Assembly (NCBI GenBank): GCA_050951325.1
Contig: JBMNIW010000008.1
Span: 256,001 to 320,000, forward strand
Length of the DNA stretch: 64,000 nucleotides
Source of the DNA: Clostridia bacterium
GTDB taxonomy: Bacteria; Bacillota; Clostridia; UBA1212; DUPL01
Reading direction: 5' to 3'
Within the stretch, counting starts at the first letter, position 1, and each line of letters opens with the position of its first letter. Below, piece by piece: positions 1-64,000 of the stretch. The position numbers and the translations under genes were made by a program. The notes below the pieces were generated by a model, which had not been told where the DNA came from, ran no database searches, and saw nothing but the letters and a program-made list of their open reading frames with translations.

Positions 1-170
1 TATCATCCAGCGCAATATTGATTGTTCGCAATATGTTAGTTTTTCTTCAAGAGTTAGCTTCATTGGCTTCTTTATTGGTGGGTCAATATCTTTAAAGCCT
101 TGTTAATATTAGGTGATAAAAAGGCGGATTTTTAGGTCGAAATACCCTTTAGAGAATCCAGCAACATTTT
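1..170 (-). pseudogene. Possible degenerate IS5-like (DDE_Tnp_4) transposase fragment
   Basis: Minus strand reads GFKDIDPPIKKPMKLTLEEK, resembling the PxKKP..L..EEK segment of IS5/ISL2-group transposases; broken frames. Confidence 0.25.
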
Positions 171-387
171 TTATAATCAATTTTAATCGTTTTTACTCAT
201 GTATAGGCTATTATATATTGATTTACGTTGAATATAGCCTTTATGACAATGCAGAAATTATTTACATAAATGCTTAACCTTAAAAACATTACATCCCAAT
301 AATATCCCACACATACAATGTAGCAGTTAAAGTAAAAACTAAACACGCAAACAGTATTGCTGGCGCAGTAAACACAAAAAATGGGTT

Positions 388-845
388 GTGTCTTGTCAAG
401 TGGTGCAAAATATTTTCTACTAAGTAACTAAAATTAACTATACCCACCGCATTTATTCCACGTTCCTATTGCGGCATAAATGCTTAATGTTTGCCATGTT
501 ATTGCTTGTTGTCTGCATTCGGCAGCTTTTTCAATGCATCTTTAACATCAGTTCATCCATCGATTCCTTGGATAAGTACCTTCGTTCTGCTACGCTCCAT
601 TCATCGTTTTGCCCTATCAGTATAGCCCCACCAAAACGTATTACTGAGTCTCTATCCGGGAAAACACTTACTACATTCAACAGTCTTATGCATCCAAAAC
701 TGTCTGTGCAGCTTTGGGGAATCTTACTTTTAACTGTTCCAGGACAGCCTTCAGGGTATCCTATGCACTATTTATATCTTCCTGCATAAATATTGTTCTT
801 ACTATAGCAGCCACCAGACTTTTCTATTTCTTCGGAACATCACAT
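388..845 (-). mobile_element. IS256-family transposase 3' remnant with terminal sequence
   Basis: Minus-strand fragments SLVAAIVRTIF..LKVRFPKAA and VVSVFPDRDSVIRFGGAILIGQNDEWSVAERRYLSKESM match the IS256 C-terminus; stops and an internal deletion; GTCTTGTCAAGTGGTGCAAA at 390-409 resembles IS256 ends. Confidence 0.7.
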
Positions 846-868
846 AATTACTTAATTAGCTCTTTTAC

Positions 869-2422
869 TTATTCGCTTATTCTTAATATAGGTTTAAATC
901 TATCTTGTAAGACTTCTGCATCTATAATGAATTCATCAAAGGTACGCACCTTTTCATTGTTCCAAGTGTTTTCGCTAAGAGCAGGAATTCTTTCTAGCAA
1001 TAACAACATTTCTTCTTTAATGCCATCTTCAGCATTTTCGAAATGTTCTTCAATATGACGATTCCAAGCTAGTAATTGACCACCTAAAACATTATCGCTA
1101 TGTTCAATTTTGATTCCACCTGTGTTTATATAAGGGGATTGGGGATGTACAGGCTTCCAAGAGTAGATATCCCATTCAAACACATCCTTGATAGGCCATT
1201 TCCTAATCGGAGTAATAACATACATAGGATCCCAAGAGCAGTTAATTATTTTAAAACCTGCGTCAATAAGGTCAGGAGTAAGTTGATAGTAGTTTTCCCA
1301 ACTCATAATAATTATTTCCTTTGGTACCATGTCATTTACTTCTTTTGCAAAGCCTTCCCAGGCTATTGGTTTTTTATCGTTTTCAAATACAACATTGGCT
1401 ATTCTTGTTACGAAATGTGCAAGCATTTGCTCAGACAATAGACTCTTATCTGATATAGTAGAGTCAATACCTTTGGTGTCGGCATAATCTCTACATTTTT
1501 TACACTGAGTCCACTGCTGTATTGCTGCTTCGTCTCCTCCTATATGTATGTATTTTGAATACTTAAACATTTCACAAAGCTCGGCAAATATTTCCTCTAG
1601 AGCTACAAAGGAATCTTCGTGCTGGTGGATTATACCTCCAAAACCAAATAAAGAAGGATAGGCTTTTTGGAATTGTTGACAATGACCTGGTATGTCTATT
1701 TCAGGCACAAGCTCTATACCGCGCTTGTGTGCATATTCTACTAATTCGTTTATTTGTTCCTTTGTATAATGCCTATTCACTGTAGGTAGCTTCGGATATA
1801 CATCACTAGGCAATGTATAGCTTTGATCATCAGTAAAATGCAAGTGCAGAACAGATAGCTTATAGAAATAGCACATATCCACAAAATTAATGAGATACTC
1901 AAATTCATGCCATTCCCTTGCTAAGTCTACCATCATACCTCTGTATATTGAATCTGGGTAATCAAAAATTTTAACCTTTGGTATAAATACTCCATTATCT
2001 GATTTTTGCATAATCTGAAGCATGGTTGCAAGAGCATTGTTAATTCCCTCTTCATTCGAAGCATATATCTTAACATTCTTATTGTTTGGAACTATTTTAT
2101 ACGCACCAGGTAAAAGCTCTTGTTGAGCAGCTAAGATAATTTCTGCTTTATCGTGCTCCTCAAAAGAAAGATCTAAAATCCTTTCACTATAATCACAAAA
2201 AGCATTAAGTGCATTTCTAAAGCTCTCTGATTCAGTTTTAATTGTAGCTTTATACTCATAGGCTATATATTCATTCTTATCGTTCATTTTACCTCGTTGC
2301 TCTTTAGGCATTGGTATCATATTAAGGGAAATATACTTGCTATCCCTATTTAGTTCTTGGCAGGAAGTTAACGCACCAAAGAATAGGAAGCAAAATATTA
2401 CGTATAACATTTTCCTAATCAT
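869..2422 (-). CDS. GH20 beta-N-acetylhexosaminidase, probable lipoprotein
   Basis: RGMMVDLAR, LHLHFTDDQS, PEIDIPGH, catalytic HIGGDEA; lipobox-like LTSC. Confidence 0.9.
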   Translation of the reverse strand: MIRKMLYVIFCFLFFGALTSCQELNRDSKYISLNMIPMPKEQRGKMNDKNEYIAYEYKATIKTESESFRNALNAFCDYSERILDLSFEEHDKAEIILAAQQELLPGAYKIVPNNKNVKIYASNEEGINNALATMLQIMQKSDNGVFIPKVKIFDYPDSIYRGMMVDLAREWHEFEYLINFVDMCYFYKLSVLHLHFTDDQSYTLPSDVYPKLPTVNRHYTKEQINELVEYAHKRGIELVPEIDIPGHCQQFQKAYPSLFGFGGIIHQHEDSFVALEEIFAELCEMFKYSKYIHIGGDEAAIQQWTQCKKCRDYADTKGIDSTISDKSLLSEQMLAHFVTRIANVVFENDKKPIAWEGFAKEVNDMVPKEIIIMSWENYYQLTPDLIDAGFKIINCSWDPMYVITPIRKWPIKDVFEWDIYSWKPVHPQSPYINTGGIKIEHSDNVLGGQLLAWNRHIEEHFENAEDGIKEEMLLLLERIPALSENTWNNEKVRTFDEFIIDAEVLQDRFKPILRISE

Positions 2423-2426
2423 AAAC

Positions 2427-3683
2427 TTAATCTTTACCTTTCTTATTATTTCTTAATATTACAATAATTACAACAACAGCAATAACAGCAATTACGCCAA
2501 TTATTATACTAAAAGGCCACATCTGCTTATCATCATCTGTCGCTTTTGGTGGCGAAGTACTAGGCGCAGGTGTATCTGTTATAGCAGGGGTGTCTGTTGG
2601 TGCAGGGGTATCTGTTGGTACAGGAGTCTCAAAAGGCCTTTCGTCGAGCTCTGCATATCTATCTGCAATATAGCTTAATTTAAAAGTTCCATATTCATAC
2701 TCTTCATCATTCAAAAAGGATGTAACTCCATCTTTGGGTGCATGAGTCCAAAGGTTGAGACCATCGTAACACTCCATCACAACTAAATAATCGCCTTCAG
2801 CATACGCTCTCTCAAAATAGACTTTGAAATCAGCATATTTATCTGGGCCACCAGATGTTAGCTCAAAGGAATTGATGTAAATAGGGTCTTCTTTAATTGT
2901 ATCAGCATAATTACCCTTCCATCTATATATCTTAAACTCAACATCAGCATGCCCTGTTTCAAGAAACAAACTATTAAACACAAAGCCTGTAAATTTACCG
3001 CCTAAAACAGTAAACATATGCGCTGCACTGTCTAAGTTTGCAACTTGAATAAAGCTCTCGCCATCCTCTGAGGCCCCTATTCCATAGGTTGGCACGATAG
3101 TTTCGCTGTCATTAAAGAGTATGTTAGGTTCTTCGTTTAGCTCTGCGCTAGGATTAACGATGCAGGATACTCTGTACGATACATCCTCGTAAACTTCACC
3201 GTTAAAATATGCAACACTGTCTTGATGGGCGGCATGAGTAGGTATATGTAGAGCGTGGTCAGTATGCTTTTTATATACTAGTAAATATTTGCCCTCAGCA
3301 AAAGCCCTCTCAAAATCAACACGAAAGTCTTTTTCGCCTGGATTAACCCAACTAGATTCCTCTGAATCCTCTATTAAATCCGTAAAAACAGGTCTATTGG
3401 ATATTGTGGTCTGATAATCAGTATCCCATTTATATAACATAATTGCGGTACTCATTGGTGGATCATACCAACTAGGAATAACAAGGCCAACAAATTTTCC
3501 GCCCTTTACATCAAGCATGACCGCTACAACACCCTCGTCTGTGTTCTTGAATCTACTCCCGTCTGGAGCTGGGTCATCAATATGCATCTTTACAATGCTC
3601 TCGCTTGCACAGATACCTAGATAAGAAACTGCACAAAGCACTATTACAAGAGCAATTAAAATAGATTTTTTAGTTTTAATCAT
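2427..3683 (-). CDS. Secreted, C-terminally membrane-anchored protein with two tandem unnamed domains and a Pro/Thr linker
   Basis: Signal peptide; internal repeat (GGKF.G..LY.W...Y..TI..FERA.AEG.YL twice); PTDTPAP linker; TM helix plus basic tail. Confidence 0.75.
   Translation of the reverse strand: MIKTKKSILIALVIVLCAVSYLGICASESIVKMHIDDPAPDGSRFKNTDEGVVAVMLDVKGGKFVGLVIPSWYDPPMSTAIMLYKWDTDYQTTISNRPVFTDLIEDSEESSWVNPGEKDFRVDFERAFAEGKYLLVYKKHTDHALHIPTHAAHQDSVAYFNGEVYEDVSYRVSCIVNPSAELNEEPNILFNDSETIVPTYGIGASEDGESFIQVANLDSAAHMFTVLGGKFTGFVFNSLFLETGHADVEFKIYRWKGNYADTIKEDPIYINSFELTSGGPDKYADFKVYFERAYAEGDYLVVMECYDGLNLWTHAPKDGVTSFLNDEEYEYGTFKLSYIADRYAELDERPFETPVPTDTPAPTDTPAITDTPAPSTSPPKATDDDKQMWPFSIIIGVIAVIAVVVIIVILRNNKKGKD
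2563..2628 (-). repeat. Imperfect 18-bp coding tandem repeat (TDTPAP linker)
   Basis: gcaggtgtatctgttata / gcaggggtgtctgttggt / gcaggggtatctgttggt. Confidence 0.8.
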
Positions 3684-3784
3684 AAAATCTACTCCTTTGT
3701 TTATTTGTACATAATTATGTTAGTATGATATACCAACAAGAAAAGCCTTGCGTTTGAAAAATTACTACAATATATTTTTGAAAT

Positions 3785-4103
3785 GTAAGCGTCAAATAGA
3801 ATACACCTTGTGAGATGAATGAATGTTTGCGAGAATGATAGAGCAAAAAGATGTATTAAAGCAGAACTTTCATAAGTTAGGAAGGTATTGAAGATGACGC
3901 GAGATGAAAAACTATTGATGTGGGAAAAGAAGGTAGAACAGTTTGATAAAAGTGGACTAAGCATGCGCCAATGGTGTCAGGAAAATGGAGAAGTATACGG
4001 TACTTTTAGACATTGGAGAAAAGTAATACAAGAAAAGAATGATATGGAACAGGGACAAAGCCGGTGGCTGCCGCTTCAGGTATTGGATGATACTACTCAA
4101 CAT
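3785..4103 (+). mobile_element. IS66-family left end and truncated tnpA (orfA)
   Basis: GTAAGCGTC terminus at 3785; ORF MTRDEKLLMWEKKVEQFDKSGLSMRQWCQENG..TFRHWRK typical of IS66 TnpA; cut by the IS at 4104. Confidence 0.75.
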
Positions 4104-5611
4104 GTGGGATTTAGCCTTTACTCGTATTTTACTATCTTTTTTACCTTCAATCAATAGCAATATCGAATTTAATGCATTTTCCCATAATTTATTTTACGAA
4201 AAGGCAGTCTTCCCCCTTTCCCCAATATTATCACAACGCGCTATTAACTTTTTTTACCTCTATGCAGTACTAAACATATACTCTGGACCTCTTTTTATAA
4301 GATATAATCCTTTTTTCAATAATCTTACTAATTCTACTTGTGTGACTACCGACTTCCTTATTCTTCTATAGTAAAATAGTCTGACCAAGTTTGCTGCTAT
4401 GAATTTCAAACACAGGACTGCTTCTATTGCATCTCCCCCGTGGACATAACAATGCTCTAAGCCACATTCCTTTTTCAGATAATTAAATATTGAGTTTTCA
4501 ATGTCTTGCCTTCCTCGAATAATCCTAAATATTGTGTCTAGTTTCATGTCAATGCAAGTTGTCACAATCATTATCTGTGTATATTTTTTATCATGACTTT
4601 TCATGCGAAACTTAACAAACCTTAATTCTTTTTCACCCTTCTGCATCCTAAAGAAACCCTCATACACTGTAACACTTTCATAGGAGGCATCGTCTTTCCA
4701 CACCAAAACTGGTTCTGATTTGTTTACTTGCTTTTTTATTTCTTTAACACTATTTATATTGTTACATTTAACTCTGACAATTGCATCTACCTCTACTTCA
4801 TCGCAAGCATTCAACCATTCAGAATTACACCCTATTGCATCATAAACTATTACATCAATTAGACCCTTATGATCCGTAGTAGTTCTTTCTATTAAACGTT
4901 TTGCTGTTGTTAGTTCTCCTTCATCTTTTTCTGCTTTATCTACACCAGCCCTATATGGTTCAAAGTCCAAAACCAGTCTTGCACGATCGCCTATTGTCGA
5001 TAACACAACACTACTATGGAAATTTCTCTCTTCCTTTTTGCCTTTCTTACTCGCTTTTAAACACCTATCACAACTTTTCCTGTCACTATTAAACGTTTGT
5101 GTGCCATCTATAGCTGCGACCACATAACCATCTATTGTGCCATTTGTAAACACTTTATTTTCTCTAGCTTTGCGAACAGTATCCTTCAAAATTGCTCTTA
5201 TTTTACTTACATCAATAACCTTTAACGTGTCGCGAATTGCATCTATTTTTGGAAGCTTACATCCCCTAGGCAACAAATTCTTAAACTCATTTTTTACAAT
5301 ATAATTATTTAACTCATTGAAGCTTCTTGTTCTTATTATAAAACCAAAAAGAACCGGTAAAACTACAAGTTTTGTTTTGAATGTAGGATTCTTTCTTCCA
5401 TCAGTGAGGTTATTTAAGCCTTTTTCGACATCAAAGACATTCTTCATATATTTTACTAATTTTGCTAAGTAGTTCTTTCTCAAATCTATCGTTCCCTTAT
5501 TATTTAATTTTGATTATTTTAACAGAATTCAGCCCGAATTTGCAACACCTCTAATTTTACGTCAAAACCGCATAACTATGGGCTTTTTCGAGAACAGAGG
5601 CTAAATCCCTG
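4104..5611 (-). mobile_element. DDE insertion sequence (IS4/ISNCY-like), copy 1
   Basis: Terminal IRs GGGATTTAGCCT (4106) / AGGCTAAATCCC (5598-5609); near-identical copy at 15506-17015 defines the ends. Confidence 0.85.
4260..5483 (-). CDS. DDE transposase, 407 aa
   Basis: AAIDGT, DEGELT, VYDA, RQDIENSIF motifs. Confidence 0.85.
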   Translation of the reverse strand: MRKNYLAKLVKYMKNVFDVEKGLNNLTDGRKNPTFKTKLVVLPVLFGFIIRTRSFNELNNYIVKNEFKNLLPRGCKLPKIDAIRDTLKVIDVSKIRAILKDTVRKARENKVFTNGTIDGYVVAAIDGTQTFNSDRKSCDRCLKASKKGKKEERNFHSSVVLSTIGDRARLVLDFEPYRAGVDKAEKDEGELTTAKRLIERTTTDHKGLIDVIVYDAIGCNSEWLNACDEVEVDAIVRVKCNNINSVKEIKKQVNKSEPVLVWKDDASYESVTVYEGFFRMQKGEKELRFVKFRMKSHDKKYTQIMIVTTCIDMKLDTIFRIIRGRQDIENSIFNYLKKECGLEHCYVHGGDAIEAVLCLKFIAANLVRLFYYRRIRKSVVTQVELVRLLKKGLYLIKRGPEYMFSTA

Positions 5612-5651
5612 CATTGAAAGACCTCCCTATATTTATTATTTATCATCTCTC

Positions 5652-6539
5652 TTATATTGCAAATATGAAACAAGTTATTCCAATAACATTTACAGCTATC
5701 GCTATAACATCTCTTTTTCTTAACTTTTCCTTAAATACAACAAATGCAATAACAGAAGTTATACAAACAATCAGAGCACTTAAAATTGGAAATTGTATTG
5801 ATGCATCGAGTGTTTTTGCCGCTGTTAAAGAAAAGTAATTACCCACACCATTCATAAGTGCATATCCAAAAATAAAAAGTAAGTAAGTTATCTTAAATCT
5901 TTGAACATTTATATTTTCAATCCTATTTTTCCTATATGACAGAACAACGATAAGAAAAGATACAACTGTTGTTAAAGCAGTGCAAATAAAAAGAAAATTA
6001 TTAGTACCAACCCTATTTGCGGATATTTGGTGTGCTTTTGATGCAACACTGACAAAACCATTGGTTAGAAATATCACCGAGCATAATAAGACAAATAACA
6101 TATTGCTTTTTTCTTCTTTTCTATCACTCAAATTCTTATATATAAAGGCCAGAATAATTAAAATGCAACCAATTATCTTGAATTTTCCTATACTCTCATC
6201 CCAAAATAACACACCTGCCATAAAAGGTATAATAAGACCCCCACTTAAGCTAAACATACTAACAATACCAACGGAACCTTTTTGCAATGCAACAATAACG
6301 CATATCTGGCATAAAACTGTAGATACCGCATAAATAAGTGCCCATAATACTGCTTCAAAAGTAAAACTTATTTTGAAAGAACTGAGCATAAAAAAAGCCA
6401 TACACAATATTAAACCGTATACCATACTATAGAATGCACCGTAATATACTCCACCGCTTGACTTAATCTGATATTTTTTTGTAAAAATAGATTGTGCACT
6501 GAAAGACACTATCGCAAAAAACATAAATAAATAATCCAC
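5652..6539 (-). CDS. EamA/DMT-family transporter
   Basis: About 10 TM helices in two repeats, LFWDESI and VFKEKL. Confidence 0.8.
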   Translation of the reverse strand: MDYLFMFFAIVSFSAQSIFTKKYQIKSSGGVYYGAFYSMVYGLILCMAFFMLSSFKISFTFEAVLWALIYAVSTVLCQICVIVALQKGSVGIVSMFSLSGGLIIPFMAGVLFWDESIGKFKIIGCILIILAFIYKNLSDRKEEKSNMLFVLLCSVIFLTNGFVSVASKAHQISANRVGTNNFLFICTALTTVVSFLIVVLSYRKNRIENINVQRFKITYLLFIFGYALMNGVGNYFSLTAAKTLDASIQFPILSALIVCITSVIAFVVFKEKLRKRDVIAIAVNVIGITCFIFAI

Positions 6540-6640
6540 AAACTCTAAACTCTCCTTTTTAGTACATTTTAAAAGATGAGTAATCCTAAGTTAATATAGA
6601 ATTACTCACCCCAATATTAAATCTTAGATTTATTATTCAT

Positions 6641-7450
6641 TCATATATTAAAGCTATTACTTCTCTTTACCAAAATTATCAGAATAGTAAGAACAGTTAC
6701 CATTAAAACCAATGATCCGCAAATATCGTCAGATGTTGCCGGATTACCTGTTTCGGTCTCGGGCGGTACAGTAGTCTGTGGTTCGTTAGCATAAAACTCA
6801 CCCGTCTCCATATTGATTGATCCAGCCGGACCGTATTTGATATTATCAAAACACATACCCAAACTATAAGCAACCAACTGTAACTGTCCTGCTGCAAGTG
6901 GATTTGAACTGTCCGTCCCAGATACAACCAAATAACCGTCTTTATACCAATAAATAACATTTTCCTTTACACGTATACCTAAAGTGCACCACTGACCCGG
7001 ATCAACTTTTATTTCGTCTTGGTATACATTAAGTCTTGTCTTTACTCCACCCACATATTTGTTAATATCAAAGTAATCGTATCCAGTACTGTAGTGGATA
7101 TCGTACTGATCGTTACCATCACTGGATCTCCTTGCGGATATTCCGAAATTTGCATCCGGACGATTAGTTGCGTTTACTTTAACATCAAAAACAATATCAA
7201 AATCCGTTACGCCTTCATCAATTATAAACCTGAAAATACCTAAGGAAGCGTCATCTGTTTTTGCAACTTTATTATTGTTTTCGCTGACAATAGTAAAGTC
7301 ACCTACTGTAGTCATCTCTCCAAAAGTACCATCTTCAAAATCAACAGAAAATGATTTCTGCATGGCACTTGTCGGCAATACAAAAGTAACAATTAATGTT
7401 GCCAATGTAAAAGCAGTTATAAATTTTCTTCTCTTTTTCATATTTTTCAC
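6641..7450 (-). CDS. Secreted LamG/DUF1080-like beta-sandwich protein with NPxT-type sorting signal
   Basis: Signal peptide; DANFGISARR..GNDQYDIHY; FDNIK; NPATSD then TM and KR. Confidence 0.6.
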   Translation of the reverse strand: MKNMKKRRKFITAFTLATLIVTFVLPTSAMQKSFSVDFEDGTFGEMTTVGDFTIVSENNNKVAKTDDASLGIFRFIIDEGVTDFDIVFDVKVNATNRPDANFGISARRSSDGNDQYDIHYSTGYDYFDINKYVGGVKTRLNVYQDEIKVDPGQWCTLGIRVKENVIYWYKDGYLVVSGTDSSNPLAAGQLQLVAYSLGMCFDNIKYGPAGSINMETGEFYANEPQTTVPPETETGNPATSDDICGSLVLMVTVLTILIILVKRSNSFNI

Positions 7451-7464
7451 CTTTCCGAATAATT

Positions 7465-10400
7465 TTATTTATTTCTTTCTTTTTTTACAGTTAATATAAC
7501 GTATCCCACTATAGATAAAGCAAGCACAGCCATAACCACAGTAATAATTGTCATCCCAATATTGTTCTTCTGTAAGGCAATCGTTTTACCGGGTACATCT
7601 GTGTTTTTACCTATATTCTTACGCCAGTCTTCATCAATACCTCCACCTATTTTTGCAAACTTTATGTCATCAATAGAGATAGCACTGTTATATGTGCATA
7701 TAAAGGCTTCTCCTTCAGGTAAAGGACTTTCATCAATTACAGATTTCAATAATTCGTTATTGATAAAAAGATCGATTTTACCGCCTTCGATAATAACTTT
7801 CAGCGAGTACCACTCATCCGTTTTCATAGCAAAGGATTTTGAGTACAGAGTGGTTTGGCTTCCATTTTCATATCTTCTTATGTTAATAGTTTTGGTTATG
7901 GGGTTGTAATGTATATCATACTGATCGTTACCTCCATTATTTCTACGCAGCGAAAACCCAAAATTTGCATCTATTTTAGAGTTAACGGAGTTAAGCATTA
8001 TAGAACAACTTATTTCACAATCTTTATATACATAATTTGGCTGTATTTTAAAAACACCGCTTACATATGACGGCAAAGATATATATGTATTATTATCCTT
8101 ATTAATTTTTTTCCACCTTGGGTACTCAAAGCAGTCAAATGAGTTTTCATCAAAATCAACTATGAAATATTGAGGGTATTCTATAATCTGTGAGGTTACC
8201 TTACAATTATCGATGTAAGCTATTCCATCATTTAAAAGTTCTATACCTATATAACAATCAATTTTAGTATCACATTCAAATGACAGACTAACATTTTTAA
8301 AAGACTTTGATGATTTAATCTTTTTTTCCGCGATTAATTTACCAGATAAAGAATCGATTACAAAAAGTCTTGCTTGAGACTTTGTCTTTAAATAAACTTC
8401 AGCAGAAAACACATGCTGACCTTCTACCATGTACAAACCCTGATAGAGTCTTCCTTTTGACTTTATAAATCCGACATAGCCTGATTTGCCTTTCTCTACC
8501 GTGCTTCTTTTTACGGTACCTACGTCAGTATCTTTATCATACTGCCAGTTTGATAAACCTGTAATCCATCCTTTTTCGGAGTTAGTACGTTCAAAACCAC
8601 CGTAAAGAAAGTCTTTTGAGCTGTGCATACCGCAATCGGTTATGATATCTGTACCTTTAACAGGACTTATATCAGTATCTTTCATATATATATTGTCATA
8701 AAACCTCACACACTTAACAGGCGAATAATCATCGGTCTCAAGACCGTTAAAAGGTCCGCCATAATAAGGGTTATCTCCCCATGAGCCAATACTGCTAACA
8801 CCACCGTTTAAAATATTATCGTATACCGTAATATTTTTTATCTCCTGTTTTGAAAGATCGGGATTATCGGTTCCCCATGTGATGAAAGTAATTCCATGCC
8901 CTCCATATAGGTTACAATGTCTTACGATTAGGTTATCTATACAATTATCACCGTTAGGTTGTGCAAACCACCAGGACAAACCTCTTGGGTCGTTGTAAGT
9001 CGAACAGATTGTTACCGCATCATCATTCGTGTATAAGAAGCAACGGTCAATTATCATATTCTTTGTCCCGACTGTTGCAGAAATACCATCTCCGCCTACA
9101 CAACCTACTTCATCCATAAAAACATTAGCTATATATACATTTTTGCATGCACGCATATTAATATGATAGTTATTTGTTCTTTTAAGAGTGACATCTCTTA
9201 TTTCAACACCGGTACATTTATAGAATCCTATAGGTACCAAATGTATAGTATTGTCGCAATTTACAACCAATGAATTATAGGATACACCGTCTAGATTTTC
9301 GCTTCCTATATCCGAAGACCGTATTATCCCTTTGCCGGTTATTTTTACATTTGAGACTTGGTCTCCCTGTATCATGGGTAGATTATGACATGATGCTGCA
9401 TGTGCCCAATTTATTCCCGGTAGGTTTACATCATGTCCTAAAGCCACCTTATAAGCATAATCAGATATTCTTGGAGATTGCCAAAGCACCGCTCCTTCTT
9501 CAATATGTAATTCAACATTATTTTTCATTTTAATATTGGTTATAATGTATCTCCTGCCATATGGATTAGTTCTATCTCCGGGTATAACTACTCTTCCGCC
9601 TCCATGTTCAGACACATAGTCAATAGCCTTTTGAATAGCTATGTTATCATTCGTGTATGAATCTCCTTTTGCACCAAATCTTTCCTCTGTCACAGATACC
9701 TCTGTTGCTTTTAAACTGAATTCATACGGATTCTTCATAAAATCCGTATAGTTTTCCACGCAAAACCAAGGAGCAACAGGGATTTTGTTTATTGCTGCTA
9801 TAAAAAGAGTACTTAGTCTTGTAACATTTTCGTTCATATATGGTATTTCGACTACAAATTTACCGTCTTTAACCGTTGTTTCAGACAGTTTTGTTAAACC
9901 GCTTATTGATTGTGTATAGTTATATACTGGTGACTCGTATATTGTGACAGTCTTTCCGTTGTATTCGTTACCGACAGTACCTTTTATGGTAATAACTTTT
10001 CCGTCAGTAATACATGAATCTATACTACCCGCATATTCAATGATTTTATTCTCTCTCTCAAATGAAATACTCTTAATGTATATATCTCCGCTGTCCGCAC
10101 CGAGAGGTTCTATTCTAATACCCCTTAAATAATCCTTAGCTCCTTTAATATCCGAAAGATTGAAATAATATGTTAAGTAATCACTTTGAGCTTTTACATC
10201 AAACTCCTTAGACTTTTCATCATCATATGTACCGTCACTGCTCGTTATAAAGCTAAGTTTGATTTTAGTCGATTCTGTACTATTTTTTAGACGAATAACA
10301 ACAGTATTGCGAACAGACAGCAATGCACTGTATCTGGTACCTTTCGGTACATTGATTTGGCATGTAGTAAGACATGATTTATCGCCATTTAATGTGTATC

Positions 10401-10581
10401 TAACTTCACCGTCTTTCCATGTCAGATTACCGTTTTTAACATCAAAGCCTTTTATTGAGTCGGCTGAAGTAAAATCAAAATCAATTGAGGATGTTTTGGC
10501 AAGTAAATCTTTTTCATTTATAAGTGAACTTATGCTCATAGCTATTATCACCATTATTATTGTAAGTATTAACTTTTTCAT
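7465..10581 (-). CDS. Multidomain secreted GH28-like beta-helix glycoside hydrolase with CBM-like and LamG/DUF1080-like domains, C-terminal TM anchor
   Basis: FGAKGD..DNIAIQKAID..GGGRVVIP, GGDGI, NDDAV, GGHG. Confidence 0.7.
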   Translation of the reverse strand: MKKLILTIIMVIIAMSISSLINEKDLLAKTSSIDFDFTSADSIKGFDVKNGNLTWKDGEVRYTLNGDKSCLTTCQINVPKGTRYSALLSVRNTVVIRLKNSTESTKIKLSFITSSDGTYDDEKSKEFDVKAQSDYLTYYFNLSDIKGAKDYLRGIRIEPLGADSGDIYIKSISFERENKIIEYAGSIDSCITDGKVITIKGTVGNEYNGKTVTIYESPVYNYTQSISGLTKLSETTVKDGKFVVEIPYMNENVTRLSTLFIAAINKIPVAPWFCVENYTDFMKNPYEFSLKATEVSVTEERFGAKGDSYTNDNIAIQKAIDYVSEHGGGRVVIPGDRTNPYGRRYIITNIKMKNNVELHIEEGAVLWQSPRISDYAYKVALGHDVNLPGINWAHAASCHNLPMIQGDQVSNVKITGKGIIRSSDIGSENLDGVSYNSLVVNCDNTIHLVPIGFYKCTGVEIRDVTLKRTNNYHINMRACKNVYIANVFMDEVGCVGGDGISATVGTKNMIIDRCFLYTNDDAVTICSTYNDPRGLSWWFAQPNGDNCIDNLIVRHCNLYGGHGITFITWGTDNPDLSKQEIKNITVYDNILNGGVSSIGSWGDNPYYGGPFNGLETDDYSPVKCVRFYDNIYMKDTDISPVKGTDIITDCGMHSSKDFLYGGFERTNSEKGWITGLSNWQYDKDTDVGTVKRSTVEKGKSGYVGFIKSKGRLYQGLYMVEGQHVFSAEVYLKTKSQARLFVIDSLSGKLIAEKKIKSSKSFKNVSLSFECDTKIDCYIGIELLNDGIAYIDNCKVTSQIIEYPQYFIVDFDENSFDCFEYPRWKKINKDNNTYISLPSYVSGVFKIQPNYVYKDCEISCSIMLNSVNSKIDANFGFSLRRNNGGNDQYDIHYNPITKTINIRRYENGSQTTLYSKSFAMKTDEWYSLKVIIEGGKIDLFINNELLKSVIDESPLPEGEAFICTYNSAISIDDIKFAKIGGGIDEDWRKNIGKNTDVPGKTIALQKNNIGMTIITVVMAVLALSIVGYVILTVKKERNK

Positions 10582-10585
10582 TTCT

Positions 10586-11461
10586 TCACTTTCCTTTCCT
10601 TTTAATTATAACAATCAATGCAGCTAAAATTATAACTGCGGAAACTGAGATTATTATAATCATTACTGTATTATTGCTCCTATCCGTATTATCATTCGGA
10701 TTAATCGTATTATCTGTGGTTGTGATAGTCCTTTTTTGAGTTTGTTTAATGGTAGGAGAAGGAGTAGATAAAGGTGTATTTGTCACTTCGGGTGTAGGGG
10801 TTTCAGGATCTCTTGTAACAAACTCACCTGTTATCATATCTAGGTAGTTAACTTTAGCAATTTTTACATTATCGAGAGATATCGAGTTATTATATGTGGC
10901 TATAAGAAATGTTCCGCTTTTATGAACATCATCTTCTGCTGTAAGTACAAGATTACCGTCTATATACCATTCGATGATTTTACCTTTGATTCTGAAACCC
11001 ATCTTGTACCAGGTGCCTTCCTTTACTTCAAACGCAGTACTGGCTAGTAAAGACTCAGAGCCTTTGGTATATGATCTGATTTTAAGCTGTTTAACAAGCG
11101 TGTGATATGCTACGTCATATTGATCATTACCGTTGTCATTTCGTCTGAACGAAACACCAAAGTTTGCGTCGACAGTGGAATTAATACTATCAAGCCTTAC
11201 ATCAAACATGACATCCATATCTTCATAATCATAATCAAGCTCAAGTTTGTCAATCCCTGTGAAACCCTCAGGTAAACTAATAAACCCGTTATTGTCTTCC
11301 TGTTTGTATTCCCAGTTAATATAATCGAAATAGTTTAAATCTCCGCTTTCATAATTCTCCTCAAAATACTGTGCCCTTTTGTCCGCAAAAACACTTTGTG
11401 TTGTTATCATTATAAATAAAAGTGTAATGGCACATACAAAAGCCTTTTTCCTTTTAACCAT
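10586..11461 (-). CDS. Secreted LamG/DUF1080-like protein with Pro/Thr linker and TM anchor
   Basis: RBS AGGGAGG before ATG 11461; DANFGVSFRR..GNDQYDVAY; paralogous to its neighbours. Confidence 0.6.
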   Translation of the reverse strand: MVKRKKAFVCAITLLFIMITTQSVFADKRAQYFEENYESGDLNYFDYINWEYKQEDNNGFISLPEGFTGIDKLELDYDYEDMDVMFDVRLDSINSTVDANFGVSFRRNDNGNDQYDVAYHTLVKQLKIRSYTKGSESLLASTAFEVKEGTWYKMGFRIKGKIIEWYIDGNLVLTAEDDVHKSGTFLIATYNNSISLDNVKIAKVNYLDMITGEFVTRDPETPTPEVTNTPLSTPSPTIKQTQKRTITTTDNTINPNDNTDRSNNTVMIIIISVSAVIILAALIVIIKRKGK

Positions 11462-11474
11462 TTTCTGTTCCTCC

Positions 11475-12515
11475 CTATTTAAAAATTCTTTGACCATAAA
11501 TATAAATATTAGACGGTATAGTTACTTTTCTGCATGCTATATCTTCCTTGTTAACTACCTTTAATGCATAATTTACACTTTCCAATCCTTGCTTTTTAAT
11601 TGATTGAACCAGCTCTCCATAAAGAATTCCTTCTTTAATATACTTGAAATTACTATTAGGTTTCTCACAACCAATACACGGAATTTTCAAGTTAAGTTTT
11701 TTAAGTGTAAGACAAACCTGAGGTATCAACCCGGTTGCGACAAATATACAATCAAACAAAGGAATATTTTCTTTTGCTATATATTCCTTATGTATAATTT
11801 GAGCCATTTTAGCTGCTATAGTAGTACTTGACCCTGGTCTGATTTCCCCTATTACTACCACTCCTTTCGGAAGGTAATCACAAAATCCCTGACAGCGTCT
11901 TTGAACCATATAATTGTCTTTTTCTCCATGTACTATTAGAACCCTAGGATTACTCAGTAAAAAATTCTGACAGGTCTCTGCGAATAATTTCCCATCACTG
12001 TATGTGTCTGCACCAATAAAACTTGTTTCATTTGTATCATCTATGTGTATGTATTCATTCAAAAATACTATAGGCTTGTTTAGTTTCTGAATTTCATTTT
12101 TCGATGTTTCACTACATGGCGGAACAATTATATAAGCATCTGGGTTAGAGTTCCTTGCTCTTTCTATGCAATATAAAAAATCATCATCCATATCAATATT
12201 CGAATAAACAAATATCTCTAGACTTACTGTTTTATTATCTATTGCTTCTATTGCTTCCTGCATTCCTCTTTGCGCTTCAGACCAGAAATAGATAGGGTTT
12301 GAAGGAATAAGAGCTGCTATTATGCATCTTTCTGCTTTTTGCCTGCTATTTTTCGCTTGGGGAAAATAATTGAGTTCTTGAGCAGTTTTTAAGATTCTAG
12401 CCTTTAATTCCAAATCAACACTAGCACTGCTATGAAGCGCATTATATACCGTTCTTATTGATGTGCCATTAATTTCAGCTATCTTTTTCAGTGTTACAGT
12501 ACCATCCAATGTCAT
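11475..12515 (-). CDS. LacI-family regulator (HTH plus periplasmic-binding-protein domain)
   Basis: TLKKIAEINGTSIRTVYNAL..KILKTAQELNY; start reassigned from 12617. Confidence 0.85.
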   Translation of the reverse strand: MTLDGTVTLKKIAEINGTSIRTVYNALHSSASVDLELKARILKTAQELNYFPQAKNSRQKAERCIIAALIPSNPIYFWSEAQRGMQEAIEAIDNKTVSLEIFVYSNIDMDDDFLYCIERARNSNPDAYIIVPPCSETSKNEIQKLNKPIVFLNEYIHIDDTNETSFIGADTYSDGKLFAETCQNFLLSNPRVLIVHGEKDNYMVQRRCQGFCDYLPKGVVVIGEIRPGSSTTIAAKMAQIIHKEYIAKENIPLFDCIFVATGLIPQVCLTLKKLNLKIPCIGCEKPNSNFKYIKEGILYGELVQSIKKQGLESVNYALKVVNKEDIACRKVTIPSNIYIYGQRIFK

Positions 12516-12550
12516 TCCCCCCGTTTGCTCGGTTTTTATGTCTATAATTC

Positions 12551-12581
12551 TATTTAAGCTCTGATTTGATAACAATGTAAA
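12551..12581 (+). repeat. 31-bp direct repeat, second copy at 15264-15294
   Basis: TATTTAAGCTCTGATTTGATAACAATGTAAA identical at both positions. Confidence 0.9.
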
Positions 12582-12685
12582 TACACAACAAAATTTCAAC
12601 CTATTTTTTGTGCACATTTAACAATAACAACAGACTAATAAGGTGCAATCAGCAAAAATCAGATCCAGAGGGTTCCGTTCTAAAA

Positions 12686-13291
12686 AGACCAACTATTAAA
12701 AGTCAAGCCCTAAATTAAAGATTTTTAATAATTTGGAAAAAAGTTTTTAGACTAAGTTGAACCTTGATAATTGCATGACGAAATAAGCCCCACAAAAAGA
12801 GCTGTTTTTAAGAGTATATTTTATGTGGCAACTATACCTGGCTAACGAACGACTTGTTTGTTTTCACTAAGTGGAAAATTACTCGCGTTAGTTTCTTAGT
12901 TGCATGGGAAACAGCCACGTTATAGGGTTTTCCCTCAGCGCGTTTTTTGTTAAGATACTGATTAAAACCAGCATCCCAACGACAAACAAACTTTGCGGCG
13001 TTGAATAGTGCGTAACGAAGGTATTTAGAGCCACGCTTAACCATTTTTGCATGTGTAGATGTCAGTTGACCAGATTGATACACAGACGGTTCTAAGCCAG
13101 CAAATGCAAGTACCTTTTCCGCTGACTCAAAGTTAGAGAGATTGTCTGTCTCGGCAATGATAATTGCTGCCATGCGGTAAGAGATGCCTGGTATTGTCAT
13201 AATAGGACTATTGAAACTATCAACGATTGGTTTGATGCGTTCCTCAATCTGTTCTATCTGTTTCTCCATAACTTGGATGAGTTGTATTGTT
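12686..13291 (-). pseudogene. IS110-family recombinase C-terminal fragment with 3' end, truncated by IS1634
   Basis: TIPGI, FAGLEPSVYQSG, KRGSKYLRYAL; end motif CTTGACTTTTAATAGTTGGTCT; the ORF's first residues derive from the IS1634 IR. Confidence 0.85.
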
Positions 13292-15263
13292 TCGATAGTT
13301 TGACACTTGCTCACATATCCGATTTTCAGAAAAGCTCATAATATGAGCTTTTTTTATATATTTTTTGTCAAATTTCCCTAGTTAGCTATTGCGTAATGTC
13401 TCGTAATGTGATATAATATCAGGTATTGGAGGTGTCATTATGGCTATTAGAGTATCAATATCTAAATCAAAAAATGCCAAGTCATACTATCTGATAGAAG
13501 ATGTTGTGAAAAATGGAAAGAGAACAACGCAGATAAGAGAAAAACTTGGCACTCATGAGGAACTGCTTAAAGAACTTAACGGACAAGATCCGTATGAATG
13601 GGCTAAGAAATACGCCGAGGAACTAAATAGAAAAGAAAAAGAAAACAAACAGGAAAAGAATATTATCGTTAAGTATTCCCCCACCAAGCAAATTATGAAG
13701 AATAAACAGAATACATTTAATGGCGGTTACCTGTTCTTGCAGAAAATCTATTATGAACTGGGTTTGCATAAGATTTGCGATGAAATATCTGAAAAATACA
13801 AGTTTGAATATGACTTGAACTCAATACTCTCGAGACTACTATACAGTAGAATAATATACCCTTCCTCAAAACTATCTACGTATAAATTATCAAAAAGATT
13901 TTTTGAGCAGCCCAATTTTGACTTGCATCATATATACCGGGCCTTAAGTGTTTTGGCGGAAGAAAATGATTTCATACAAGCCACAATCTATGAGAACAGT
14001 AAAAAAATATGCAATAGAAATACCAAAATACTATACTACGACTGTACAAACTATTATTTTGAAATTGATTACGAGGAAGATGACAAGAGGTATGGTTATG
14101 GGAAGGATCATAAGCCAAATCCCATAGTGCAAATGGGACTGTTCATGGACGGAAGCGGCATCCCTCTTGCTTTTAGCATCAATAGAGGTAATGCCAATGA
14201 ACAAACAACAATGGTACCACTGGAAGAAAAGATACTATCTGACTTTAATCTGGCAAAATTTATTGTTTGTACAGATGCCGGATTGTCATCAACAGCAAAC
14301 CAGAAATTCAACGACAAAGGCGACAGGGCTTTTATCACAACCCAGTCTGTAAAAAAACTAAAAGAACACTTGAAAAACTGGGCCTTGAAACCGACGGGAT
14401 GGAGTTTGCCAAATGACAGTACAGAATATGACATCAGCAAACTTGATGAAGAAGAATACAAGGACAAGGTTTTTTACAAAGATCGTTGGATTAAGGAAGA
14501 CGGTTTGGAACAGAAACTAATAGTGACATTTTCATTCAAGTACAGAAAATATCAACAGAAAAAGCGCCAAGTTCATATCGAAAAGGCATTAAGCTTGCTT
14601 GAAACAGAACCGCAAAAATCAAACAAGAAGCGAAACAGCGACTACAAACGTTTTATCAAAAGCGTTAATTGCACAGAAAGTGGAGAGATAGCCGATAATG
14701 AAGTTTATTATATTGACGAAGAACTTATTGCCAACGAGCAGAAATATGATGGGTTCTATGCGGTATGCACAAACCTTGATGATGATGCTTCAGAAATTGC
14801 AAAAATCAACCATAGACGCTGGGAAATAGAAGAATGTTTTAGAATAATGAAAAGTGAGTTCAAAGCCAGACCTGTTCATTTGAAAGACAAGGATAGGATA
14901 ATTGCACATTTTGCTACATGTTTTATGGCATTAATTCTGTATAGAATACTCGAGAAAAGACTTGAAGAAAAATATACATGCTGTGAAATTATTCAGTGTT
15001 TGAGAGATATGAATTTTACAGACGAAAATGGGTATGGATACAAACCTTGTTATACAAGAACCGACTTGACTGATGATTTGCATAACGTTTTCGGATTCAG
15101 GACTGACTATGAAATAATTACAGAGAAAGAGATGAAAAAAATATTCAAGCTCACTAAAAAGTAAAAACATTACGCATTTTTATTGACACATTAAGAAGTC
15201 TACAAACCCACTAAATACAAGGGTTTGTAGACTTTTATCTTTCTACAAGTGTCAAAGATGAGA
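13292..15263 (+). mobile_element. IS1634-family insertion sequence
   Basis: Imperfect 18-bp IRs TCGATAGTTTGACACTTG / CAAGTGTCAAAGATGAGA; internal TTGCGT-17-TATAAT promoter; hairpin at 15196-15233. Confidence 0.85.
13440..15164 (+). CDS. IS1634-family transposase
   Basis: YYDCTNYYFE, GYGKDHKPNPIVQMGL, CTDAGL, RWEIEECFR. Confidence 0.92.
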   Translation: MAIRVSISKSKNAKSYYLIEDVVKNGKRTTQIREKLGTHEELLKELNGQDPYEWAKKYAEELNRKEKENKQEKNIIVKYSPTKQIMKNKQNTFNGGYLFLQKIYYELGLHKICDEISEKYKFEYDLNSILSRLLYSRIIYPSSKLSTYKLSKRFFEQPNFDLHHIYRALSVLAEENDFIQATIYENSKKICNRNTKILYYDCTNYYFEIDYEEDDKRYGYGKDHKPNPIVQMGLFMDGSGIPLAFSINRGNANEQTTMVPLEEKILSDFNLAKFIVCTDAGLSSTANQKFNDKGDRAFITTQSVKKLKEHLKNWALKPTGWSLPNDSTEYDISKLDEEEYKDKVFYKDRWIKEDGLEQKLIVTFSFKYRKYQQKKRQVHIEKALSLLETEPQKSNKKRNSDYKRFIKSVNCTESGEIADNEVYYIDEELIANEQKYDGFYAVCTNLDDDASEIAKINHRRWEIEECFRIMKSEFKARPVHLKDKDRIIAHFATCFMALILYRILEKRLEEKYTCCEIIQCLRDMNFTDENGYGYKPCYTRTDLTDDLHNVFGFRTDYEIITEKEMKKIFKLTKK

Positions 15264-15346
15264 TATTTAAGCTCTGATTTGATAACAATGTAAAGTACAA
15301 AATAGCGAGGAACCTTATTTCATTTGTACCCTATAGCATACTAACC

Positions 15347-15503
15347 GACAACAAGCTTATTTGTTGTTTTTATAAACTTAGCAGAAATAGGTCTTCTTAA
15401 TTTCCAAACTATATTCATAGGTCTTGAGCCCTCATGACTTACATAATCAGCTAATCCCAGGAATGTATAAGTTAAAGCACCATATGTATCTTTTTTATAC
15501 TCA
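15347..15503 (-). pseudogene. 3' remnant of a DUF3427-domain (restriction-type helicase) gene
   Basis: Minus strand EYKKDTYGALTYTFLGLADYVSHEGSRPMNIVWKLRRPISAKFIKTTNKLVVG*; cut by the IS at 15506. Confidence 0.65.
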
Positions 15504-15505
15504 CA

Positions 15506-17015
15506 GTGGGATTTAGCCTTTACTCGTATTTTACTATCTTTTTCACCTTATATCAATAGCAATATCAAATTTAATGCATTTTCCCATAATTTATTTTACG
15601 AAAAGGCAGTCTTCCCCCTTTCCCCCAATATTATCACAGCGCGCTATTAACTTTTTTTGACCTCTATGCAGTGCTAAACATATACTCTGGACCTCTTTTT
15701 ATAAGATGCAATCCTTTTATCAATAACCTTACCAATTCTACTTGTGTGACTACCGACTTCCTTATTCTTCTATAGTAAAATAGTCTGACCAAGTTTGCTG
15801 CTATGAATTTCAAACACAGGACTGCTTCTATTGCATCTCCCCCGTGGACATAACAATGCTCTAAGCCACATTCCTTTTTCAGATAATTAAATATTGAGTT
15901 TTCAATGTCTTGCCTTCCTCGAATAATCCTAAATATTGTATCTAGTTTCATACCCATGCAAGTTGTCACAATCATTATCTGAGAATATTTTTTATTCTGT
16001 TTCTTCATTCTAAATTTAACAAACCTTAAATCTTTTTCGACATTCTTCATTCGAAAGAAACTCTCATATACAGTAACACTTTCATAGGAAACATCGTCTT
16101 CCCACACCACAACTGGTTCTGATTTGTTTACCTGCTTTTTTATTTCTTTAACACTTTTTATATTGTTACATTTAACTCTGACAATTGCATCTACAGCTGA
16201 CTCGTCGCAAGCATTAAGCCATTCAGAGTTGCATCCCAATGCATCATATACTACTACATTAATTAAATCCTTATGGTCGGCAGTAGTTCTTTTTAGTAAA
16301 CGTTTTGCAGTTGTTAGTTCTCCTTCATCTTTTTCTGCTTTATCTATACCTGCCCTATATGGCTCAAAGTCCAAAACCAGCCTTGCACGATCGCCTATTG
16401 TCGATAACACAACACTACTATGGAAATTTCTCTCTTCCTTTTTGCCTTTCTTACTCGCTTTTAAACACCTATCACAACTTTTCCTGTCACTATTAAACGT
16501 TTGTGTGCCATCTATAGCTGCGACCACATAACCATCTATTGTGCCATTTGTAAACACTTTATTTTCTCTAGCTTTGCGAACAGTATCCTTCAAAATTGCT
16601 CTTATTTTACTTACATCAATAACCTTTAACGTGTCGCGAATTGCATCTATTTTTGGAAGCTTACATCCCCTAGGCAACAAATTCTTAAACTCATTTTTTA
16701 CAATATAATTATTTAACTCATTGAAGCTTCTTGTTCTTATTATAAAACCAAAAAGAACCGGTAAAACTACAAGTTTTGTTTTGAATGTAGGATTCTTTCT
16801 TCCATCAGTGAGGTTATTTAAGCCTTTTTCGACATCAAAGACATTCTTCATATATTTTACTAATTTTGCTAAGTAGTTCTTTCTCAAATCTATCGTTCCC
16901 TTATTATTTAATTTTGATTATTTTAACAGAATTCAGCCCGAATTTGCAACACCTCTAATTTTACGTCAAAACCGCATAACTATGGGCTTTTTCGAGAACA
17001 GAGGCTAAATCCCTG
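15506..17015 (-). mobile_element. DDE insertion sequence, copy 2
   Basis: Same IRs and non-coding ends as 4104-5611. Confidence 0.85.
15664..16887 (-). CDS. DDE transposase, 407 aa
   Basis: N-terminal ~180 aa identical to 4260..5483; central part diverged. Confidence 0.85.
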   Translation of the reverse strand: MRKNYLAKLVKYMKNVFDVEKGLNNLTDGRKNPTFKTKLVVLPVLFGFIIRTRSFNELNNYIVKNEFKNLLPRGCKLPKIDAIRDTLKVIDVSKIRAILKDTVRKARENKVFTNGTIDGYVVAAIDGTQTFNSDRKSCDRCLKASKKGKKEERNFHSSVVLSTIGDRARLVLDFEPYRAGIDKAEKDEGELTTAKRLLKRTTADHKDLINVVVYDALGCNSEWLNACDESAVDAIVRVKCNNIKSVKEIKKQVNKSEPVVVWEDDVSYESVTVYESFFRMKNVEKDLRFVKFRMKKQNKKYSQIMIVTTCMGMKLDTIFRIIRGRQDIENSIFNYLKKECGLEHCYVHGGDAIEAVLCLKFIAANLVRLFYYRRIRKSVVTQVELVRLLIKGLHLIKRGPEYMFSTA

Positions 17016-17124
17016 GTTCATCATTGCATAACGCATTTAGTTCAATACGGGTACCGACCGGATACATTTGCTTTAATCGCTCTTTTTGCCTTTGTAAAAC
17101 TTCACCTGATTGAAACTTGTGCAT
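17016..17124 (-). pseudogene. 5' remnant of a DUF4314-like gene (ICE/prophage-associated)
   Basis: RBS AGGAGG then MHKFQSGEVLQRQKERLKQMYPVGTRIELNALCNDE, cut by the IS; YPVGTRIEL is characteristic. Confidence 0.6.
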
Positions 17125-17191
17125 ACTGTTTAACCTCCTAAAAATAGAATAAGCCTGCTGGTTTTCATTTCAGCAGGCTATGTAAAGATTT

Positions 17192-17290
17192 CTATAAAAA
17201 GAGCCATCACGCGAAGTTCACCTATAAATAGTGGTAAAACAGCGTTTTGGCATCTATAAAACGAAAGTCTTTTTTTCTATCTATAAATAG
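17192..17290 (+). repeat. Four CTATAAA direct repeats spaced about 30 bp apart
   Basis: Starts at 17192, 17222, 17254, 17281; two extend to CTATAAATAG. Confidence 0.65.
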
Positions 17291-17291
17291 C

Positions 17292-17320
17292 GAAAAACCC
17301 GCTAACCAAGCGGGTTTTTC
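17292..17320 (-). terminator. Intrinsic terminator downstream of ssrA
   Basis: GAAAAACCCGCT-AACCA-AGCGGGTTTTTC. Confidence 0.8.
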
Positions 17321-17349
17321 GTGTATGCATCTTTTTTGTCAGATGATTA

Positions 17350-17732
17350 TGGTGGAGATGGCGGGAGTTGAACCCGCGTCCGAAACCATATCCTCATAAA
17401 CGTCTACGAGTGTAGTCCATTCTTTTTCATTCCCTACGGCAATCCTCAATGGACAGAGTCTTGCTTTCGGTAGCTTCATAGGTACCGATATGCCTCAAAG
17501 CTTTGGCATACCTGTTCCCAGTATTGACCACCCTACTGGAAGGCCCGTCTTACTGACGCCGATTACTGAAGGCACGGGTTACCCTCAGGTCGACGAAGCC
17601 GCTACTTAAGCAGCTTGGAGTGCTAAATTATCGTTAGCGTTTATTTTTTTCTCTCGTTTTTTAAAGAGGCCAACGAGAATCCTCTACTCGCAGTTTATGC
17701 CTCAATGACCCCGTCGAAACCAGTACATCCCC
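17350..17732 (-). ncRNA. ssrA: tmRNA
   Basis: 5' GGGGATGTACTGGTTTCGAC; 3' GGTTCAACTCCCGCCATCTCCACCA; tag frame ANDNLALQAA* at 17606-17638; directly after smpB. Confidence 0.97.
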
Positions 17733-17737
17733 ATATA

Positions 17738-18202
17738 TTATACTCTAAAACTTTCCTTTAGCTGCCTGTCTATCTCTCTTTGAGAATCTTTCTTGGCTAT
17801 GGCTTCTCGTTTGTCATAAAGCTTCTTTCCTTTTGCTACCCCCAGCAGAACCTTAACCTTTCCCCTAAGGAAATAAAGCTCCAATGGTACAAGGGTGAAA
17901 CCCTTCTGCTGAATATAACCAATAAGCTTCCTTATTTCACTTCTGTGAAGAAGAAGCTTTCTGTCACGCAATGGTTCCTGGTTGAATATGTTTCCATGAT
18001 CATAAGGACTTACATGCATACCACATACAAACACTTCTCCGTTACGAATAACTGCATATGAATCCTTCAAATTCACATGGCCGTTTCTAATAGACTTTAC
18101 CTCAGTACCAGCAAGGACAATACCGCATTCATAAGTCTCTAGAATAGTATATTCAAATCTGGCTTTTCTGTTCTGCGTTATTATCTTCTTACCAGCACTC
18201 AC
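17738..18202 (-). CDS. smpB: SsrA-binding protein
   Basis: [31 protein letters not shown]. Confidence 0.98.
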
Positions 18203-18286
18203 AATCCATTACCTCCATCTTCAACAGAAATATATTTTATCTCATTTTTGTTAAATAGTCAAATGTATAAAATTGAAATTATCCAA

Positions 18287-18751
18287 TCATACAATATAGT
18301 GTTCTTCAGTTCTATCCTCTCCAAATATTCTGTAATCCTCATAATATTCTAGGTCATCATACTTGGTAGTGATTGTCAGAATCTCCAAATACATATTGTT
18401 TGCAAATCGGATAATAAGATCTTTGTTGTCAAATGTCGCACTGACGACTTCTGTTGAATACAGCTTATCCCTATATTCATTTATTGCATAGTCAAATAAT
18501 GTGGTACCTACTTTTGTCCATTTAAACTTTTTCTTTTTATACTCGGGGCTAGGAGAAAACATATTTTGAGTACATATGGCAAGAGTGTTGTCTGAATCAA
18601 AAATTCTGATATAGCATTGTGTATGTATTTTAAGTTTCTTTTTACCAGGCAACTCGAATACAAATCCAACCAAATCCAGTACTCTGTAAATATCAATTAA
18701 TCTCGCTTTCTGCATTAAGCCGTTTATATCATTCCTTATCTCATTGTACAT
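18287..18751 (-). CDS. Hypothetical protein
   Basis: RBS GGAGG before ATG 18751; no family recognised. Confidence 0.6.
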   Translation of the reverse strand: MYNEIRNDINGLMQKARLIDIYRVLDLVGFVFELPGKKKLKIHTQCYIRIFDSDNTLAICTQNMFSPSPEYKKKKFKWTKVGTTLFDYAINEYRDKLYSTEVVSATFDNKDLIIRFANNMYLEILTITTKYDDLEYYEDYRIFGEDRTEEHYIV

Positions 18752-18827
18752 AATCTGACCTCCAAAATGCAAATGACGCCAGTCAAAATGATGACCGACG
18801 TCATTAGTTATAACCATTTATTATGCA

Positions 18828-20249
18828 TTATGCATTCTCAACAGTTTCTTGAACTTTTCTCTTCTTTACCCAGTCACCTATGCTCAAGACAAGATTCAGC
18901 AAAATGCCGAATATGGCTGCTGTTGCCACACATGGTATGTCGAGCCCGAAGAATGGAATATTACCGGTTCCGCCAAATCCATAGTTGCCACCAAGACCTA
19001 TCACCATTATACATGCCATTACTGCAATATTCTTGGCGCTGAACATGTCCACTTTTTTCTCAACCATGATCGCAACACCTTGTGCAGCGATAGCTCCGAA
19101 CAGATATATCTCAAGCCCGCCAATAACAGCAGCTGGAATTGCATAGATTATACTAATCAATGGGGTGAAGCAGGCAATAATCATTGAAATCAAAGCTGCA
19201 ACAACCAAGACATGTACGGAGAATACTCTTGTAATTGCCATTGCACTGATGTTCTCTCCATAGTTGGTACCAGCAGGACCACCAATCGCACCTGCTACGA
19301 TGTCTCCAATACCATCACCAATCAGGTTCAAACCAAGCTTGCTGGCAAGATCATACTTCTTTTCAGAATTCTTCTTTCTAGCCAAATCCTTTACATAAAT
19401 ATCAAGCTGATAGATATGTGCAGTAGACTCGGGTATCGTTGCAAGAGCTATAGGCATTATCGCAACAACTGCCCTCATATTTGGTTTTGGGAAAGTAATA
19501 TTTGGAAGGGCGAACAATCCATTATCCTGAATTGCTGCTGGAACAATTTTGAACAGATTAACATCTGCTGTCAAATAGATAATGAAAGCTGCAAGACATC
19601 CTACCATTGGTCCAAGGATAAGAGGAAGTTGTCCCCAGATGCCTTTCAAATAAACAGAGAACAGTATTGTAGCAATCAAAGTAATCAAACCAACAACCAA
19701 GGCCATGGACTGAGCGTTGTTTCCCGCTGCCAGAACCGCATCCCCTTGTTCGTCAACGCCTCTGAATATGGACTGTGAGTCTTCAATAGCAGTTCCTGCC
19801 AGAGTCAGACCAATAACCATTGCTATTGGACCTGTAATGTGAGCTGGCAGTACCTTTTCAATGGATTCCTTTCCAAACTGCTTTACAATCAAACCAGCTA
19901 TAATTGAAACGAAACCCGACATTACAATACCGAATTGCGCCATGCGAATTTTATCATCCAAGGAATATCCTGATAGTTCCTCAAGAGCCATCAAGCTGCC
20001 TATTGCAGTTACATATGAAAAGCTGGAACCATAATACAGCGGAATCTTTCTTCCTGTTACAAGGATGAAACACAATGTAGCCAAACCACTAGCAAATATA
20101 GTGGTGGAAATGTGAAAGCCAGTAATAATTGCAACAGCAACAGTAGCAGGGAACATAACGATAACTTGCTGCAGAGCGTATAATATCAGTTTCCATACTG
20201 GTGGCCGTTCATCTGGTAAGTAACCAACAATTTTTTTGTCATCTTGCAT
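18828..20249 (-). CDS. uraA: Uracil permease (NCS2 family)
   Basis: GSSFSY and TNYGENI signature; follows pyrR. Confidence 0.9.
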   Translation of the reverse strand: MQDDKKIVGYLPDERPPVWKLILYALQQVIVMFPATVAVAIITGFHISTTIFASGLATLCFILVTGRKIPLYYGSSFSYVTAIGSLMALEELSGYSLDDKIRMAQFGIVMSGFVSIIAGLIVKQFGKESIEKVLPAHITGPIAMVIGLTLAGTAIEDSQSIFRGVDEQGDAVLAAGNNAQSMALVVGLITLIATILFSVYLKGIWGQLPLILGPMVGCLAAFIIYLTADVNLFKIVPAAIQDNGLFALPNITFPKPNMRAVVAIMPIALATIPESTAHIYQLDIYVKDLARKKNSEKKYDLASKLGLNLIGDGIGDIVAGAIGGPAGTNYGENISAMAITRVFSVHVLVVAALISMIIACFTPLISIIYAIPAAVIGGLEIYLFGAIAAQGVAIMVEKKVDMFSAKNIAVMACIMVIGLGGNYGFGGTGNIPFFGLDIPCVATAAIFGILLNLVLSIGDWVKKRKVQETVENA

Positions 20250-20267
20250 AATAATCCCCCTATAGTA

Positions 20268-20804
20268 TTAGATTTGATATAAAAAAACACCAGTCTCACC
20301 GTCTATCTCTTTTAGGCGGACTAGTACGTTTTCCATTCTGGAAGTTGGAATGTTCTTCCCTACAAAATCGGGACGGATAGGAAGTTCACGATGGCCTCTG
20401 TCAACCAAAACCGCAAGCTGTATCTTGGCTGCCCTGCCCTGGTCCATTACCGCATCCATGGCAGCACGTGCCGATCTACCCGTATAAATAACATCATCAA
20501 CCAAAACAACTTTTTTACCAATAAGCGAAAAAGGAATATCCGTATCGTTAATAACGGATTTCTTGGTGTAATTAGATAAATCATCCCTGTAGGATGTAAT
20601 GTCAAGAGCACCAAGATCAATCCTTACTCCCTCAATTTTGTAAATCGCATCTGCTATTCTTTTTGCAATAGGATAACCTTTCGATTTAATGCCTATAATG
20701 CAGAGATCTTCAGTACCATGATTTCTTTCGACTATCTGATGAGCAATACGAACAATAGCCCTTTCTACTGCTGTCTCGTCCATCATTTGTCCTTTCAACT
20801 TCAC
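20268..20804 (-). CDS. pyrR: Pyrimidine regulatory protein / uracil phosphoribosyltransferase
   Basis: LDITSYRDD, LVDDVIYTGRS, DRGHRELPI; GTG start with GGAGG RBS. Confidence 0.95.
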   Translation of the reverse strand: MKLKGQMMDETAVERAIVRIAHQIVERNHGTEDLCIIGIKSKGYPIAKRIADAIYKIEGVRIDLGALDITSYRDDLSNYTKKSVINDTDIPFSLIGKKVVLVDDVIYTGRSARAAMDAVMDQGRAAKIQLAVLVDRGHRELPIRPDFVGKNIPTSRMENVLVRLKEIDGETGVFLYQI

Positions 20805-20819
20805 AATCCTCACCTCCAC

Positions 20820-20940
20820 ACAAAAAAAAGTCTTGCCTGATTCAGAGCAGACAAGACATACTGACATAAATATACAAGAATACACTTATACTATTTATCC
20901 CGATATCTTGTCGGCATCTGAGTGCCCACTTAAAAATATC
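20820..20940 (-). promoter_or_regulatory. Probable PyrR attenuator leader
   Basis: UUUAA followed by hairpin GGCA-CUCAGA-UGCC, and terminator GUCUUGUCUG..CAGGCAAGAC-U8 just before the pyrR RBS. Confidence 0.6.
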
Positions 20941-21025
20941 GTACCCGAATGATAATAGCATTAATCAAAACAAATGTAAATACCCTAATGCAAAAATTTT
21001 TAATTTATTTTTTGCCTCCAACAAA

Positions 21026-21376
21026 CTACATAAAACTAAACAACATTCTTATCGCAGCAAGACTCGATTCGAGTTCTTCCGAAAACTGTGAAAAGAAACT
21101 TGCCATCGCCCCTGCAAATACTGTAATCAAAAGTATAAAACCAACTATGTTCAATACAAAGGATATAGCCAATATGATAAGATTTGCCTGACAATACCTT
21201 TTCCTGTTAACATTTCCTGCTCCAAATGCCCATACCAAAGTCATGATAAACCCAATACATGGAATCATTTGAACAATTAAAACAATAATCCAATCCTTGA
21301 GATCAAGAGGTTTATTATTAGGATCCTCATACTGCGGTGCATATTGGTAACCTTCATTCATATAATTGTTATCCAA
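21026..21376 (-). CDS. Small membrane protein
   Basis: IPCIGFIMTLVWAFG..NRKRYC motif; 2-3 TM helices. Confidence 0.7.
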   Translation of the reverse strand: MDNNYMNEGYQYAPQYEDPNNKPLDLKDWIIVLIVQMIPCIGFIMTLVWAFGAGNVNRKRYCQANLIILAISFVLNIVGFILLITVFAGAMASFFSQFSEELESSLAAIRMLFSFM

Positions 21377-21454
21377 ATTAATTCATCCTTTCCTTTTTCT
21401 ATATATATACAGCAAAACCATCCACTGGTCAACTGTTTTTTCATGTCTTAACTG

Positions 21455-21901
21455 TTACTTGGACAAAACTGCTTTAAGCAATCGCACAAGCAAGTTTTCG
21501 TCATAATACACCATTGGCACCTGATTTGGAAAAACCAACGCCATCCTGACACAATAAACAACCATGGTAGTTATAAGTATAAAAACAAGCAGGGACTTCA
21601 GGCTTTTTGTATCTATAAACAAAACATATTTGAAAAGTGCATAAGCCATGGCATAAAAAACAAAACTTAGAATCATGGGATGCATAACAAGACTTTCAAC
21701 AATTCTGCCCTTAAACAGCAAAATTGCGGCCCTTGTCATGCCGCATCCTGCACAAGGAAGACCTGTAAGCAATACAAAAGGGCAGTATCTAGGCAAAAAG
21801 AAATTGGCTAATAACGAGTACAAACCAAAGACCAAAATTGCAGGTATCGCTATTCTCAAATCCTCCAAGAAGATTCCAATTCCCTTTCGCAGCCTTTTCA
21901 C
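21455..21901 (-). CDS. DUF2752-domain membrane protein
   Basis: CPF..LTGLPCAGCGMTRA..HP. Confidence 0.8.
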   Translation of the reverse strand: MKRLRKGIGIFLEDLRIAIPAILVFGLYSLLANFFLPRYCPFVLLTGLPCAGCGMTRAAILLFKGRIVESLVMHPMILSFVFYAMAYALFKYVLFIDTKSLKSLLVFILITTMVVYCVRMALVFPNQVPMVYYDENLLVRLLKAVLSK

Positions 21902-21981
21902 TCAATTCTTCCTTTCTTGAAATTTCGTCTATTATACCATATACTAACTTTTGAAATCAATACTGCCGGGAGTGAAGCTAA

Positions 21982-23721
21982 ATGAAACCACTTTTAATAT
22001 ACCCAACACCTAAAAAGGTTGAATACATGGAAGGTACAAGCAAGAAAACAAGCGAGATAGTAAAAATACATAAGGAATACAAAAATGAAGAAGAATACAG
22101 AATTGAGATAAAAGACGATACAATAAAACTGTTCGGAAGCGATGTAGGGTTGTTTCGGGCAGAAACTACCCTGAAGCTAATCTTATCGCAATGCAATTTA
22201 AGAATACCAAATTTAAAGATAAAAGACAGCCCTGATTTTAGTGTAAGAGGGGTAATGCTGGATATATCAAGAAGCAAGATACCCTCCATGGATACCCTTT
22301 ATCACATAATAGACATACTGGCTGATTTGAAAATAAATCAGCTGCAATTGTACATAGAAGGGTTTTCTTTTGCATATGAAAGCTTTCCCGATGTATGGAA
22401 AGACCAAACACCTGTCAAAGGAGAAGAAATACTTGAGATTGACAGATACTGCAGGGAAAGATACATCGAACTTGTTCCAAACCAGAATAGTTTTGGACAC
22501 ATGGGGCCTTGGCTTGCGAGGGAAGAGTTCAAAGACCTTGCAGAGTGTCCGGAGGGTTTTGAGTTTCAGGGTACTTTCATACCCACTCCCTTGTGTCTGA
22601 ATCCTCTTGATGACAGGTCTTTTGATTTTGTTAAGACCTTGTACGATGACCTTTTGCCTTACTTTTCATCAGACAAGTTCAATGTGGGATGCGATGAAAC
22701 CTTGGAACTTGGAAAAGGAAAAAGCAAAAGTCTTTGCGAAGAAGTTGGAGTTGGCAGAGTATACAAGAACTTTTTAATGAAAATCTATGAGGATGTTAAA
22801 AGAAGGGGAAAAACCATGATGTTCTGGGGAGATATTATCCTTTCCTACCCTGAACTTATACCCGAACTTCCCAAGGATGTAATTGCCCTTAACTGGGGGT
22901 ACCTGTCCACACAGCCAACTGAAGCAAGCTGCAAAATTTTCAAGGAAGCAAACATCCCGTTTTACACCTGTCCTGGAACTGCATCATGGAACAGCATCTG
23001 GGGTCAGACCGACCAGATGATAACCAACATAGACAATGCGGCAAGATACGGCAAAAAACACGGTGCCATTGGCCTTCTGAACACAGACTGGGGCGACAAT
23101 GGACACTTGCAGTACCTGCCTGTAAGTTATGCTGGTTTTGCATATGGAGCTGCAATGTCTTGGAATACAAGAAAAAGGAGCGAAAACTACAACAACCTTC
23201 CCAGGTATCTGACCAAATTCATATTTGAGGATGAGAGTGAATTAATGGGGAATCTGGTACTTGAAGCTGGTCTTTATCATACATATGAGGAAATCAAACA
23301 GAACAACATAACAAACCTTGTAAGGGTTCTGTACTCCCCTCTTGATGAAAAAGAATCTGTCAAAGGAACCACATCAGAGCATATTGCATCAAGAATTTAC
23401 CCGTATATCAATAAAATACTGTATTCATTGAATGAAACTAAAATGAAATGCAAGGATGCAAATCTTATAATCGATGAATATATAAACAGCGGAAGAATGC
23501 TCAAGTTTGCATGCCATCTTGCCTGCTACAAGCTTGGATACTATGGCCTTTTGGATTCCTTCCCGGATTCAGACATGACAAAGGATGAGTTTAAAAGTGT
23601 TCTTCTTGGCATGCAGGAAACAATAATGGATGAGCATAAAAGACTTTGGAAAATTAGAAATAGAAAAGGAGGCCTTGAAGACAGCCTCCGTGTTGTAACC
23701 AAAATTTTACCAGACAACTGA
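21982..23721 (+). CDS. Cytoplasmic GH20-family hexosaminidase-like hydrolase
   Basis: RGVMLDISR, PNQNSFGH, NVGCDET, TDWGDNGH; no signal peptide. Confidence 0.85.
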   Translation: MKPLLIYPTPKKVEYMEGTSKKTSEIVKIHKEYKNEEEYRIEIKDDTIKLFGSDVGLFRAETTLKLILSQCNLRIPNLKIKDSPDFSVRGVMLDISRSKIPSMDTLYHIIDILADLKINQLQLYIEGFSFAYESFPDVWKDQTPVKGEEILEIDRYCRERYIELVPNQNSFGHMGPWLAREEFKDLAECPEGFEFQGTFIPTPLCLNPLDDRSFDFVKTLYDDLLPYFSSDKFNVGCDETLELGKGKSKSLCEEVGVGRVYKNFLMKIYEDVKRRGKTMMFWGDIILSYPELIPELPKDVIALNWGYLSTQPTEASCKIFKEANIPFYTCPGTASWNSIWGQTDQMITNIDNAARYGKKHGAIGLLNTDWGDNGHLQYLPVSYAGFAYGAAMSWNTRKRSENYNNLPRYLTKFIFEDESELMGNLVLEAGLYHTYEEIKQNNITNLVRVLYSPLDEKESVKGTTSEHIASRIYPYINKILYSLNETKMKCKDANLIIDEYINSGRMLKFACHLACYKLGYYGLLDSFPDSDMTKDEFKSVLLGMQETIMDEHKRLWKIRNRKGGLEDSLRVVTKILPDN

Positions 23722-24801
23722 TGGTTCTCCATGCAGGTTTGGCAGTGGATGAGGGCGAACCAAGGCTCCACCGTTTTCATAAGACTCAATGACCGCAAAG
23801 GTGGCCTCTAGGGTTGCCAATGCGTCTCTTCCAGAGGAACGGATGAATTCCTTTGGTACCTTTTTGGTTATATCCTCAAGGAATGCATGTATCCTTGTTG
23901 GGAAGGTGGAGTTGAAATCGGCTATGCCGGTATTCATGACAACGGGTGGGTTTGGAGCTTCACCCTTCTTCGGCGATTCCCAGAAAGTAAGTTTTTCCAC
24001 ACAGTTTTCAATGCAGAAAGTTCCCTTCGTTCCTGCCATTTCAAAGCTCCACCATCCACCAAGACCGAACATGGCATCTCCTCTTTGCGACAAAAGATAC
24101 CCGACAGAGCCATTCTCAAACCTGACATGTATCGAGTTTATAGACAACATCAAATCATCCGCACTCTTTCTTACACCAGGCTTGTTCAGAAAAGCCTGCA
24201 CATGAGTAATTTCACCGCAGAAATATCTCATGACTGAAAACGGATGTGCCAAAAATGCCTTCACATGGGAATATGGTCTCTGCCATCTGGGAGAAGCCAC
24301 GCCACCGTAAACATCCTCTCCGCCATTAAAGCCTACCTTGTGCAGACAGTATACAGGTTCTCCCACTTTACCTTCCTTGATATACTGCATTGCCCTGTCC
24401 GCAGGCTGGGTGAAATAGTGGTTCAGGTTGCATCCCAGATAAACATCTTTCTTTCTTGCCAGGTCAACCATTTCTCTTGCTTCTCTTACATCGTTTGATA
24501 TGGGCTTTTCAACCAGAACATTGTATCCCAAATCCAATGCATACATTGTTGGCTCATAGTGCCATGAACCATTCTCATATCCTGATGTGGTAACATCTAC
24601 AATATCAATATCTGGTCTGTCCTTTAGCATATCCTTTATCGAGTAATATGCCTTTACACCCCATCTTTCAGCAGCACTGTCTGCCTTTTCCTTAACTATG
24701 TCGCAAACCGCAACAAGTTCTGCCAGTTCATCATTTACATAGCAGCTTGCATGAACATTTCCTATACCACCCATACCTACAATACCAACTTTAAGCGCCA
24801 T
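23707..24801 (-). CDS. Gfo/Idh/MocA oxidoreductase
   Basis: GIVGMGGIG, VLVEKP. Confidence 0.9.
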   Translation of the reverse strand: MALKVGIVGMGGIGNVHASCYVNDELAELVAVCDIVKEKADSAAERWGVKAYYSIKDMLKDRPDIDIVDVTTSGYENGSWHYEPTMYALDLGYNVLVEKPISNDVREAREMVDLARKKDVYLGCNLNHYFTQPADRAMQYIKEGKVGEPVYCLHKVGFNGGEDVYGGVASPRWQRPYSHVKAFLAHPFSVMRYFCGEITHVQAFLNKPGVRKSADDLMLSINSIHVRFENGSVGYLLSQRGDAMFGLGGWWSFEMAGTKGTFCIENCVEKLTFWESPKKGEAPNPPVVMNTGIADFNSTFPTRIHAFLEDITKKVPKEFIRSSGRDALATLEATFAVIESYENGGALVRPHPLPNLHGEPSVVW

Positions 24802-24811
24802 ACTAAACCTC

Positions 24812-25831
24812 CTATTCTGTAATGCTTTTAACCTTTACAGGCATATTCAACTCCAACGACTTGATAGCAGCGTGAATAACGCGGCTTGCTTCAAGACCAG
24901 CTTCACCGCTGCCATCTATTTCTTCAGGTTTTGCCCCATCATATATCTGATTTACAAATGATCCAATTCTGTCTTTGAAAGTATCGAAGAAACTTTCAAA
25001 CCCTCCAAATACAGGATTTGTATACACTTCCTTTAATGGATTGCCAGCTGGATACAAAACAGCTTCCCGCCACATATCCTCAAAAACAAGCCTTCCCTTG
25101 ACACCTGCCACTTCGCATCTTTCCATTGGATGTCCTCTTGCAATGTCATAGGAGCTTGTAAGATGTCCTACTGCGCCATTTGCAAACTTGATATTGACGG
25201 AAGCAGTAGACCAGATGCTCCTTCCGGGAGCTTTCATTGCATAGCAGTGGACTTCGTCAATATCTCCGCAGAAATACCTCATAATATCCACACTGTGTGG
25301 ATTCAATGCCTTCAAATGATAGTAGGGAGACTCAAAATCCTGAGGTTTTCCTATCCACAAGGCCATGTTGCAGAAAAGAAGGTCTCCTATCCTGCCTTCT
25401 TCCTGCCATTTCTTTGCCTGCCTTGCAGCAGGGGTGAACCTGTGGTTCAGATTTACACCCAGGCAAAGCCCCTTTTCTTTTGCAGTGTCAACCATGATTT
25501 GGCCATGCTTTATGCTGTTCGATATGGGCTTTTCACACAGGACATGGCTCCCATGCTCAAGAGCTATAATGCAGGGCTCAAAATGGTCGGAGCTATACTC
25601 ATAGCCTCCCGTACATATGCTGGTAATGTCTGGTTTAAGCTCCCTGAGCATGGTATCACAATTTAAGTAATACGGAACGTTGAATCTCTTTCCTCCATTG
25701 ATTGCCCTTTCGGGAATTATATCGCAGACTCCCACCAGTTCCACATTAGGTAGTTTTGAATAACATTCCGAGTGTATGTTTCCTATAGGTCCCATCCCTA
25801 TTACGCAGGCGCGTAACTTTTTATCCATCAT
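24812..25831 (-). CDS. Gfo/Idh/MocA oxidoreductase
   Basis: VIGMGPIG, VLCEKP, NHRF, HSVD. Confidence 0.9.
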   Translation of the reverse strand: MMDKKLRACVIGMGPIGNIHSECYSKLPNVELVGVCDIIPERAINGGKRFNVPYYLNCDTMLRELKPDITSICTGGYEYSSDHFEPCIIALEHGSHVLCEKPISNSIKHGQIMVDTAKEKGLCLGVNLNHRFTPAARQAKKWQEEGRIGDLLFCNMALWIGKPQDFESPYYHLKALNPHSVDIMRYFCGDIDEVHCYAMKAPGRSIWSTASVNIKFANGAVGHLTSSYDIARGHPMERCEVAGVKGRLVFEDMWREAVLYPAGNPLKEVYTNPVFGGFESFFDTFKDRIGSFVNQIYDGAKPEEIDGSGEAGLEASRVIHAAIKSLELNMPVKVKSITE

Positions 25832-27219
25832 TTATTACCTTCTTTCTGCTGAAGGCGTTTTGCAGCTTCCGGATCCCCTATATGCAGAGTATCATACGCA
25901 TCCTTTGAAGACTTGAAAGCACCTTCTCCATAACCGTGCCAGTTCAGATTTGTGTACATCGGATTTTCCCTGCCGGTCTGACTGGTTCTCCTCAATATAT
26001 GTTTCTCCATCCTCTTCTTAAGCATCTCCACTACTTCAGGATTTTCGGAAGCCACATTGTGGTTTTCCCCAGGATCCTTTACCAGGTTGTACAACTCAAT
26101 CTCGGGTTTGAAGTGGAAATCCGGCTCAAGAGCAACAATAAGTTTCCACTCCGGTGTCCTCCAGCCGTGCTTTCTCATCCATGTGCATTCGGTGATGTAG
26201 AATTCGGGTTCGGGCTCTCTGTACTCTCCTCTTACAAGAGGCACAAGACTACTGCCTTGCAAAACATCCTTGTCATATTCAACATCCAGTATATCAAGAA
26301 GGGTTGGCACAATATCCTTAAGCTGGCAGTAATCCTTGATTCTCATGCCCTTTGGCAAACCCTTGTATTTAATAATCAGAGGAACATTCAATGTGCAGTC
26401 ATACAGACCGTGATGGTCGAAGTAGCAGTCATGCTCCATCAGCGTCTCTCCATGGTCGGAGGTAAATATTACAAGAGTCTCATCCTCTATTCCCAAAGCC
26501 TCAAGTTTCGTAAGAATGCTCTGAATGCACACATCCATGTAGGCTATGGCTGCATCATACTGGGCAATTATGTACTCCGCATCGGTGCAATAAGGTGGGA
26601 ACCAGGAATAGAAATAATCTCTGAAAGGCTTGAACTCATAAACCTTTTCCAGGGATTTGTTGTTCTTGTCAAACTCATCGCCCTGATAAAACATCTTGTG
26701 GAATGGTTCAGGCGGCAGATATGGCGAATGCGGATCCATATGCCTCATGAACAACATAAATGGTTTGCCTTCCTTGTGCAATCTTTCAAGTTCGGGTAAG
26801 GCCACCGCATTCAAGTTTTCCGCCTTGTGTGCCCTTCCGTCATCTGAAGCACCCCATCCCTCAAAGTCTATATATGTGTCAAATCCCCTTGATGCTGCAT
26901 TGCCTCTAAATCCAATGCATGTGGTGTTGTATCCGTAATCCTTGAGTATCTCAGGCAGTGTTCTTACACCTTCTGCAATTCCACCCACATGCCTTAAAGC
27001 CACTACATTTGTTCCGAAACAGTCCATTCCTGTCAGCATGGATGAATAACCACTGGTAGTAGGAATATGGGGACTGAAGCAGTGCTCGAACACAACCCCA
27101 CCCTGGGCATACTTGTCTATATGGGGTGTGGTGAGTCTTTTGTAGCCATAAAGACTCATATGGTCAGAGCGCAAACTATCAATACCAAAAAAAACAATAT
27201 TCGGTCTCTTCTTTGACAT
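25828..27219 (-). CDS. Sulfatase-like (alkaline phosphatase superfamily) hydrolase lacking the CxPxR motif
   Basis: PNIV..IDSLRSDH, DPHSPY, TSDHGE, ELYNL..DPGE; TTSGY at the nucleophile site. Confidence 0.8.
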   Translation of the reverse strand: MSKKRPNIVFFGIDSLRSDHMSLYGYKRLTTPHIDKYAQGGVVFEHCFSPHIPTTSGYSSMLTGMDCFGTNVVALRHVGGIAEGVRTLPEILKDYGYNTTCIGFRGNAASRGFDTYIDFEGWGASDDGRAHKAENLNAVALPELERLHKEGKPFMLFMRHMDPHSPYLPPEPFHKMFYQGDEFDKNNKSLEKVYEFKPFRDYFYSWFPPYCTDAEYIIAQYDAAIAYMDVCIQSILTKLEALGIEDETLVIFTSDHGETLMEHDCYFDHHGLYDCTLNVPLIIKYKGLPKGMRIKDYCQLKDIVPTLLDILDVEYDKDVLQGSSLVPLVRGEYREPEPEFYITECTWMRKHGWRTPEWKLIVALEPDFHFKPEIELYNLVKDPGENHNVASENPEVVEMLKKRMEKHILRRTSQTGRENPMYTNLNWHGYGEGAFKSSKDAYDTLHIGDPEAAKRLQQKEGNK

Positions 27220-27233
27220 GAGTACTACCTCCT

Positions 27234-28031
27234 TTATCTTGCTCCAAGAATTTTCAAACAAGCATTCATATATCCATAGCTTTCCGCAGCTATAATTGAT
27301 GCTTCAACCAAATCAAGATCAGGACCAATAACCTCAAGACACACAGGACCTGAAAATTTTCCCTCCACCATTGCCTTGAAATAGCCAAAGAGGTTAATGT
27401 CTCCTCTGCCGCAGGCCTGGTTTGCAGGCTCACCAGGAGATGGTCCCAACCCCTTGCAGTCCCTTATATGTACATGCCTTACCCTGCTCAAGACACTTGG
27501 CAGCGCTTCCTCAGGCTTTTCTCCTGCCCTGTGTATGTGGCTTGGATCCATGTCAATTCCGAACCAGGGGTTGTCAATTTGCTCCATTGCATAAAGCGTG
27601 GTTGGTGTATTGTATATTGCCGCCCCCACATGAGCCTTAACACATAGTGTCACTTTGTACTGTGCGGCAAGCTCAGCCAGGGAATTAAGAGTCTCGACGG
27701 ATTGTTTCAAAGACACTTCGTCGTCAGACTTGCCTCCAGGACCTATATTTACAACCGGTATTCCAATTTCAGCACACGCTTCAAAAGCCTTTAACAGCCT
27801 GTCTCTATCAAGGGAGGCCACTTCCGTTGACAAAAGCTCAAGACCGAACTCGTCTGTAACTGATAGAATCTCGACCTTATCCTTTTTCCAGTCATCAAGG
27901 TTTAAATGCTCGCACATACCCTTGATGGCTGAAATCTCGATACCGTCGTATCCCGCCTTACCAATCGCCCTGCAAGCCTCTCTCAGGCTGTAGGCTTTAA
28001 ACAAAACAGTGTTGACACCAAGCTTAATCAT
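27234..28031 (-). CDS. Xylose-isomerase-like TIM barrel (sugar phosphate isomerase/epimerase family)
   Basis: GYDGIE, DMDPSH, HVHIRD, G.GDIN, CLE. Confidence 0.85.
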   Translation of the reverse strand: MIKLGVNTVLFKAYSLREACRAIGKAGYDGIEISAIKGMCEHLNLDDWKKDKVEILSVTDEFGLELLSTEVASLDRDRLLKAFEACAEIGIPVVNIGPGGKSDDEVSLKQSVETLNSLAELAAQYKVTLCVKAHVGAAIYNTPTTLYAMEQIDNPWFGIDMDPSHIHRAGEKPEEALPSVLSRVRHVHIRDCKGLGPSPGEPANQACGRGDINLFGYFKAMVEGKFSGPVCLEVIGPDLDLVEASIIAAESYGYMNACLKILGAR

Positions 28032-28039
28032 ATTTCCTC

Positions 28040-28879
28040 CTATCTGTTCATTAATTTTAAACTTTCTTCGTTGAACCTCATGACTCTCTCATAAGTCATC
28101 CCGGCAGTATCCTTGTTCGGATACTCAATAATGAATGGGAATCCTTCCGTGTAAGTATGATAAAGAGATAAAAATAAAGGCCAATCGATATCCCCGTCAC
28201 CAATAAGGCGACCGTAGGTATCGTTGACCTTTCTGTCTTTTCCGTGAAAATAGAAGACGTGATCTTTAAGGTATCTGAACATGTCTTCCTCTGAGGAATT
28301 AGCTATCAGGTTTGCTGGATCCAATAAGACCTTAACCCTGTCGGAACCTATCTGCTCGATAAAATCCCTCATTCTTTTCGCAGAAGGGATAACATCCAGT
28401 ACACAAGGCTCAATAGCGACATATTCATCATATTTCTCCGCCAGATCCGCCAAATACGAAACGCTTTCCTTAAGCAAATTAAAATCCGACTCGTATCTGT
28501 GCGCCTGTACTCCTCTTGAGTGCGGATCAAAGCCGCATTCAGTTGACAAACATTTTATACCTGCATGACTTGCCAACTCCATATGTTTGGCAAAGTAATC
28601 CAGATTTGCCTTTCTTGCTTCCGGCTCCTTTTCTATAAGGTTGGTGAATACACCAAGCGCAGAAACATCAACACTCTGCTTTCTGTAGGATTCTACGATT
28701 CCAAGAAATCTGTCAAGTGTCATATCGGACAAGTCCGTCCTCCCGTTATACCTCCAGTAATTCGAATCATTCTGGACAAGACAAAGTTCCGTACACTTGT
28801 AACCTATCTCTGCAATCATGCGAGCAGCTTCCTCATTCGTCAAGCCTGTAAAACTTCTGGTTGTTATCCCAATATTCAT
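28040..28879 (-). CDS. Xylose-isomerase-like TIM barrel protein
   Basis: AIEP, LLDPAN, FHGKD, GDGDIDW, IIE. Confidence 0.85.
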   Translation of the reverse strand: MNIGITTRSFTGLTNEEAARMIAEIGYKCTELCLVQNDSNYWRYNGRTDLSDMTLDRFLGIVESYRKQSVDVSALGVFTNLIEKEPEARKANLDYFAKHMELASHAGIKCLSTECGFDPHSRGVQAHRYESDFNLLKESVSYLADLAEKYDEYVAIEPCVLDVIPSAKRMRDFIEQIGSDRVKVLLDPANLIANSSEEDMFRYLKDHVFYFHGKDRKVNDTYGRLIGDGDIDWPLFLSLYHTYTEGFPFIIEYPNKDTAGMTYERVMRFNEESLKLMNR

Positions 28880-28899
28880 TTTTTCACCTCACTAAGGAT

Positions 28900-29667
28900 T
28901 TATACGCTTCTCAAAACTTCCAGTGCAGTTTTGCCTTCCTTTACCAGATCTCTAATAACTGCTTCAACGCTAATTCTACCTTCAAACCCTATCTCCCTCA
29001 GGATGTCAAAGAACTCCTGATATCTGTCCTCGGTGGGACTAGCTGGAGCAGGCCTTCCGGGTATTGAATAAGCAGATACATGCACATGCACAAGGTCCTT
29101 TCCTACTTCCTTCAAGGAATTAAGATCTTCTTTGTTGTTCATCATATGAAAAAAATCTGCCATGACTTTTATGTAGTCGCTTCCGACTCTTCTTGATACC
29201 TCCAAAGCATCAAGTACGGTATTGACAACATTAGTCTCCGCATAGGACAAAGGCTCAATACCAACCACTATGTTGTACCTGCCTGCAATATCGCCGACAA
29301 TCCTCAAAGCATTACTGAAATCCTCAATAGCCTTTTCATGAGAATATCCTTCGGAATACTTTCTACTTCTACCGCTTCCAAGAATGCAGGTATCAATACC
29401 CAGCCTCGATGCCCTTCCAAGAGCCAGATTCGTATACTCCGCTATTTGCTTAGCATTAAAATCCGGCCATACAACCCTTATATGGGCTGGGAAGAATCCG
29501 TTGGCAGCCTCAATCTTGACATCGCTCTTTGCATTCTCCTCGTAGAGTTTTTCAAACTCTTCATCGCTCATATCAGCAATTCCTGCTAGAGACACCTCCG
29601 CATAATCACAGTCAATTTCCTTCAAATATTTTATTTGGTTGACTCCAACACAAATACCAAACTTCAT
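28900..29667 (-). CDS. Xylose-isomerase-like TIM barrel (psicose/tagatose 3-epimerase-like)
   Basis: GSGRSR, IEPL..ETN, ADFFHM, HVHVS, SVE. Confidence 0.85.
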   Translation of the reverse strand: MKFGICVGVNQIKYLKEIDCDYAEVSLAGIADMSDEEFEKLYEENAKSDVKIEAANGFFPAHIRVVWPDFNAKQIAEYTNLALGRASRLGIDTCILGSGRSRKYSEGYSHEKAIEDFSNALRIVGDIAGRYNIVVGIEPLSYAETNVVNTVLDALEVSRRVGSDYIKVMADFFHMMNNKEDLNSLKEVGKDLVHVHVSAYSIPGRPAPASPTEDRYQEFFDILREIGFEGRISVEAVIRDLVKEGKTALEVLRSV

Positions 29668-29757
29668 AATACACCTCCACGTCTTTTATAAACTCTTCTG
29701 AATTGTAACATACAATCAGAATATTTCAATTGCAAAACATGCTCTTTTAATATCATT

Positions 29758-30615
29758 CTATATATATATCTCATGCATGTTATTCTGTTTGTTCATATTG
29801 AAAAGCAAAACCATCATTACTGCAGTTGCAATACCCGACACCAACAACACCGGTATAGCTGGAAGACTGTCAAATCTCACACCAATAAGCGCTCCAATTA
29901 TTCCATTTATTATGTGGGTGACGTTAAAACCAACATGTAACAATATAGACCCCAGGAGCGACTCTGTCATTTCATATACATAAACGCACACCAGTCCCAT
30001 GACCCCTGCATATATTGCCTGCAACATGTTGCCATGGACTGCGCCAAACACAACAGCTGATATCAATGCCGCTATCCATGCTGCTGAATGCCTTTTCAAG
30101 ACAGTATAAATAAGTCCTCTAAAAACCACCTCTTCCAATATGGGAGCACAGACAACAACAGCCAGTATGATAAATAATACCGGGCCATAAAAAGATGTAT
30201 GTTGATCATGGTCCTCGATCCAGGTTTCGGGTATCGGCACAAGTTCCATCACTGCTATGGATGCCATGTTCAATGCATATCCAAGGAAAAAGGATAACAT
30301 TACGAAAGGCCACTGTATTTTTTTCAGCCTTGTATACTCGTTAAGATTCTTGTTGATAAATATAAAAAAAGCATAAAAAATTATAACTAAAATTATTGTG
30401 GTTAAAACAAATATGGTTGGAACGAGAGCTTCAAAAACTTCCATCAGTTTAATCTGCAACTCTTGCTGACTCATCTCCGGATTCTGTGATAAAATCACCG
30501 GACTTATTGAGAACAAAATAACTATACTAATACCGTTGCTTACCAGAAAGTATACCAGGAAAGCCGCAGCTGCCAACATAATACCTATAAAAAAACGACC
30601 AACTTTAGATTGCAT
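29758..30615 (-). CDS. CPBP/CAAX (Abi) intramembrane metalloprotease
   Basis: EEVVFRG, FGAVH, H..FN. Confidence 0.88.
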   Translation of the reverse strand: MQSKVGRFFIGIMLAAAAFLVYFLVSNGISIVILFSISPVILSQNPEMSQQELQIKLMEVFEALVPTIFVLTTIILVIIFYAFFIFINKNLNEYTRLKKIQWPFVMLSFFLGYALNMASIAVMELVPIPETWIEDHDQHTSFYGPVLFIILAVVVCAPILEEVVFRGLIYTVLKRHSAAWIAALISAVVFGAVHGNMLQAIYAGVMGLVCVYVYEMTESLLGSILLHVGFNVTHIINGIIGALIGVRFDSLPAIPVLLVSGIATAVMMVLLFNMNKQNNMHEIYI

Positions 30616-30636
30616 ACCACACCTCACAAAAATATA

Positions 30637-31533
30637 TTAAATATCCAATGGAATTTCTTCTTCCGAAGGACTTTCCAGCAATACTTCCGGATTACTCAGA
30701 AGCTCTTTAAAAAATTCAATGGAACGTATGTAATAAAAGCCGTTCGACACTCTTTCATCAAGCGTTACCGTAAAATTCATCTTGTATCTATCGCCTTCAG
30801 GATAAATCTTGCCCATTACTACAAATAAGGAACAAGTACCTCTTTCATACAAATGATGGAAAGGAACATTGACAAGGTTTATGCTGCCCAGGTTGCTTAC
30901 AAAAGCGCTTGACTGCATTGGATCCACCTTCTCCAAAGATTTTGGAAACAAGTCAAACTTCAACAATAAATCCATGAGCCCCTTGAATCCCCTGAGCATG
31001 AAAGTTGGCAGCTTGAAAAGAGCATTCAATACATCCGTGGTATCATCATCGCCCTCTTTTGCTTCCCTGATACCGCCCTGCAGTTTCCTCATAACATCAT
31101 CAAGATTCGCAGTCCTTTTGAAAACCGCAAGCACATCGGTTTCAGGCGCATCTTCCGTCATATCCTTTTTCGCCACAAAACAAAGCTTTATATTCCTCCT
31201 CTGATATATTTTGCCTGAAGAAATGAAACGATTAAGATGAGGACGCATTGCCAGGGTCCTAACCAGCGCAGCCATGAACACTCCGAAATATGTATACTTT
31301 CTTATTCCCTTCTCCCGTTTTGCCTGCTCATCCTCGTTCATCCTTTTCACAAAATCAACCAGGTTTGTAGCATCAATAGTTTCACTGAAATATATGCAGG
31401 AAACATTTCTGCCAGGCATCAAAACAGGAACTATGTTCATATATGGATCTATATTCCTAACCCTCCAGCCATCCTTTCTGTCACCAAACTTTCTTGGTCT
31501 GTCGAACTTGCTTTTCTGCGTCTCCTTTGACAT
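30637..31533 (-). CDS. Stand-alone 2-oxoacid dehydrogenase E2-like acyltransferase domain
   Basis: SNLGS; DERVSNG in place of DHRxxDG; no lipoyl domain. Confidence 0.7.
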   Translation of the reverse strand: MSKETQKSKFDRPRKFGDRKDGWRVRNIDPYMNIVPVLMPGRNVSCIYFSETIDATNLVDFVKRMNEDEQAKREKGIRKYTYFGVFMAALVRTLAMRPHLNRFISSGKIYQRRNIKLCFVAKKDMTEDAPETDVLAVFKRTANLDDVMRKLQGGIREAKEGDDDTTDVLNALFKLPTFMLRGFKGLMDLLLKFDLFPKSLEKVDPMQSSAFVSNLGSINLVNVPFHHLYERGTCSLFVVMGKIYPEGDRYKMNFTVTLDERVSNGFYYIRSIEFFKELLSNPEVLLESPSEEEIPLDI

Positions 31534-31547
31534 TTCACACCATCCTT

Positions 31548-32207
31548 CTATAATTTGTCCACTACTTCTCCCAACCTCTTGTATATGCTGTTTTCCTTCA
31601 CATATCCTCTTACGCACGACAAGGGATAAATATTCGTATTACGTCCGATAATTGTTCCAGGATTAAGAACCGTATTGCACCCTACTTCCACAAAATCTCC
31701 AACCAATGCACCAAACTTTCTCAAATTGGTTGGGATTATGCTGCCATCTTCCATCCTCACAGATATGTTCTTCTTGTCCGACTTTACATTCGAAGTAATG
31801 ACTCCCGCACCGAAATGGGCTTTGTAGCCTAGAATGGAATCTCCTACATAATTGAAATGGGGTACCTGCGCATCATTAAACAGAATGGAATTCTTTACCT
31901 CAGTCGAATTCCCTACAACAGCATCTTCACCTACAATAACATTGCCTCTAATGTAAGCACAATGCCTTATCTCTGCTCCCCTGCATATGATTGCAGGACC
32001 TTCTATACAGGCTGTAAGACTAATTTTCGCACTATTTGCAACCCATACATTTTCTTTTATCTGCACAAAGTCATATGGAAGTAAAAGAGCTGCCTCAAGA
32101 ATATATTTGCCAATATCCTTAAGGCATTCCCATGGAAACTCATAGTTTTTAAGCAAATCACCTGCTATGGACTTGTCTAGAGAAAAAAGTTTTGAGGTTA
32201 GATTCAT
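31548..32207 (-). CDS. GlmU C-terminal-like hexapeptide-repeat acyltransferase
   Basis: VPHFNYVGDSILG, GAGVITSN, KFGALVGD. Confidence 0.8.
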   Translation of the reverse strand: MNLTSKLFSLDKSIAGDLLKNYEFPWECLKDIGKYILEAALLLPYDFVQIKENVWVANSAKISLTACIEGPAIICRGAEIRHCAYIRGNVIVGEDAVVGNSTEVKNSILFNDAQVPHFNYVGDSILGYKAHFGAGVITSNVKSDKKNISVRMEDGSIIPTNLRKFGALVGDFVEVGCNTVLNPGTIIGRNTNIYPLSCVRGYVKENSIYKRLGEVVDKL

Positions 32208-32242
32208 AAGACACTTCCTTGTTTTTTCTCATTATATATTCT

Positions 32243-33142
32243 TTATTCAAAAAGTTCAATATGAGCGCAATATTTTTCAAGAAGTCTTATTGGTTTGTAA
32301 GACAGCTTTGATTTTCTAAGACCGGGATCTCCCACATCTTCCTCCCTGTTAATATATATCACGCCGTCGGTTGCATAGTCTTTGGCAAACTCACTTACAA
32401 TCATCTGATAGGAGCCGTGGTAATCGGTAACAGCCCTCTCCACATGTACAAAAAGAGTATCCTTAACCACCTCTCCCAGTGCAAAAGCAATCACTTCACC
32501 ATCCACTTCAATAAATCCACCAAGATGGTTGAAACTCAAAAAGTAGTTCAAATACTCCCTTGCCCTTCTTGCCTCCTTCAGTTCCGAACTGGAAGCGTCA
32601 TCGGATGGTACGAAATACTTATCAAAAGCCTCGACGACCCTGCCCAGATTCTCTTGTGTAATCCTATGATATTTGTGGTTTGGATATTCACGCTTGAACC
32701 TGTTTACATGGTTCCTCTGACCGTGGTACTTCTTCCCTTTGAATGTTTTCAAGCTTTCTGCATTATACAGATAATCATACCAGTCCCTGCTGGTTATAAA
32801 GTGGCATTTGTCACCATATCGAAACTTAACATACTCCATTGCCTTTTCGGGCAGGGTACAGAACTTCAGCTCCAAGCCATTTGCTCTTGTGTACTCCTCT
32901 ATTGCCTTCATCGCCTCATCGGTGGAGCCTTTGCCTATGGGATAGCTGAAACTTGTCCCTCTTGTAGGATATGCCACCTTGAATATAAGCATATCCTTGT
33001 GTATAGCAAATTCTGAATAGAAATAGTCTCTCCACATGTATATTGCGCCTGCTGTAAAATCACAGGTTCTAAACTCCTGATATTTCAGATACTCACCAAG
33101 TCTATTTATATCAGAAAGTTCCACTTCCTTGAAATTAAGCAT
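32243..33142 (-). CDS. DUF2156 / aminoacyl-phosphatidylglycerol-synthase-like GNAT protein
   Basis: DYLY, GKKYHGQRNHVNRF, YINREEDVG.PGLRKSKLSY. Confidence 0.85.
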   Translation of the reverse strand: MLNFKEVELSDINRLGEYLKYQEFRTCDFTAGAIYMWRDYFYSEFAIHKDMLIFKVAYPTRGTSFSYPIGKGSTDEAMKAIEEYTRANGLELKFCTLPEKAMEYVKFRYGDKCHFITSRDWYDYLYNAESLKTFKGKKYHGQRNHVNRFKREYPNHKYHRITQENLGRVVEAFDKYFVPSDDASSSELKEARRAREYLNYFLSFNHLGGFIEVDGEVIAFALGEVVKDTLFVHVERAVTDYHGSYQMIVSEFAKDYATDGVIYINREEDVGDPGLRKSKLSYKPIRLLEKYCAHIELFE

Positions 33143-33301
33143 AAGTCCTCCTTGATTAATCATAATACATTCGCCCTATTATACCATATCGGCATTTTTT
33201 TCACATTCATACATTTTTAACACCAAACTGTTGATTAAATATTTAAAAAAAGATATATTTGATTCTATGATAATTATTATGAAGTGGAGGAAATATATCG
33301 G

Positions 33302-35101
33302 ATGCTTGTTCGACTGATTAAATACTTTAAAAAGTACAAATTTTATGCTATTTTATGCCCTATACTAATGCTGGTGGAAGTATTGTGCGATGTGCTCATG
33401 CCCTACATGATGGCCTTGATAGTAAACCGGGTCAGCGATTCTGTAAGGGCGAACACAAGTTTCACAAATGATGACACAAGATATATTATAACCATAGGGG
33501 CAATAATGATACTCCTGGCATTGATTGCACTGCTGTGCGGAGCTATTGCCGCCCGTCTTGCAGCGGTAGCCGCCCAAGGAGGAGGCACCGAACTCCGATA
33601 TGACCTTTTCAAACAGATACAAACTTTTTCCTTTGCGGATTTGGACAAATTCAGTGTTCCATCACTGATTACAAGACTTACAACAGACATAACCAATATT
33701 CAAATGGCAGGCATGATGTCTTTAAGGATGCTGATACGGGCACCCTTTATGCTGCTTTTCGCTTTAATACTTGCATTAAACATAAACAGCGAGCTTGCCT
33801 TGGTATTCCTTGTCGCAATTCCAATACTGGGCATCGCCCTTTATTTCATAATCACAACTGCCCACCCAAGGTTCAGAAAACTTCAGAAGAAATTCGATGC
33901 CCTCAATGCCTCCATCCAGGAAAACCTTACAGGCATAAGGGTTGTAAAGAGTTTTGTGCGCGAGGATTATGAGAAGGAAAAGTTCAAAAAATCAAATGAC
34001 GACTTTACCAATACTGCCATCGGAGCTGTAAAGGTGGTCATATTCACCATGCCCTTGATGCAGCTTGTAATTTACGGATGTATAGTTGCAATCCTCTGGT
34101 TTGGCAGCGGCATGGTGGCAGACACCACTATCACCAGAATACTTACCGGTGCGGAAAGCGCATCAGGCATGCAGGCAGGCGACCTTATAAGTTTTATCTC
34201 CTATGTCACCCAGATACTCATATCACTGATGATGATATCTTTTCTTTTCCTCATGTTTGTACGCTCGAAAGCATCAGCGGAGCGTGTATTTGAGGTAATG
34301 GATACCGAGTCAACAATAAAAGATCCTGAGAATCCTGTTATGGAAGTAAAAGATGGATCAATTGTTTTTAATAATGTGAGCTTTAGATATGAGGAAGGAA
34401 AAGGCGAAGATACATTGTCAGGCATTAATCTTTCCATTGCGTCTGGCGAGAACATAGGAATAATCGGAGCCACTGGCTCTGCAAAGTCAACTCTTGTCCA
34501 GCTTATTCCAAGGCTGTATGACGTAATCCAGGGAGAAGTTTTGGTAGGTGGAGTCAATGTAAAAGAGTACTCCTTGAAAAGTTTAAGAGATGCCGTGGCA
34601 ATGGTTTTGCAGAAGAACACCCTATTTTCGGGAACTGTAAGAGACAATATGAAATGGGGTAATGAAGACGCCACAGATGAAGAAATAATCGAAGCATTAA
34701 AGCAAGCCCAGGCATGGCCTTTTGTAAGCAAGCTGGAAAAAGGTCTTGACCACTGGGTTGAACAAGGCGGCACAAACTTTTCAGGAGGACAGAAACAAAG
34801 ACTCTGTATAGCCAGATCCTTGTTGAAAAAACCAAAGGTAATTATACTGGATGACTCCACAAGTGCTGTAGACATGGCAACGGATTCGAAAATACGCGCT
34901 TCTTTCAAAGAGAACCTGAAAGGAATTACTGTGATAATAATTGCACAAAGAGTAAGATCCATATCTCACTGCGACAGGATAATTGTCATGGATGATGGCA
35001 AAATAAATGCAATAGGAACACATGAGGAGCTTCTTGAAAATTGCGAGATATATGAAGACATATACAATTCACAGCAGGAAGGAGTGCTTGCAGATGCATA
35101 G
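33302..35101 (+). CDS. ABC exporter half-transporter (degenerate site)
   Basis: GATGSAKS, FSGGQKQR, LDDSTSA, IAQR. Confidence 0.92.
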   Translation: MLVRLIKYFKKYKFYAILCPILMLVEVLCDVLMPYMMALIVNRVSDSVRANTSFTNDDTRYIITIGAIMILLALIALLCGAIAARLAAVAAQGGGTELRYDLFKQIQTFSFADLDKFSVPSLITRLTTDITNIQMAGMMSLRMLIRAPFMLLFALILALNINSELALVFLVAIPILGIALYFIITTAHPRFRKLQKKFDALNASIQENLTGIRVVKSFVREDYEKEKFKKSNDDFTNTAIGAVKVVIFTMPLMQLVIYGCIVAILWFGSGMVADTTITRILTGAESASGMQAGDLISFISYVTQILISLMMISFLFLMFVRSKASAERVFEVMDTESTIKDPENPVMEVKDGSIVFNNVSFRYEEGKGEDTLSGINLSIASGENIGIIGATGSAKSTLVQLIPRLYDVIQGEVLVGGVNVKEYSLKSLRDAVAMVLQKNTLFSGTVRDNMKWGNEDATDEEIIEALKQAQAWPFVSKLEKGLDHWVEQGGTNFSGGQKQRLCIARSLLKKPKVIILDDSTSAVDMATDSKIRASFKENLKGITVIIIAQRVRSISHCDRIIVMDDGKINAIGTHEELLENCEIYEDIYNSQQEGVLADA

Positions 35102-37049
35102 AAAAACACATGTAGAGAATAAACCTAAAAACGCTATGAAAACTCTTGCGCGCATGTATAAATACATGTCCGGACACACAATAGGGCTTGTATTTGCAAT
35201 AATCTTAATCATTTTCAGCTCTTTGGCAGGAATTATAGGCACTTCACTGCTGAGACCACTCATAAACAACCTGATGAATAATATAAAGTTGCTGATGGAT
35301 GCAGGCCATGATGCAAATACAGCAAAAGAAATTATCATGTCGGGAGTGTTCGACACCCTCGTCATTATGATTGTTGTCTATGTTCTCGGAGCTTTGTCCA
35401 CATATTTTGGCAACAGACTGCTCCTTATCATATCGCAAAAGACTACCAACAGAATAAGGAAAGAACTGTTCGATCATTTGCAAAGTCTGCCCGTAGGTTT
35501 CTTTGACAGAAACACACACGGAGAACTAATGAGCCGTTTCACAAACGACATGGAACACATCACCATGGCTCTTGAGCAAAGCCTGTCCCAGACAATTACA
35601 TCTGCAATTACAATTGTAGGAACCTTCATTATGATGGTCTACTACAGCCCCTTCCTTACAATATTCGTAATCCTTATGCTTTTTGTAATGCTCAGGGTTG
35701 TCAAAATTGTAGGTAAAAAGAGCGCAGTTAACTTTAGAAACCAGCAGAAAAGTCTTGGTGAGCTGAACGGTTTCATAGAAGAAATGATGGAAGGACAGAA
35801 AGTCGTAAAGATATTCAATCACGAAGAGAAAAACCAGAGCGAATTTGAAGCGCTTAATGAAGAACTCAGAAAGGCATCTACAGATGCCCAGACATATGCA
35901 GGAATACTTATGCCCATCATGGGAAATCTGTCTTATGTACAGTATGCAATTACCGCATGTGTAGGAGCTCTCCTAATTGCAAACCCTGTAAATCTTGCCT
36001 TCTTTGCCATGGACGTGGGAACGCTGGCATCTTTCCTCCAGTTTACAAGAGCGTTTTCACAGCCAATAACACAGATTGCAAACCAGACCAACACGCTTCT
36101 TGCCGCCCTTGCCGGTGCGGAAAGAATCTTTGCTGTGCTTGACGAGGAGCCCGAGGAGGACAATGGAAAAACCACACTGGCGGTTGCAAAAAGGAATGAG
36201 AACAACGAGCTTGTTCATGTCGACAAACCCTTTGTTGACATGACCCAGTGCCAGAAGGAGAATCTAATTCCTGTATGGAAAACTCCGACTCCTGATGGCT
36301 ACAAGCTTACCGAGCTAAAAGGAGATGTAAGATTCAATAATGTTGTGTTTGGATATGTGGAGGATGTTATTGTTCTAAAGAATCTTTCACTTTACGCAAA
36401 GCCCGGTCAGAAGATTGCTTTTGTCGGATCAACGGGTGCTGGAAAAACCACAGTCACGAACCTTTTGAACCGTTTTTATGAAATAAAGGAAGGAACTATA
36501 ACGTATGACGGAATAGATATAAGGGATATAAAGAAGGCGGACCTTAGAAGGACATTGGGTTTCGTTCTGCAGGATGTGCATCTTTTTGAGGGAACCATAA
36601 AGGACAATATCAGGTACGGAAGGCTGGATGCCAGCGACGAAGAAGTTGTCCAGAGCGCAAAGATTGCAAATGCCCACTCCTTTATAAAAAGGCTTCCACA
36701 AGGCTATGACACCATATTGACCAAAGACGGCATAAATCTGTCCCAGGGTCAAAAGCAGCTTGTATCCATTGCAAGAGCAGCCATATCAGACCCTCCGGTG
36801 CTTGTACTTGACGAAGCAACAAGCTCCATCGATACTAGGACGGAGAAGCTCATAGAAAAAGGAATGGATACATTGATGAAAGACAGGACCACTTTCGTTA
36901 TTGCCCACAGGCTGTCTACTGTGAGAAATGCGAATGCCATCATGGTTATTGAAAACGGTGAAATTATAGAGCGTGGAGACCATGAGGATTTGCTTGACCT
37001 AAAAGGCAGATACTACAACCTGTATACCGGCATGAGCGAGCTATCGTAA
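35094..37049 (+). CDS. ABC exporter half-transporter (consensus site)
   Basis: GSTGAGKT, LSQGQKQ, LDEATS, IAHR. Confidence 0.92.
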   Translation: MHRKTHVENKPKNAMKTLARMYKYMSGHTIGLVFAIILIIFSSLAGIIGTSLLRPLINNLMNNIKLLMDAGHDANTAKEIIMSGVFDTLVIMIVVYVLGALSTYFGNRLLLIISQKTTNRIRKELFDHLQSLPVGFFDRNTHGELMSRFTNDMEHITMALEQSLSQTITSAITIVGTFIMMVYYSPFLTIFVILMLFVMLRVVKIVGKKSAVNFRNQQKSLGELNGFIEEMMEGQKVVKIFNHEEKNQSEFEALNEELRKASTDAQTYAGILMPIMGNLSYVQYAITACVGALLIANPVNLAFFAMDVGTLASFLQFTRAFSQPITQIANQTNTLLAALAGAERIFAVLDEEPEEDNGKTTLAVAKRNENNELVHVDKPFVDMTQCQKENLIPVWKTPTPDGYKLTELKGDVRFNNVVFGYVEDVIVLKNLSLYAKPGQKIAFVGSTGAGKTTVTNLLNRFYEIKEGTITYDGIDIRDIKKADLRRTLGFVLQDVHLFEGTIKDNIRYGRLDASDEEVVQSAKIANAHSFIKRLPQGYDTILTKDGINLSQGQKQLVSIARAAISDPPVLVLDEATSSIDTRTEKLIEKGMDTLMKDRTTFVIAHRLSTVRNANAIMVIENGEIIERGDHEDLLDLKGRYYNLYTGMSELS

Positions 37050-37129
37050 TGTTAATTTGAATTAAACATTGAAAATTTTCTATTAATCATTATAATATAT
37101 TTATCAACAATAATTTGATGAGGTGTGAT

Positions 37130-39844
37130 ATGTGGAAAATACTTAAAATAATCATTTGCTTAGTCATTTGCCTTGGTATACTTGTACCCGCTCAGGGCGA
37201 GTCGGGATTTGAACCAAGGGACACTAAAGCATACGAATCCGTAGAGAATGTCTACAAAATGGATTTTTCCGTATCCGACTTGAAAGAATACACAAGCAAG
37301 GATGAATGGGCAATATCCTCAGCCTCCAGTGCCGTTATAGAGAATGGCAAGCTGACATGCAAGTCTGGAAGGTCATTTTCAATAAGGCCCGGGTTTACAA
37401 TTGGAGACGACTACGGCCTTGAGCCAGGATACTTTACCTTCGACCTGGTCATGACAGGAGGACAGATATCAATAGGCACTAGGCTCTTTTCAAACGTAAC
37501 AATTAAAGGAACACAGGGCCTTTGGTTTACACTGACGAAGGACAACCTTGTGGTAGAGGATCCATCAACTAAATTGAAGGAAACGATTAATCACGGTATG
37601 GATTTGTCAACGGAACAGAATGTCAGAGTTCTTGACAATCTTGACACTATTGAATTTAGAATCAACGACACTGTTATTTGTAGTGTAACAATTGAAAACG
37701 AAAAACTTATGCTCTTCGATGCCAACGGAAACGAACTTGCAGCCATGAAGAATGAAACCGTTCCACATGCCGGCTACTTGAGAATGGATGTGGACAAGCT
37801 ACAGGGCTCATTGGACAATGTTGAGTATGCAAACAGACAAATAACACAAAAGTATGTAGAACGCCACGGCAGAGATATCGATTACTCCACCTGGTTTGCA
37901 GTGGACGATCTGGGAAGAAAAACTCCCGATAATGAAGAAGCAGGAAACAGAAAAAATGAAAAATATGTAGGTCTCTTTTACTTCATCAACCACGTTCACT
38001 CAAGTGGCGGAGAGATCCGCGACCATACAAAAATATATCTTGAACAGGGCCTTGATGCACTGAAAGCTTTCTTGCCAAACTCACCTGGAGGACACTGGGC
38101 AGAACCATATTTCGGTTACTACCTTTCCACCGATGAATGGATTTACAGAAAGCACGCAGCCATGTTCCAGGCCGCAGGCATAGACTTCATTTTCCTTGAC
38201 ATGTCAAACGCCCAGACTTTCCCTGAAAGCGTGAAGGTTCTTTTCGATACCTGGCTTGACATAAGAAGAAAAGGTGGCCAGACACCACAGATTGTGCCCA
38301 TGTGCGGAGACATGCCCGCTACATTGGTAATTGACATGTATACAATCAAGGATACCATCTTCTCTATTCCTGAATACGAGGAACTTCTGTTCAAGTGGGA
38401 TGGAAAACCTCTCATTCTTGGAAACAACGATAATCCAGAAGGCGATCTCTGGACCGTATCAGGCACAACACCTCAGACAAGAGAACAGTTCTACGAAGTT
38501 ATTAATTCTAATTCAAAGATAAAACAATTCTATGAAAGCGGAGAATTTGCAGAGTGGTTATCCAAGTTTACCATAAGAAAATGCTGGGCTTGGCAGGCCT
38601 CAAGATACGAGGAAGACAAATCATTTGCAGGATACTGGGATTGGCTTGACTGGCATCCACAGGCACCCGGAAGGAACTTCGATGGAGTAATCGAACAGAT
38701 CTCCGTTACCATGGGAACCCATGCTCACACCAGCACTGGCAGAAGCTATGTGGGAGAAAAAGATTACGGCAACGGACTACAGGATTTTGACTTTTCACTG
38801 GAAACATCAAAGTATGGACTTTGTTTTGAACAGCAGTTCAAACATGCTCTTAAAGAGAATCCTAAAGTAATAATGATTACAGGATGGAACGAGTGGTATG
38901 CGGGCGTTCAGAAGACACAGAACAAGCAGCAGACCACAGGACACACCCTGACTCCTGGTTACTACCTGGTTGACCAATTCAACCCTGAATTCAGCCGTGA
39001 CGGCGAACCAATGAAACTACGTACTGGAGTTGGATTCGGAGACAACTACTACTACCAGATGGTAAACTATATAAGGCAGTTCAAGGGAATGGACAAAACT
39101 CCAGTTGCTTCCGGACAGAAGACAATTGACATATCAAAGGGTATTTCCGAGTGGGCGGATGTAGGACCTGAGTTTAGGGATCACCTAAACGATACCACCT
39201 TCAGAAGGCACCTTTCATGGGGTGGCGTGTACACCTACATCAACAACACAGGAAGAAACGATCTTGATTATGCAAAGGTTTCGCAGGATGCGGACAATTT
39301 ATACTTCCTGATAGCCACTGCACATGATCTTGTAACTGTCGATGAAGACAACTGGATGAACCTGTTTATAAACACAGACATAAATCATGAAACCGGTTGG
39401 GAAGGTTATGACTTTGTACTGAACAGAAGCCGTGATGGCAAGACTGTTTCAGTTGAAAAGTTTGTAGACAACGATTGGGACTTTGAAAAAGTTGGAGATG
39501 CAGAATACTTCATGGGCGACAACTTCATCGCAATCAAGGTATCAAAGAGCATACTGGGTATAACTGAAGAACTGGCATCCTTTGATTTCAAGTGGGCTGA
39601 CAACTCCACAAAAACCGGTGATGTAATGCAGTTCATGGATATGGGCGACGCAGCTCCCGACTCAAGATTCGCTTTTAGATATTTGGGTACTGCACCTGCC
39701 ACAAAGAAATCTTCACCAAACTTCTTTGCAAATATTTTTAACCCTGCAAACTGGACCGCAGTCCACCTGGTGGTATTCAGTGTGATTGCAGCAGCAATAA
39801 TTATAGTTGTAGCAGTTATACTGGCAAAGCCGAAGAAAAAGTAA
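37130..39844 (+). CDS. Secreted membrane-anchored GH99/GH71-like putative glycoside hydrolase with N-terminal LamG-like module
   Basis: YVGLFYF, W.EPYFGYY, AGIDFIFLD, ITGWNEW, SRDGEP; TM plus KKK tail; TTGAAA-16-TATAAT upstream. Confidence 0.65.
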   Translation: MWKILKIIICLVICLGILVPAQGESGFEPRDTKAYESVENVYKMDFSVSDLKEYTSKDEWAISSASSAVIENGKLTCKSGRSFSIRPGFTIGDDYGLEPGYFTFDLVMTGGQISIGTRLFSNVTIKGTQGLWFTLTKDNLVVEDPSTKLKETINHGMDLSTEQNVRVLDNLDTIEFRINDTVICSVTIENEKLMLFDANGNELAAMKNETVPHAGYLRMDVDKLQGSLDNVEYANRQITQKYVERHGRDIDYSTWFAVDDLGRKTPDNEEAGNRKNEKYVGLFYFINHVHSSGGEIRDHTKIYLEQGLDALKAFLPNSPGGHWAEPYFGYYLSTDEWIYRKHAAMFQAAGIDFIFLDMSNAQTFPESVKVLFDTWLDIRRKGGQTPQIVPMCGDMPATLVIDMYTIKDTIFSIPEYEELLFKWDGKPLILGNNDNPEGDLWTVSGTTPQTREQFYEVINSNSKIKQFYESGEFAEWLSKFTIRKCWAWQASRYEEDKSFAGYWDWLDWHPQAPGRNFDGVIEQISVTMGTHAHTSTGRSYVGEKDYGNGLQDFDFSLETSKYGLCFEQQFKHALKENPKVIMITGWNEWYAGVQKTQNKQQTTGHTLTPGYYLVDQFNPEFSRDGEPMKLRTGVGFGDNYYYQMVNYIRQFKGMDKTPVASGQKTIDISKGISEWADVGPEFRDHLNDTTFRRHLSWGGVYTYINNTGRNDLDYAKVSQDADNLYFLIATAHDLVTVDEDNWMNLFINTDINHETGWEGYDFVLNRSRDGKTVSVEKFVDNDWDFEKVGDAEYFMGDNFIAIKVSKSILGITEELASFDFKWADNSTKTGDVMQFMDMGDAAPDSRFAFRYLGTAPATKKSSPNFFANIFNPANWTAVHLVVFSVIAAAIIIVVAVILAKPKKK

Positions 39845-39852
39845 GCATAAGA

Positions 39853-39882
39853 AACAGGTGAGCATGAATGCTCACCTGTTTT
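39853..39882. terminator. Bidirectional intrinsic terminator
   Basis: AAACAGGTGAGCAT-GA-ATGCTCACCTGTTT between convergent genes. Confidence 0.85.
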
Positions 39883-39909
39883 TTATGCTTGTCCATATTT
39901 ATTTCAAAT

Positions 39910-40806
39910 CTATGCAAAAGCTCTTATGCTGCTTGCCTTGGCGGATGTTCTCAGTTTCTTCATGGCCACACTTTCAATCTGCCTTACACGCTCTCTGGTT
40001 AGACCCAGGTCATAACCAATCTCCTCCAGCGTCTTTGGGGTTCTGCCGTTCAAACCAAATCTCTCTTGTATGATATATCCTTCCCTCTTGTCAAGTTTTT
40101 CAAGAACTTCCCTGACTGTATCACTAAGCAATATGTTCTTCGCTTCTTCATACACAGGATCTGGCGAATCGTCAGATGAGATGAAATCCATAAGCTCACT
40201 ATCTCCGTCTTCACCTATTGTGGTGTTGAGGGATGCAACATTCTTATCAAAGGTCTTGTACAACTTGTAATCCTTTTCAGAAAGTTTTACATGCTCTTTA
40301 AGTTCCTCGAAGGTTGGTTCCCTACCTTCCTGCTCCTTAAATGCTTCTATAGCCTTTGAAATTGCAATGAACTTTTCGCTCATGTGAACAGGAACTCTAA
40401 TGGTTCCTTCGTTGTCATATATATGTCTAACAATACTTTGTCTAATCCACCAGGTAGCATAAGTGCTGAAAGCATATCCTTTTTTATACTCGTATTTGTC
40501 AACAGCACGCATTAATCCTATGTTTCCTGCCTGAATCAAATCCATAATGGACTCTTCGACCTTGTACGTCTTCTTTATTATCTTGGCATATTTTACAACC
40601 AAACGAAGGTTGTGGACTACCAGCTTGTTGTATGCTTCCTTGTCCCCATCTCTTGTTCTCTTAAACAAATCTTCCACTTCTTTGGGTTCAAGCAATCTGT
40701 ACTTGCCAATTTCCCTAAGATATTGCTTAAGCGCACTGGTATCAACACGATCATCTTCCAAGTATTCCTGAGCTTCGTGGTCACTATATTCTAATCTTTC
40801 ACTCAT
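39910..40806 (-). CDS. RpoD/SigA-like sigma-70 factor lacking region 1.1
   Basis: YLREIG, NLRLVV, DLIQAGNIGL, FSTYATWWIRQ, TRERVRQIE; RBS AGGAGG before ATG 40806. Confidence 0.9.
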   Translation of the reverse strand: MSERLEYSDHEAQEYLEDDRVDTSALKQYLREIGKYRLLEPKEVEDLFKRTRDGDKEAYNKLVVHNLRLVVKYAKIIKKTYKVEESIMDLIQAGNIGLMRAVDKYEYKKGYAFSTYATWWIRQSIVRHIYDNEGTIRVPVHMSEKFIAISKAIEAFKEQEGREPTFEELKEHVKLSEKDYKLYKTFDKNVASLNTTIGEDGDSELMDFISSDDSPDPVYEEAKNILLSDTVREVLEKLDKREGYIIQERFGLNGRTPKTLEEIGYDLGLTRERVRQIESVAMKKLRTSAKASSIRAFA

Positions 40807-40954
40807 TTCGCCAACCTCCTTTAGAACATCAATTTGTCTATGCGTATAATTATATTTGGTGATATTAAATAATAAATAGTTTAAATATAAAGTAACACGC
40901 AACAAAAGTTAAACATTTCCTAAATTATCCTTTATGAACATGGTGACAAGCCAT

Positions 40955-43300
40955 TTAGATATATTCTTCTATAAACCTTGACCTATTCTCTGAATTAAAC
41001 AGAAACGCAACTTTAACACGTGCTCTGGATACTGCCTGATGCCACAAACGTCTTTCAGAGGCAAAGGCATACAATTCAGGCTTTATGCCGAATAAACTCT
41101 TTACGTTCTCCCCCATCATTCTGTCCGGGAATCCCATATTGTACCTTCTGGCGTTGATGATGATGACGACGTCCGCACTTTCATCAAGATCGTATACGGT
41201 TTTAACGGGAATATCTGAAAGATTCATTTTGGAAGCCAAAACAATATCCTCCTTAAATCTTCCCACTAAAATTACAGAATATTCATTTGGGAGTGAATTT
41301 ATATAATTTTGTAAAGTGTTTTTCATAATCTCAATCTCATTTTCATCAAAAAGGGACTTTGTATCTTCCTTCTTGCATTCGTAAGACAAGAGCGTCACAC
41401 AATCGCGAGGACTTGCCATTTCACACCTTGCATACTTCCTCACCTGCATGGTGTTGCGTTCAACAAACCTTGCATTCATGCTCCACAATCTCTGTCCCTG
41501 GGAAAATACCCTTGTAAACTTAATGGACTCGGAGTGTCCAAAGAATCTCGAAAACTCCGTGAAATATGAAAAGTCGTAAGCACAAATACCACTCTTGGTC
41601 TGCCAGTCATTACCCGCAACAATTATACTTACCTTATCCATTACAATGTGCCATACATTCCTGAGCAAGTTCAGCATGTGTCTGTTCGTGTTGTGAAAAT
41701 CGTCAACAATAATATGTGTATAACCAAGAGACCTTCTCTGCAGCCTGATGGTCTCGGATGCCATCTGTACAATACCAAATGCATCCGTATTGTCACCGAT
41801 ATAGTTTAAATATGTTTCGTATACTGGCATAAGCAATGAAAACACACTTTCATTTCTCTTGTACCATCTGGTCTTTGTTTTCATGCTTTCTCTGTTCAAG
41901 AAAATGATTTCTTGCCATGTTTCAGAGTTGTCTCTGGCCAGCTGCAACAGCTCGCCAAGCACTACTGAAATTTCACGGATTAAAAACGGATTTCTCTCAA
42001 GAATGATTTTTAAAAGAGCATTCGCACTCATGGGAGCAAACACAGCCAAATGCTTCATGAGCTTTGTCTGCAAGTGGTCAACCAGAGTGGATTCCATAAG
42101 CTCGTAAGTAAACACATCCACCATCACAGTGTGGTTCTTTTCATGAATTTCTCTTATACGCTGCATCCTCTTTTTATATATCTCTGTAGGTGTCTCTGAA
42201 ACCAGGGACGTACCCGTGTCAAATCTGGCCTCACCTGCGGCATTTATTTCAAACACCTCAATATATATATCAAAGTCTGGCAGATAGAAAACTGGCTTGT
42301 ATGAAGTTCCATCATAATCCAGTTCTCTAACGCAATAGTCTTGCATGTACCTGTACCTTATATTGTTTCTGTACAGGAAGTCAGCTACAGCAAGATGCTC
42401 GTAATTCTTCATTCTGGTTCCGTCCAGTGCAATAGGAGGATATTCCTCCAGAAACTGCAAATAATCCTCATAATCATCAAAATCAAAAACAACACTACCT
42501 GCCTGCCTGAAGTTTAGGTAATAGTCTACAAACCTGGACTTGTACTCCTCTTCCTCCAACAACTTTTTAATTGTGCTTTCTGCAAATTCTTCATAGTCCA
42601 CATCAACAACATCAGGCACCTCTTTTCCATGGTCGGCAAGCACCTGAGCACTGTAGTCGATATATGTTTTGGCAATGGGCGAAATTCCCTCTTTTTCAAG
42701 CATCCGATTTACTTTATCAGCATTCTTTCCGCTATTGGTCAAAAACAATATATTATCCTCAGGCACATTTTTACCCTTTACCAGATACTTCACTTTACCA
42801 ACACAGGTATGTGTAAGTCCCGATGTACCTGCACCAATTAGTCTGAGCCTTTTTTCATCCACTACAACAGCTGTTTTTTGTTCCTTGTTAAGAATCACAC
42901 CATTTATATTAAATATGCTTTGATCTACAGAACCAATCATCTTGTCAACAACAGGCTTGTTATGTCTTTTTCTATACTTTTCAATCAATTTGAACATTCT
43001 GATTATCATGTTCAGATCATCTCTGAACACCCTGAGAATGTATTTGAAATCCTTGGACTGCAGAATTATGGACACTCTGTCATGAAGCTCCTCATGCCTG
43101 TCCTGCCAATCGAGCATTTCATTCAAGGAGACATATCTGTTCTTGTCTTCAAAGAGTTTCTGGAAATCCTTATAAGCTTTCAATGTATCGCTTTTCAGTG
43201 TTTTGAGTTCCTTTTTGAAAGCTATTCTTTCTTGCTTCCTTACCTTAAAATTCTCAATCATTCTTTTCATAACATCCAACTCCAAACAAGTATTCTCCAT
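40955..43300 (-). CDS. Helicase IV (UvrD-family) homologue with degenerate motifs
   Basis: LNKEQKTAV, GAGTSGLT, IIVDDFHN, AGNDWQ, ERRLWHQAVSRAR. Confidence 0.75.
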   Translation of the reverse strand: MENTCLELDVMKRMIENFKVRKQERIAFKKELKTLKSDTLKAYKDFQKLFEDKNRYVSLNEMLDWQDRHEELHDRVSIILQSKDFKYILRVFRDDLNMIIRMFKLIEKYRKRHNKPVVDKMIGSVDQSIFNINGVILNKEQKTAVVVDEKRLRLIGAGTSGLTHTCVGKVKYLVKGKNVPEDNILFLTNSGKNADKVNRMLEKEGISPIAKTYIDYSAQVLADHGKEVPDVVDVDYEEFAESTIKKLLEEEEYKSRFVDYYLNFRQAGSVVFDFDDYEDYLQFLEEYPPIALDGTRMKNYEHLAVADFLYRNNIRYRYMQDYCVRELDYDGTSYKPVFYLPDFDIYIEVFEINAAGEARFDTGTSLVSETPTEIYKKRMQRIREIHEKNHTVMVDVFTYELMESTLVDHLQTKLMKHLAVFAPMSANALLKIILERNPFLIREISVVLGELLQLARDNSETWQEIIFLNRESMKTKTRWYKRNESVFSLLMPVYETYLNYIGDNTDAFGIVQMASETIRLQRRSLGYTHIIVDDFHNTNRHMLNLLRNVWHIVMDKVSIIVAGNDWQTKSGICAYDFSYFTEFSRFFGHSESIKFTRVFSQGQRLWSMNARFVERNTMQVRKYARCEMASPRDCVTLLSYECKKEDTKSLFDENEIEIMKNTLQNYINSLPNEYSVILVGRFKEDIVLASKMNLSDIPVKTVYDLDESADVVIIINARRYNMGFPDRMMGENVKSLFGIKPELYAFASERRLWHQAVSRARVKVAFLFNSENRSRFIEEYI

Positions 43301-43618
43301 TCAGCCCATCTGACTTTATCTTACCATATTATCAGTAAAGTTTCTATAAATAAATGGATGTGTATAGTATCTGGAATGCGATTGGTATATAAATATATGC
43401 AAGTATGGCAATTATGTGCTGCAAACAATACTACTATGACTTGAGTTTCCGTTTTTTCAGATTTTTAATCGAAAAAATCTAAGCAAAGTTTTTTGCCAGG
43501 CTCTATTGTTGAGCCGCCTTCGGTTTCGCTTTAAAACAAGCATGCAAAGTAAGCCTAGTTAGCTAGGCTTCTTAAAAAAATATATCTTCCTACTCTTCTA
43601 CTTCTACTTCTGCTGCTT

Positions 43619-43980
43619 CTATGTTATGGGCACCAACATCAGTTGCTGAAACCGAGGTCGCCGTTCAATCCTTTGCCACTCTTTAATACCTGTCCGTGCA
43701 TAGTCTAGTGTATTTTTAATGCCTTGAGCCATTTGGTAATAGTAAAACAAAATGTCCGTTCGCAATCCTCTTGCATTCTCTATCATTTTATTAGCTAAGT
43801 TGTTTTTCTTGTGCTTCTCCTGCATTAGACCAATAAAACCAATAGCATATGTAAGCATTTTATTTAGATTATTGATTGATTTCAAGCTTCGAACTCTAAA
43901 ATCCTCAAAATTGTATTGAGTCTTTTTAAATCTAAAGTATTCTTCAATACGCCATCTAGACATATATAACCTAAGTATAC
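43619..43980 (-). pseudogene. 3' half of the split IS4-like transposase
   Basis: ILRLYMSRWRIEEYFRFKK (YREK-type motif). Confidence 0.85.
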
Positions 43981-44587
43981 CTTTAACTCCCGTGTTATTA
44001 AAAATGGTATCGATACTGAAAATATATTTAAACCTATTAAGTTTGATTATTTAAAAGAAAAATATAATTTAAAGGATGAAAAGATTTTACTCCACGTAAC
44101 TGCGGATTTTGATGATAAAGTTAAAGGGAGTAAGTACTTTATTGAACTTGCAAATAGGCTTGAAAATGAGAATATAAAGATTTTATTAGTCGGCAAAAAT
44201 GTTTGTAAAGAAAATCTCCCTAAGAATGTAATTGCAGTAGGAGGTATATATGACCAAAAAGAACTTGCTGCATATTATTCCATGGCTGATTTGTTTGTAA
44301 TTACAAGTATTAGAGAGACGTACCCAACAGTTTGTATTGAAGCTATTTCATGTGGAACACCTGTAATTGGATTTGATACTGGAGGAGTAAAAGAGACTAT
44401 ACCAGAGGGTATGGGTAGAGCTGTAGAAGCCTATAGCGTAGACGAGCTTTATTATGCTGTTCTTGAGTTTATTGGTAAGAAAGACAGTGTTTGCAAGGAA
44501 GTTATTAATAAAGCAAGGCATCAGAATAGTAAGGCTAGAATGATTAATGATTATATAGATGTATATATAGAGTTATATGAAAAGTAG
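43981..44587 (+). pseudogene. 5'-truncated GT4 glycosyltransferase
   Basis: RVIKNGIDT, KGSKYF, ADLFVITSIRETYPTVCIEAISCGTPV; begins abruptly at the IS junction. Confidence 0.8.
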
Positions 44588-44614
44588 GACAATAATATAA
44601 AAGAGGTAAAGATA

Positions 44615-47068
44615 ATGAAAAGTATTAGAAAGTACATAAGTTTAATTCTTCTTATATTTGTTTTTTGTACCGTGGTAGATGTAAATAACTTACCTTATTT
44701 ACATGCAGAAGAAGTCGTAGTTAATTTATATGACTTAAATAACAGCGTAGAAACCTTTGATTTAGATCTAGAATCTACATATGCTATTTTATTTAATGCG
44801 GGTATACCAATAAAAGAAGTACAACTTTATATCGACAATGCACCTGTTAATCGAAGCAAACTAGAAATGGATTTATATAGCTTTGATACCAGCTACGGTA
44901 ATACGATCCGTAAGGAAGCTATTGTTTCTAAAACCTTTGAAAGGTTTGGCAGAGATACATGGCTTTCCTTTGAAATTGGAAATATAAATGCAGGAGAATA
45001 CTTGCTCGTTATAACTCCGAAACAAGGGAATATAAAGGTAAAAGTTAGCGAGGGCAAGCTTGATACAGTAAGAATGTACGAAAATACATCAAGTTTAAAT
45101 ATGAACTTTTTCTGCAGATTAGTACTTGAAAAAGGGGATGGTAATAGTTTGGAGAAAGTATCTGATTTTAAAAATAAATTTATTGCATTGCCAGATACTT
45201 GGGCATGCACCGATGGATTGAATAGAACTCTTCCTTTACAAAAAGATGTGGGTAAAAAAAGAGAAGATAAATATGTAGGGGTTTTCTTTCACACATGGCA
45301 TTCAAGATTTTCAGCACATAGCTTTGCGGACATATCCCAAATATTAAAACAAAATCCAAATGAGAAAAATTCCTCAAATATAAATTGGGGAGATAAGTTC
45401 TCATATTTTTGGAGCGAACCTATTTGGGGTTATTACGATACTAGAGATAAATGGGTACTAAGAAAGCAAGCTGAGATGCTAGCCGATGCAGGCGTTGATG
45501 TAATTATTATGGATAACACAAATGGAACTGATATATTTAAAGAAGGACTCCTTTCGCTACTGCAGGTTTTTTCAGAAGCAAGAGCAGATGGTGTAAAAAC
45601 ACCTCAAGTGTCCTTTATGTTACCTATGTTTGGTCCTTATGAAGATACAGCAAATCAACTAAGACAGCTTTATGATTTGATTTACTCAAAAGGAAGATAT
45701 GAGGATTTATGGTTTTACTGGAAGGGTAAACCTTTAATGATGGGTTGTCCTGATGCATTAAGAGAAAGCAATCCTATTGATAAAGCTATTTTAGACTTTT
45801 TTACTTTTAGGCCAGCTAATCCATCCTATAGGGAAGACTACGCCCAAATTTTTGATGAGCAGGGAAATGTACACGTATATATTCGTCCGCCGGAAGGTCA
45901 TATTACATGGCAATGGATAACTGTAATGCCTCAGCAGGTGGCCTATAATACAGATGGAACACCAGAACAAGTCTGTGTATCTGTAGCCCAGAACTGGAGT
46001 AATGAACAAGGCCTTGCCCCTATGAGCTTTAATGAACCTGAAAAGCTTTTTGGAAGATCCTATTCCCACTCCCAAAAAGGCCATGACAAGAGGGATAACG
46101 CCCCTTTGTATGGGAAGAACTTTGAAGAACAATGGGAATTTGCTCTGAAGGTGGACCCGGAGTTCATTTTCATAACTGGATGGAATGAATGGCGAGCTGG
46201 GCTAAATAATGAGATATGGGGAACTAAAAATGCCTTTGCTGATACCTTTGATGATAATAACAGTAGAGATATTGAACCGTCAAAAGGTGATTTAAAAGAT
46301 CACTACTATTATCAGATGGTATCTTACATACGTAAGTTTAAAGGAGCATCCGATGTGCCAAAAGCATCAAAACCTGTAACTATAGATATACATTCAAGTA
46401 CTGATCAATGGAAGGATATTAGTCCGTACTTTGCGTCTTATCAAGGTAACAATTTGGATAGGTACTATAGGGGCTATGGTGGTTTAAATTATAAACAGGA
46501 AGGCAATAAGAATGATATTGTTGGTGCAAAAGTTGCAAGAGACGATGAATTTATTTACTTTATGGTAGATACAAGGGAAGACATACATATAGGTGATAAC
46601 TTTATGCGGCTTTTAATTGATGTGGAAGATACAAAACATAAAGAAGCAGCTAACTGGGAGACTTTTGAGTATATTGTAAATAGGGTTGCACCAGGGGATA
46701 AAGCAATTGTGGAACGCTCGGTAGGAGGATGGAACTGGGAGAAGGTAGGAGAGGTTGATTATTCTATTAATGGTAATCGCCTTCAACTTAAAGTACCAAA
46801 GGCAATGCTAGGAATTGATAGAGATGAGTTCACAATCAACTTTAAATGGTCTGATAACATGAAAGATGAAGGTGACATAATGGATTTTTATGTTAATGGA
46901 AATGTTGCTCCCGGTGGTAGATTTAAGTATAGATATTCCACTGCTACTGAGGATGCAAATCCTGTTTCTACATTTGTTAAGTACATAGTTCCTGTTTTAG
47001 TATTTGTTATTGTAGCTTCTTTTGGTTTAGCTATATTATTTAAAAAGAATAGAAAGAGAAAAGGTTAA
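44615..47068 (+). CDS. Secreted membrane-anchored GH99/GH71-like protein, paralogue of 37130..39844
   Basis: YVGVFFH, FWSEPIWGYY, AGVDVIIMD, ITGWNEW, SRDIEP, FKWSDN. Confidence 0.65.
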   Translation: MKSIRKYISLILLIFVFCTVVDVNNLPYLHAEEVVVNLYDLNNSVETFDLDLESTYAILFNAGIPIKEVQLYIDNAPVNRSKLEMDLYSFDTSYGNTIRKEAIVSKTFERFGRDTWLSFEIGNINAGEYLLVITPKQGNIKVKVSEGKLDTVRMYENTSSLNMNFFCRLVLEKGDGNSLEKVSDFKNKFIALPDTWACTDGLNRTLPLQKDVGKKREDKYVGVFFHTWHSRFSAHSFADISQILKQNPNEKNSSNINWGDKFSYFWSEPIWGYYDTRDKWVLRKQAEMLADAGVDVIIMDNTNGTDIFKEGLLSLLQVFSEARADGVKTPQVSFMLPMFGPYEDTANQLRQLYDLIYSKGRYEDLWFYWKGKPLMMGCPDALRESNPIDKAILDFFTFRPANPSYREDYAQIFDEQGNVHVYIRPPEGHITWQWITVMPQQVAYNTDGTPEQVCVSVAQNWSNEQGLAPMSFNEPEKLFGRSYSHSQKGHDKRDNAPLYGKNFEEQWEFALKVDPEFIFITGWNEWRAGLNNEIWGTKNAFADTFDDNNSRDIEPSKGDLKDHYYYQMVSYIRKFKGASDVPKASKPVTIDIHSSTDQWKDISPYFASYQGNNLDRYYRGYGGLNYKQEGNKNDIVGAKVARDDEFIYFMVDTREDIHIGDNFMRLLIDVEDTKHKEAANWETFEYIVNRVAPGDKAIVERSVGGWNWEKVGEVDYSINGNRLQLKVPKAMLGIDRDEFTINFKWSDNMKDEGDIMDFYVNGNVAPGGRFKYRYSTATEDANPVSTFVKYIVPVLVFVIVASFGLAILFKKNRKRKG

Positions 47069-47339
47069 TTAAAAAGATATGTAAATAAGTTTAGGGTAAT
47101 ATTTAAAACTAACTGAATAATTAATAACAGTGTAGGTTGTGCCTTAGAGTGACACATTTCTCATAAAGTGGGATCTTGCAGCGTTATCATGAAGATCCTC
47201 GTAAAAACACTTTGCTTATAGTATTCTTGAGCCTTCTGAACTAAATGTCAATGAGGCCTATTTTCAATAAACCAGTGTTCTCTAATAGCGTTTTTTTGCA
47301 GGAACAATCGAGCAGTTAGGTGTTAACAGTAAAAAAAGG

Positions 47340-47378
47340 AAGAGTTATGCAACTTGTCATATTTGCATAACTCTTCTT
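47340..47378. terminator. Intrinsic terminator
   Basis: AAGAGTTATGCAA...TTGCATAACTCTT hairpin between convergent genes. Confidence 0.75.
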
Positions 47379-47394
47379 ACTAATTTAAATTCTT

Positions 47395-49623
47395 TTATTT
47401 AACTCTAAAAAGCTTACTCCCATTTCCTTCTACTGTTATTAACATATCATTATTCAGAATCTCCAACTCTTTTTTTGTCAAAAGATCCTCAACTGTATTA
47501 TTGTTTAAGTTATCAAAACTAAGATTACACGACACAATATTGTCAGAAACATTAAGCACAAGCAAATAGCAATTACCATCTATAGCTTCTACACCTAAAG
47601 TCCGGATCTTGTCATTGTCAGAGTAAACTACAAAGGGGTTTATTTTGCTTGTTGTTTTATAATCAATACTCGCCATTACAACAATACCAAAGTCAAATAC
47701 TTTTTCTTCTTTATCAAACCATTGTGGTTTTAAATCAAAAGAAGTACATAACTCATCACATAGCAAATATCCTCTTTCTTTATAAAAACTATGTCTTAAG
47801 CCAACTTTTCTATAATTTGGGTGATAGAGCTTTAAATCCTCTCCATATCCTAAAACTATCCCTAACTTATTGTCTACATTAACCCATCTGCCTACAGAAC
47901 TAAGACTTTCCTCTACTCCTTCATGTTCAAACTTTAAAACGCCATCTTTATAATAATATTCACGTTTAAAATCATTAAAAACATCATTAGGTATATTTAG
48001 ATGAAACCCTTTTACTGCATTCAAATGACAACGCCTAAGTGTATATGCATATTGCAGTGTCATAGTAGTATGTCCATCCGGTAAAGCAGCAAACGCAATT
48101 TTATTTGCTACATTAGTATTCCTATCATCTTGCTCTTCTAATAACTGACTTGTTATTGTATGGTAAACACCACTTGTTACAAATCCTCCATTAAAACTTT
48201 CATTATTAAACGAGACAATTTGATTGGTATTAACTAATCCTCCACCTTCAACTCTACTTGTCATGTTGTATTGCCATTCTGCAAGAGAACTATCGTTTGT
48301 TGGAAGACAATGCCCCTGTGGACCCTCTGCACTTCTCCAAACAAAAGAAGCATATCGATTTTCGTCTTTAACAAACTCTGCTCCATGGTACTCATCAGAC
48401 CACGCACTTAACTCCTTTTTGTATTCCTCATTAATGTCATAATCACTTGTACCATATCGCTTTTCTATTTCATTATACTCTCTTCTCCAATATGCACCTG
48501 ATGAAATAGTACAAGCTCTATCTGACTCAAGGCGTGTAAAATAAAGAGGAGATTTCTCTACTAGAAGCTCACAACGTTTTGATAAAAAAGTATTATCATC
48601 ATTGTAATCCATCTCCTTCTTAACAATTTCAAGCCATCTCTTTTCTAGTTCATCGCAATCTTCATTAAGACAGTCTTTCACTAATAGCAAAACAGGTACT
48701 AAGTAATCTTGACAATAGCAATATCTAACTCTAGTATCACCACCAATTCTAAACAACCTACCATCTTCATATATAAACGCTCTAACAAGTCTCCATAAAT
48801 ATTCCATATTATGATATAAAGAAGCAGGAGCCATTTGTCTATATTTGCGGTATGTAAAGTGCAACATCGCAATATTAGATAATGTTATAATCATATAGCC
48901 CACATTGAGATAACCATGATGATTAAGTGAATAACTCTCAAAAAAATTTGCACCCGAATGCCAATCTTTTAAAGGCTTCCCGAAATATATTTGATTGCTA
49001 TCTTTATCAGAAGGAATTGATATTGCATTTAGCAAGAAACGATTTCCCTTCTCCTTATACTTTTCTACATTAGGTGCATCAGGATACATAAGTGCTGCAC
49101 GAAGCAAAGTTGCACCATTCCACATATTGCTTTCAGGTTCATTAGGGTGAATCTCATTTGCATTAACCGGCTTATTTATTAACAGCCAATCAGCTTCTGA
49201 TAAAATAACCTTCCTAAGCAACTCTTTGTCATCATTCGTTAGATAATCAAAGATTGCTTCTACACCATGCATCATTCTCTCTATACCTAAAGCACTAATC
49301 CAAGTGTGCCCCCACTTAACATTCTCTCCATCAGTGCAATGATAACTACCTTCTTTATGAGATTCTAAGTTGTAGCGTAGTAGCATAATACTTATTTCAA
49401 GTAATTCTTCTTTTGATATTCCCATCCTACGAGAATCGGCATAGGGATCTGTAGCTAATACTGCAAGTGCAGAAAACCCTTTTTGATGAGTCTGCACACC
49501 CCAACCATTTGTTCCAGTCCCATAAAATTTAAGAGTAGATCTGTCTTTTACAGAATGTATATCATTAATAGCAGATTTTACCCATCTTTCAAGAACTCTT
49601 ATATAATCTTTGTGTGAAACCAT
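47395..49623 (-). CDS. Hypothetical 742-aa protein, possibly alpha/alpha-barrel plus beta-sandwich polysaccharide-lyase-like
   Basis: Long ORF with AGGAGG RBS; WGHTW, PESNMWNG, NHHGYLNVGY; helical N-half and beta-rich C-half. Confidence 0.55.
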   Translation of the reverse strand: MVSHKDYIRVLERWVKSAINDIHSVKDRSTLKFYGTGTNGWGVQTHQKGFSALAVLATDPYADSRRMGISKEELLEISIMLLRYNLESHKEGSYHCTDGENVKWGHTWISALGIERMMHGVEAIFDYLTNDDKELLRKVILSEADWLLINKPVNANEIHPNEPESNMWNGATLLRAALMYPDAPNVEKYKEKGNRFLLNAISIPSDKDSNQIYFGKPLKDWHSGANFFESYSLNHHGYLNVGYMIITLSNIAMLHFTYRKYRQMAPASLYHNMEYLWRLVRAFIYEDGRLFRIGGDTRVRYCYCQDYLVPVLLLVKDCLNEDCDELEKRWLEIVKKEMDYNDDNTFLSKRCELLVEKSPLYFTRLESDRACTISSGAYWRREYNEIEKRYGTSDYDINEEYKKELSAWSDEYHGAEFVKDENRYASFVWRSAEGPQGHCLPTNDSSLAEWQYNMTSRVEGGGLVNTNQIVSFNNESFNGGFVTSGVYHTITSQLLEEQDDRNTNVANKIAFAALPDGHTTMTLQYAYTLRRCHLNAVKGFHLNIPNDVFNDFKREYYYKDGVLKFEHEGVEESLSSVGRWVNVDNKLGIVLGYGEDLKLYHPNYRKVGLRHSFYKERGYLLCDELCTSFDLKPQWFDKEEKVFDFGIVVMASIDYKTTSKINPFVVYSDNDKIRTLGVEAIDGNCYLLVLNVSDNIVSCNLSFDNLNNNTVEDLLTKKELEILNNDMLITVEGNGSKLFRVK

Positions 49624-49849
49624 AAATAACTTCCTCCTAAATGACTACAATATCGCCTTTATTATACATCGTAAAACGTTATTAATATATGTATAATTCA
49701 CTAAAAAATATAAAGTTCTAATTATTCTAGATACCTAAGCTCTTTATTTGGGGTAGATATATTTGAAACTCCCATACTTAGAACGTTTCTTTCTGGAAAT
49801 TACGGTATAATTAATTGTTATGATTTTTTGATTTATGCCAGCTTGCATA

Positions 49850-49995
49850 TATACATTACATACTCTCTAATACGATGATATGGTACAGTTGGGGGTATGC
49901 CTCTTTCACACCAGCATGCAGAAGGTTCTGAGACTCGAGCAAAACTAGCGTCATCCATAAACATTAATCGAACAATTCCCTTATATGTGTTTTTT
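49850..49995 (-). pseudogene. IS630-family transposase remnant
   Basis: VRLMFMDDASFARVSEPSACWCERGIPPTVPYHRIREY resembles the IS630 DEAxFGR..CW..G.RP segment. Confidence 0.65.
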
Positions 49996-50488
49996 GGTAG
50001 CCTAGCTGCTGGAATAGTTGTGCCTATAAAAATCGGTAATGAAAATTTGTGAGAAATTAGATTACGATCCAAATACTTCATCTCCAATATGACTGAGACT
50101 AACTCTTGTTTTAATCGTAAATACATGGGTAGATCTATGTCATAAAAGCAGATTTTACATGAATAATACATTATCCTTACATCACTTATATAATCATGTG
50201 CAATAATATCAAAAGTACTCAGATAAAAGAGTGCTACTAAGATTACTTTTAGATCTACTAGGAAAACCCTCTATTGTATTCACCGGTAGATGTAACTGCC
50301 CATAGCACAGCAAAATATGCAAGTCTAAATTTTAGCTTAAATCTGTCATCAAGTTTACTTAATTCCCTACATAAATGGATTTATTTCCATTGTTTGATGA
50401 AAGATACATAGAATGGGAACAGGAATGATTCATTCGGATCCTTAATCATTTTGAATTAGCAATGCATTATATTATAGGAGTGAATTAA

Positions 50489-51409
50489 TTGGAATATATT
50501 ATTGAAGTGAAAAAACTAACAAAAAGCTTTTCAAAAAAGACCGTTGTCGATTGTATTTCTTTTTTTGTTGAAAAAGGAAGTCTATTTGCATTTCTTGGGC
50601 AAAATGGTGCAGGAAAAACAACCACTATCAACATGATTATAGGACTGCTTAGTCAAGAAGAAGGAGAGATTCTCTATCAAGGTAGTTCTGATTTTAAAAG
50701 ATTCAAAAATAAAATTGGCGTTGTATTCCAGAACAATATATTAGATGATTTTCTTTCAGTAGAAGAAAATTTACTCACCTATAGCGCATTGTATCACAAC
50801 ACAAAAAGTCTTGCTCAAGAGCATTACGCCCGTGTGATTAATTTATTATCTCTTGATGAGGTCTGCAAACAACAGTTTCGAACTTTATCCGGGGGACAAA
50901 AACGAAAAGCAGAAATTGCCAGAGCCCTTTTGACAGCACCGGAAATTCTATTCTTAGACGAACCTACTACCGGACTTGATCCTAAGACTCGAGCAGACGT
51001 GTGGGCTGTTATTGACAATCTGAAGAATGTTGATGGAATGACCATCTTCCTCACCACCCACTATATGGAGGAAACTGCCTTAGCAGACAAGGTCGCTATA
51101 ATAAACAAAGGTAAAATTGTTGTAACAGGAAGCCCTTTAGAACTGAAAACTGAATATTCATCCGATAAGCTAATAATTACACCCTATGATGCAAAAACAC
51201 TAGAGAGCTATTTGACAAAGAATGAACTTTCTTATCAAAGGAACAGTAGCACCTATACATTAGAAATTTCAAACGTATCTCACTCTATTGATCTTTTGCA
51301 CAGCATGAAAGAAAACATTCGATTTTATGAAGTTACTAAAGGATCCATGGACGACGTTTTTCTAAATGTCGTAGGAGAAAAACTTTACACAAACGGAGGA
51401 ATCTCATGA
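50489..51409 (+). CDS. ABC-2 type ATP-binding protein
   Basis: GQNGAGKT, LSGGQKR, LDEPTTGLD. Confidence 0.92.
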   Translation: MEYIIEVKKLTKSFSKKTVVDCISFFVEKGSLFAFLGQNGAGKTTTINMIIGLLSQEEGEILYQGSSDFKRFKNKIGVVFQNNILDDFLSVEENLLTYSALYHNTKSLAQEHYARVINLLSLDEVCKQQFRTLSGGQKRKAEIARALLTAPEILFLDEPTTGLDPKTRADVWAVIDNLKNVDGMTIFLTTHYMEETALADKVAIINKGKIVVTGSPLELKTEYSSDKLIITPYDAKTLESYLTKNELSYQRNSSTYTLEISNVSHSIDLLHSMKENIRFYEVTKGSMDDVFLNVVGEKLYTNGGIS

Positions 51410-52160
51410 ATACAATTTCTGCATTGATAAAACGAAACATACGCTTGTTTCTTCGCGACAAAGCGACAGTCTTTTTCTCTTTTCTAAGCACCCTTATACT
51501 GGTTGCTCTGTATTTGCTTTTTATTGCAGATATTTACACAGACTCAATGGATATTTTAGGAGCTGAAACCTCAGGGTTTTCACTTAACACCGGTGCTAAA
51601 GATTTCATTGTTTACCTGCAAATGATGGCAGGAGTTCTGGTACTTAATTCTATTTCTCTTGCAACGGGTGTTTTCTCTACCATAGCAAAAGATTTTGAAA
51701 GCCGTAGGATTGACAGCTTTTTGCTTACCCCTATCAAACCCTATAAGCTGATCTTCTCCTATTTCATTACAGGGCTTTATGTAAGTCTTACACTAAATGC
51801 AATTACATGGCTGATTAGTTCTGTTGTCATTGGCCTAACCACTGGATTTTGGATTTCTGTAGCAACCTTCTTAATGAGTCTAGTCGTTTTGTTTGTTGCA
51901 TCTATCATATCATGTTCGTTCATGCTTTTAGTAACCACACTAGCAAAATCTTCAGTGGCGATAGGCGTAATTAACGGTTTTTTAGGTACATTTATTGGCT
52001 TTCTTTGTGGTATTTATATGCCCTATAGTAACCTGGGAGAGAGTACAAAAAGGATAGGTTCTCTCTTGCCCTTTTCCCATATCACAATCTGGTTAAAGCG
52101 CGTGGTACTAGGTGATGCATTTTCACAAACCGGCATTCCAGAGGAATATACAGACATCTT
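51406..52160 (+). pseudogene. ABC-2 permease, 3'-truncated at the IS junction
   Basis: RNIRLFLRDKATVFFS..GFLCGIYMP; the frame runs into IS sequence at about 52160. Confidence 0.75.
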
Positions 52161-53058
52161 AGTATACGTATTGCATCATCTTTTCCTCTAATTGCTTTAT
52201 TTGTTGCTAACATCATAGGGGTATCTGATAAACCATATACTAGGATAAGACTAATATTTCTTTTGCTAGCAGTTATTTTAACATTAAGATGGCTTATGTA
52301 ACAATCACGGATCTCTTTATCAAAATAACAGTTGGTCTTAATCTTTCCCTTTCTTGAATCCCTTAAAACGGTGGATTTAAACCATTTGCCTTTGTGAAAT
52401 AACTTTCTTTTCTCCGTGAGCCTAATGACATAATCTTGATTATTTTTATGCATGTAATTAAACATAGCATTCATATCATATCCTCGATCGAAAATAAATG
52501 TACCTTTACCCTTTATTGTTTCAATAACTTTATCTAATCCTTCAAAAGTAATTGTGTTTGCTGACTTATAGTCCTCTTCTTTAGATGAATGTATATGAGA
52601 AAATAAACTCGATGGATTCTTTTTCTCCTTAGTTAAAGCTACTATCTCTGTAACCATATAGCCTTTTACTGTTTTTTTCTCTTTGCTAGAACCATCAATT
52701 ACTTTATCGAGACACTCGAATTTATAACCATGAGGCTTAATAACATCACTATCATCCACCATAATAACAGGGTTTTCTCCAATGGCTTCATTTACTAATT
52801 TACAATATTCTCTGTCTATAGATGGATCTAAGTCTTTTTCTAAATTTATACTTAGTCTTTCAATAGTATTTTTCTTTTGTATTGGTTCCATTATGCATCT
52901 GATATACTGCTTAATTTAACATCTTTCTTCTTAATAATTCCATACACCATATCTGAAACAAACTTACAACTGACTTGTCCTGACTTTTTAGTTAGTTTAC
53001 TTGTGAAGTTAAAAATACTTCTCTTGATTTGATATGTATCTGTGGTAGAATAGTACAT
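52158..53058 (-). pseudogene. 5' half of the split IS4-like transposase, with a 1-nt frameshift near 52890
   Basis: MYYSTTDTYQIKR..SSISDA / MEPIQKK..VDDSDVIKP..FDRGYD..MMLATN..DDAIRILR. Confidence 0.85.
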
Positions 53059-53258
53059 GTGGAAACCCCTTTTCATTTTGTTTAGTATGCTTTTTATCGC
53101 ATTAAAATTATACCAAATAAACGAGAGGGTTTCCACTTTTTTATGCTCTTTTTACTAATATTTCGACTGTTTTTAGTGCTTTTTTGCAAATCTGTGGATA
53201 ACTTTTGTTTTTATCTAGAAAACCATTTAAAAAAACGGAAACTCAAGTACTATGAACC

Positions 53259-53286
53259 TTGACAACAAATTTTAGACGGATATAAT
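53259..53286 (+). promoter_or_regulatory. Consensus sigmaA promoter for trmB
   Basis: TTGACA-16-TATAAT. Confidence 0.75.
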
Positions 53287-53325
53287 CTCACATGAGCAAT
53301 AATTAATAACGGAGAAGATTTGCAA

Positions 53326-53952
53326 ATGAGGATGAGAACGAAGAAAAACCTAATACCAAGACTTGAAAGAGTATCCCACTTAATATGTAGCAAACCAGAA
53401 GAAAGGAAAGGAAAATGGGCCAGTGGCAGACCACTGCACTTGGAAATCGGGTGTGGCAAAGGCGATTTCATATCGGAGCTTGCCGAAAGAAACCCTGACA
53501 TTCAGTATGTTGCACTGGAGGTTGTAAAAGAAGCCGCTGTCATGGCACTTGAGAAAGTTGATGAAAAGAAACTTGCCAATGTCATCTTCATACTGGAAGA
53601 TGCCAAGAATATATCCGAATATTTTGACAAAGGCGAGGTAGACAGAATCTATCTCAATTTCAGCGACCCATGGCCAAAGAAGAAAAAATCAAAAAGAAGA
53701 CTCACCCATCCTGATTTTCTTAAAGTGTACAAGGAAATACTGAATGAAGATGGTGAGATTCATCAAAAAACCGACAATTTAGACTTTTTTGAGTTTTCAC
53801 TGGAATCATACAAGGAAATGGACTATACCCTGTATGAAACAACATATGATTTGCATTCCACTGATTTTCGTGGCAATATTATGACAGAATACGAAAAGAG
53901 GTTTGTGGCAGAGGGTAAACCCATCTGCAGAGTTGTTGCAAAACTGAAATAA
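53326..53952 (+). CDS. trmB: tRNA (guanine-N7)-methyltransferase
   Basis: LEIGCGKG, LNFSDPWPK, KTDN, MTEYEKRF. Confidence 0.96.
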   Translation: MRMRTKKNLIPRLERVSHLICSKPEERKGKWASGRPLHLEIGCGKGDFISELAERNPDIQYVALEVVKEAAVMALEKVDEKKLANVIFILEDAKNISEYFDKGEVDRIYLNFSDPWPKKKKSKRRLTHPDFLKVYKEILNEDGEIHQKTDNLDFFEFSLESYKEMDYTLYETTYDLHSTDFRGNIMTEYEKRFVAEGKPICRVVAKLK

Positions 53953-53973
53953 GTATAGTTAAGGAGGCGAAAT

Positions 53974-54318
53974 ATGGACACAAAGGATAGAATTGATGCA
54001 AATAGAAAAAGGCTGCTTGTTACCGCCTCCATTCTTTTTTTAGTTACAGTAATATCCATTGCTGTCATGTTTGTATCTAAAAAGTTTCGAACATTTGACG
54101 GCTGGGACAAGTATCCAACCAAAACTCTTGAAACACCGGATAAAAGAGATTACCCGGGAAATATATCTACAGAACTTCAGGAAAAACTAAGATATCTTCC
54201 AGATGATGCAATAGTCAGGGTAATTGTCAGCAACTTTCCTCTTCCGCTTGAAATGTCAAAAGCGGATATATTGGAAATGGCAAACGCACAACCTGATTTG
54301 ACTTTCGATAATGAATAA
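53974..54318 (+). CDS. Hypothetical protein with one N-terminal TM helix
   Basis: RBS AAGGAGG; hydrophobic stretch. Confidence 0.65.
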   Translation: MDTKDRIDANRKRLLVTASILFLVTVISIAVMFVSKKFRTFDGWDKYPTKTLETPDKRDYPGNISTELQEKLRYLPDDAIVRVIVSNFPLPLEMSKADILEMANAQPDLTFDNE

Positions 54319-54324
54319 AAAAAC

Positions 54325-54672
54325 GTGCAAGCATACCTATAAGCCGGGTTCTGTCGAGAATGATCATCTATCTTGACCATACATTACTGTATGGTTCCAG
54401 CCACCTTGGGAAATAAGCCGGACCAGCTTGTTCTTCCACTGCGGTGTTGCTCCGGGCGGGGTTTACACGGCCAACATGTCACCATGCTGCCGGTGAGCTC
54501 TTACCTCACCTTTTCACCCTTACTCAGTATTGAACTGAGCGGTTATTTTCTGTTGCACTTTCCTGGGAGTCGCCTCCACTGGGTGTTACCCAGCACCCTG
54601 TCCTGCGGAGCCCGGACTTTCCTCAAATACATCCTTTCGAATTGTATTCGCGATCATTCAGTATGCTTGCAC
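54325..54672 (-). ncRNA. rnpB: RNase P RNA, type A
   Basis: GAGGAAAGTCCGGGCTCC and ACAGAACCCGGCTTA on the minus strand; P1 helix GTGCAAGCATAC pairs the two ends. Confidence 0.96.
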
Positions 54673-54696
54673 TCGCACCTTCTATTATATCATATT

Positions 54697-55482
54697 TTAG
54701 CGTAAAATAAATGGATTTTTCTGTCTGACAGATTTCAATATCCTTGTCTTGTCTCCAAATCTTTTGCTAATAATATCAGCCATTGCATCCATTCCCCATA
54801 CCTCTGTCTCATAGTGGCCAGCAGAAATGGTTACAAAACCATGCATGTTCAAATCTATTGCCTGGGAATGCTTAACTTCTCCAGTAACAAGACAATCCAC
54901 CCCATTTTCATATATCCATGCACTCTCTCCATCAAAGGAGCCACAAGAAACACCAACTACTTTTATCTTTTTTCTTTCCAATCCTTCCGGTATGACAACT
55001 TTAACAAACTTTGCTTGCAGCCTGTCTTTCACATGTTCACAAAATTCAGAAATATCCATTTCCTTGTCAAGAACTCCGAACCTGTGCTGCATATATTCAT
55101 CTTCTCGTATATCCTTAAGCCCAATTTTTACACACAAGGCATGATTCACACCCTTTTCTGCAAAATCCCAATTTGTATGAGCAGACAATACATTCAATTC
55201 ATTCCTGACAGCCATACCCAGCAGTTTTCCTCTTACATTGTCCTCATCAAGTCTTTTGACAGGATCGAAAATGAAGGGATGATGTGTAATTATTGTGTTT
55301 ACACCTTCCTCTACCGCTTCATAAATAACTTCCCTGGTAAGATCAAGGCAGCACAGAATGCCTCTAACTTCCTTGTCCCTACTGCCCGTCATAAGGCCCA
55401 CATTGTCAAAGGACAAGGCCTTCTCACTTGGAGCAATCTCTTCAATATATTTCATCAAATCATATACCTTCAACATTTTCAT
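54697..55482 (-). CDS. Nif3-like dinuclear metal centre protein
   Basis: DNVGL, THHP, HTNWD, AGHYETE. Confidence 0.92.
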   Translation of the reverse strand: MKMLKVYDLMKYIEEIAPSEKALSFDNVGLMTGSRDKEVRGILCCLDLTREVIYEAVEEGVNTIITHHPFIFDPVKRLDEDNVRGKLLGMAVRNELNVLSAHTNWDFAEKGVNHALCVKIGLKDIREDEYMQHRFGVLDKEMDISEFCEHVKDRLQAKFVKVVIPEGLERKKIKVVGVSCGSFDGESAWIYENGVDCLVTGEVKHSQAIDLNMHGFVTISAGHYETEVWGMDAMADIISKRFGDKTRILKSVRQKNPFILR

Positions 55483-56164
55483 CAATCCACCTTACCACCT
55501 TTTTATACTCAACAATCCTCTTTTCTATCTCTTCCGTCCTGTTTTTTACCTTTTCAAGCTTTCTCAGCACCTTGTCAGCCTTTTGTCTCAATTCCTGATA
55601 GTATACTACTCTGCCTTCAGTATCCTTTTTATTCAAAACCTTGCCCACAATCAAATCAATTTCGTCATACTCACTGACAAGGCCTGGAACATGTCTGCAT
55701 AGAATAACCAGATAGCAATGCCCCCTGTCCATAACCGCATTCTCATCCAGTATCTCAAAGCCATTATCAAACAAGTACTTCCTCAATGAAGCTTCTTCCG
55801 TATTTGGCTGCAGTACCAAATAGGGTGTTTCTTTTGCAATATCAAAAGAATCCTCAATCAGCCTGGATATAAGGATTCCACCCATACCGGCAAGCACTGA
55901 AACTTGACACTCTCCAGTTTTCAGCACTTCAAATCCAGAACCCAACCTTGTTTCAATTTTATCACTTAAATGGTGTCTCTTTATGTTCTTTTCAGCAGAT
56001 TGCAGCGGACCTATCTTCACATCAGAGGCAATTGCTCTGTTGCACTTTCCATTCAAGACAAGATATATCGGCAGTAGAGCATGATCTGTTCCTATGTCCG
56101 CCATGCACTCGCATTTTGGTATCATGTTGGCTACCATTAATAGTCTTTTGTTTCTAAGTACCAT
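55460..56164 (-). CDS. trmK: tRNA (adenine22-N1)-methyltransferase
   Basis: DIGTDHALLP, AGMGG, LVLQPN; next to nif3. Confidence 0.92.
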   Translation of the reverse strand: MVLRNKRLLMVANMIPKCECMADIGTDHALLPIYLVLNGKCNRAIASDVKIGPLQSAEKNIKRHHLSDKIETRLGSGFEVLKTGECQVSVLAGMGGILISRLIEDSFDIAKETPYLVLQPNTEEASLRKYLFDNGFEILDENAVMDRGHCYLVILCRHVPGLVSEYDEIDLIVGKVLNKKDTEGRVVYYQELRQKADKVLRKLEKVKNRTEEIEKRIVEYKKVVRWIDENVEGI

Positions 56165-56320
56165 CAATCAACCTCCAAATATACTAACAAAACATATTAT
56201 ATCTACTTTTCTCTCTTGAGTAAAGGAATCACATTTATGGGACAAAGTCACACAAATAATATTGATACTCAAAAAAATGTGGTATACTTTTAGCTCAAAC
56301 CATATATATGGGAGTAAGCT

Positions 56321-57229
56321 ATGAGGAAAAGACAAGATCATTTATTTGCATACATATCAGCAACACTATACGCAGCAATAGTTAGCATGTCCTTTCTAAC
56401 AGTAAAGATTGGCCTTGTGAGTGCCAATCCTTTTGAGTTGCTTGCCTACAGATTCACTATTGCATTCCTTGCAATTGTGCTAGCCCTTGCATTCAGAGTG
56501 GTCAAACTAAGAATAACCAAGGAGAAGATACTAAAACTTGCTCCTCTTGCATTGTTTTACCCGGTATTCTACTTTTCCTTCCAAAGCTTTGGACTTACTT
56601 ACACAACCAGTGTGGAAGCAGGAATCATGAATGCACTGATTCCTGTACTGACACTTATACTTGCTACTATTTTCCTAAAAGAAAAAACTACAGTTCTTCA
56701 GAAACTGTCAATAATACTTTCTGTACTAGGAGTTGTATACATAACCTTAATGAAAGGAAACAGCTCTTCCTCTCGCAATCTGGTAGGCATAATACTTCTT
56801 TTTGTCTCCTCAACATCCTTTTCAGCTTACAGTGTGCTGGTCAAGAAGCGCTCAAAGGAGTTTTCGACCACTGACATAAGTTTTGTAGTGACCATATTGG
56901 GATTTGTATCCTTTAATCTGCTAAACTTTTGCAATCACTTGCTAAAAGGGACATTATCCAGCTATTTTGAACCTTTGAAAAACACAAGTTTTATATGGTC
57001 AATTCTTTATTTAGGAATACTCTCCACCTTGTTCACTTCACTGCTTGCCAACTACTCACTGTCAAAAATTGAGGCTTCAAAGATGAATGTTTTTGTAAAC
57101 CTGGCAACCGTATTGTCAATAGCAGCAGGCTCTGTTTTTCTGGATGAAAAAATATATTACTATCATATAATCGGTTCTGTTTTGATTGTTTTGGGGGTTT
57201 TGGGAACTAATTTTCTTGGAAAACGGTAG
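56321..57229 (+). CDS. EamA/DMT-family transporter
   Basis: About 10 TM helices, FLKEK and FLDEKI. Confidence 0.88.
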   Translation: MRKRQDHLFAYISATLYAAIVSMSFLTVKIGLVSANPFELLAYRFTIAFLAIVLALAFRVVKLRITKEKILKLAPLALFYPVFYFSFQSFGLTYTTSVEAGIMNALIPVLTLILATIFLKEKTTVLQKLSIILSVLGVVYITLMKGNSSSSRNLVGIILLFVSSTSFSAYSVLVKKRSKEFSTTDISFVVTILGFVSFNLLNFCNHLLKGTLSSYFEPLKNTSFIWSILYLGILSTLFTSLLANYSLSKIEASKMNVFVNLATVLSIAAGSVFLDEKIYYYHIIGSVLIVLGVLGTNFLGKR

Positions 57230-57269
57230 AAAAAAAGAGGCTGCAAACCAGCCTCCGCAATACTAAATA

Positions 57270-58556
57270 TTATACCCAGCCACGTTTCTTGACTGCTTCT
57301 GCAACTCTATTTATTGATATAACGTATGCAGCGTCACGCATGTAAAGGTCCTGCTCCTTGTGCAGATCATATACTGCCTTGAATGCTGCTGTCATCTTTG
57401 TATCAAGTTTCTGCATAACTTCTTCCTTCTCCCAGAAATAGTTCATGTTGCACTGAACCTGTTCGAAGTAGCTGCAGGTAACTCCTCCTGCATTTGCCAA
57501 GAAGTCAGGAATTACAAAAATACCTCTCTCTTTTATAACCTCATCTGCTTCCGGTGTTGTAGGTCCGTTTGCAGCTTCAGCAAGCACCTTTACCTTCTCA
57601 CTAATTTTATGAACGTTGTCTGCTTTGATTTGATTCTCAAGAGCAGCAGGAATAAGGATATCCACTTCCTGTTCAATCCATGCATCTCCAGGCAGAATCT
57701 CACAACCCATTTCTTTGGCCTTGTCTTTGTCAACTGTACCAAAGGAATCTGTGATGCTGCGCAACTTTTCTATGTCAAGTCCGTCTGCATTCTTGAATGT
57801 ATATGCAGTCTTGTCATTATTGTCCCAACAGGATATTGCGATTACCTTGCCACCCAACTGTGTATACAGCAAAGCTGCATACTGTGCAACATTGCCAAAA
57901 CCTTGTATGCTTGCAGTGGTTTTTGTAATATCAATATCGAGAGCTTTCAAAGCTTCTCTGAGTACAAATACAACACCAAATCCTGTTGCTTCTGTTCTTC
58001 CCAATGAACCACCCATTCCAACAGGCTTTCCGGTAATGACGCCGGGATATCTGCCGCCTACAATTGTCTCATATTCATCCAACATCCAAAGCATGTGCTT
58101 TGCATTTGTCATAACATCAGGTGCAGGTACATCTATGTTAGGTCCAATATTCTTTGCCAACTGCCTTATATATCCGCGACAAAGCTGTTCCTGCTCACGT
58201 TCAGACATTGTTCTGGGATCGCATATGACGCCGCCTTTTCCTCCGCCCAGCGGGATGTCAACAACAGCACATTTCCAGGTCATCCACATGGACAATGCCC
58301 TAATGGTATCAACAGTCTCATTTGGATGGAAACGTATACCTCCCTTTGCAGGTCCTCTGGCATCGTTGTGTTGAATTCTAAAAGCCTTGAATACTTTTGT
58401 ACTGCCATCATCCATTTTTACTGGTATGGTAAAATGATATTCTCTAATTGGCTGACGCAACAGTTCGCAAGTCGCTTCATCGAGCCCTATTTTATCTGCC
58501 ACACTATTAAACTGCGCCTGCGCATGTTCATATGCGTTGTAGTTTTCTTTGCTCAT
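57270..58556 (-). CDS. gdh: Glutamate dehydrogenase (Glu/Leu/Phe/Val family)
   Basis: GPAKGGIRFHP, GGGKGG, DVPAPD, QGFGNV, ANAGGV. Confidence 0.92.
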   Translation of the reverse strand: MSKENYNAYEHAQAQFNSVADKIGLDEATCELLRQPIREYHFTIPVKMDDGSTKVFKAFRIQHNDARGPAKGGIRFHPNETVDTIRALSMWMTWKCAVVDIPLGGGKGGVICDPRTMSEREQEQLCRGYIRQLAKNIGPNIDVPAPDVMTNAKHMLWMLDEYETIVGGRYPGVITGKPVGMGGSLGRTEATGFGVVFVLREALKALDIDITKTTASIQGFGNVAQYAALLYTQLGGKVIAISCWDNNDKTAYTFKNADGLDIEKLRSITDSFGTVDKDKAKEMGCEILPGDAWIEQEVDILIPAALENQIKADNVHKISEKVKVLAEAANGPTTPEADEVIKERGIFVIPDFLANAGGVTCSYFEQVQCNMNYFWEKEEVMQKLDTKMTAAFKAVYDLHKEQDLYMRDAAYVISINRVAEAVKKRGWV

Positions 58557-58804
58557 TCGAGTGTTCCCCCTATAGTTGTTTTTTCGTATGCAATTATACA
58601 ATCATACGGATGGCATGTCAACGAATTTACTATGATAAATCGTTAAAAGATAACTCGCTGCTCAAACCTTCTGGCAGTTTCATCACTGTCCAGCAAATAA
58701 TATTTTACCAACCATATACTCGCCATATACGTCTTGCTTGAAATTTGCAAAGGTTAGCGCTACATCAACCATAAAAGTACAGAAATCTGCAAAGAAGTAT
58801 TGGA

Positions 58805-58824
58805 AGCGGGCATGCATGCCCGCT
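58805..58824. terminator. Perfect palindrome just after the ECF gene
   Basis: AGCGGGCATGCATGCCCGCT. Confidence 0.5.
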
Positions 58825-58828
58825 CATA

Positions 58829-61800
58829 TCAGCTCTTTTCCATCAGTTTTCTGGCATGTTCCATAAATTCCTTAAATCGCTCCTCATTGCGCACACTATC
58901 GAACCACTCCCAGCCGCGGGTTACAGTCATGCTATAATACATAAAACCACTGTTATCCTGGAAACACCAATCATACTGCAATAGCTCCGTTGTTCCATCA
59001 GGCAGCTCAATTATACCACTGCCCTTGATGACCTTGACTCCACCAAATATTAGTTTGCTGCCTACTTCAAGTGGTGTGCCATCAGGTATCTCAGTCCATT
59101 TCGCGTATAGTTCTAAGGCGCGTTCAAGATAATTGTATCCTTCATCTCTTTGACCACAACCAAACAAAGCACAAGCAGCTCTAAAGCAGCAGCTTGCATA
59201 CAACCCAAGCCAGGCACGGGGTACACCTTTTCCTTCTCCCAAAAATTCACACATGCCCATACTATACTTGAACCATGCAACAGCACGCTCCGCATTACCA
59301 CGATTGCGTTTTGGCCGTTCCAACATATGAAGAACAAGCTGTAGTTTATTTACAGATTCGCGCAAACGGCTTTCTTCATATTTTCCCTGACGCCACAGAT
59401 CCTCCTCAATCACTTCTCCATATATTGAGCTGTACTGAGTCACAATTTCAGGTTTCTTCCTTATACCACAACGATCTTCGAATATAACGATGTTTCCATC
59501 CTCATCCACCACATATGTGTACTCCGCACTGCCTATATAGCCATCAGTAAGGTTTTGCGCTTCATATTTACGCATCATACCGTCACCAACAGGCATAAAG
59601 CCTTTTCCCACACCTTCATAAGCTGTAAGCTCATAAACTGTCTTTGCAAGTTCTTTGCCGGGATGATAGTTTACAGTACGTATAATTCCTACTCCCGGAG
59701 CAAAATAGTATTCTTTCCTGCCTCCTCGATATGTAAGACCTGTGTCAAACCCTTTTATATCAAGCGATAACTTGATGCAGTCATTGAAGGTGCCGGCTTT
59801 GGTAGCAATTTCTCCTGCTTTTTCAGAAACAATTGTTGTTTTAATATAATAACTGTTCCATAGCAAGAATTCCTCCACATATTCCCCTTCTTCTACCCAT
59901 TCATCACACCAGATGCAGTTCGTGCCATTTTGCAAAATATCGTAAATGTCATTAAAAAGGAGTGCTTCTTCAGAAACATTACCCCACCTGACATTCTTCC
60001 ATTCAAAAGACCACCGATAATTATCCATATACTCCAGCCTGCTGCCTTTCCCAAGAGCATACCCTTTCCTAAAAAAGTTCCAATGCCCAGTATGCATATA
60101 ATCAGGATTGAAGGAAGGATCTGTTGCAAGAATCCTCTCCACAACAGAGCATGCAGCCTTTGTATGGGCCCTTTGCATTGGTGTTTGAGCAAGTATTCTT
60201 GCCCTTTCCACGGCATGGGATACGTCATGCAATGTATATTTGCCATCCTTGTAGCTGCAGTATTCATTGCGTATATGTTGAATCATGTCAATCCAGGAAT
60301 TATCATCATAACCAAGTCTCTCAATCTCACAGTTCTGTGTAAGCAAAACTTTTTTGTCGTCAGCATGACTCATAACGAACCTGGAAGAATGAAGAATAAA
60401 CTTTGGGTTGTTGTCTGAAACATATTCCCAGGAGTTGCCTGTATGGCTTGGCAAGATTCCTTTTCCTCCTACTATGTCATACGACTTTAGAAGTCTTGTT
60501 TCTTTGACACCATCACATTGCCTTACGTGTTTGACAATACCCACATCCTGTTTGTAGTATGTGTAATATGTAGCTTCTTTGTGCTTGGTAATCCAAAGCT
60601 GGCAGCTTTCGAATGTACCACAAGGAGTTTCAACCTCTGCCGAATCCTCTGCATACGCAAGAGTCGTACCGTCGGAGCCTGTGTAGGTATCACCTACTCT
60701 CAGACCTTCAATGATAAAATTGCCATCGCAGAGGGATGCGTTTCTAAAGATAAAATCAATCTCAAGATCAAAAGAGATAAGGTGTCCATTCGAATACCAC
60801 TCCTGGTTCCAGCGGCACAGCTTTCCATTTATTAACCGGTATTCCTCAGCTGCACATCTTAATCTGTATTTGTCCTCATCCTTATCAGCGTACTCCTTCA
60901 AATGTTTCCTTTCCATCTTCGTTGCTGCAATTGCATATGCATAATACAAGTCGGAGGGTTTTATGATTGACAGCACTTTTTCAAACGCTTCAAAACCTTT
61001 CTCAGTCTCTTTATTCTCAAAGTATGCTTTCCCAAGCCAGAACCACTCATGTGCAAGGCTTTTCACAAATCCCAGTTTCTCAAGTCTGGGAATCTGCTTG
61101 TCACGAATAAATTCATGTCTTACCCCGTAGGATACTTTTAAATCCTCCCTGCTGACCACAAACTGCATAACTTCATCGTTCCTGCCTTTTTCAGCGGCTT
61201 CCACAATCCTGGCAAACAAAGCGTCGTTCTTGTCACCGGGAAGCCACCACCATCCACGCATCAAGACATCCGCCAATGCATGATACTTGTCAATAGATTC
61301 AGGAAGTTCTTCCACATCTTTTAGTACATCATTGTATACAACCTCAAATCCGTCTTTACTATTCATAAGTTGCCATAGTTTCATTTCCTCAACCTTTTTC
61401 ATAACCTTCTTAACAAAAGTGTCCCTGATTTCCTCATTCATGGAGCTCAATCCTTTCCTTATTCTTTTTCTGCCATCATGGAGCTGCCACTTTACTGTCC
61501 CTGGGGAAATTCTCATTCTGTCTGCAATCTCCGCAACAGACAAGTCCTTCAAAGTAGTGAAGATAAATAATATCCCTTACTTTTTCAGGCAGCTTGCTGA
61601 TGCCATTATGAAGTTTTTCCTTCTCTTCGGATTTTGCATAAAGATAATGAGGATCCTCATAATATTCATCTTTTAGATTGAAACCATCGACTTCCTCCAG
61701 ACTGAGGAAACTGCGGTACCTTGTAACCATGTTTTTTGCACAATTCTTTGCAATGCGGCAAACCCACGCCCTAAACTTGGCAGGCTCCCGCAATACATTT

Positions 61801-61997
61801 AACTTCATCCATGCAGTTACAAATGCGTCTTGAGCAGCATCCTCGGCCATGAACTGATTATGTGTGACAGAGCTTGCGGAAGCTATTACCACTTTTTCAT
61901 AGCGTGCAACAAGAACTTCATAAGCTCTTTGCTCTCCTGCAAGCGTCAGCATAACCAGTGTTTCGTCGTTTTGATCATAATATAGCAAATGCATCAT
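58829..61997 (-). CDS. ECF sigma factor fused to a ~880-aa C-terminal extension, split by a 1-nt frameshift near 61545
   Basis: Region 2 AEDAAQDAF..FRAWV and region 4 LPEK..LHYFEG / LSVAEIA..GTVKWQLHDGRK continue across the frames at GAAGGACTTGTCT. Confidence 0.8.
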
Positions 61998-62078
61998 CCT
62001 TTACATTAACATCTTTTCAAAAAGTTTTTTCTAGCGCTACCCTATAGACACATATAAGAGGAAAAAGGTTGGGTTTTC

Positions 62079-62831
62079 CTAAATTTTTATCTGGTGTTTA
62101 TATATCACAATGGTAATATCATCGTACTGAACCTTGTTTCTTTCACTGATCGACCTGTCTTTTGCAAGGTTGACAATATATTTCACACTCTCCTCCAGAT
62201 TATCCGAATTGACAATCTCCATTAATTCTTCAGGCTTGACATAATCACTTACACCATCCGAGCACATAACAACAATGTCCCCATCCTTCATTTCGATTTC
62301 TTCTACTGCATAGGCAGGAACAACCATGGGAATAAAGATATCAAATAAAGACCACATGCAATCAGGCAATCTCCCAATATACTCTTCGATTTGCTCTTCA
62401 GTAAGCAAGCCAAAATCCACAATAGTCTTGTACCTCTTTACCGGCTTTGCCACCCTTTTAACAGTGTTTTCATGTATTATGTATGCCGGTGAGTCGCCAA
62501 TGGCTGCAATAGTTGCCACATTGTTGTCAATCACACAAATATCAAGAGTACCAAAGGTTAGGGTTTTACTTTTTTGTGATATATATATCAGTTCATTGTT
62601 TATTCTCCACACCATATTTTCTATATACTCTTTTGCAGACAGGTTGGATAAGCAAAAAGGACTATCTTTTATATTCCTTACACAACATTCGGACATTACG
62701 ACTTTGCCCCTTTTCCCTGCCCCTGATGCACCATCAGACAATACCAGTGTTGTTTTGTCTGGGGATATATAAAACATATCGCCATTAATGCCACTGGTAC
62801 CTACAAGACTTTCACCATAACATATTGGCAT
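62079..62831 (-). CDS. PP2C-family Ser/Thr phosphatase
   Basis: NGD, LSDGASG, IGDSPAY, CSDGV, DDITI. Confidence 0.85.
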   Translation of the reverse strand: MPICYGESLVGTSGINGDMFYISPDKTTLVLSDGASGAGKRGKVVMSECCVRNIKDSPFCLSNLSAKEYIENMVWRINNELIYISQKSKTLTFGTLDICVIDNNVATIAAIGDSPAYIIHENTVKRVAKPVKRYKTIVDFGLLTEEQIEEYIGRLPDCMWSLFDIFIPMVVPAYAVEEIEMKDGDIVVMCSDGVSDYVKPEELMEIVNSDNLEESVKYIVNLAKDRSISERNKVQYDDITIVIYKHQIKI

Positions 62832-62913
62832 CTAACCACATCCTGCTTCAACCAACATTGTTATCATTATGGCAGATACCTTGTCAGAAAACAACAAAAA
62901 AAGCGGACCTTTG

Positions 62914-64000
62914 CCAAATGTCATTAACTTAAGAGATCGCAATACATGTTTTGTTGCGATCTCTTAGTTTATTTCAAATCTTAAATTAACTGGCACGGTA
63001 TTTTATTGATCCTTCTAATACACTTTATCTTTGTCTTGTTACAGATTTAAAAAATGACATAAAAAAGTTAAGTTATAGTTTATAACAATAACTCTTGCTA
63101 TGTAAATATTAGGAATATGGAAAACTAGGAGTTTCTTTTAATATTATTAAGAACCTCTTGCTTTTTGCATTTTTGTGTCTGTTGAAAGAACGCCCTTTTC
63201 TTACAGGTATAAGTTCTGATTGTATTTCTTTTATGACTTTCTCGAATAAGATTCTGCGTTCAACATCACTATCAGTTGCTACAAATCCTATTAGTTCATC
63301 CCTCATTACTCCGATTGCGAAGTTTTTATTTATAGTCATAACATGTTTGTATTTGTTAAGTTTTCCCTCACGCTTTAACGATTCTTCGGCATCTCGAATA
63401 ACATCTTGGATAATGTTACACAGATATACTGTTGCATATATATCTTGTTCTATAAGTAACGGCTTTGTTCCTGTAAAGTTTTCGATTTCTAATTTGTTTT
63501 TTAAGGTATCATATACTGTTTCTATTGCCCATCGCATAAAATACAAGTCCGAAATTTCTTTGGTATTGAACTCTTCTTGGCTTAAATTAGTAGCAAGATA
63601 CTCAGTTTCACCGGAAGATAAATGCATGCGTACAAATCTTACAAACATAGAACCAACAGTACGTAGTTTCTCTGCAAACTCTGTATTTCGATAAGGGTTA
63701 ATACGGGTCTGATCAAATTTTATCTCAATAATTTCATCATCGGAAGTCATAGACGATTGCTCTCTTTTGAACTGCGAAGAGCTTAACCTCATGAGAAATT
63801 TTTGTCCCTTCTCGAATCGATTAAGCATATTTTCAATTGAAGGATAACCTCTATCAAACAAAACGATAAAGGCTTTGTCTTCAATAATTTCAGCAATGTT
63901 ATCAATATTCTTCTCGGCAACAGCTCGTTCGTCAAAATTATTCCTGTTAATAGATATATCTAAAATAAATTCATTACACACATCGTATATACAAGAAAGA
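62914..64000 (-). mobile_element. IS4-family element truncated by the window edge (transposase 63109 to beyond 64000)
   Basis: FDRGYPS, YLATNL, YFMRWAIETVYDTLK; end motif CTTAAGTTAATGACATTTG on the minus strand at about 62914-62932. Confidence 0.85.

Follow-up and report, generated by a model that had tools for sequence, protein, structure and literature searches.

A helicase-IV-like protein of Clostridia that has lost motor and nuclease residues and lies beside a short RpoD-like sigma factor gene

In the 64,000-nt stretch of clostridial DNA analyzed here (the window), a whole protein of the helicase-IV-like type has lost both motor and nuclease together, yet is strongly constrained. We are confident that this pseudo-helicase and pseudo-nuclease is maintained by selection, as a pseudo-enzyme and not as a decaying gene. 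The full explanation that we favor, and hold to be probable, is that of a selection-kept non-catalytic binding or scaffold protein encoded in a conserved cassette with a sigma factor. A helicase-IV-like SF1 ancestor would have given rise to a non-catalytic descendant with the architecture left whole: the N-terminal helical domain, the two RecA-like domains and the Vsr-like nuclease fold at the 1B position. The surfaces under constraint would be the N-terminal domain, the nuclease-like domain and a helical region at about aa 455-500, and not the motor site. In one narrow lineage the gene would form a single cassette with a short RpoD-like sigma, with its own promoter region, a constrained spacer and a common terminator.

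All features located below lie on the minus strand. The open reading frame of the pseudo-helicase (40955..43300) is open throughout in the ORF listing of the window and gives 781 aa from the ATG at 43300, as the initial annotation had described; the strings that it quoted (GAGTSGLT, VDDFHN, GNDWQ, ERRLWHQAVSRAR and YKPVFYLPDFDIYIE) are all present in the translation. The second ATG, at 43270, is the likely start, because the relatives are called from there, GGAG precedes it, and the RNA-library contigs stop at 43285-43298. The coding sequence (40955..43270) would then encode 771 aa. The sigma gene is co-oriented and 148 nt away, also as first reported: its ORF occupies 39910..40905, and the probable ATG at 40806, preceded by AAAGGAGG, gives a protein of 298 aa (39910..40806).

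The whole-protein model is confident (pLDDT 93.2, pTM 0.89). Structure comparison assigns it a UvrD/PcrA/Rep-type fold with two RecA-like domains (Z 33-37 across residues 114-771); UvrD 4c2t_B matched model residues 116-771 with Z 37.3 (rmsd 4.1, 422 aligned) and 1uaa_A matched with Z 33.8 (rmsd 2.8, 412 aligned). The helicase-IV-like proteins take their name from helicase IV/HelD of E. coli. The NCBIfam helicase IV model (NF008276 / PRK11054) was the best family match, at 123.8 bits over aa 437-779 only, which falls short of the curated cut-off of 543 for membership of this equivalog. The only Pfam match was PF00580 (26.1 bits, cut-off 23). A single-protein sequence search of PDB gave no match at E<=0.01, and the ESM Atlas returned generic UvrD-helicase clusters only. 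The N-terminal domain (aa 1-113, 42932..43270) is modeled as two helices of about 38 residues with short helices between them, and lies outside every listed structural match of the whole model. Residues K12, Y46, D64, I96 and N104 of this domain are invariant across the degenerate clade, and N104 is close to invariant across the whole family.

The canonical helicase-IV-like SF1 proteins of Firmicutes (P0010-P0156) have the same architecture and length class as the pseudo-helicase. They are 20-31% identical to it over the full length and share with it the N-terminal domain and the Vsr-like nuclease insert. In contrast, the pseudo-helicase has neither the Lys of Walker A nor the Glu of Walker B, its motifs III-V are lost along with the Asp of the nuclease, and it also does not have the C-terminal topoisomerase-type zinc ribbon carried by canonical P0010 and the family consensus.

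The insert domain (aa ~278-410, 42041..42439, at the 1B position) was also modeled alone (pLDDT 91.5). Its match list consists mostly of PD-(D/E)xK enzymes at modest Z values: I-Bth0305I (3r3p_B; Z 9.8, rmsd 2.6, 97 aligned), Vsr (1cw0_A; Z 8.5, rmsd 3.7, 117 aligned), NGO0050 (3hrl_A; Z 7.5), TnsA (Z 7.2) and VRR-NUC (Z 6.6). Foldseek with this domain returned no match at E<=1e-3. The domain is thus predicted to have a restriction-endonuclease-like fold without the catalytic Asp, and the segment first described as nuclease-like proved to be a PD-(D/E)xK/Vsr-like fold with this Asp replaced.

How far does the loss of catalytic residues go? The family consensus among relatives reads AGAGxGKT, DEFQD/DEYQD, GDDWQ, ERRLFYVAxTRA and YKPDFYLPDYxIYIEHF, and the comparison motifs used in the initial annotation (of the DEFQD, GDDWQ and YKPDF types) are the true consensus. 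The Walker A remnant GAGTSGLT (aa 146-153, 42812..42835) has Leu in place of Lys. At this position 143 of the 152 aligned sequences carry Lys, six have a gap and three have Leu; the three are the pseudo-helicase and its two relatives (all 3/3 clade members), and they are the only full-length sequences without the Lys. The second Walker B position, Glu in 140/152 sequences, is Asp in the remnant IIVDDFHN (aa 520-527, 41690..41713), and the clade as a whole reads DDFHN/DNFEN there, with Glu changed to Asp or Asn. Motif III (AGNDWQ, aa 552-557, 41600..41617) has GNDWQ for the consensus GDDWQ, the motif IV Arg is gone, and motif V is replaced by TVYDLDESA. In the nuclease-motif remnant YKPVFYLPDFDIYIEVF (aa 324-340, 42251..42301) the Asp of PDF, which we take to be catalytic in PD-(D/E)xK / Vsr-like endonucleases, is changed to Val, and a His is changed to Val after a retained Glu; the Asp is found in 138/152 sequences, and all 3/3 clade members read PVF. 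Motif VI (ERRLWHQAVSRAR, aa 739-751, 41018..41056) is mostly retained, including the Arg (SRAR) that 138/152 sequences have. The statement that each catalytic motif is changed therefore holds for Walker A and B, for motifs III-V and for the Asp of the nuclease, but the Q motif and, in motif VI, the Arg are exceptions.

Judged by these replacements, the protein most likely neither hydrolyzes ATP nor cuts DNA. Nucleotide binding is still possible, given the residues that remain: the Gln of the Q motif, the glycines and Thr of the P-loop, the first Asp of Walker B and the Arg of motif VI. The Trp of motif III is unchanged as well. In motifs Ia, III, IV and V the changes affect residues with which UvrD/PcrA bind ssDNA, which makes it uncertain whether the canonical groove binds nucleic acid.

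Selection was evaluated against the homologous locus L029, whose helicase is 89% identical. With 163 synonymous and 90 non-synonymous differences, dN/dS was 0.105 (dS 0.47), and it stayed at 0.05-0.15 in all six 130-codon blocks; this check, suggested at the outset, speaks against decay. In the sister clade dN/dS was 0.087-0.199 in 5/7 pairs, those with unsaturated dS. A search for homologues with the same degenerate motifs had also been proposed, and a 57% identical full-length relative has the same changes. The degenerate forms make one clade (SH-aLRT 100 and 99) on a separate long stem of the tree. Among 398 genomes of the class that were scored, profile scores >950 bits occurred only in the order of the window, and the degenerate subclade is seen only in this order. 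The genome itself was the sole one in its family by a family-level genome search, and a search for shorter protein relatives gave two fragments only, both identical to the window. In the sister clade and in P0008 the motif still reads GK[ST]. The Walker B Glu and motifs IV and V were lost first, across the whole subclade, and the Walker A Lys subsequently, in the lineage in which the gene and the sigma were joined.

Helicases that lost their activity but persist as binding modules occur in a few known repair machines, for example RecC and AddB, the inactive SF1 subunits within RecBCD and AddAB. The pseudo-helicase may act in a similar mode, as an SF1 fold without motor activity, and as such a fold AddB (3u4q_B) matches the model with Z 22.6 (rmsd 5.6, 408 aligned). 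RecC combines the dead SF1 fold with an inactivated PD-(D/E)xK-like domain (PMC1185551). However, the likeness is one of possible mode of action: the pseudo-helicase is not a subfamily-level homologue, the domain order differs, and its genome has no live helicase-IV-like partner, the canonical query P0014 finding there the pseudo-helicase itself as best match (222.7 bits) and otherwise other SF1 types. Nor does anything found here point to end resection as its role. In the literature on helicase IV/Vsr domains, on inactive helicases with sigma factors and on pseudo-helicases, we found neither the subfamily nor a helicase-sigma module described.

The neighboring sigma is an ordinary member of the short RpoD-like (group-2-like) sigmas of Clostridia, 57-74% identical to many proteins of about 299 aa. 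Such sigmas are common in Clostridia and, to our knowledge, unstudied. Regions 2, 3 and 4 scored 61.1, 58.2 and 50.3 bits, all above the Pfam cut-offs, region 1.2 reached 21.8 bits against a cut-off of 22, and region 1.1 had no Pfam match. The dN/dS of this gene against L029 was 0.051. A separate primary sigma, 42% identical to the short one, is encoded in the same genome. The search for defense systems gave weak, domain-level matches only (MzaA, HEAT_CxxC_PD-DEXK, PDC-S69), and we rejected this reading. The NCBIfam model of the MZA sigma MzaA scored 244.4 bits against a cut-off of 800 and matched in its sigma-70 part only (473-713 of 726), while the PADLOC MzaA model was matched only at positions 386-667 of 683.

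At L029 the helicase and sigma genes are adjacent too, with a different upstream neighbor. The AT-rich spacer of 148 nt (40807..40954) differs from that of L029 at nine positions (6.1%), whereas pS is 0.35 and 0.23 for the two genes that flank it. Three differences occur in the 80 nt that precede the ATG at 43270, and homology breaks farther upstream. The spacer folds no better than its shuffles (z-score 0.13), so RNA structure does not explain its constraint, and an Rfam search of 39500-44700 gave no match at E<=0.1. Possibly the spacer holds an internal promoter or operator. An extended -10 element (TGATAATAT, 43326..43334), within the upstream 80 nt conserved with L029, may be the helicase promoter. 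The scan detected 17 promoter-like sites versus 16.5 in shuffles; since such sites are no commoner than in shuffles, the promoter readings given here are ones that we infer.

RNA-library contigs bridge the spacer in 4/4 runs from four studies, and two of them (39896-43298 and 39873-43285) cover the helicase and sigma genes exactly, although assembled contigs are no proof of one transcript and RNA libraries may contain carried-over DNA. The terminator scan found no terminator-like site between the two genes, and we consider that they are probably co-transcribed. Contigs of the four runs end at 43285-43298, and no contig covers 43318-43700; these ends hint weakly at the transcript start. The proposal of a two-gene module is partly supported by the conserved cassette, upstream 80 nt and spacer of L029 and by the bridging contigs, and the linkage is restricted to a narrow lineage.

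If the two genes form a conserved cassette, then we can ask: Does the pseudo-helicase need the sigma at all? It could work alone, perhaps binding DNA or a partner as a factor that the ancestor of the order already had, with the adjacency a meaningless lineage-specific rearrangement. We regard this as a serious alternative, somewhat short of even. No sigma lies within about 1.5 kb of the helicase homologue at any of 19 loci in the order, and a helicase homologue is absent beside the sigma at all 16 sigma-orthologue loci. The homologue never adjoins the sigma in the 12 genomes of the sister clade, and no conserved partner gene stands beside it there; its neighbors vary (an AlbA_2/HATPase_c_4 protein, an AMP-binding enzyme, DAP epimerase, patatin). 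Directly upstream of the sigma, 12/16 orthologous loci of the order have an SSB-like two-OB-fold gene, where the sigma of the window follows the pseudo-helicase. The genome of the window keeps its own SSB-like gene at another place, where the ancestral deacetylase context is preserved and the sigma is missing, which indicates that the sigma moved, and the region around the cassette is rich in IS elements.

In contrast, independent action does not readily account for a cassette and constrained spacer that were kept during the divergence of the helicase down to 57% identity. That figure refers to helicase P0003, which was found, like an 83% identical sigma (P0160), on one Logan contig; both contigs measure 6343 nt, and from this matching size the 57% relative probably has the cassette as well. 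The linkage therefore amounts to two observed loci, plus a third suggested only by the shared 6343-nt size, all within one evolutionary event. The spacer, bridged by contigs and free of terminator-like sites, also weighs against the pseudo-helicase working alone. Within the order, every genome that has a degenerate homologue (13/13) has the short sigma as well, and four have the sigma alone, but these 13 and four genomes are kin and represent few independent events. A related-loci search of genome contigs with the helicase, and with an 85% identical sigma (P0158), retrieved no close relative. The linkage, which the initial annotation had proposed to test elsewhere, was observed at L029 and was absent from the 19 helicase-homologue and 16 sigma loci.

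A functional tie between pseudo-helicase and sigma is plausible, and we advance it tentatively. Its most specific form, which we consider doubtful, would make the pseudo-helicase a dedicated sigma partner, a co-transcribed nucleic-acid- or polymerase-binding accessory that gates or targets the holoenzyme of this sigma. Gating might proceed by DNA-structure sensing, or the protein might act as an anti-sigma or co-sigma factor, taking the place that the SSB-like two-OB-fold gene has beside the sigma in related genera. Complex prediction with helicase aa 115-771 and the whole sigma, thus omitting the N-terminal domain and run without controls, scored 0.00 against a mark of 0.32, a result that weighs neither for nor against contact. 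A dedicated partner, if true, would make the pair a two-gene transcription module of a new kind, derived from an exapted repair enzyme. A functional coupling would show a repair enzyme recruited into transcription control and would offer a handle on the short RpoD-like sigmas of Clostridia. Otherwise, the gene is still a clean natural case of pseudo-enzyme evolution in uncultured anaerobic-digester bacteria.

Bacillus HelD, a UvrD-like protein, binds RNA polymerase, and the initial annotation had invoked it as an analogy. The pseudo-helicase would then be a HelD-like factor whose N-terminal arm enters the secondary channel, without ATP turnover, on the holoenzyme of the neighboring sigma; this we find improbable. 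HelD of Bacillus and Mycobacterium likewise has an SF1 core with an extra N-terminal domain and a similar length, and 6wvk_H matches the core of our model (Z 25.6, rmsd 3.9, 369 aligned). Helicase IV and HelD both have N-terminal domains that are absent from UvrD/PcrA (PMC8655204). The N-terminal domain of the pseudo-helicase, with its two long helices, is helical in the model; in HelD, a Gre-like N-terminal coiled coil reaches into the secondary channel. However, the alignment begins only at residue 145 of HelD and so leaves out this arm, and UvrD/PcrA match the model better. The family profile favors PcrA/UvrD (~1e-61) over HelD (5.5e-13), and the position of the clamp-opening arm that HelD has inserted in domain 1A is held by the PD-(D/E)xK/Vsr-like fold, which leaves the analogy weak. 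RNA polymerase recycling by HelD also requires ATP, according to PMC4005671, whereas the pseudo-helicase is predicted to have lost its ATPase.

Could the protein still have enzymatic activity, using an unconventional site to bind nucleotide and hydrolyze it slowly as a switch? The retained nucleotide-site residues and the GK[ST] of the sister clade and P0008 would suit this idea, which is nevertheless very unlikely given Leu at Walker A in 3/3 members, the Walker B replacement, the lost motif IV Arg and motif V, and the lack of a Lys specific to the clade around the P-loop (K159 belongs to the canonical consensus GKVxYL as well). A decaying pseudogene whose interruption is yet to come could explain the lost catalytic motifs but is hardly credible for a gene with low dN/dS, full-length relatives at 89% and 57% identity, a model of pLDDT 93 and presence in metatranscriptome contigs, which agrees with the first description of a full-length pseudo-enzyme.

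For the favored cassette with a common terminator, the downstream boundary is of interest. Between the convergent sigma and GH99-like genes the terminator scan detected a 13-bp hairpin (39852..39881), likely a two-way terminator. RNA-library contigs from both sides stop around it, at 39840/39841 and at 39873-39896, and in X15 adaptor-like loose ends occur at 39841 and 39896. The RNA libraries in which this region was found come from digester communities.

The pseudo-helicase is an SF1-derived pseudo-enzyme. Its gene is an uninterrupted ORF of 781 aa on the minus strand (40955..43300), with the co-oriented sigma ORF (39910..40905, minus) downstream, and its translation contains GAGTSGLT, VDDFHN, GNDWQ, ERRLWHQAVSRAR and YKPVFYLPDFDIYIE, as the initial annotation had read it. 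The 148-nt gap claimed between the two genes is found when sigma starts at ATG 40806, its most likely start, which is preceded by AAAGGAGG. For the pseudo-helicase the second ATG, at 43270 (771 aa), is the more likely start, because database relatives are called from it, GGAG stands in front of it, and contigs from RNA libraries end at 43285-43298.

At the level of domains, the sole Pfam match was a weak one to UvrD-helicase (26.1 bits, cut-off 23), and the best NCBIfam match, helicase IV PRK11054, scored 123.8 bits where the cut-off is 543. A single-sequence search against PDB gave no match. The AlphaFold model, for which 115 relatives were used, has high confidence (pLDDT 93.2, pTM 0.89), and the best structural matches of its residues 114-771 were UvrD, PcrA and Rep (4c2t_B: Z 37.3, rmsd 4.1, 422 aligned; 1uaa_A: Z 33.8). 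The insert (aa 195-415) was modelled by itself (pLDDT 91.5), and its part 84-216 matched PD-(D/E)xK enzymes with modest Z values: I-Bth0305I (Z 9.8, rmsd 2.6, 97 aligned), Vsr (Z 8.5) and NGO0050 (Z 7.5), followed by TnsA, VRR-NUC, Bax1 and Hjc; Foldseek with the insert model returned none at E<=1e-3. The family motif YKPDFYLPDYxIYIEHF agrees with the Vsr/DUF559 pattern.

Which catalytic positions have been lost? The roles of Walker A, Walker B and motifs III, IV, V and VI are those generally known for SF1 helicases. We counted motif states in 152 aligned sequences, three clade members and 149 other listed representatives from a search of 1.84 billion. Walker A Lys is present in 143/152 (six gaps) and replaced by Leu only in the three clade members; Walker B Glu, present in 140, is Asp or Asn in the clade. 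Motif III has Asp in 140 sequences and Asn in the pseudo-helicase, the nuclease Asp of PDF (138/152) is Val, and neither motif IV (Arg) nor motif V (HxSKGLE) remains. The earlier statement that each catalytic motif is changed was thus a slight overstatement: the Gln of the Q motif, the glycines and Thr of the P-loop, the first Asp of Walker B and the motif VI Arg (138/152) are retained.

Such losses might be those of a decaying gene, but the gene is not decaying. Only three close full-length sequences (100%, 89% and 57% identity) and one fragment (P0009, 239 aa) were found in 5.8 billion clusters. Against the 89% relative at the metagenome locus L029, dN/dS is 0.105 (Nei-Gojobori, dS 0.47) and lies between 0.05 and 0.15 in all six blocks of the gene; sigma gives 0.051. 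The 57% relative is full length, with an identical set of altered motifs.

Among 45 genomes of the order to which the window belongs, 21 have homologues at E<=1e-10. In 12 of them the proteins (710-770 aa, 24-31% identity) share the degeneration in part, but keep GAPSTGK[ST]; they have Walker B DD/DN, GCDW[TC], a motif VI of the form ERNLLCKA..K and CIN replacing IEH in the nuclease motif, and lack motifs IV and V. The remaining homologues are canonical, and no canonical helicase-IV-like paralogue was found in the genome of the window. A tree of 59 rows (LG+G4, quick search; P0069 and P0122 left out) places the degenerate forms in a single clade (SH-aLRT 100), with P0008 outermost and the Lys-to-Leu trio sister to 13 intermediate rows (SH-aLRT 99). 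The intermediates are under constraint too, with dN/dS of 0.087-0.199 in the 5/7 pairs with unsaturated dS. The distribution is narrow: among 398 class genomes, only six, all of this order, score above 950 bits with the clade profile, and every other score is at most 354 bits. Most clade-invariant residues belong to the N-terminal domain, to the nuclease-like domain (D249-Y250-Y251, for example) or to aa 460-496 (R460, Y470, R472, E474); few are at the motor motifs. In P0069 (837 aa) and P0122 (717 aa) the Walker B Glu is Asp and further motifs are altered, so degenerate forms may have arisen more than once in the family.

The second gene encodes a short sigma of the RpoD-like type, comprising regions 2-4 and 42% identical to the primary sigma of its own genome and 57-74% identical to many Clostridia sigma proteins of ~299 aa. 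The linkage of the two genes recurs in L029, which carries helicase, sigma and the final part of the GH99-like gene that the window also has: the spacer differs at 9/148 positions (flanking genes pS 0.35 and 0.23) and the 80 nt upstream of the helicase start at three, beyond which homology stops. The upstream neighbour differs, being trmB in L029 and an IS remnant with about 10 kb more in the window. The 57% helicase relative (P0003) and an 83% sigma relative (P0160) are each represented by a single 6343-nt Logan contig, very likely the same one. Elsewhere linkage failed, with no sigma within about 1.5 kb of helicase homologues at 19 loci and no helicase homologue at 16 sigma-orthologue loci. 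In 12/16 of the latter, counted by BLAST, the upstream co-oriented gene encodes a conserved ~225-aa protein with a Pfam SSB match, Pfam having been run on two (L043:2609-3289, minus; L046:648-1325, plus; both of the L043-L057 set). The match covers the C-terminal half. At these loci sigma and an ssDNA-binding protein may form a pair. The SSB-like gene of the window's genome (L072:1477-2124, minus) lies on a different contig behind the same deacetylase gene with no sigma, which indicates that sigma was relocated. Downstream of it are a 147-aa P-loop ORF and a PriA-like gene.

The short sigma occurs in every one of the 13 genomes that carry a degenerate homologue and, without such a homologue, in four more; 28/45 have neither. 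The carriers are two genera plus the window's genome, so few independent events underlie this co-occurrence. In the genus of nine carriers only G024 lacks both, which may be an assembly gap, as this genome is 86% complete.

Anaerobic digester and bioreactor DNA runs contain the region, as do six metatranscriptome runs, which have 77-93% of its words. The gene pair is present in RNA libraries. Contigs were compared for four RNA runs from four studies: those of X15 (39896-43298) and X16 (39873-43285) have exactly the extent of the two genes, X17 covers 39700-42474, and X20 (39891-41095) spans the spacer. All four runs stop at 43285-43298, with 43318-43700 uncovered, and contigs of the convergent neighbour end at 39840/39841. 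Downstream of sigma, between the convergent genes, lies a 13-bp hairpin (39852-39881), where contigs end from either side; X15 has adaptor-like loose ends around it, at 39841 and 39896. Since contigs do not prove one transcript, strand or end, and RNA libraries may contain DNA, these contig ends suggest only weakly a unit with one limit near 43300 and the other at the hairpin. No terminator was found between the two genes, which are probably co-transcribed.

The motif losses suggest that the pseudo-helicase neither hydrolyses ATP nor cleaves DNA. The analogy with Bacillus HelD, the RNA-polymerase-binding UvrD-like protein, found little support: HelD chains matched the model more poorly than UvrD (6wvk_H, Z 25.6 against 37.3), aligning only from HelD residue 145, and the insert has a PD-(D/E)xK-like fold. 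RecC and AddB, dead SF1 subunits of RecBCD and AddAB, use conserved non-motor surfaces for binding or as scaffolds. By analogy, the pseudo-helicase is probably a binding or scaffold protein acting through its own conserved non-motor surfaces. RecC and AddB are treated in PMC1185551 and PMC3064778; according to PMC8655204, helicase IV has a putative 1B domain and a domain organisation different from HelD. In the literature searched, neither this degenerate subfamily nor a helicase-sigma cassette is described. The pseudo-enzyme is solid, though with precedent; the coupling to sigma would be the surprising part, and its basis is one lineage-specific event.

The cassette is flanked by two large paralogous proteins (37115-39844 and 44615-47068, both plus), each membrane-anchored at its C-terminus and weakly matching GH99; a 742-aa ORF (47395-49623) gave no Pfam match. 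What is left of a DDE transposase, its C-terminal part (43619-43963, minus), abuts a truncated GT4-type glycosyltransferase (44282-44587, plus), and these fragments, with the ~10 kb absent from the trmB-helicase interval of L029, point to IS-mediated insertion upstream of the cassette. IS elements lie at 4260-5483 (minus), 15664-16887 (minus), 12832-13314 (minus), 13440-15164 (plus) and 63109-63981 (minus), including two DDE transposase ORFs that both have 407 aa and a TTG start, as well as a fragment of the IS110 family. At 58829-62831 (minus), a small sigma-70 region-2 protein (61476-61997) adjoins a 907-aa TPR/DUF3108-like protein and a PP2C/SpoIIE-type phosphatase; the group may represent an ECF sigma accompanied by its regulators.

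Follow-up and report, generated by a model that had tools for sequence, protein, structure and literature searches.

One-ended units of the ISEcp1 type are bounded by a true IS end and a look-alike of its inverted repeat (IR), and ISEcp1 itself, an IS1380-family element making 5-bp duplications, remains attached to its unit. Single-ended and IS-less derivatives of Tn6330 (ISApl1-mcr-1-ISApl1) consist, according to excerpts of PMC5821093, of a duplication-flanked passenger with one pseudo-IR end and a 1–4 bp joint at the missing IS, and can be read either as pseudo-end use or as decay. IS231-MIC231, of the IS4 family, carries additional genes between the IRs of one element, the extra DNA separating the left IR from an intact transposase (excerpts of PMC2266710). 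The TnGBS, ISLre2 and ISKra4 elements have Mutator-like transposases and a −35 box 15–17 bp from IR-right (excerpts of PMC3942029).

Here we describe a locus in a 64,000-nt stretch of Clostridia bacterium DNA, analysed as a whole and referred to as the window. Its insert shares with the Tn6330 derivatives the flanking duplication, one IR-like end, the short joint and the two rival readings; however, ISApl1 is a copy-out element of the IS30 family with 2-bp duplications (excerpts of PMC5821093), whereas the window element is of the IS4 (YREK) type and its insert has a 7-bp duplication and a copy of the IS itself as target. Passenger genes lie between the IRs of one element, by which a transporter IS or MIC is recognised and as in IS231-MIC231, but here the transposase is split, the insert has its own duplication and both end genes are cut. 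Unlike ISEcp1 units, the inner unit keeps no true end, and in contrast to the Mutator-like elements, relatives of the window IS show the IS4 signature with the promoter on the IRL side. The locus offers a readable snapshot of passenger DNA entering a single IS between its two ends, what would be footprints of capture being still visible, and a case on which pseudo-end use can be tested against composite decay.

Results

An earlier note on this DNA had described a single IS opened inside its own transposase, with IRs and outer duplication intact, and this was borne out: 18-bp IRs at 43440 and 53247 are flanked on both sides by the 8-bp target duplication TACTATGA, which the window contains at just two further places, and the transposase gene of this IS4-family element is interrupted by 8,180 bp (Table 1). 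The sigma-A promoter of a trmB-like gene begins 3 bp past the right duplication, the element lying in the UvrD–trmB gap. When the halves were rejoined in silico, as the earlier note had proposed, they were collinear with intact relatives with a two-codon overlap, and the IS minus the insert and one 7-mer measured 1,621 bp, within the range of the relatives (1,562–1,649 bp, one mis-called copy excluded). Both halves belong to one isoform (92–94% identity to P0241, an intact relative of 417 aa: 227/242 residues, 93.8%, for the 5′ half and 109/119, 91.6%, for the 3′ half) and join at residue 299; the last R of the DDAIRILR motif, which the note had placed at the end of the 5′ half, is encoded by cargo DNA. 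The insert separates DD from E, and the split transposase is dead. The frameshift near 52893 may be an indel of the assembly, as the reading frame of an ECF sigma gene near 61550 is also shifted. Neither an Rfam match (43000–54000) nor a long repeat (region of the split IS) was found. The locus holds one IS in two halves and no two flanking copies, in agreement with the earlier statement that it is not a classical composite transposon.

Table 1. Features of the split IS, its insert and its target site (window positions)
Feature	Position	Strand	Remarks
Outer target duplication, left copy, TACTATGA	43432..43439	.	
IRR (transposase 3′ side)	43440..43457	.	18 bp identical to IRL; terminal motif common to relatives
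Transposase 3′ half, residues 299–417, YREK motif and catalytic E	43619..43980	−	91.6% to P0241
Inner 7-bp target duplication, left copy, AGTATAC	43974..43980	.	foreign to GT4 gene
Cryptic IR-like left end of insert, within GT4 coding sequence	43981..44002	+	16/22 to IRL
GT4 glycosyltransferase, C-terminal half, cut at residue 203 of ~403	43982..44587	+	82% / 76% to full-length P0121 / P0122
Putative glycoside hydrolase, 817 aa, weakly GH99-like	44615..47068	+	E 0.001, 18.7 bits, cut-off 33
742-aa protein, unnamed family	47395..49623	−	no Pfam, NCBIfam or PDB match
IS630-like transposase relic, short, weak	49833..50030	−	E 2e-3 to 8e-3; 2/6 plasmid matches annotated IS630
ABC ATPase, DrrA-like under family cut-off	50489..51409	+	
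ABC-2 permease, cut after Leu252	51406..52161	+	ORF continues into IS DNA, stop at 52191
Transposase 5′ part, residues 1–300, both catalytic D	52161..53058	−	frameshift near 52893
Inner 7-bp target duplication, right copy, AGTATAC	52161..52167	.	base 52161 doubles as last native permease base (1-nt joint)
−35-like hexamer, TTG start, 3/6; no −10	52171..52176	+	exactly 3 bp past inner duplication
IRL (transposase 5′ side)	53230..53247	.	first 18 bp = IRR
Outer target duplication, right copy, TACTATGA	53248..53255	.	
Sigma-A promoter (TTGACA-16-TATAAT) of trmB-like gene, IS target	53259..53286	+	12/12, perfect, best in region

The family was placed by the IS4 criteria of De Palmenaer 2008, namely D(60–110)D(100–150)E spacing, a Y(2)R(3)E(6)K motif, a single ORF and duplications of 7–13 bp, about one helix turn. 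Of 111 full-length homologues, 101 had a catalytic spacing of 88 and 118–122 (the pattern left 10 unparsed), the YREK motif was present in 111/111 as well as in the window 3′ half, most homologues were single ORFs of 416–422 aa, with the window copy broken, and duplications measured 7–11 bp at 24 sites (7 bp at three of these); 13 further copies of relatives had none. Profile matches were to IS4/IS701-type models only, with no Mutator-type model among them, and the best scores of three of three intact relatives to NCBIfam IS4 models (58–69 bits) fell below the curated cut-offs (152–160), so that the window transposase and its relatives form a clade outside these models. Compared with the ISPepr1 subgroup (1500–1600 bp, duplications of 7–8 bp, ends YT-AA-YTT---A), relatives measured 1562–1649 bp with duplications of 7–11 bp, and their ends fitted 6 of 8 fixed positions. 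The IS701 family, with a 4-bp duplication and the Y of YREK mostly absent, was rejected, the relatives showing 7–11 bp and an intact Y. A GTDB scan covered 80 of 229 relatives (closest at 64% identity; source genome and cargo outside this set); the transposase was uninterrupted across the split point at 76 of 77 GTDB loci, the remaining one being truncated by a contig end. No cut transposase of 269 aa was present among the best 120 of 2,672 matches, and a 50%-cluster search queried with the 3′ half returned nothing further.

Between the halves, the GT4 fragment (Pfam 4.5e-14) and the ABC-2 pair named in the earlier note were confirmed, the 742-aa protein again fell into no known family, its closest named Atlas clusters (DUF2264 and ulvan lyase) being leads only, and no recombinase was present among the cargo proteins scanned. 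The note's GH99 label kept some similarity in its favour but is weak by score, and its IS630 relic likewise retained weak matches, few of them annotated as such (Table 1), with no match in Pfam or NCBIfam. The 817-aa protein shares 31% identity over 639 aa with the product of a host gene at 37115–39844, and hydrophobic ends in its sequence point to export and membrane anchoring. The GC content of the cargo was 34.4% versus 41% in the flanks; the cargo gave no match to plasmids or phages, nor did two intergenic stretches to plasmids. A promoter scan of the 9.8-kb unit gave 44 sites against 46 expected, and therefore we make no claim on cargo expression.

Both cargo ends interrupt a gene, the GT4 gene lacking ~202 N-terminal residues and the permease ~46–51 C-terminal residues, and the missing portions occur nowhere else in the window. 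At both inner junctions stands the 7-mer AGTATAC (43974–43980 and 52161–52167), missed by the earlier note. Among 119 permease homologues, a codon starting with G was possible after Leu252 in one and Val occurred in none; at the GT4 break, the window frame gives YT in place of the KD of the two close relatives. Because the homologues of neither gene fit the 7-mer, it is target-derived and not a shared crossover core. The insert starts exactly at the best IRL match of the cargo. This match of 16/22 is reached at 1 of 16,316 positions there and at 6 of 127,956 positions across the window, and with a profile built from relatives' ends only this end ranked 71–220 of ~128,000 (top 0.06–0.17%), these tests of insert end and target site having been picked after the sequence was seen. 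The ends of another IS4-like element matched it at no more than 9/22. At the right end there is no IR (52160 ranks at 37–57% in the profile); the junction on this side shares 9 of 10 bases with the left copy of the 7-mer plus its flank, a microhomology. The inner site has the TTG in the family register, 3 bp past the duplication, but is a poor target, being intragenic with a −35 of 3/6 and no −10 (chance near 0.1, two strands and two registers considered). An arrangement with both ends cryptic and a 5-bp duplication was rejected, as it would need G after the Leu252 codon (1/119) and duplications in the family are longer.

At the insertion sites of relatives, insertion was exactly 3 bp upstream of a sigma-A −35 box in 17 of 23 cases, the opposite flank, used as a control, giving 3 of 23. 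The promoter was on the IRL side, 10–14 bp from the IS end, with exactly 3 bp between it and the distal edge of the 7–11 bp duplication, and TTG began 3 bp past the duplication in 18/23 relatives against a background of 2.3%.

Discussion

In our main reading, to which we give a probability of about 0.5, the unit inserted by a sibling transposase was bounded by a cryptic end on one side and a genuine IS end on the other; the right-end IS disappeared afterwards, as in the decay of Tn6330. The insert itself is probably a transposition product placed by a transposase, as its 7-bp duplication and IR-like left end indicate. The earlier note had left a choice between a unit mobilised in trans and an IS serving as landing site; the latter was the better option, with the correction that arrival was probably by transposase and not passive. 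As the outer anatomy shows, a 1.6-kb IS4-family element first landed 3 bp upstream of the trmB promoter, creating the 8-bp duplication. Foreign low-GC DNA would then have been put into its transposase gene by a same-type transposase from an intact sibling, the IR look-alike inside the GT4 gene serving as one end; the duplication of this step (7 bp or longer) is observed, and we infer its agent. Since the right end has no IR, we infer also the second end and its loss: a true IS copy beyond or within the permease gene would have been that end, and its deletion at a 1-nt joint would have made the duplication abut the cut permease. The transposase would then be dead, and the two IRs, still intact, would enclose 8.2 kb of captured genes as a unit that could be moved in trans.

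The inner duplication lies within the family range of 7–11 bp, which counts for capture, and loss of the flanking IS at 1–4 bp joints is documented for Tn6330 (excerpts of PMC5821093). Against it, no cryptic-end unit was found among the 13 copies of relatives lacking a duplication. YREK transposases are moreover of the cut-and-paste type, protein comparison cannot fix whether base 43981 is native to GT4, and the N-terminal piece of the window transposase is only 76% identical to P0241. In addition, the decay of Tn6330 concerns a copy-out IS30 element (excerpts of PMC5821093), and IEE left IS4 excision unaffected (bioRxiv 2023.06.07.543989).

There is a minor chance that the 9.8-kb unit was assembled elsewhere and reached this site as a non-autonomous cargo transposon mobilised in trans. 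This proposal is about the order of the steps and goes together with the main reading, as well as with the composite and single-end readings discussed below. Intact IRs on both sides, a perfect 8-bp duplication at a promoter site, low GC in cargo and IS alike, and a short IR-bounded deletion derivative in the family (L076) are in line with it, but a plain IS accounts equally well for the outer signature, and cis action is favoured by transposases of the IS4 family, for example in Tn5 and Tn10. The second copy sought at other loci was found neither in the 77 GTDB loci (0/77, source genome not included) nor in plasmids or phages; mobilisation in trans thus gained no positive evidence, and the intact IRs would still permit it.

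It is unlikely that the cargo was carried into the transposase gene by two flanking IS copies, of the window IS's family or another making 6–7 bp duplications, both later deleted at short joints, with the likeness of the left end to an IR being a deletion joint or chance. In the excerpted text of PMC5821093, mcr-1 most often has a target duplication without an IS at either end (180/273 without IS), and pseudo-IR ends are reread there as deletion products; several other IS types also occur in the window. However, this fully decayed composite transposon requires two clean losses, neither end retains an IS remnant, the IR match at 1 in 16,316 positions is hard to get by chance, and a promoter-targeting copy at the GT4 break should have left a TTG 11–15 bp into the cargo, where there is none.

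Quite doubtful is the proposal that the cryptic end alone was strand-transferred, with the second staggered cut end-joined to the free end of incoming DNA, so that the right end never had an IS. The IR-like end does lie on the side of the fixed cut (3 bp from −35, 17/23) and the IR-less end at the variable cut, and the right-junction microhomology (9/10 bases) also fits; against this, DDE transposases normally require two synapsed ends, and the 77 loci hold no parallel.

Integration of a circle or fragment by site-specific recombination (integrase or IS110 bridge recombinase) or by restriction-type ligation at GTATAC is very improbable, since, despite the palindrome within the shared 7-mer and an IS110 fragment at 12832–13314, the crossover core or half-sites would have to be native to both cargo genes, which the homologues contradict at the protein level, and an uncut GTATAC lies within the cargo at 44802. 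An assembly artefact via a repeated IS has an equally slim chance: the left junction is seen in the window only, two 1-nt indels hint at residual assembly errors and the Logan contigs may derive from the same or related samples, but the junction repeat is just 7 bp, the window has no N, the halves and outer duplication fit exactly, and P0001, a separately deposited permease standing for 3 sequences on 5 Logan contigs, has the IS-derived 10-residue tail with one residue different, which excludes for the right junction the scaffolding error that the earlier note had named as its refuter.

As for the outer site, the clade of the window IS is probably guided to sigma-A promoters, judging from the sites of its relatives. 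In a literature search of limited reach, Mutator-like transposases were the only ones for which such targeting was found described; should the IS4 clade be promoter-guided, promoter targeting would have arisen in a second transposase superfamily, which may outweigh the main finding. A wider proposal seems rather improbable to us: that the IS4 clade independently evolved sigma-A-guided integration, one cut being held 3 bp from −35 and the other free, and that its transposase captures DNA without an IS end via one IR look-alike strand-transferred into a sibling IS, the other side being end-joined, to give IR-bounded cargo units that siblings could move to new promoters. Fixed-distance insertion upstream of sigma-A promoters, by which p-MULT 3/4 is recognised, was found in the relatives of the window IS, at a different distance.

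Structure of the split IS element

The locus is a real, well-preserved nested insertion. As the earlier note had proposed, a single IS has been opened within its transposase gene: its terminal inverted repeats (first 18 bp identical) and outer target duplication (TACTATGA on either side) are intact, and the minus-strand transposase is present as two halves. In 76 of 77 related loci from GTDB genomes these halves match directly adjoining stretches that overlap by two codons; the remaining locus is truncated by a contig end. Each piece was aligned separately with intact relatives, and both matched P0241 (417 aa, 25 members), the closest intact protein among the matches listed, with the halves joining at residue 299 (identity: 93.8% for the 5' half, 91.6% for the 3' half). 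The N-terminal 55 residues are only 76% identical to P0241 and are parted from the remaining 5' half by a frameshift near 52893, which may be an assembly error because a comparable indel is present in an ECF sigma factor gene of the window. Computational removal of the insert gave an element of 1,621 bp (relatives: 1,562–1,649 bp). Since the split cuts off both catalytic Asp residues (D102 and D191) from the YREK motif (303–317), the element is, judged from its sequence, incapable of moving itself.

DDE spacing, YREK, a single ORF and duplication length agree with the IS4 family definition in the accessible part of PMC2266710, and YREK was present in 111 of 111 homologues among the matches listed; the scores were below every NCBIfam IS4 cut-off. 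ISPepr1 is the nearest IS4 subgroup, judged on size and ends alone. In IS231/MIC231, as described in the accessible sources, passenger DNA lies ahead of an intact transposase, whereas here the transposase itself is split.

Coordinates of the element and of other features in the window and in two related loci
Feature	Position	Observation
IS4-family element	43440–53247	encloses the 8,180-bp cargo
AGTATAC	43974–43980; 52161–52167	at both inner junctions
Outer site	53259–53286	12/12 promoter of trmB-like gene
742-aa protein	47395–49623	unnamed family, confidently modelled (Atlas score 0.99, TM 0.85–0.93); ulvan lyase and DUF2264 no more than leads
UvrD-like helicase, second sigma-70 group gene (331 aa)	39910–43300	sigma gene immediately follows helicase and adjoins IS
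Low-GC (34.5%) stretch	1–17100	IS-rich, glycoside hydrolase genes; GC equals cargo GC; ends 3' of tmRNA; probably an island at ssrA
tmRNA	17350–17732	
Another IS4-like element	4104–5611; 15506–17015	two copies, 95% identical, direct repeat, 11.4 kb apart
IS110 fragment, intact IS1634 transposase	12832–15300	adjoin each other
39-bp repeat	12551; 15264	
ECF sigma factor	58829–61997	fused with 900-aa TPR-containing region; split by 1-nt indel near 61550
DDE transposase	63109–64000	~26% identical to IS family; truncated by window edge
L066, related locus	4420–9190	three tandem IS copies sharing one 7-bp duplication, beside promoter-like site
L076, related locus	4864–5285	MITE-like 420-bp derivative by internal deletion; both family IRs kept; no duplication found

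The insert and its own duplication

Each end of the cargo interrupts a gene, so that two of the five cargo genes are cut. The alignment of full-length relatives begins at residue 203 (base 43982) for the GT4 gene and runs to residue 252 (base 52161) for the ABC-2 permease. The codon after Leu252 could start with G in 1 of 119 permease homologues among the matches listed, and the GT4 breakpoint reads KD in two close relatives versus YT in the window. AGTATAC is thus native to neither gene, which on this homologue comparison makes it a target duplication; the same property speaks against a recombinase crossover core and against restriction-site ligation. The cargo looks foreign (GC 34.4% versus 41% in the flanks), and its poorly defined functions are probably polysaccharide-related.

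The earlier note had counted a scaffolding artefact at the inner junctions among the outcomes that would refute it. For the right junction such an artefact is contradicted by P0001, a separately deposited 261-aa permease representing 3 sequences from 5 Logan contigs, whose C-terminal IS-derived tail is the same as that of the window ORF except for one residue (the 119 other homologues listed are mostly 293–304 aa). The right junction therefore occurs beyond this assembly, although the samples concerned may be related ones. The left junction was seen in the window alone.

Origin of the insertion

Three signs point to the IS family of the element itself as the source of the inserting enzyme. First, target duplications of the family are 7–11 bp long (3, 6, 10, 2 and 3 sites for 7, 8, 9, 10 and 11 bp; n = 24, leaving out two tandem copies of L066), and 13 further copies have no duplication. 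Second, the best match to the IRL, the terminal repeat on the transposase 5' side, in the entire cargo is its exact start (16/22, 1 of 16,316 positions); in a profile built from relatives' ends alone, this position ranked in the top 0.06–0.17% of the window and adjacent registers at 9% or worse. The same profile gave no IR at the right end in the register fixed by the 7-mer. Third, a hexamer starting with TTG lies exactly 3 bp past the inner duplication, the family register, a weak sign (3/6, without a −10, chance near 0.1). Because these end and target tests were picked after inspection of the sequence, they are weighted below their nominal values.

We give a probability of about one half to the following reading: a segment with a cryptic end on one side and a genuine copy of the IS on the other would have been mobilised by a sibling transposase and inserted into the now split copy, and the right-end IS would have been lost later by deletion at a 1-nt joint. 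Both the inner duplication and the cryptic end can be read directly in the window; no cryptic-end unit was found in the 13 relatives without duplication examined. Of the two main rivals, insertion as a composite transposon, both IS of which have since been lost, is unlikely. The accessible part of PMC5821093 weighs the same alternatives for mcr-1 and decides for decay, with joints of 1–4 bp, although the element there is IS30, a copy-out element, versus the IS4 family here. According to the accessible part of a preprint (bioRxiv 2023.06.07.543989), IS4 excision is low and IEE-independent, which speaks against simple carry-over of the decay model. The other main rival, capture by a single end followed by end joining, is less probable still.

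As to movement of the 9.8-kb unit, the earlier note had suggested mobilisation in trans as one of two options, which we regard as unlikely: nothing shows movement, and no second copy was present in plasmids, phages or the 77 GTDB loci (80 of 229 matches, identity 64% or less, source genome not among them). In the literature searched, no cargo flanked by a duplication of its own was described within the transposase gene of a sibling element. The arrangement is a variant of IS-mediated gene capture, a process already known; it was seen at a single locus, where no sign of mobility was found.

Probable promoter targeting by related elements

The aspect most worth following is the probable promoter targeting by this IS clade. 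Most sites of the family (17 of 23, L007–L075) lie 3 bp upstream of sigma-A −35 boxes, with the promoter at the IRL side and a duplication of 7–11 bp. A −35/−10 pair (each at least 4/6) was found outward of the IRL in 17 of 23 relatives with duplication and at the opposite flank in 3 of 23, L001 being left out for its short flank; the background in the window was 1%. In all 17 the −35 box begins exactly 3 bp past the distal edge of the duplication; measured from the IS end, its distance varies (10–14 bp). The 23 sites come from 17 genomes, and with one site per genome 12 of 17 had the pair. Two of the three opposite-flank positives (L007 and L013) look like reversed insertions.

Promoter targeting is known for Mutator-like TnGBS, ISLre2 and ISKra4 (PMC3942029, accessible part). 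The word "promoter" is absent from the accessible main text of PMC2266710, and no report of such targeting by an IS4-family element was found in a search including the accessible parts of PMC8024623 and PMC10269466 and covering subscription literature thinly. The tandem copies in L066 may have arisen by several insertions at the same place or in assembly.
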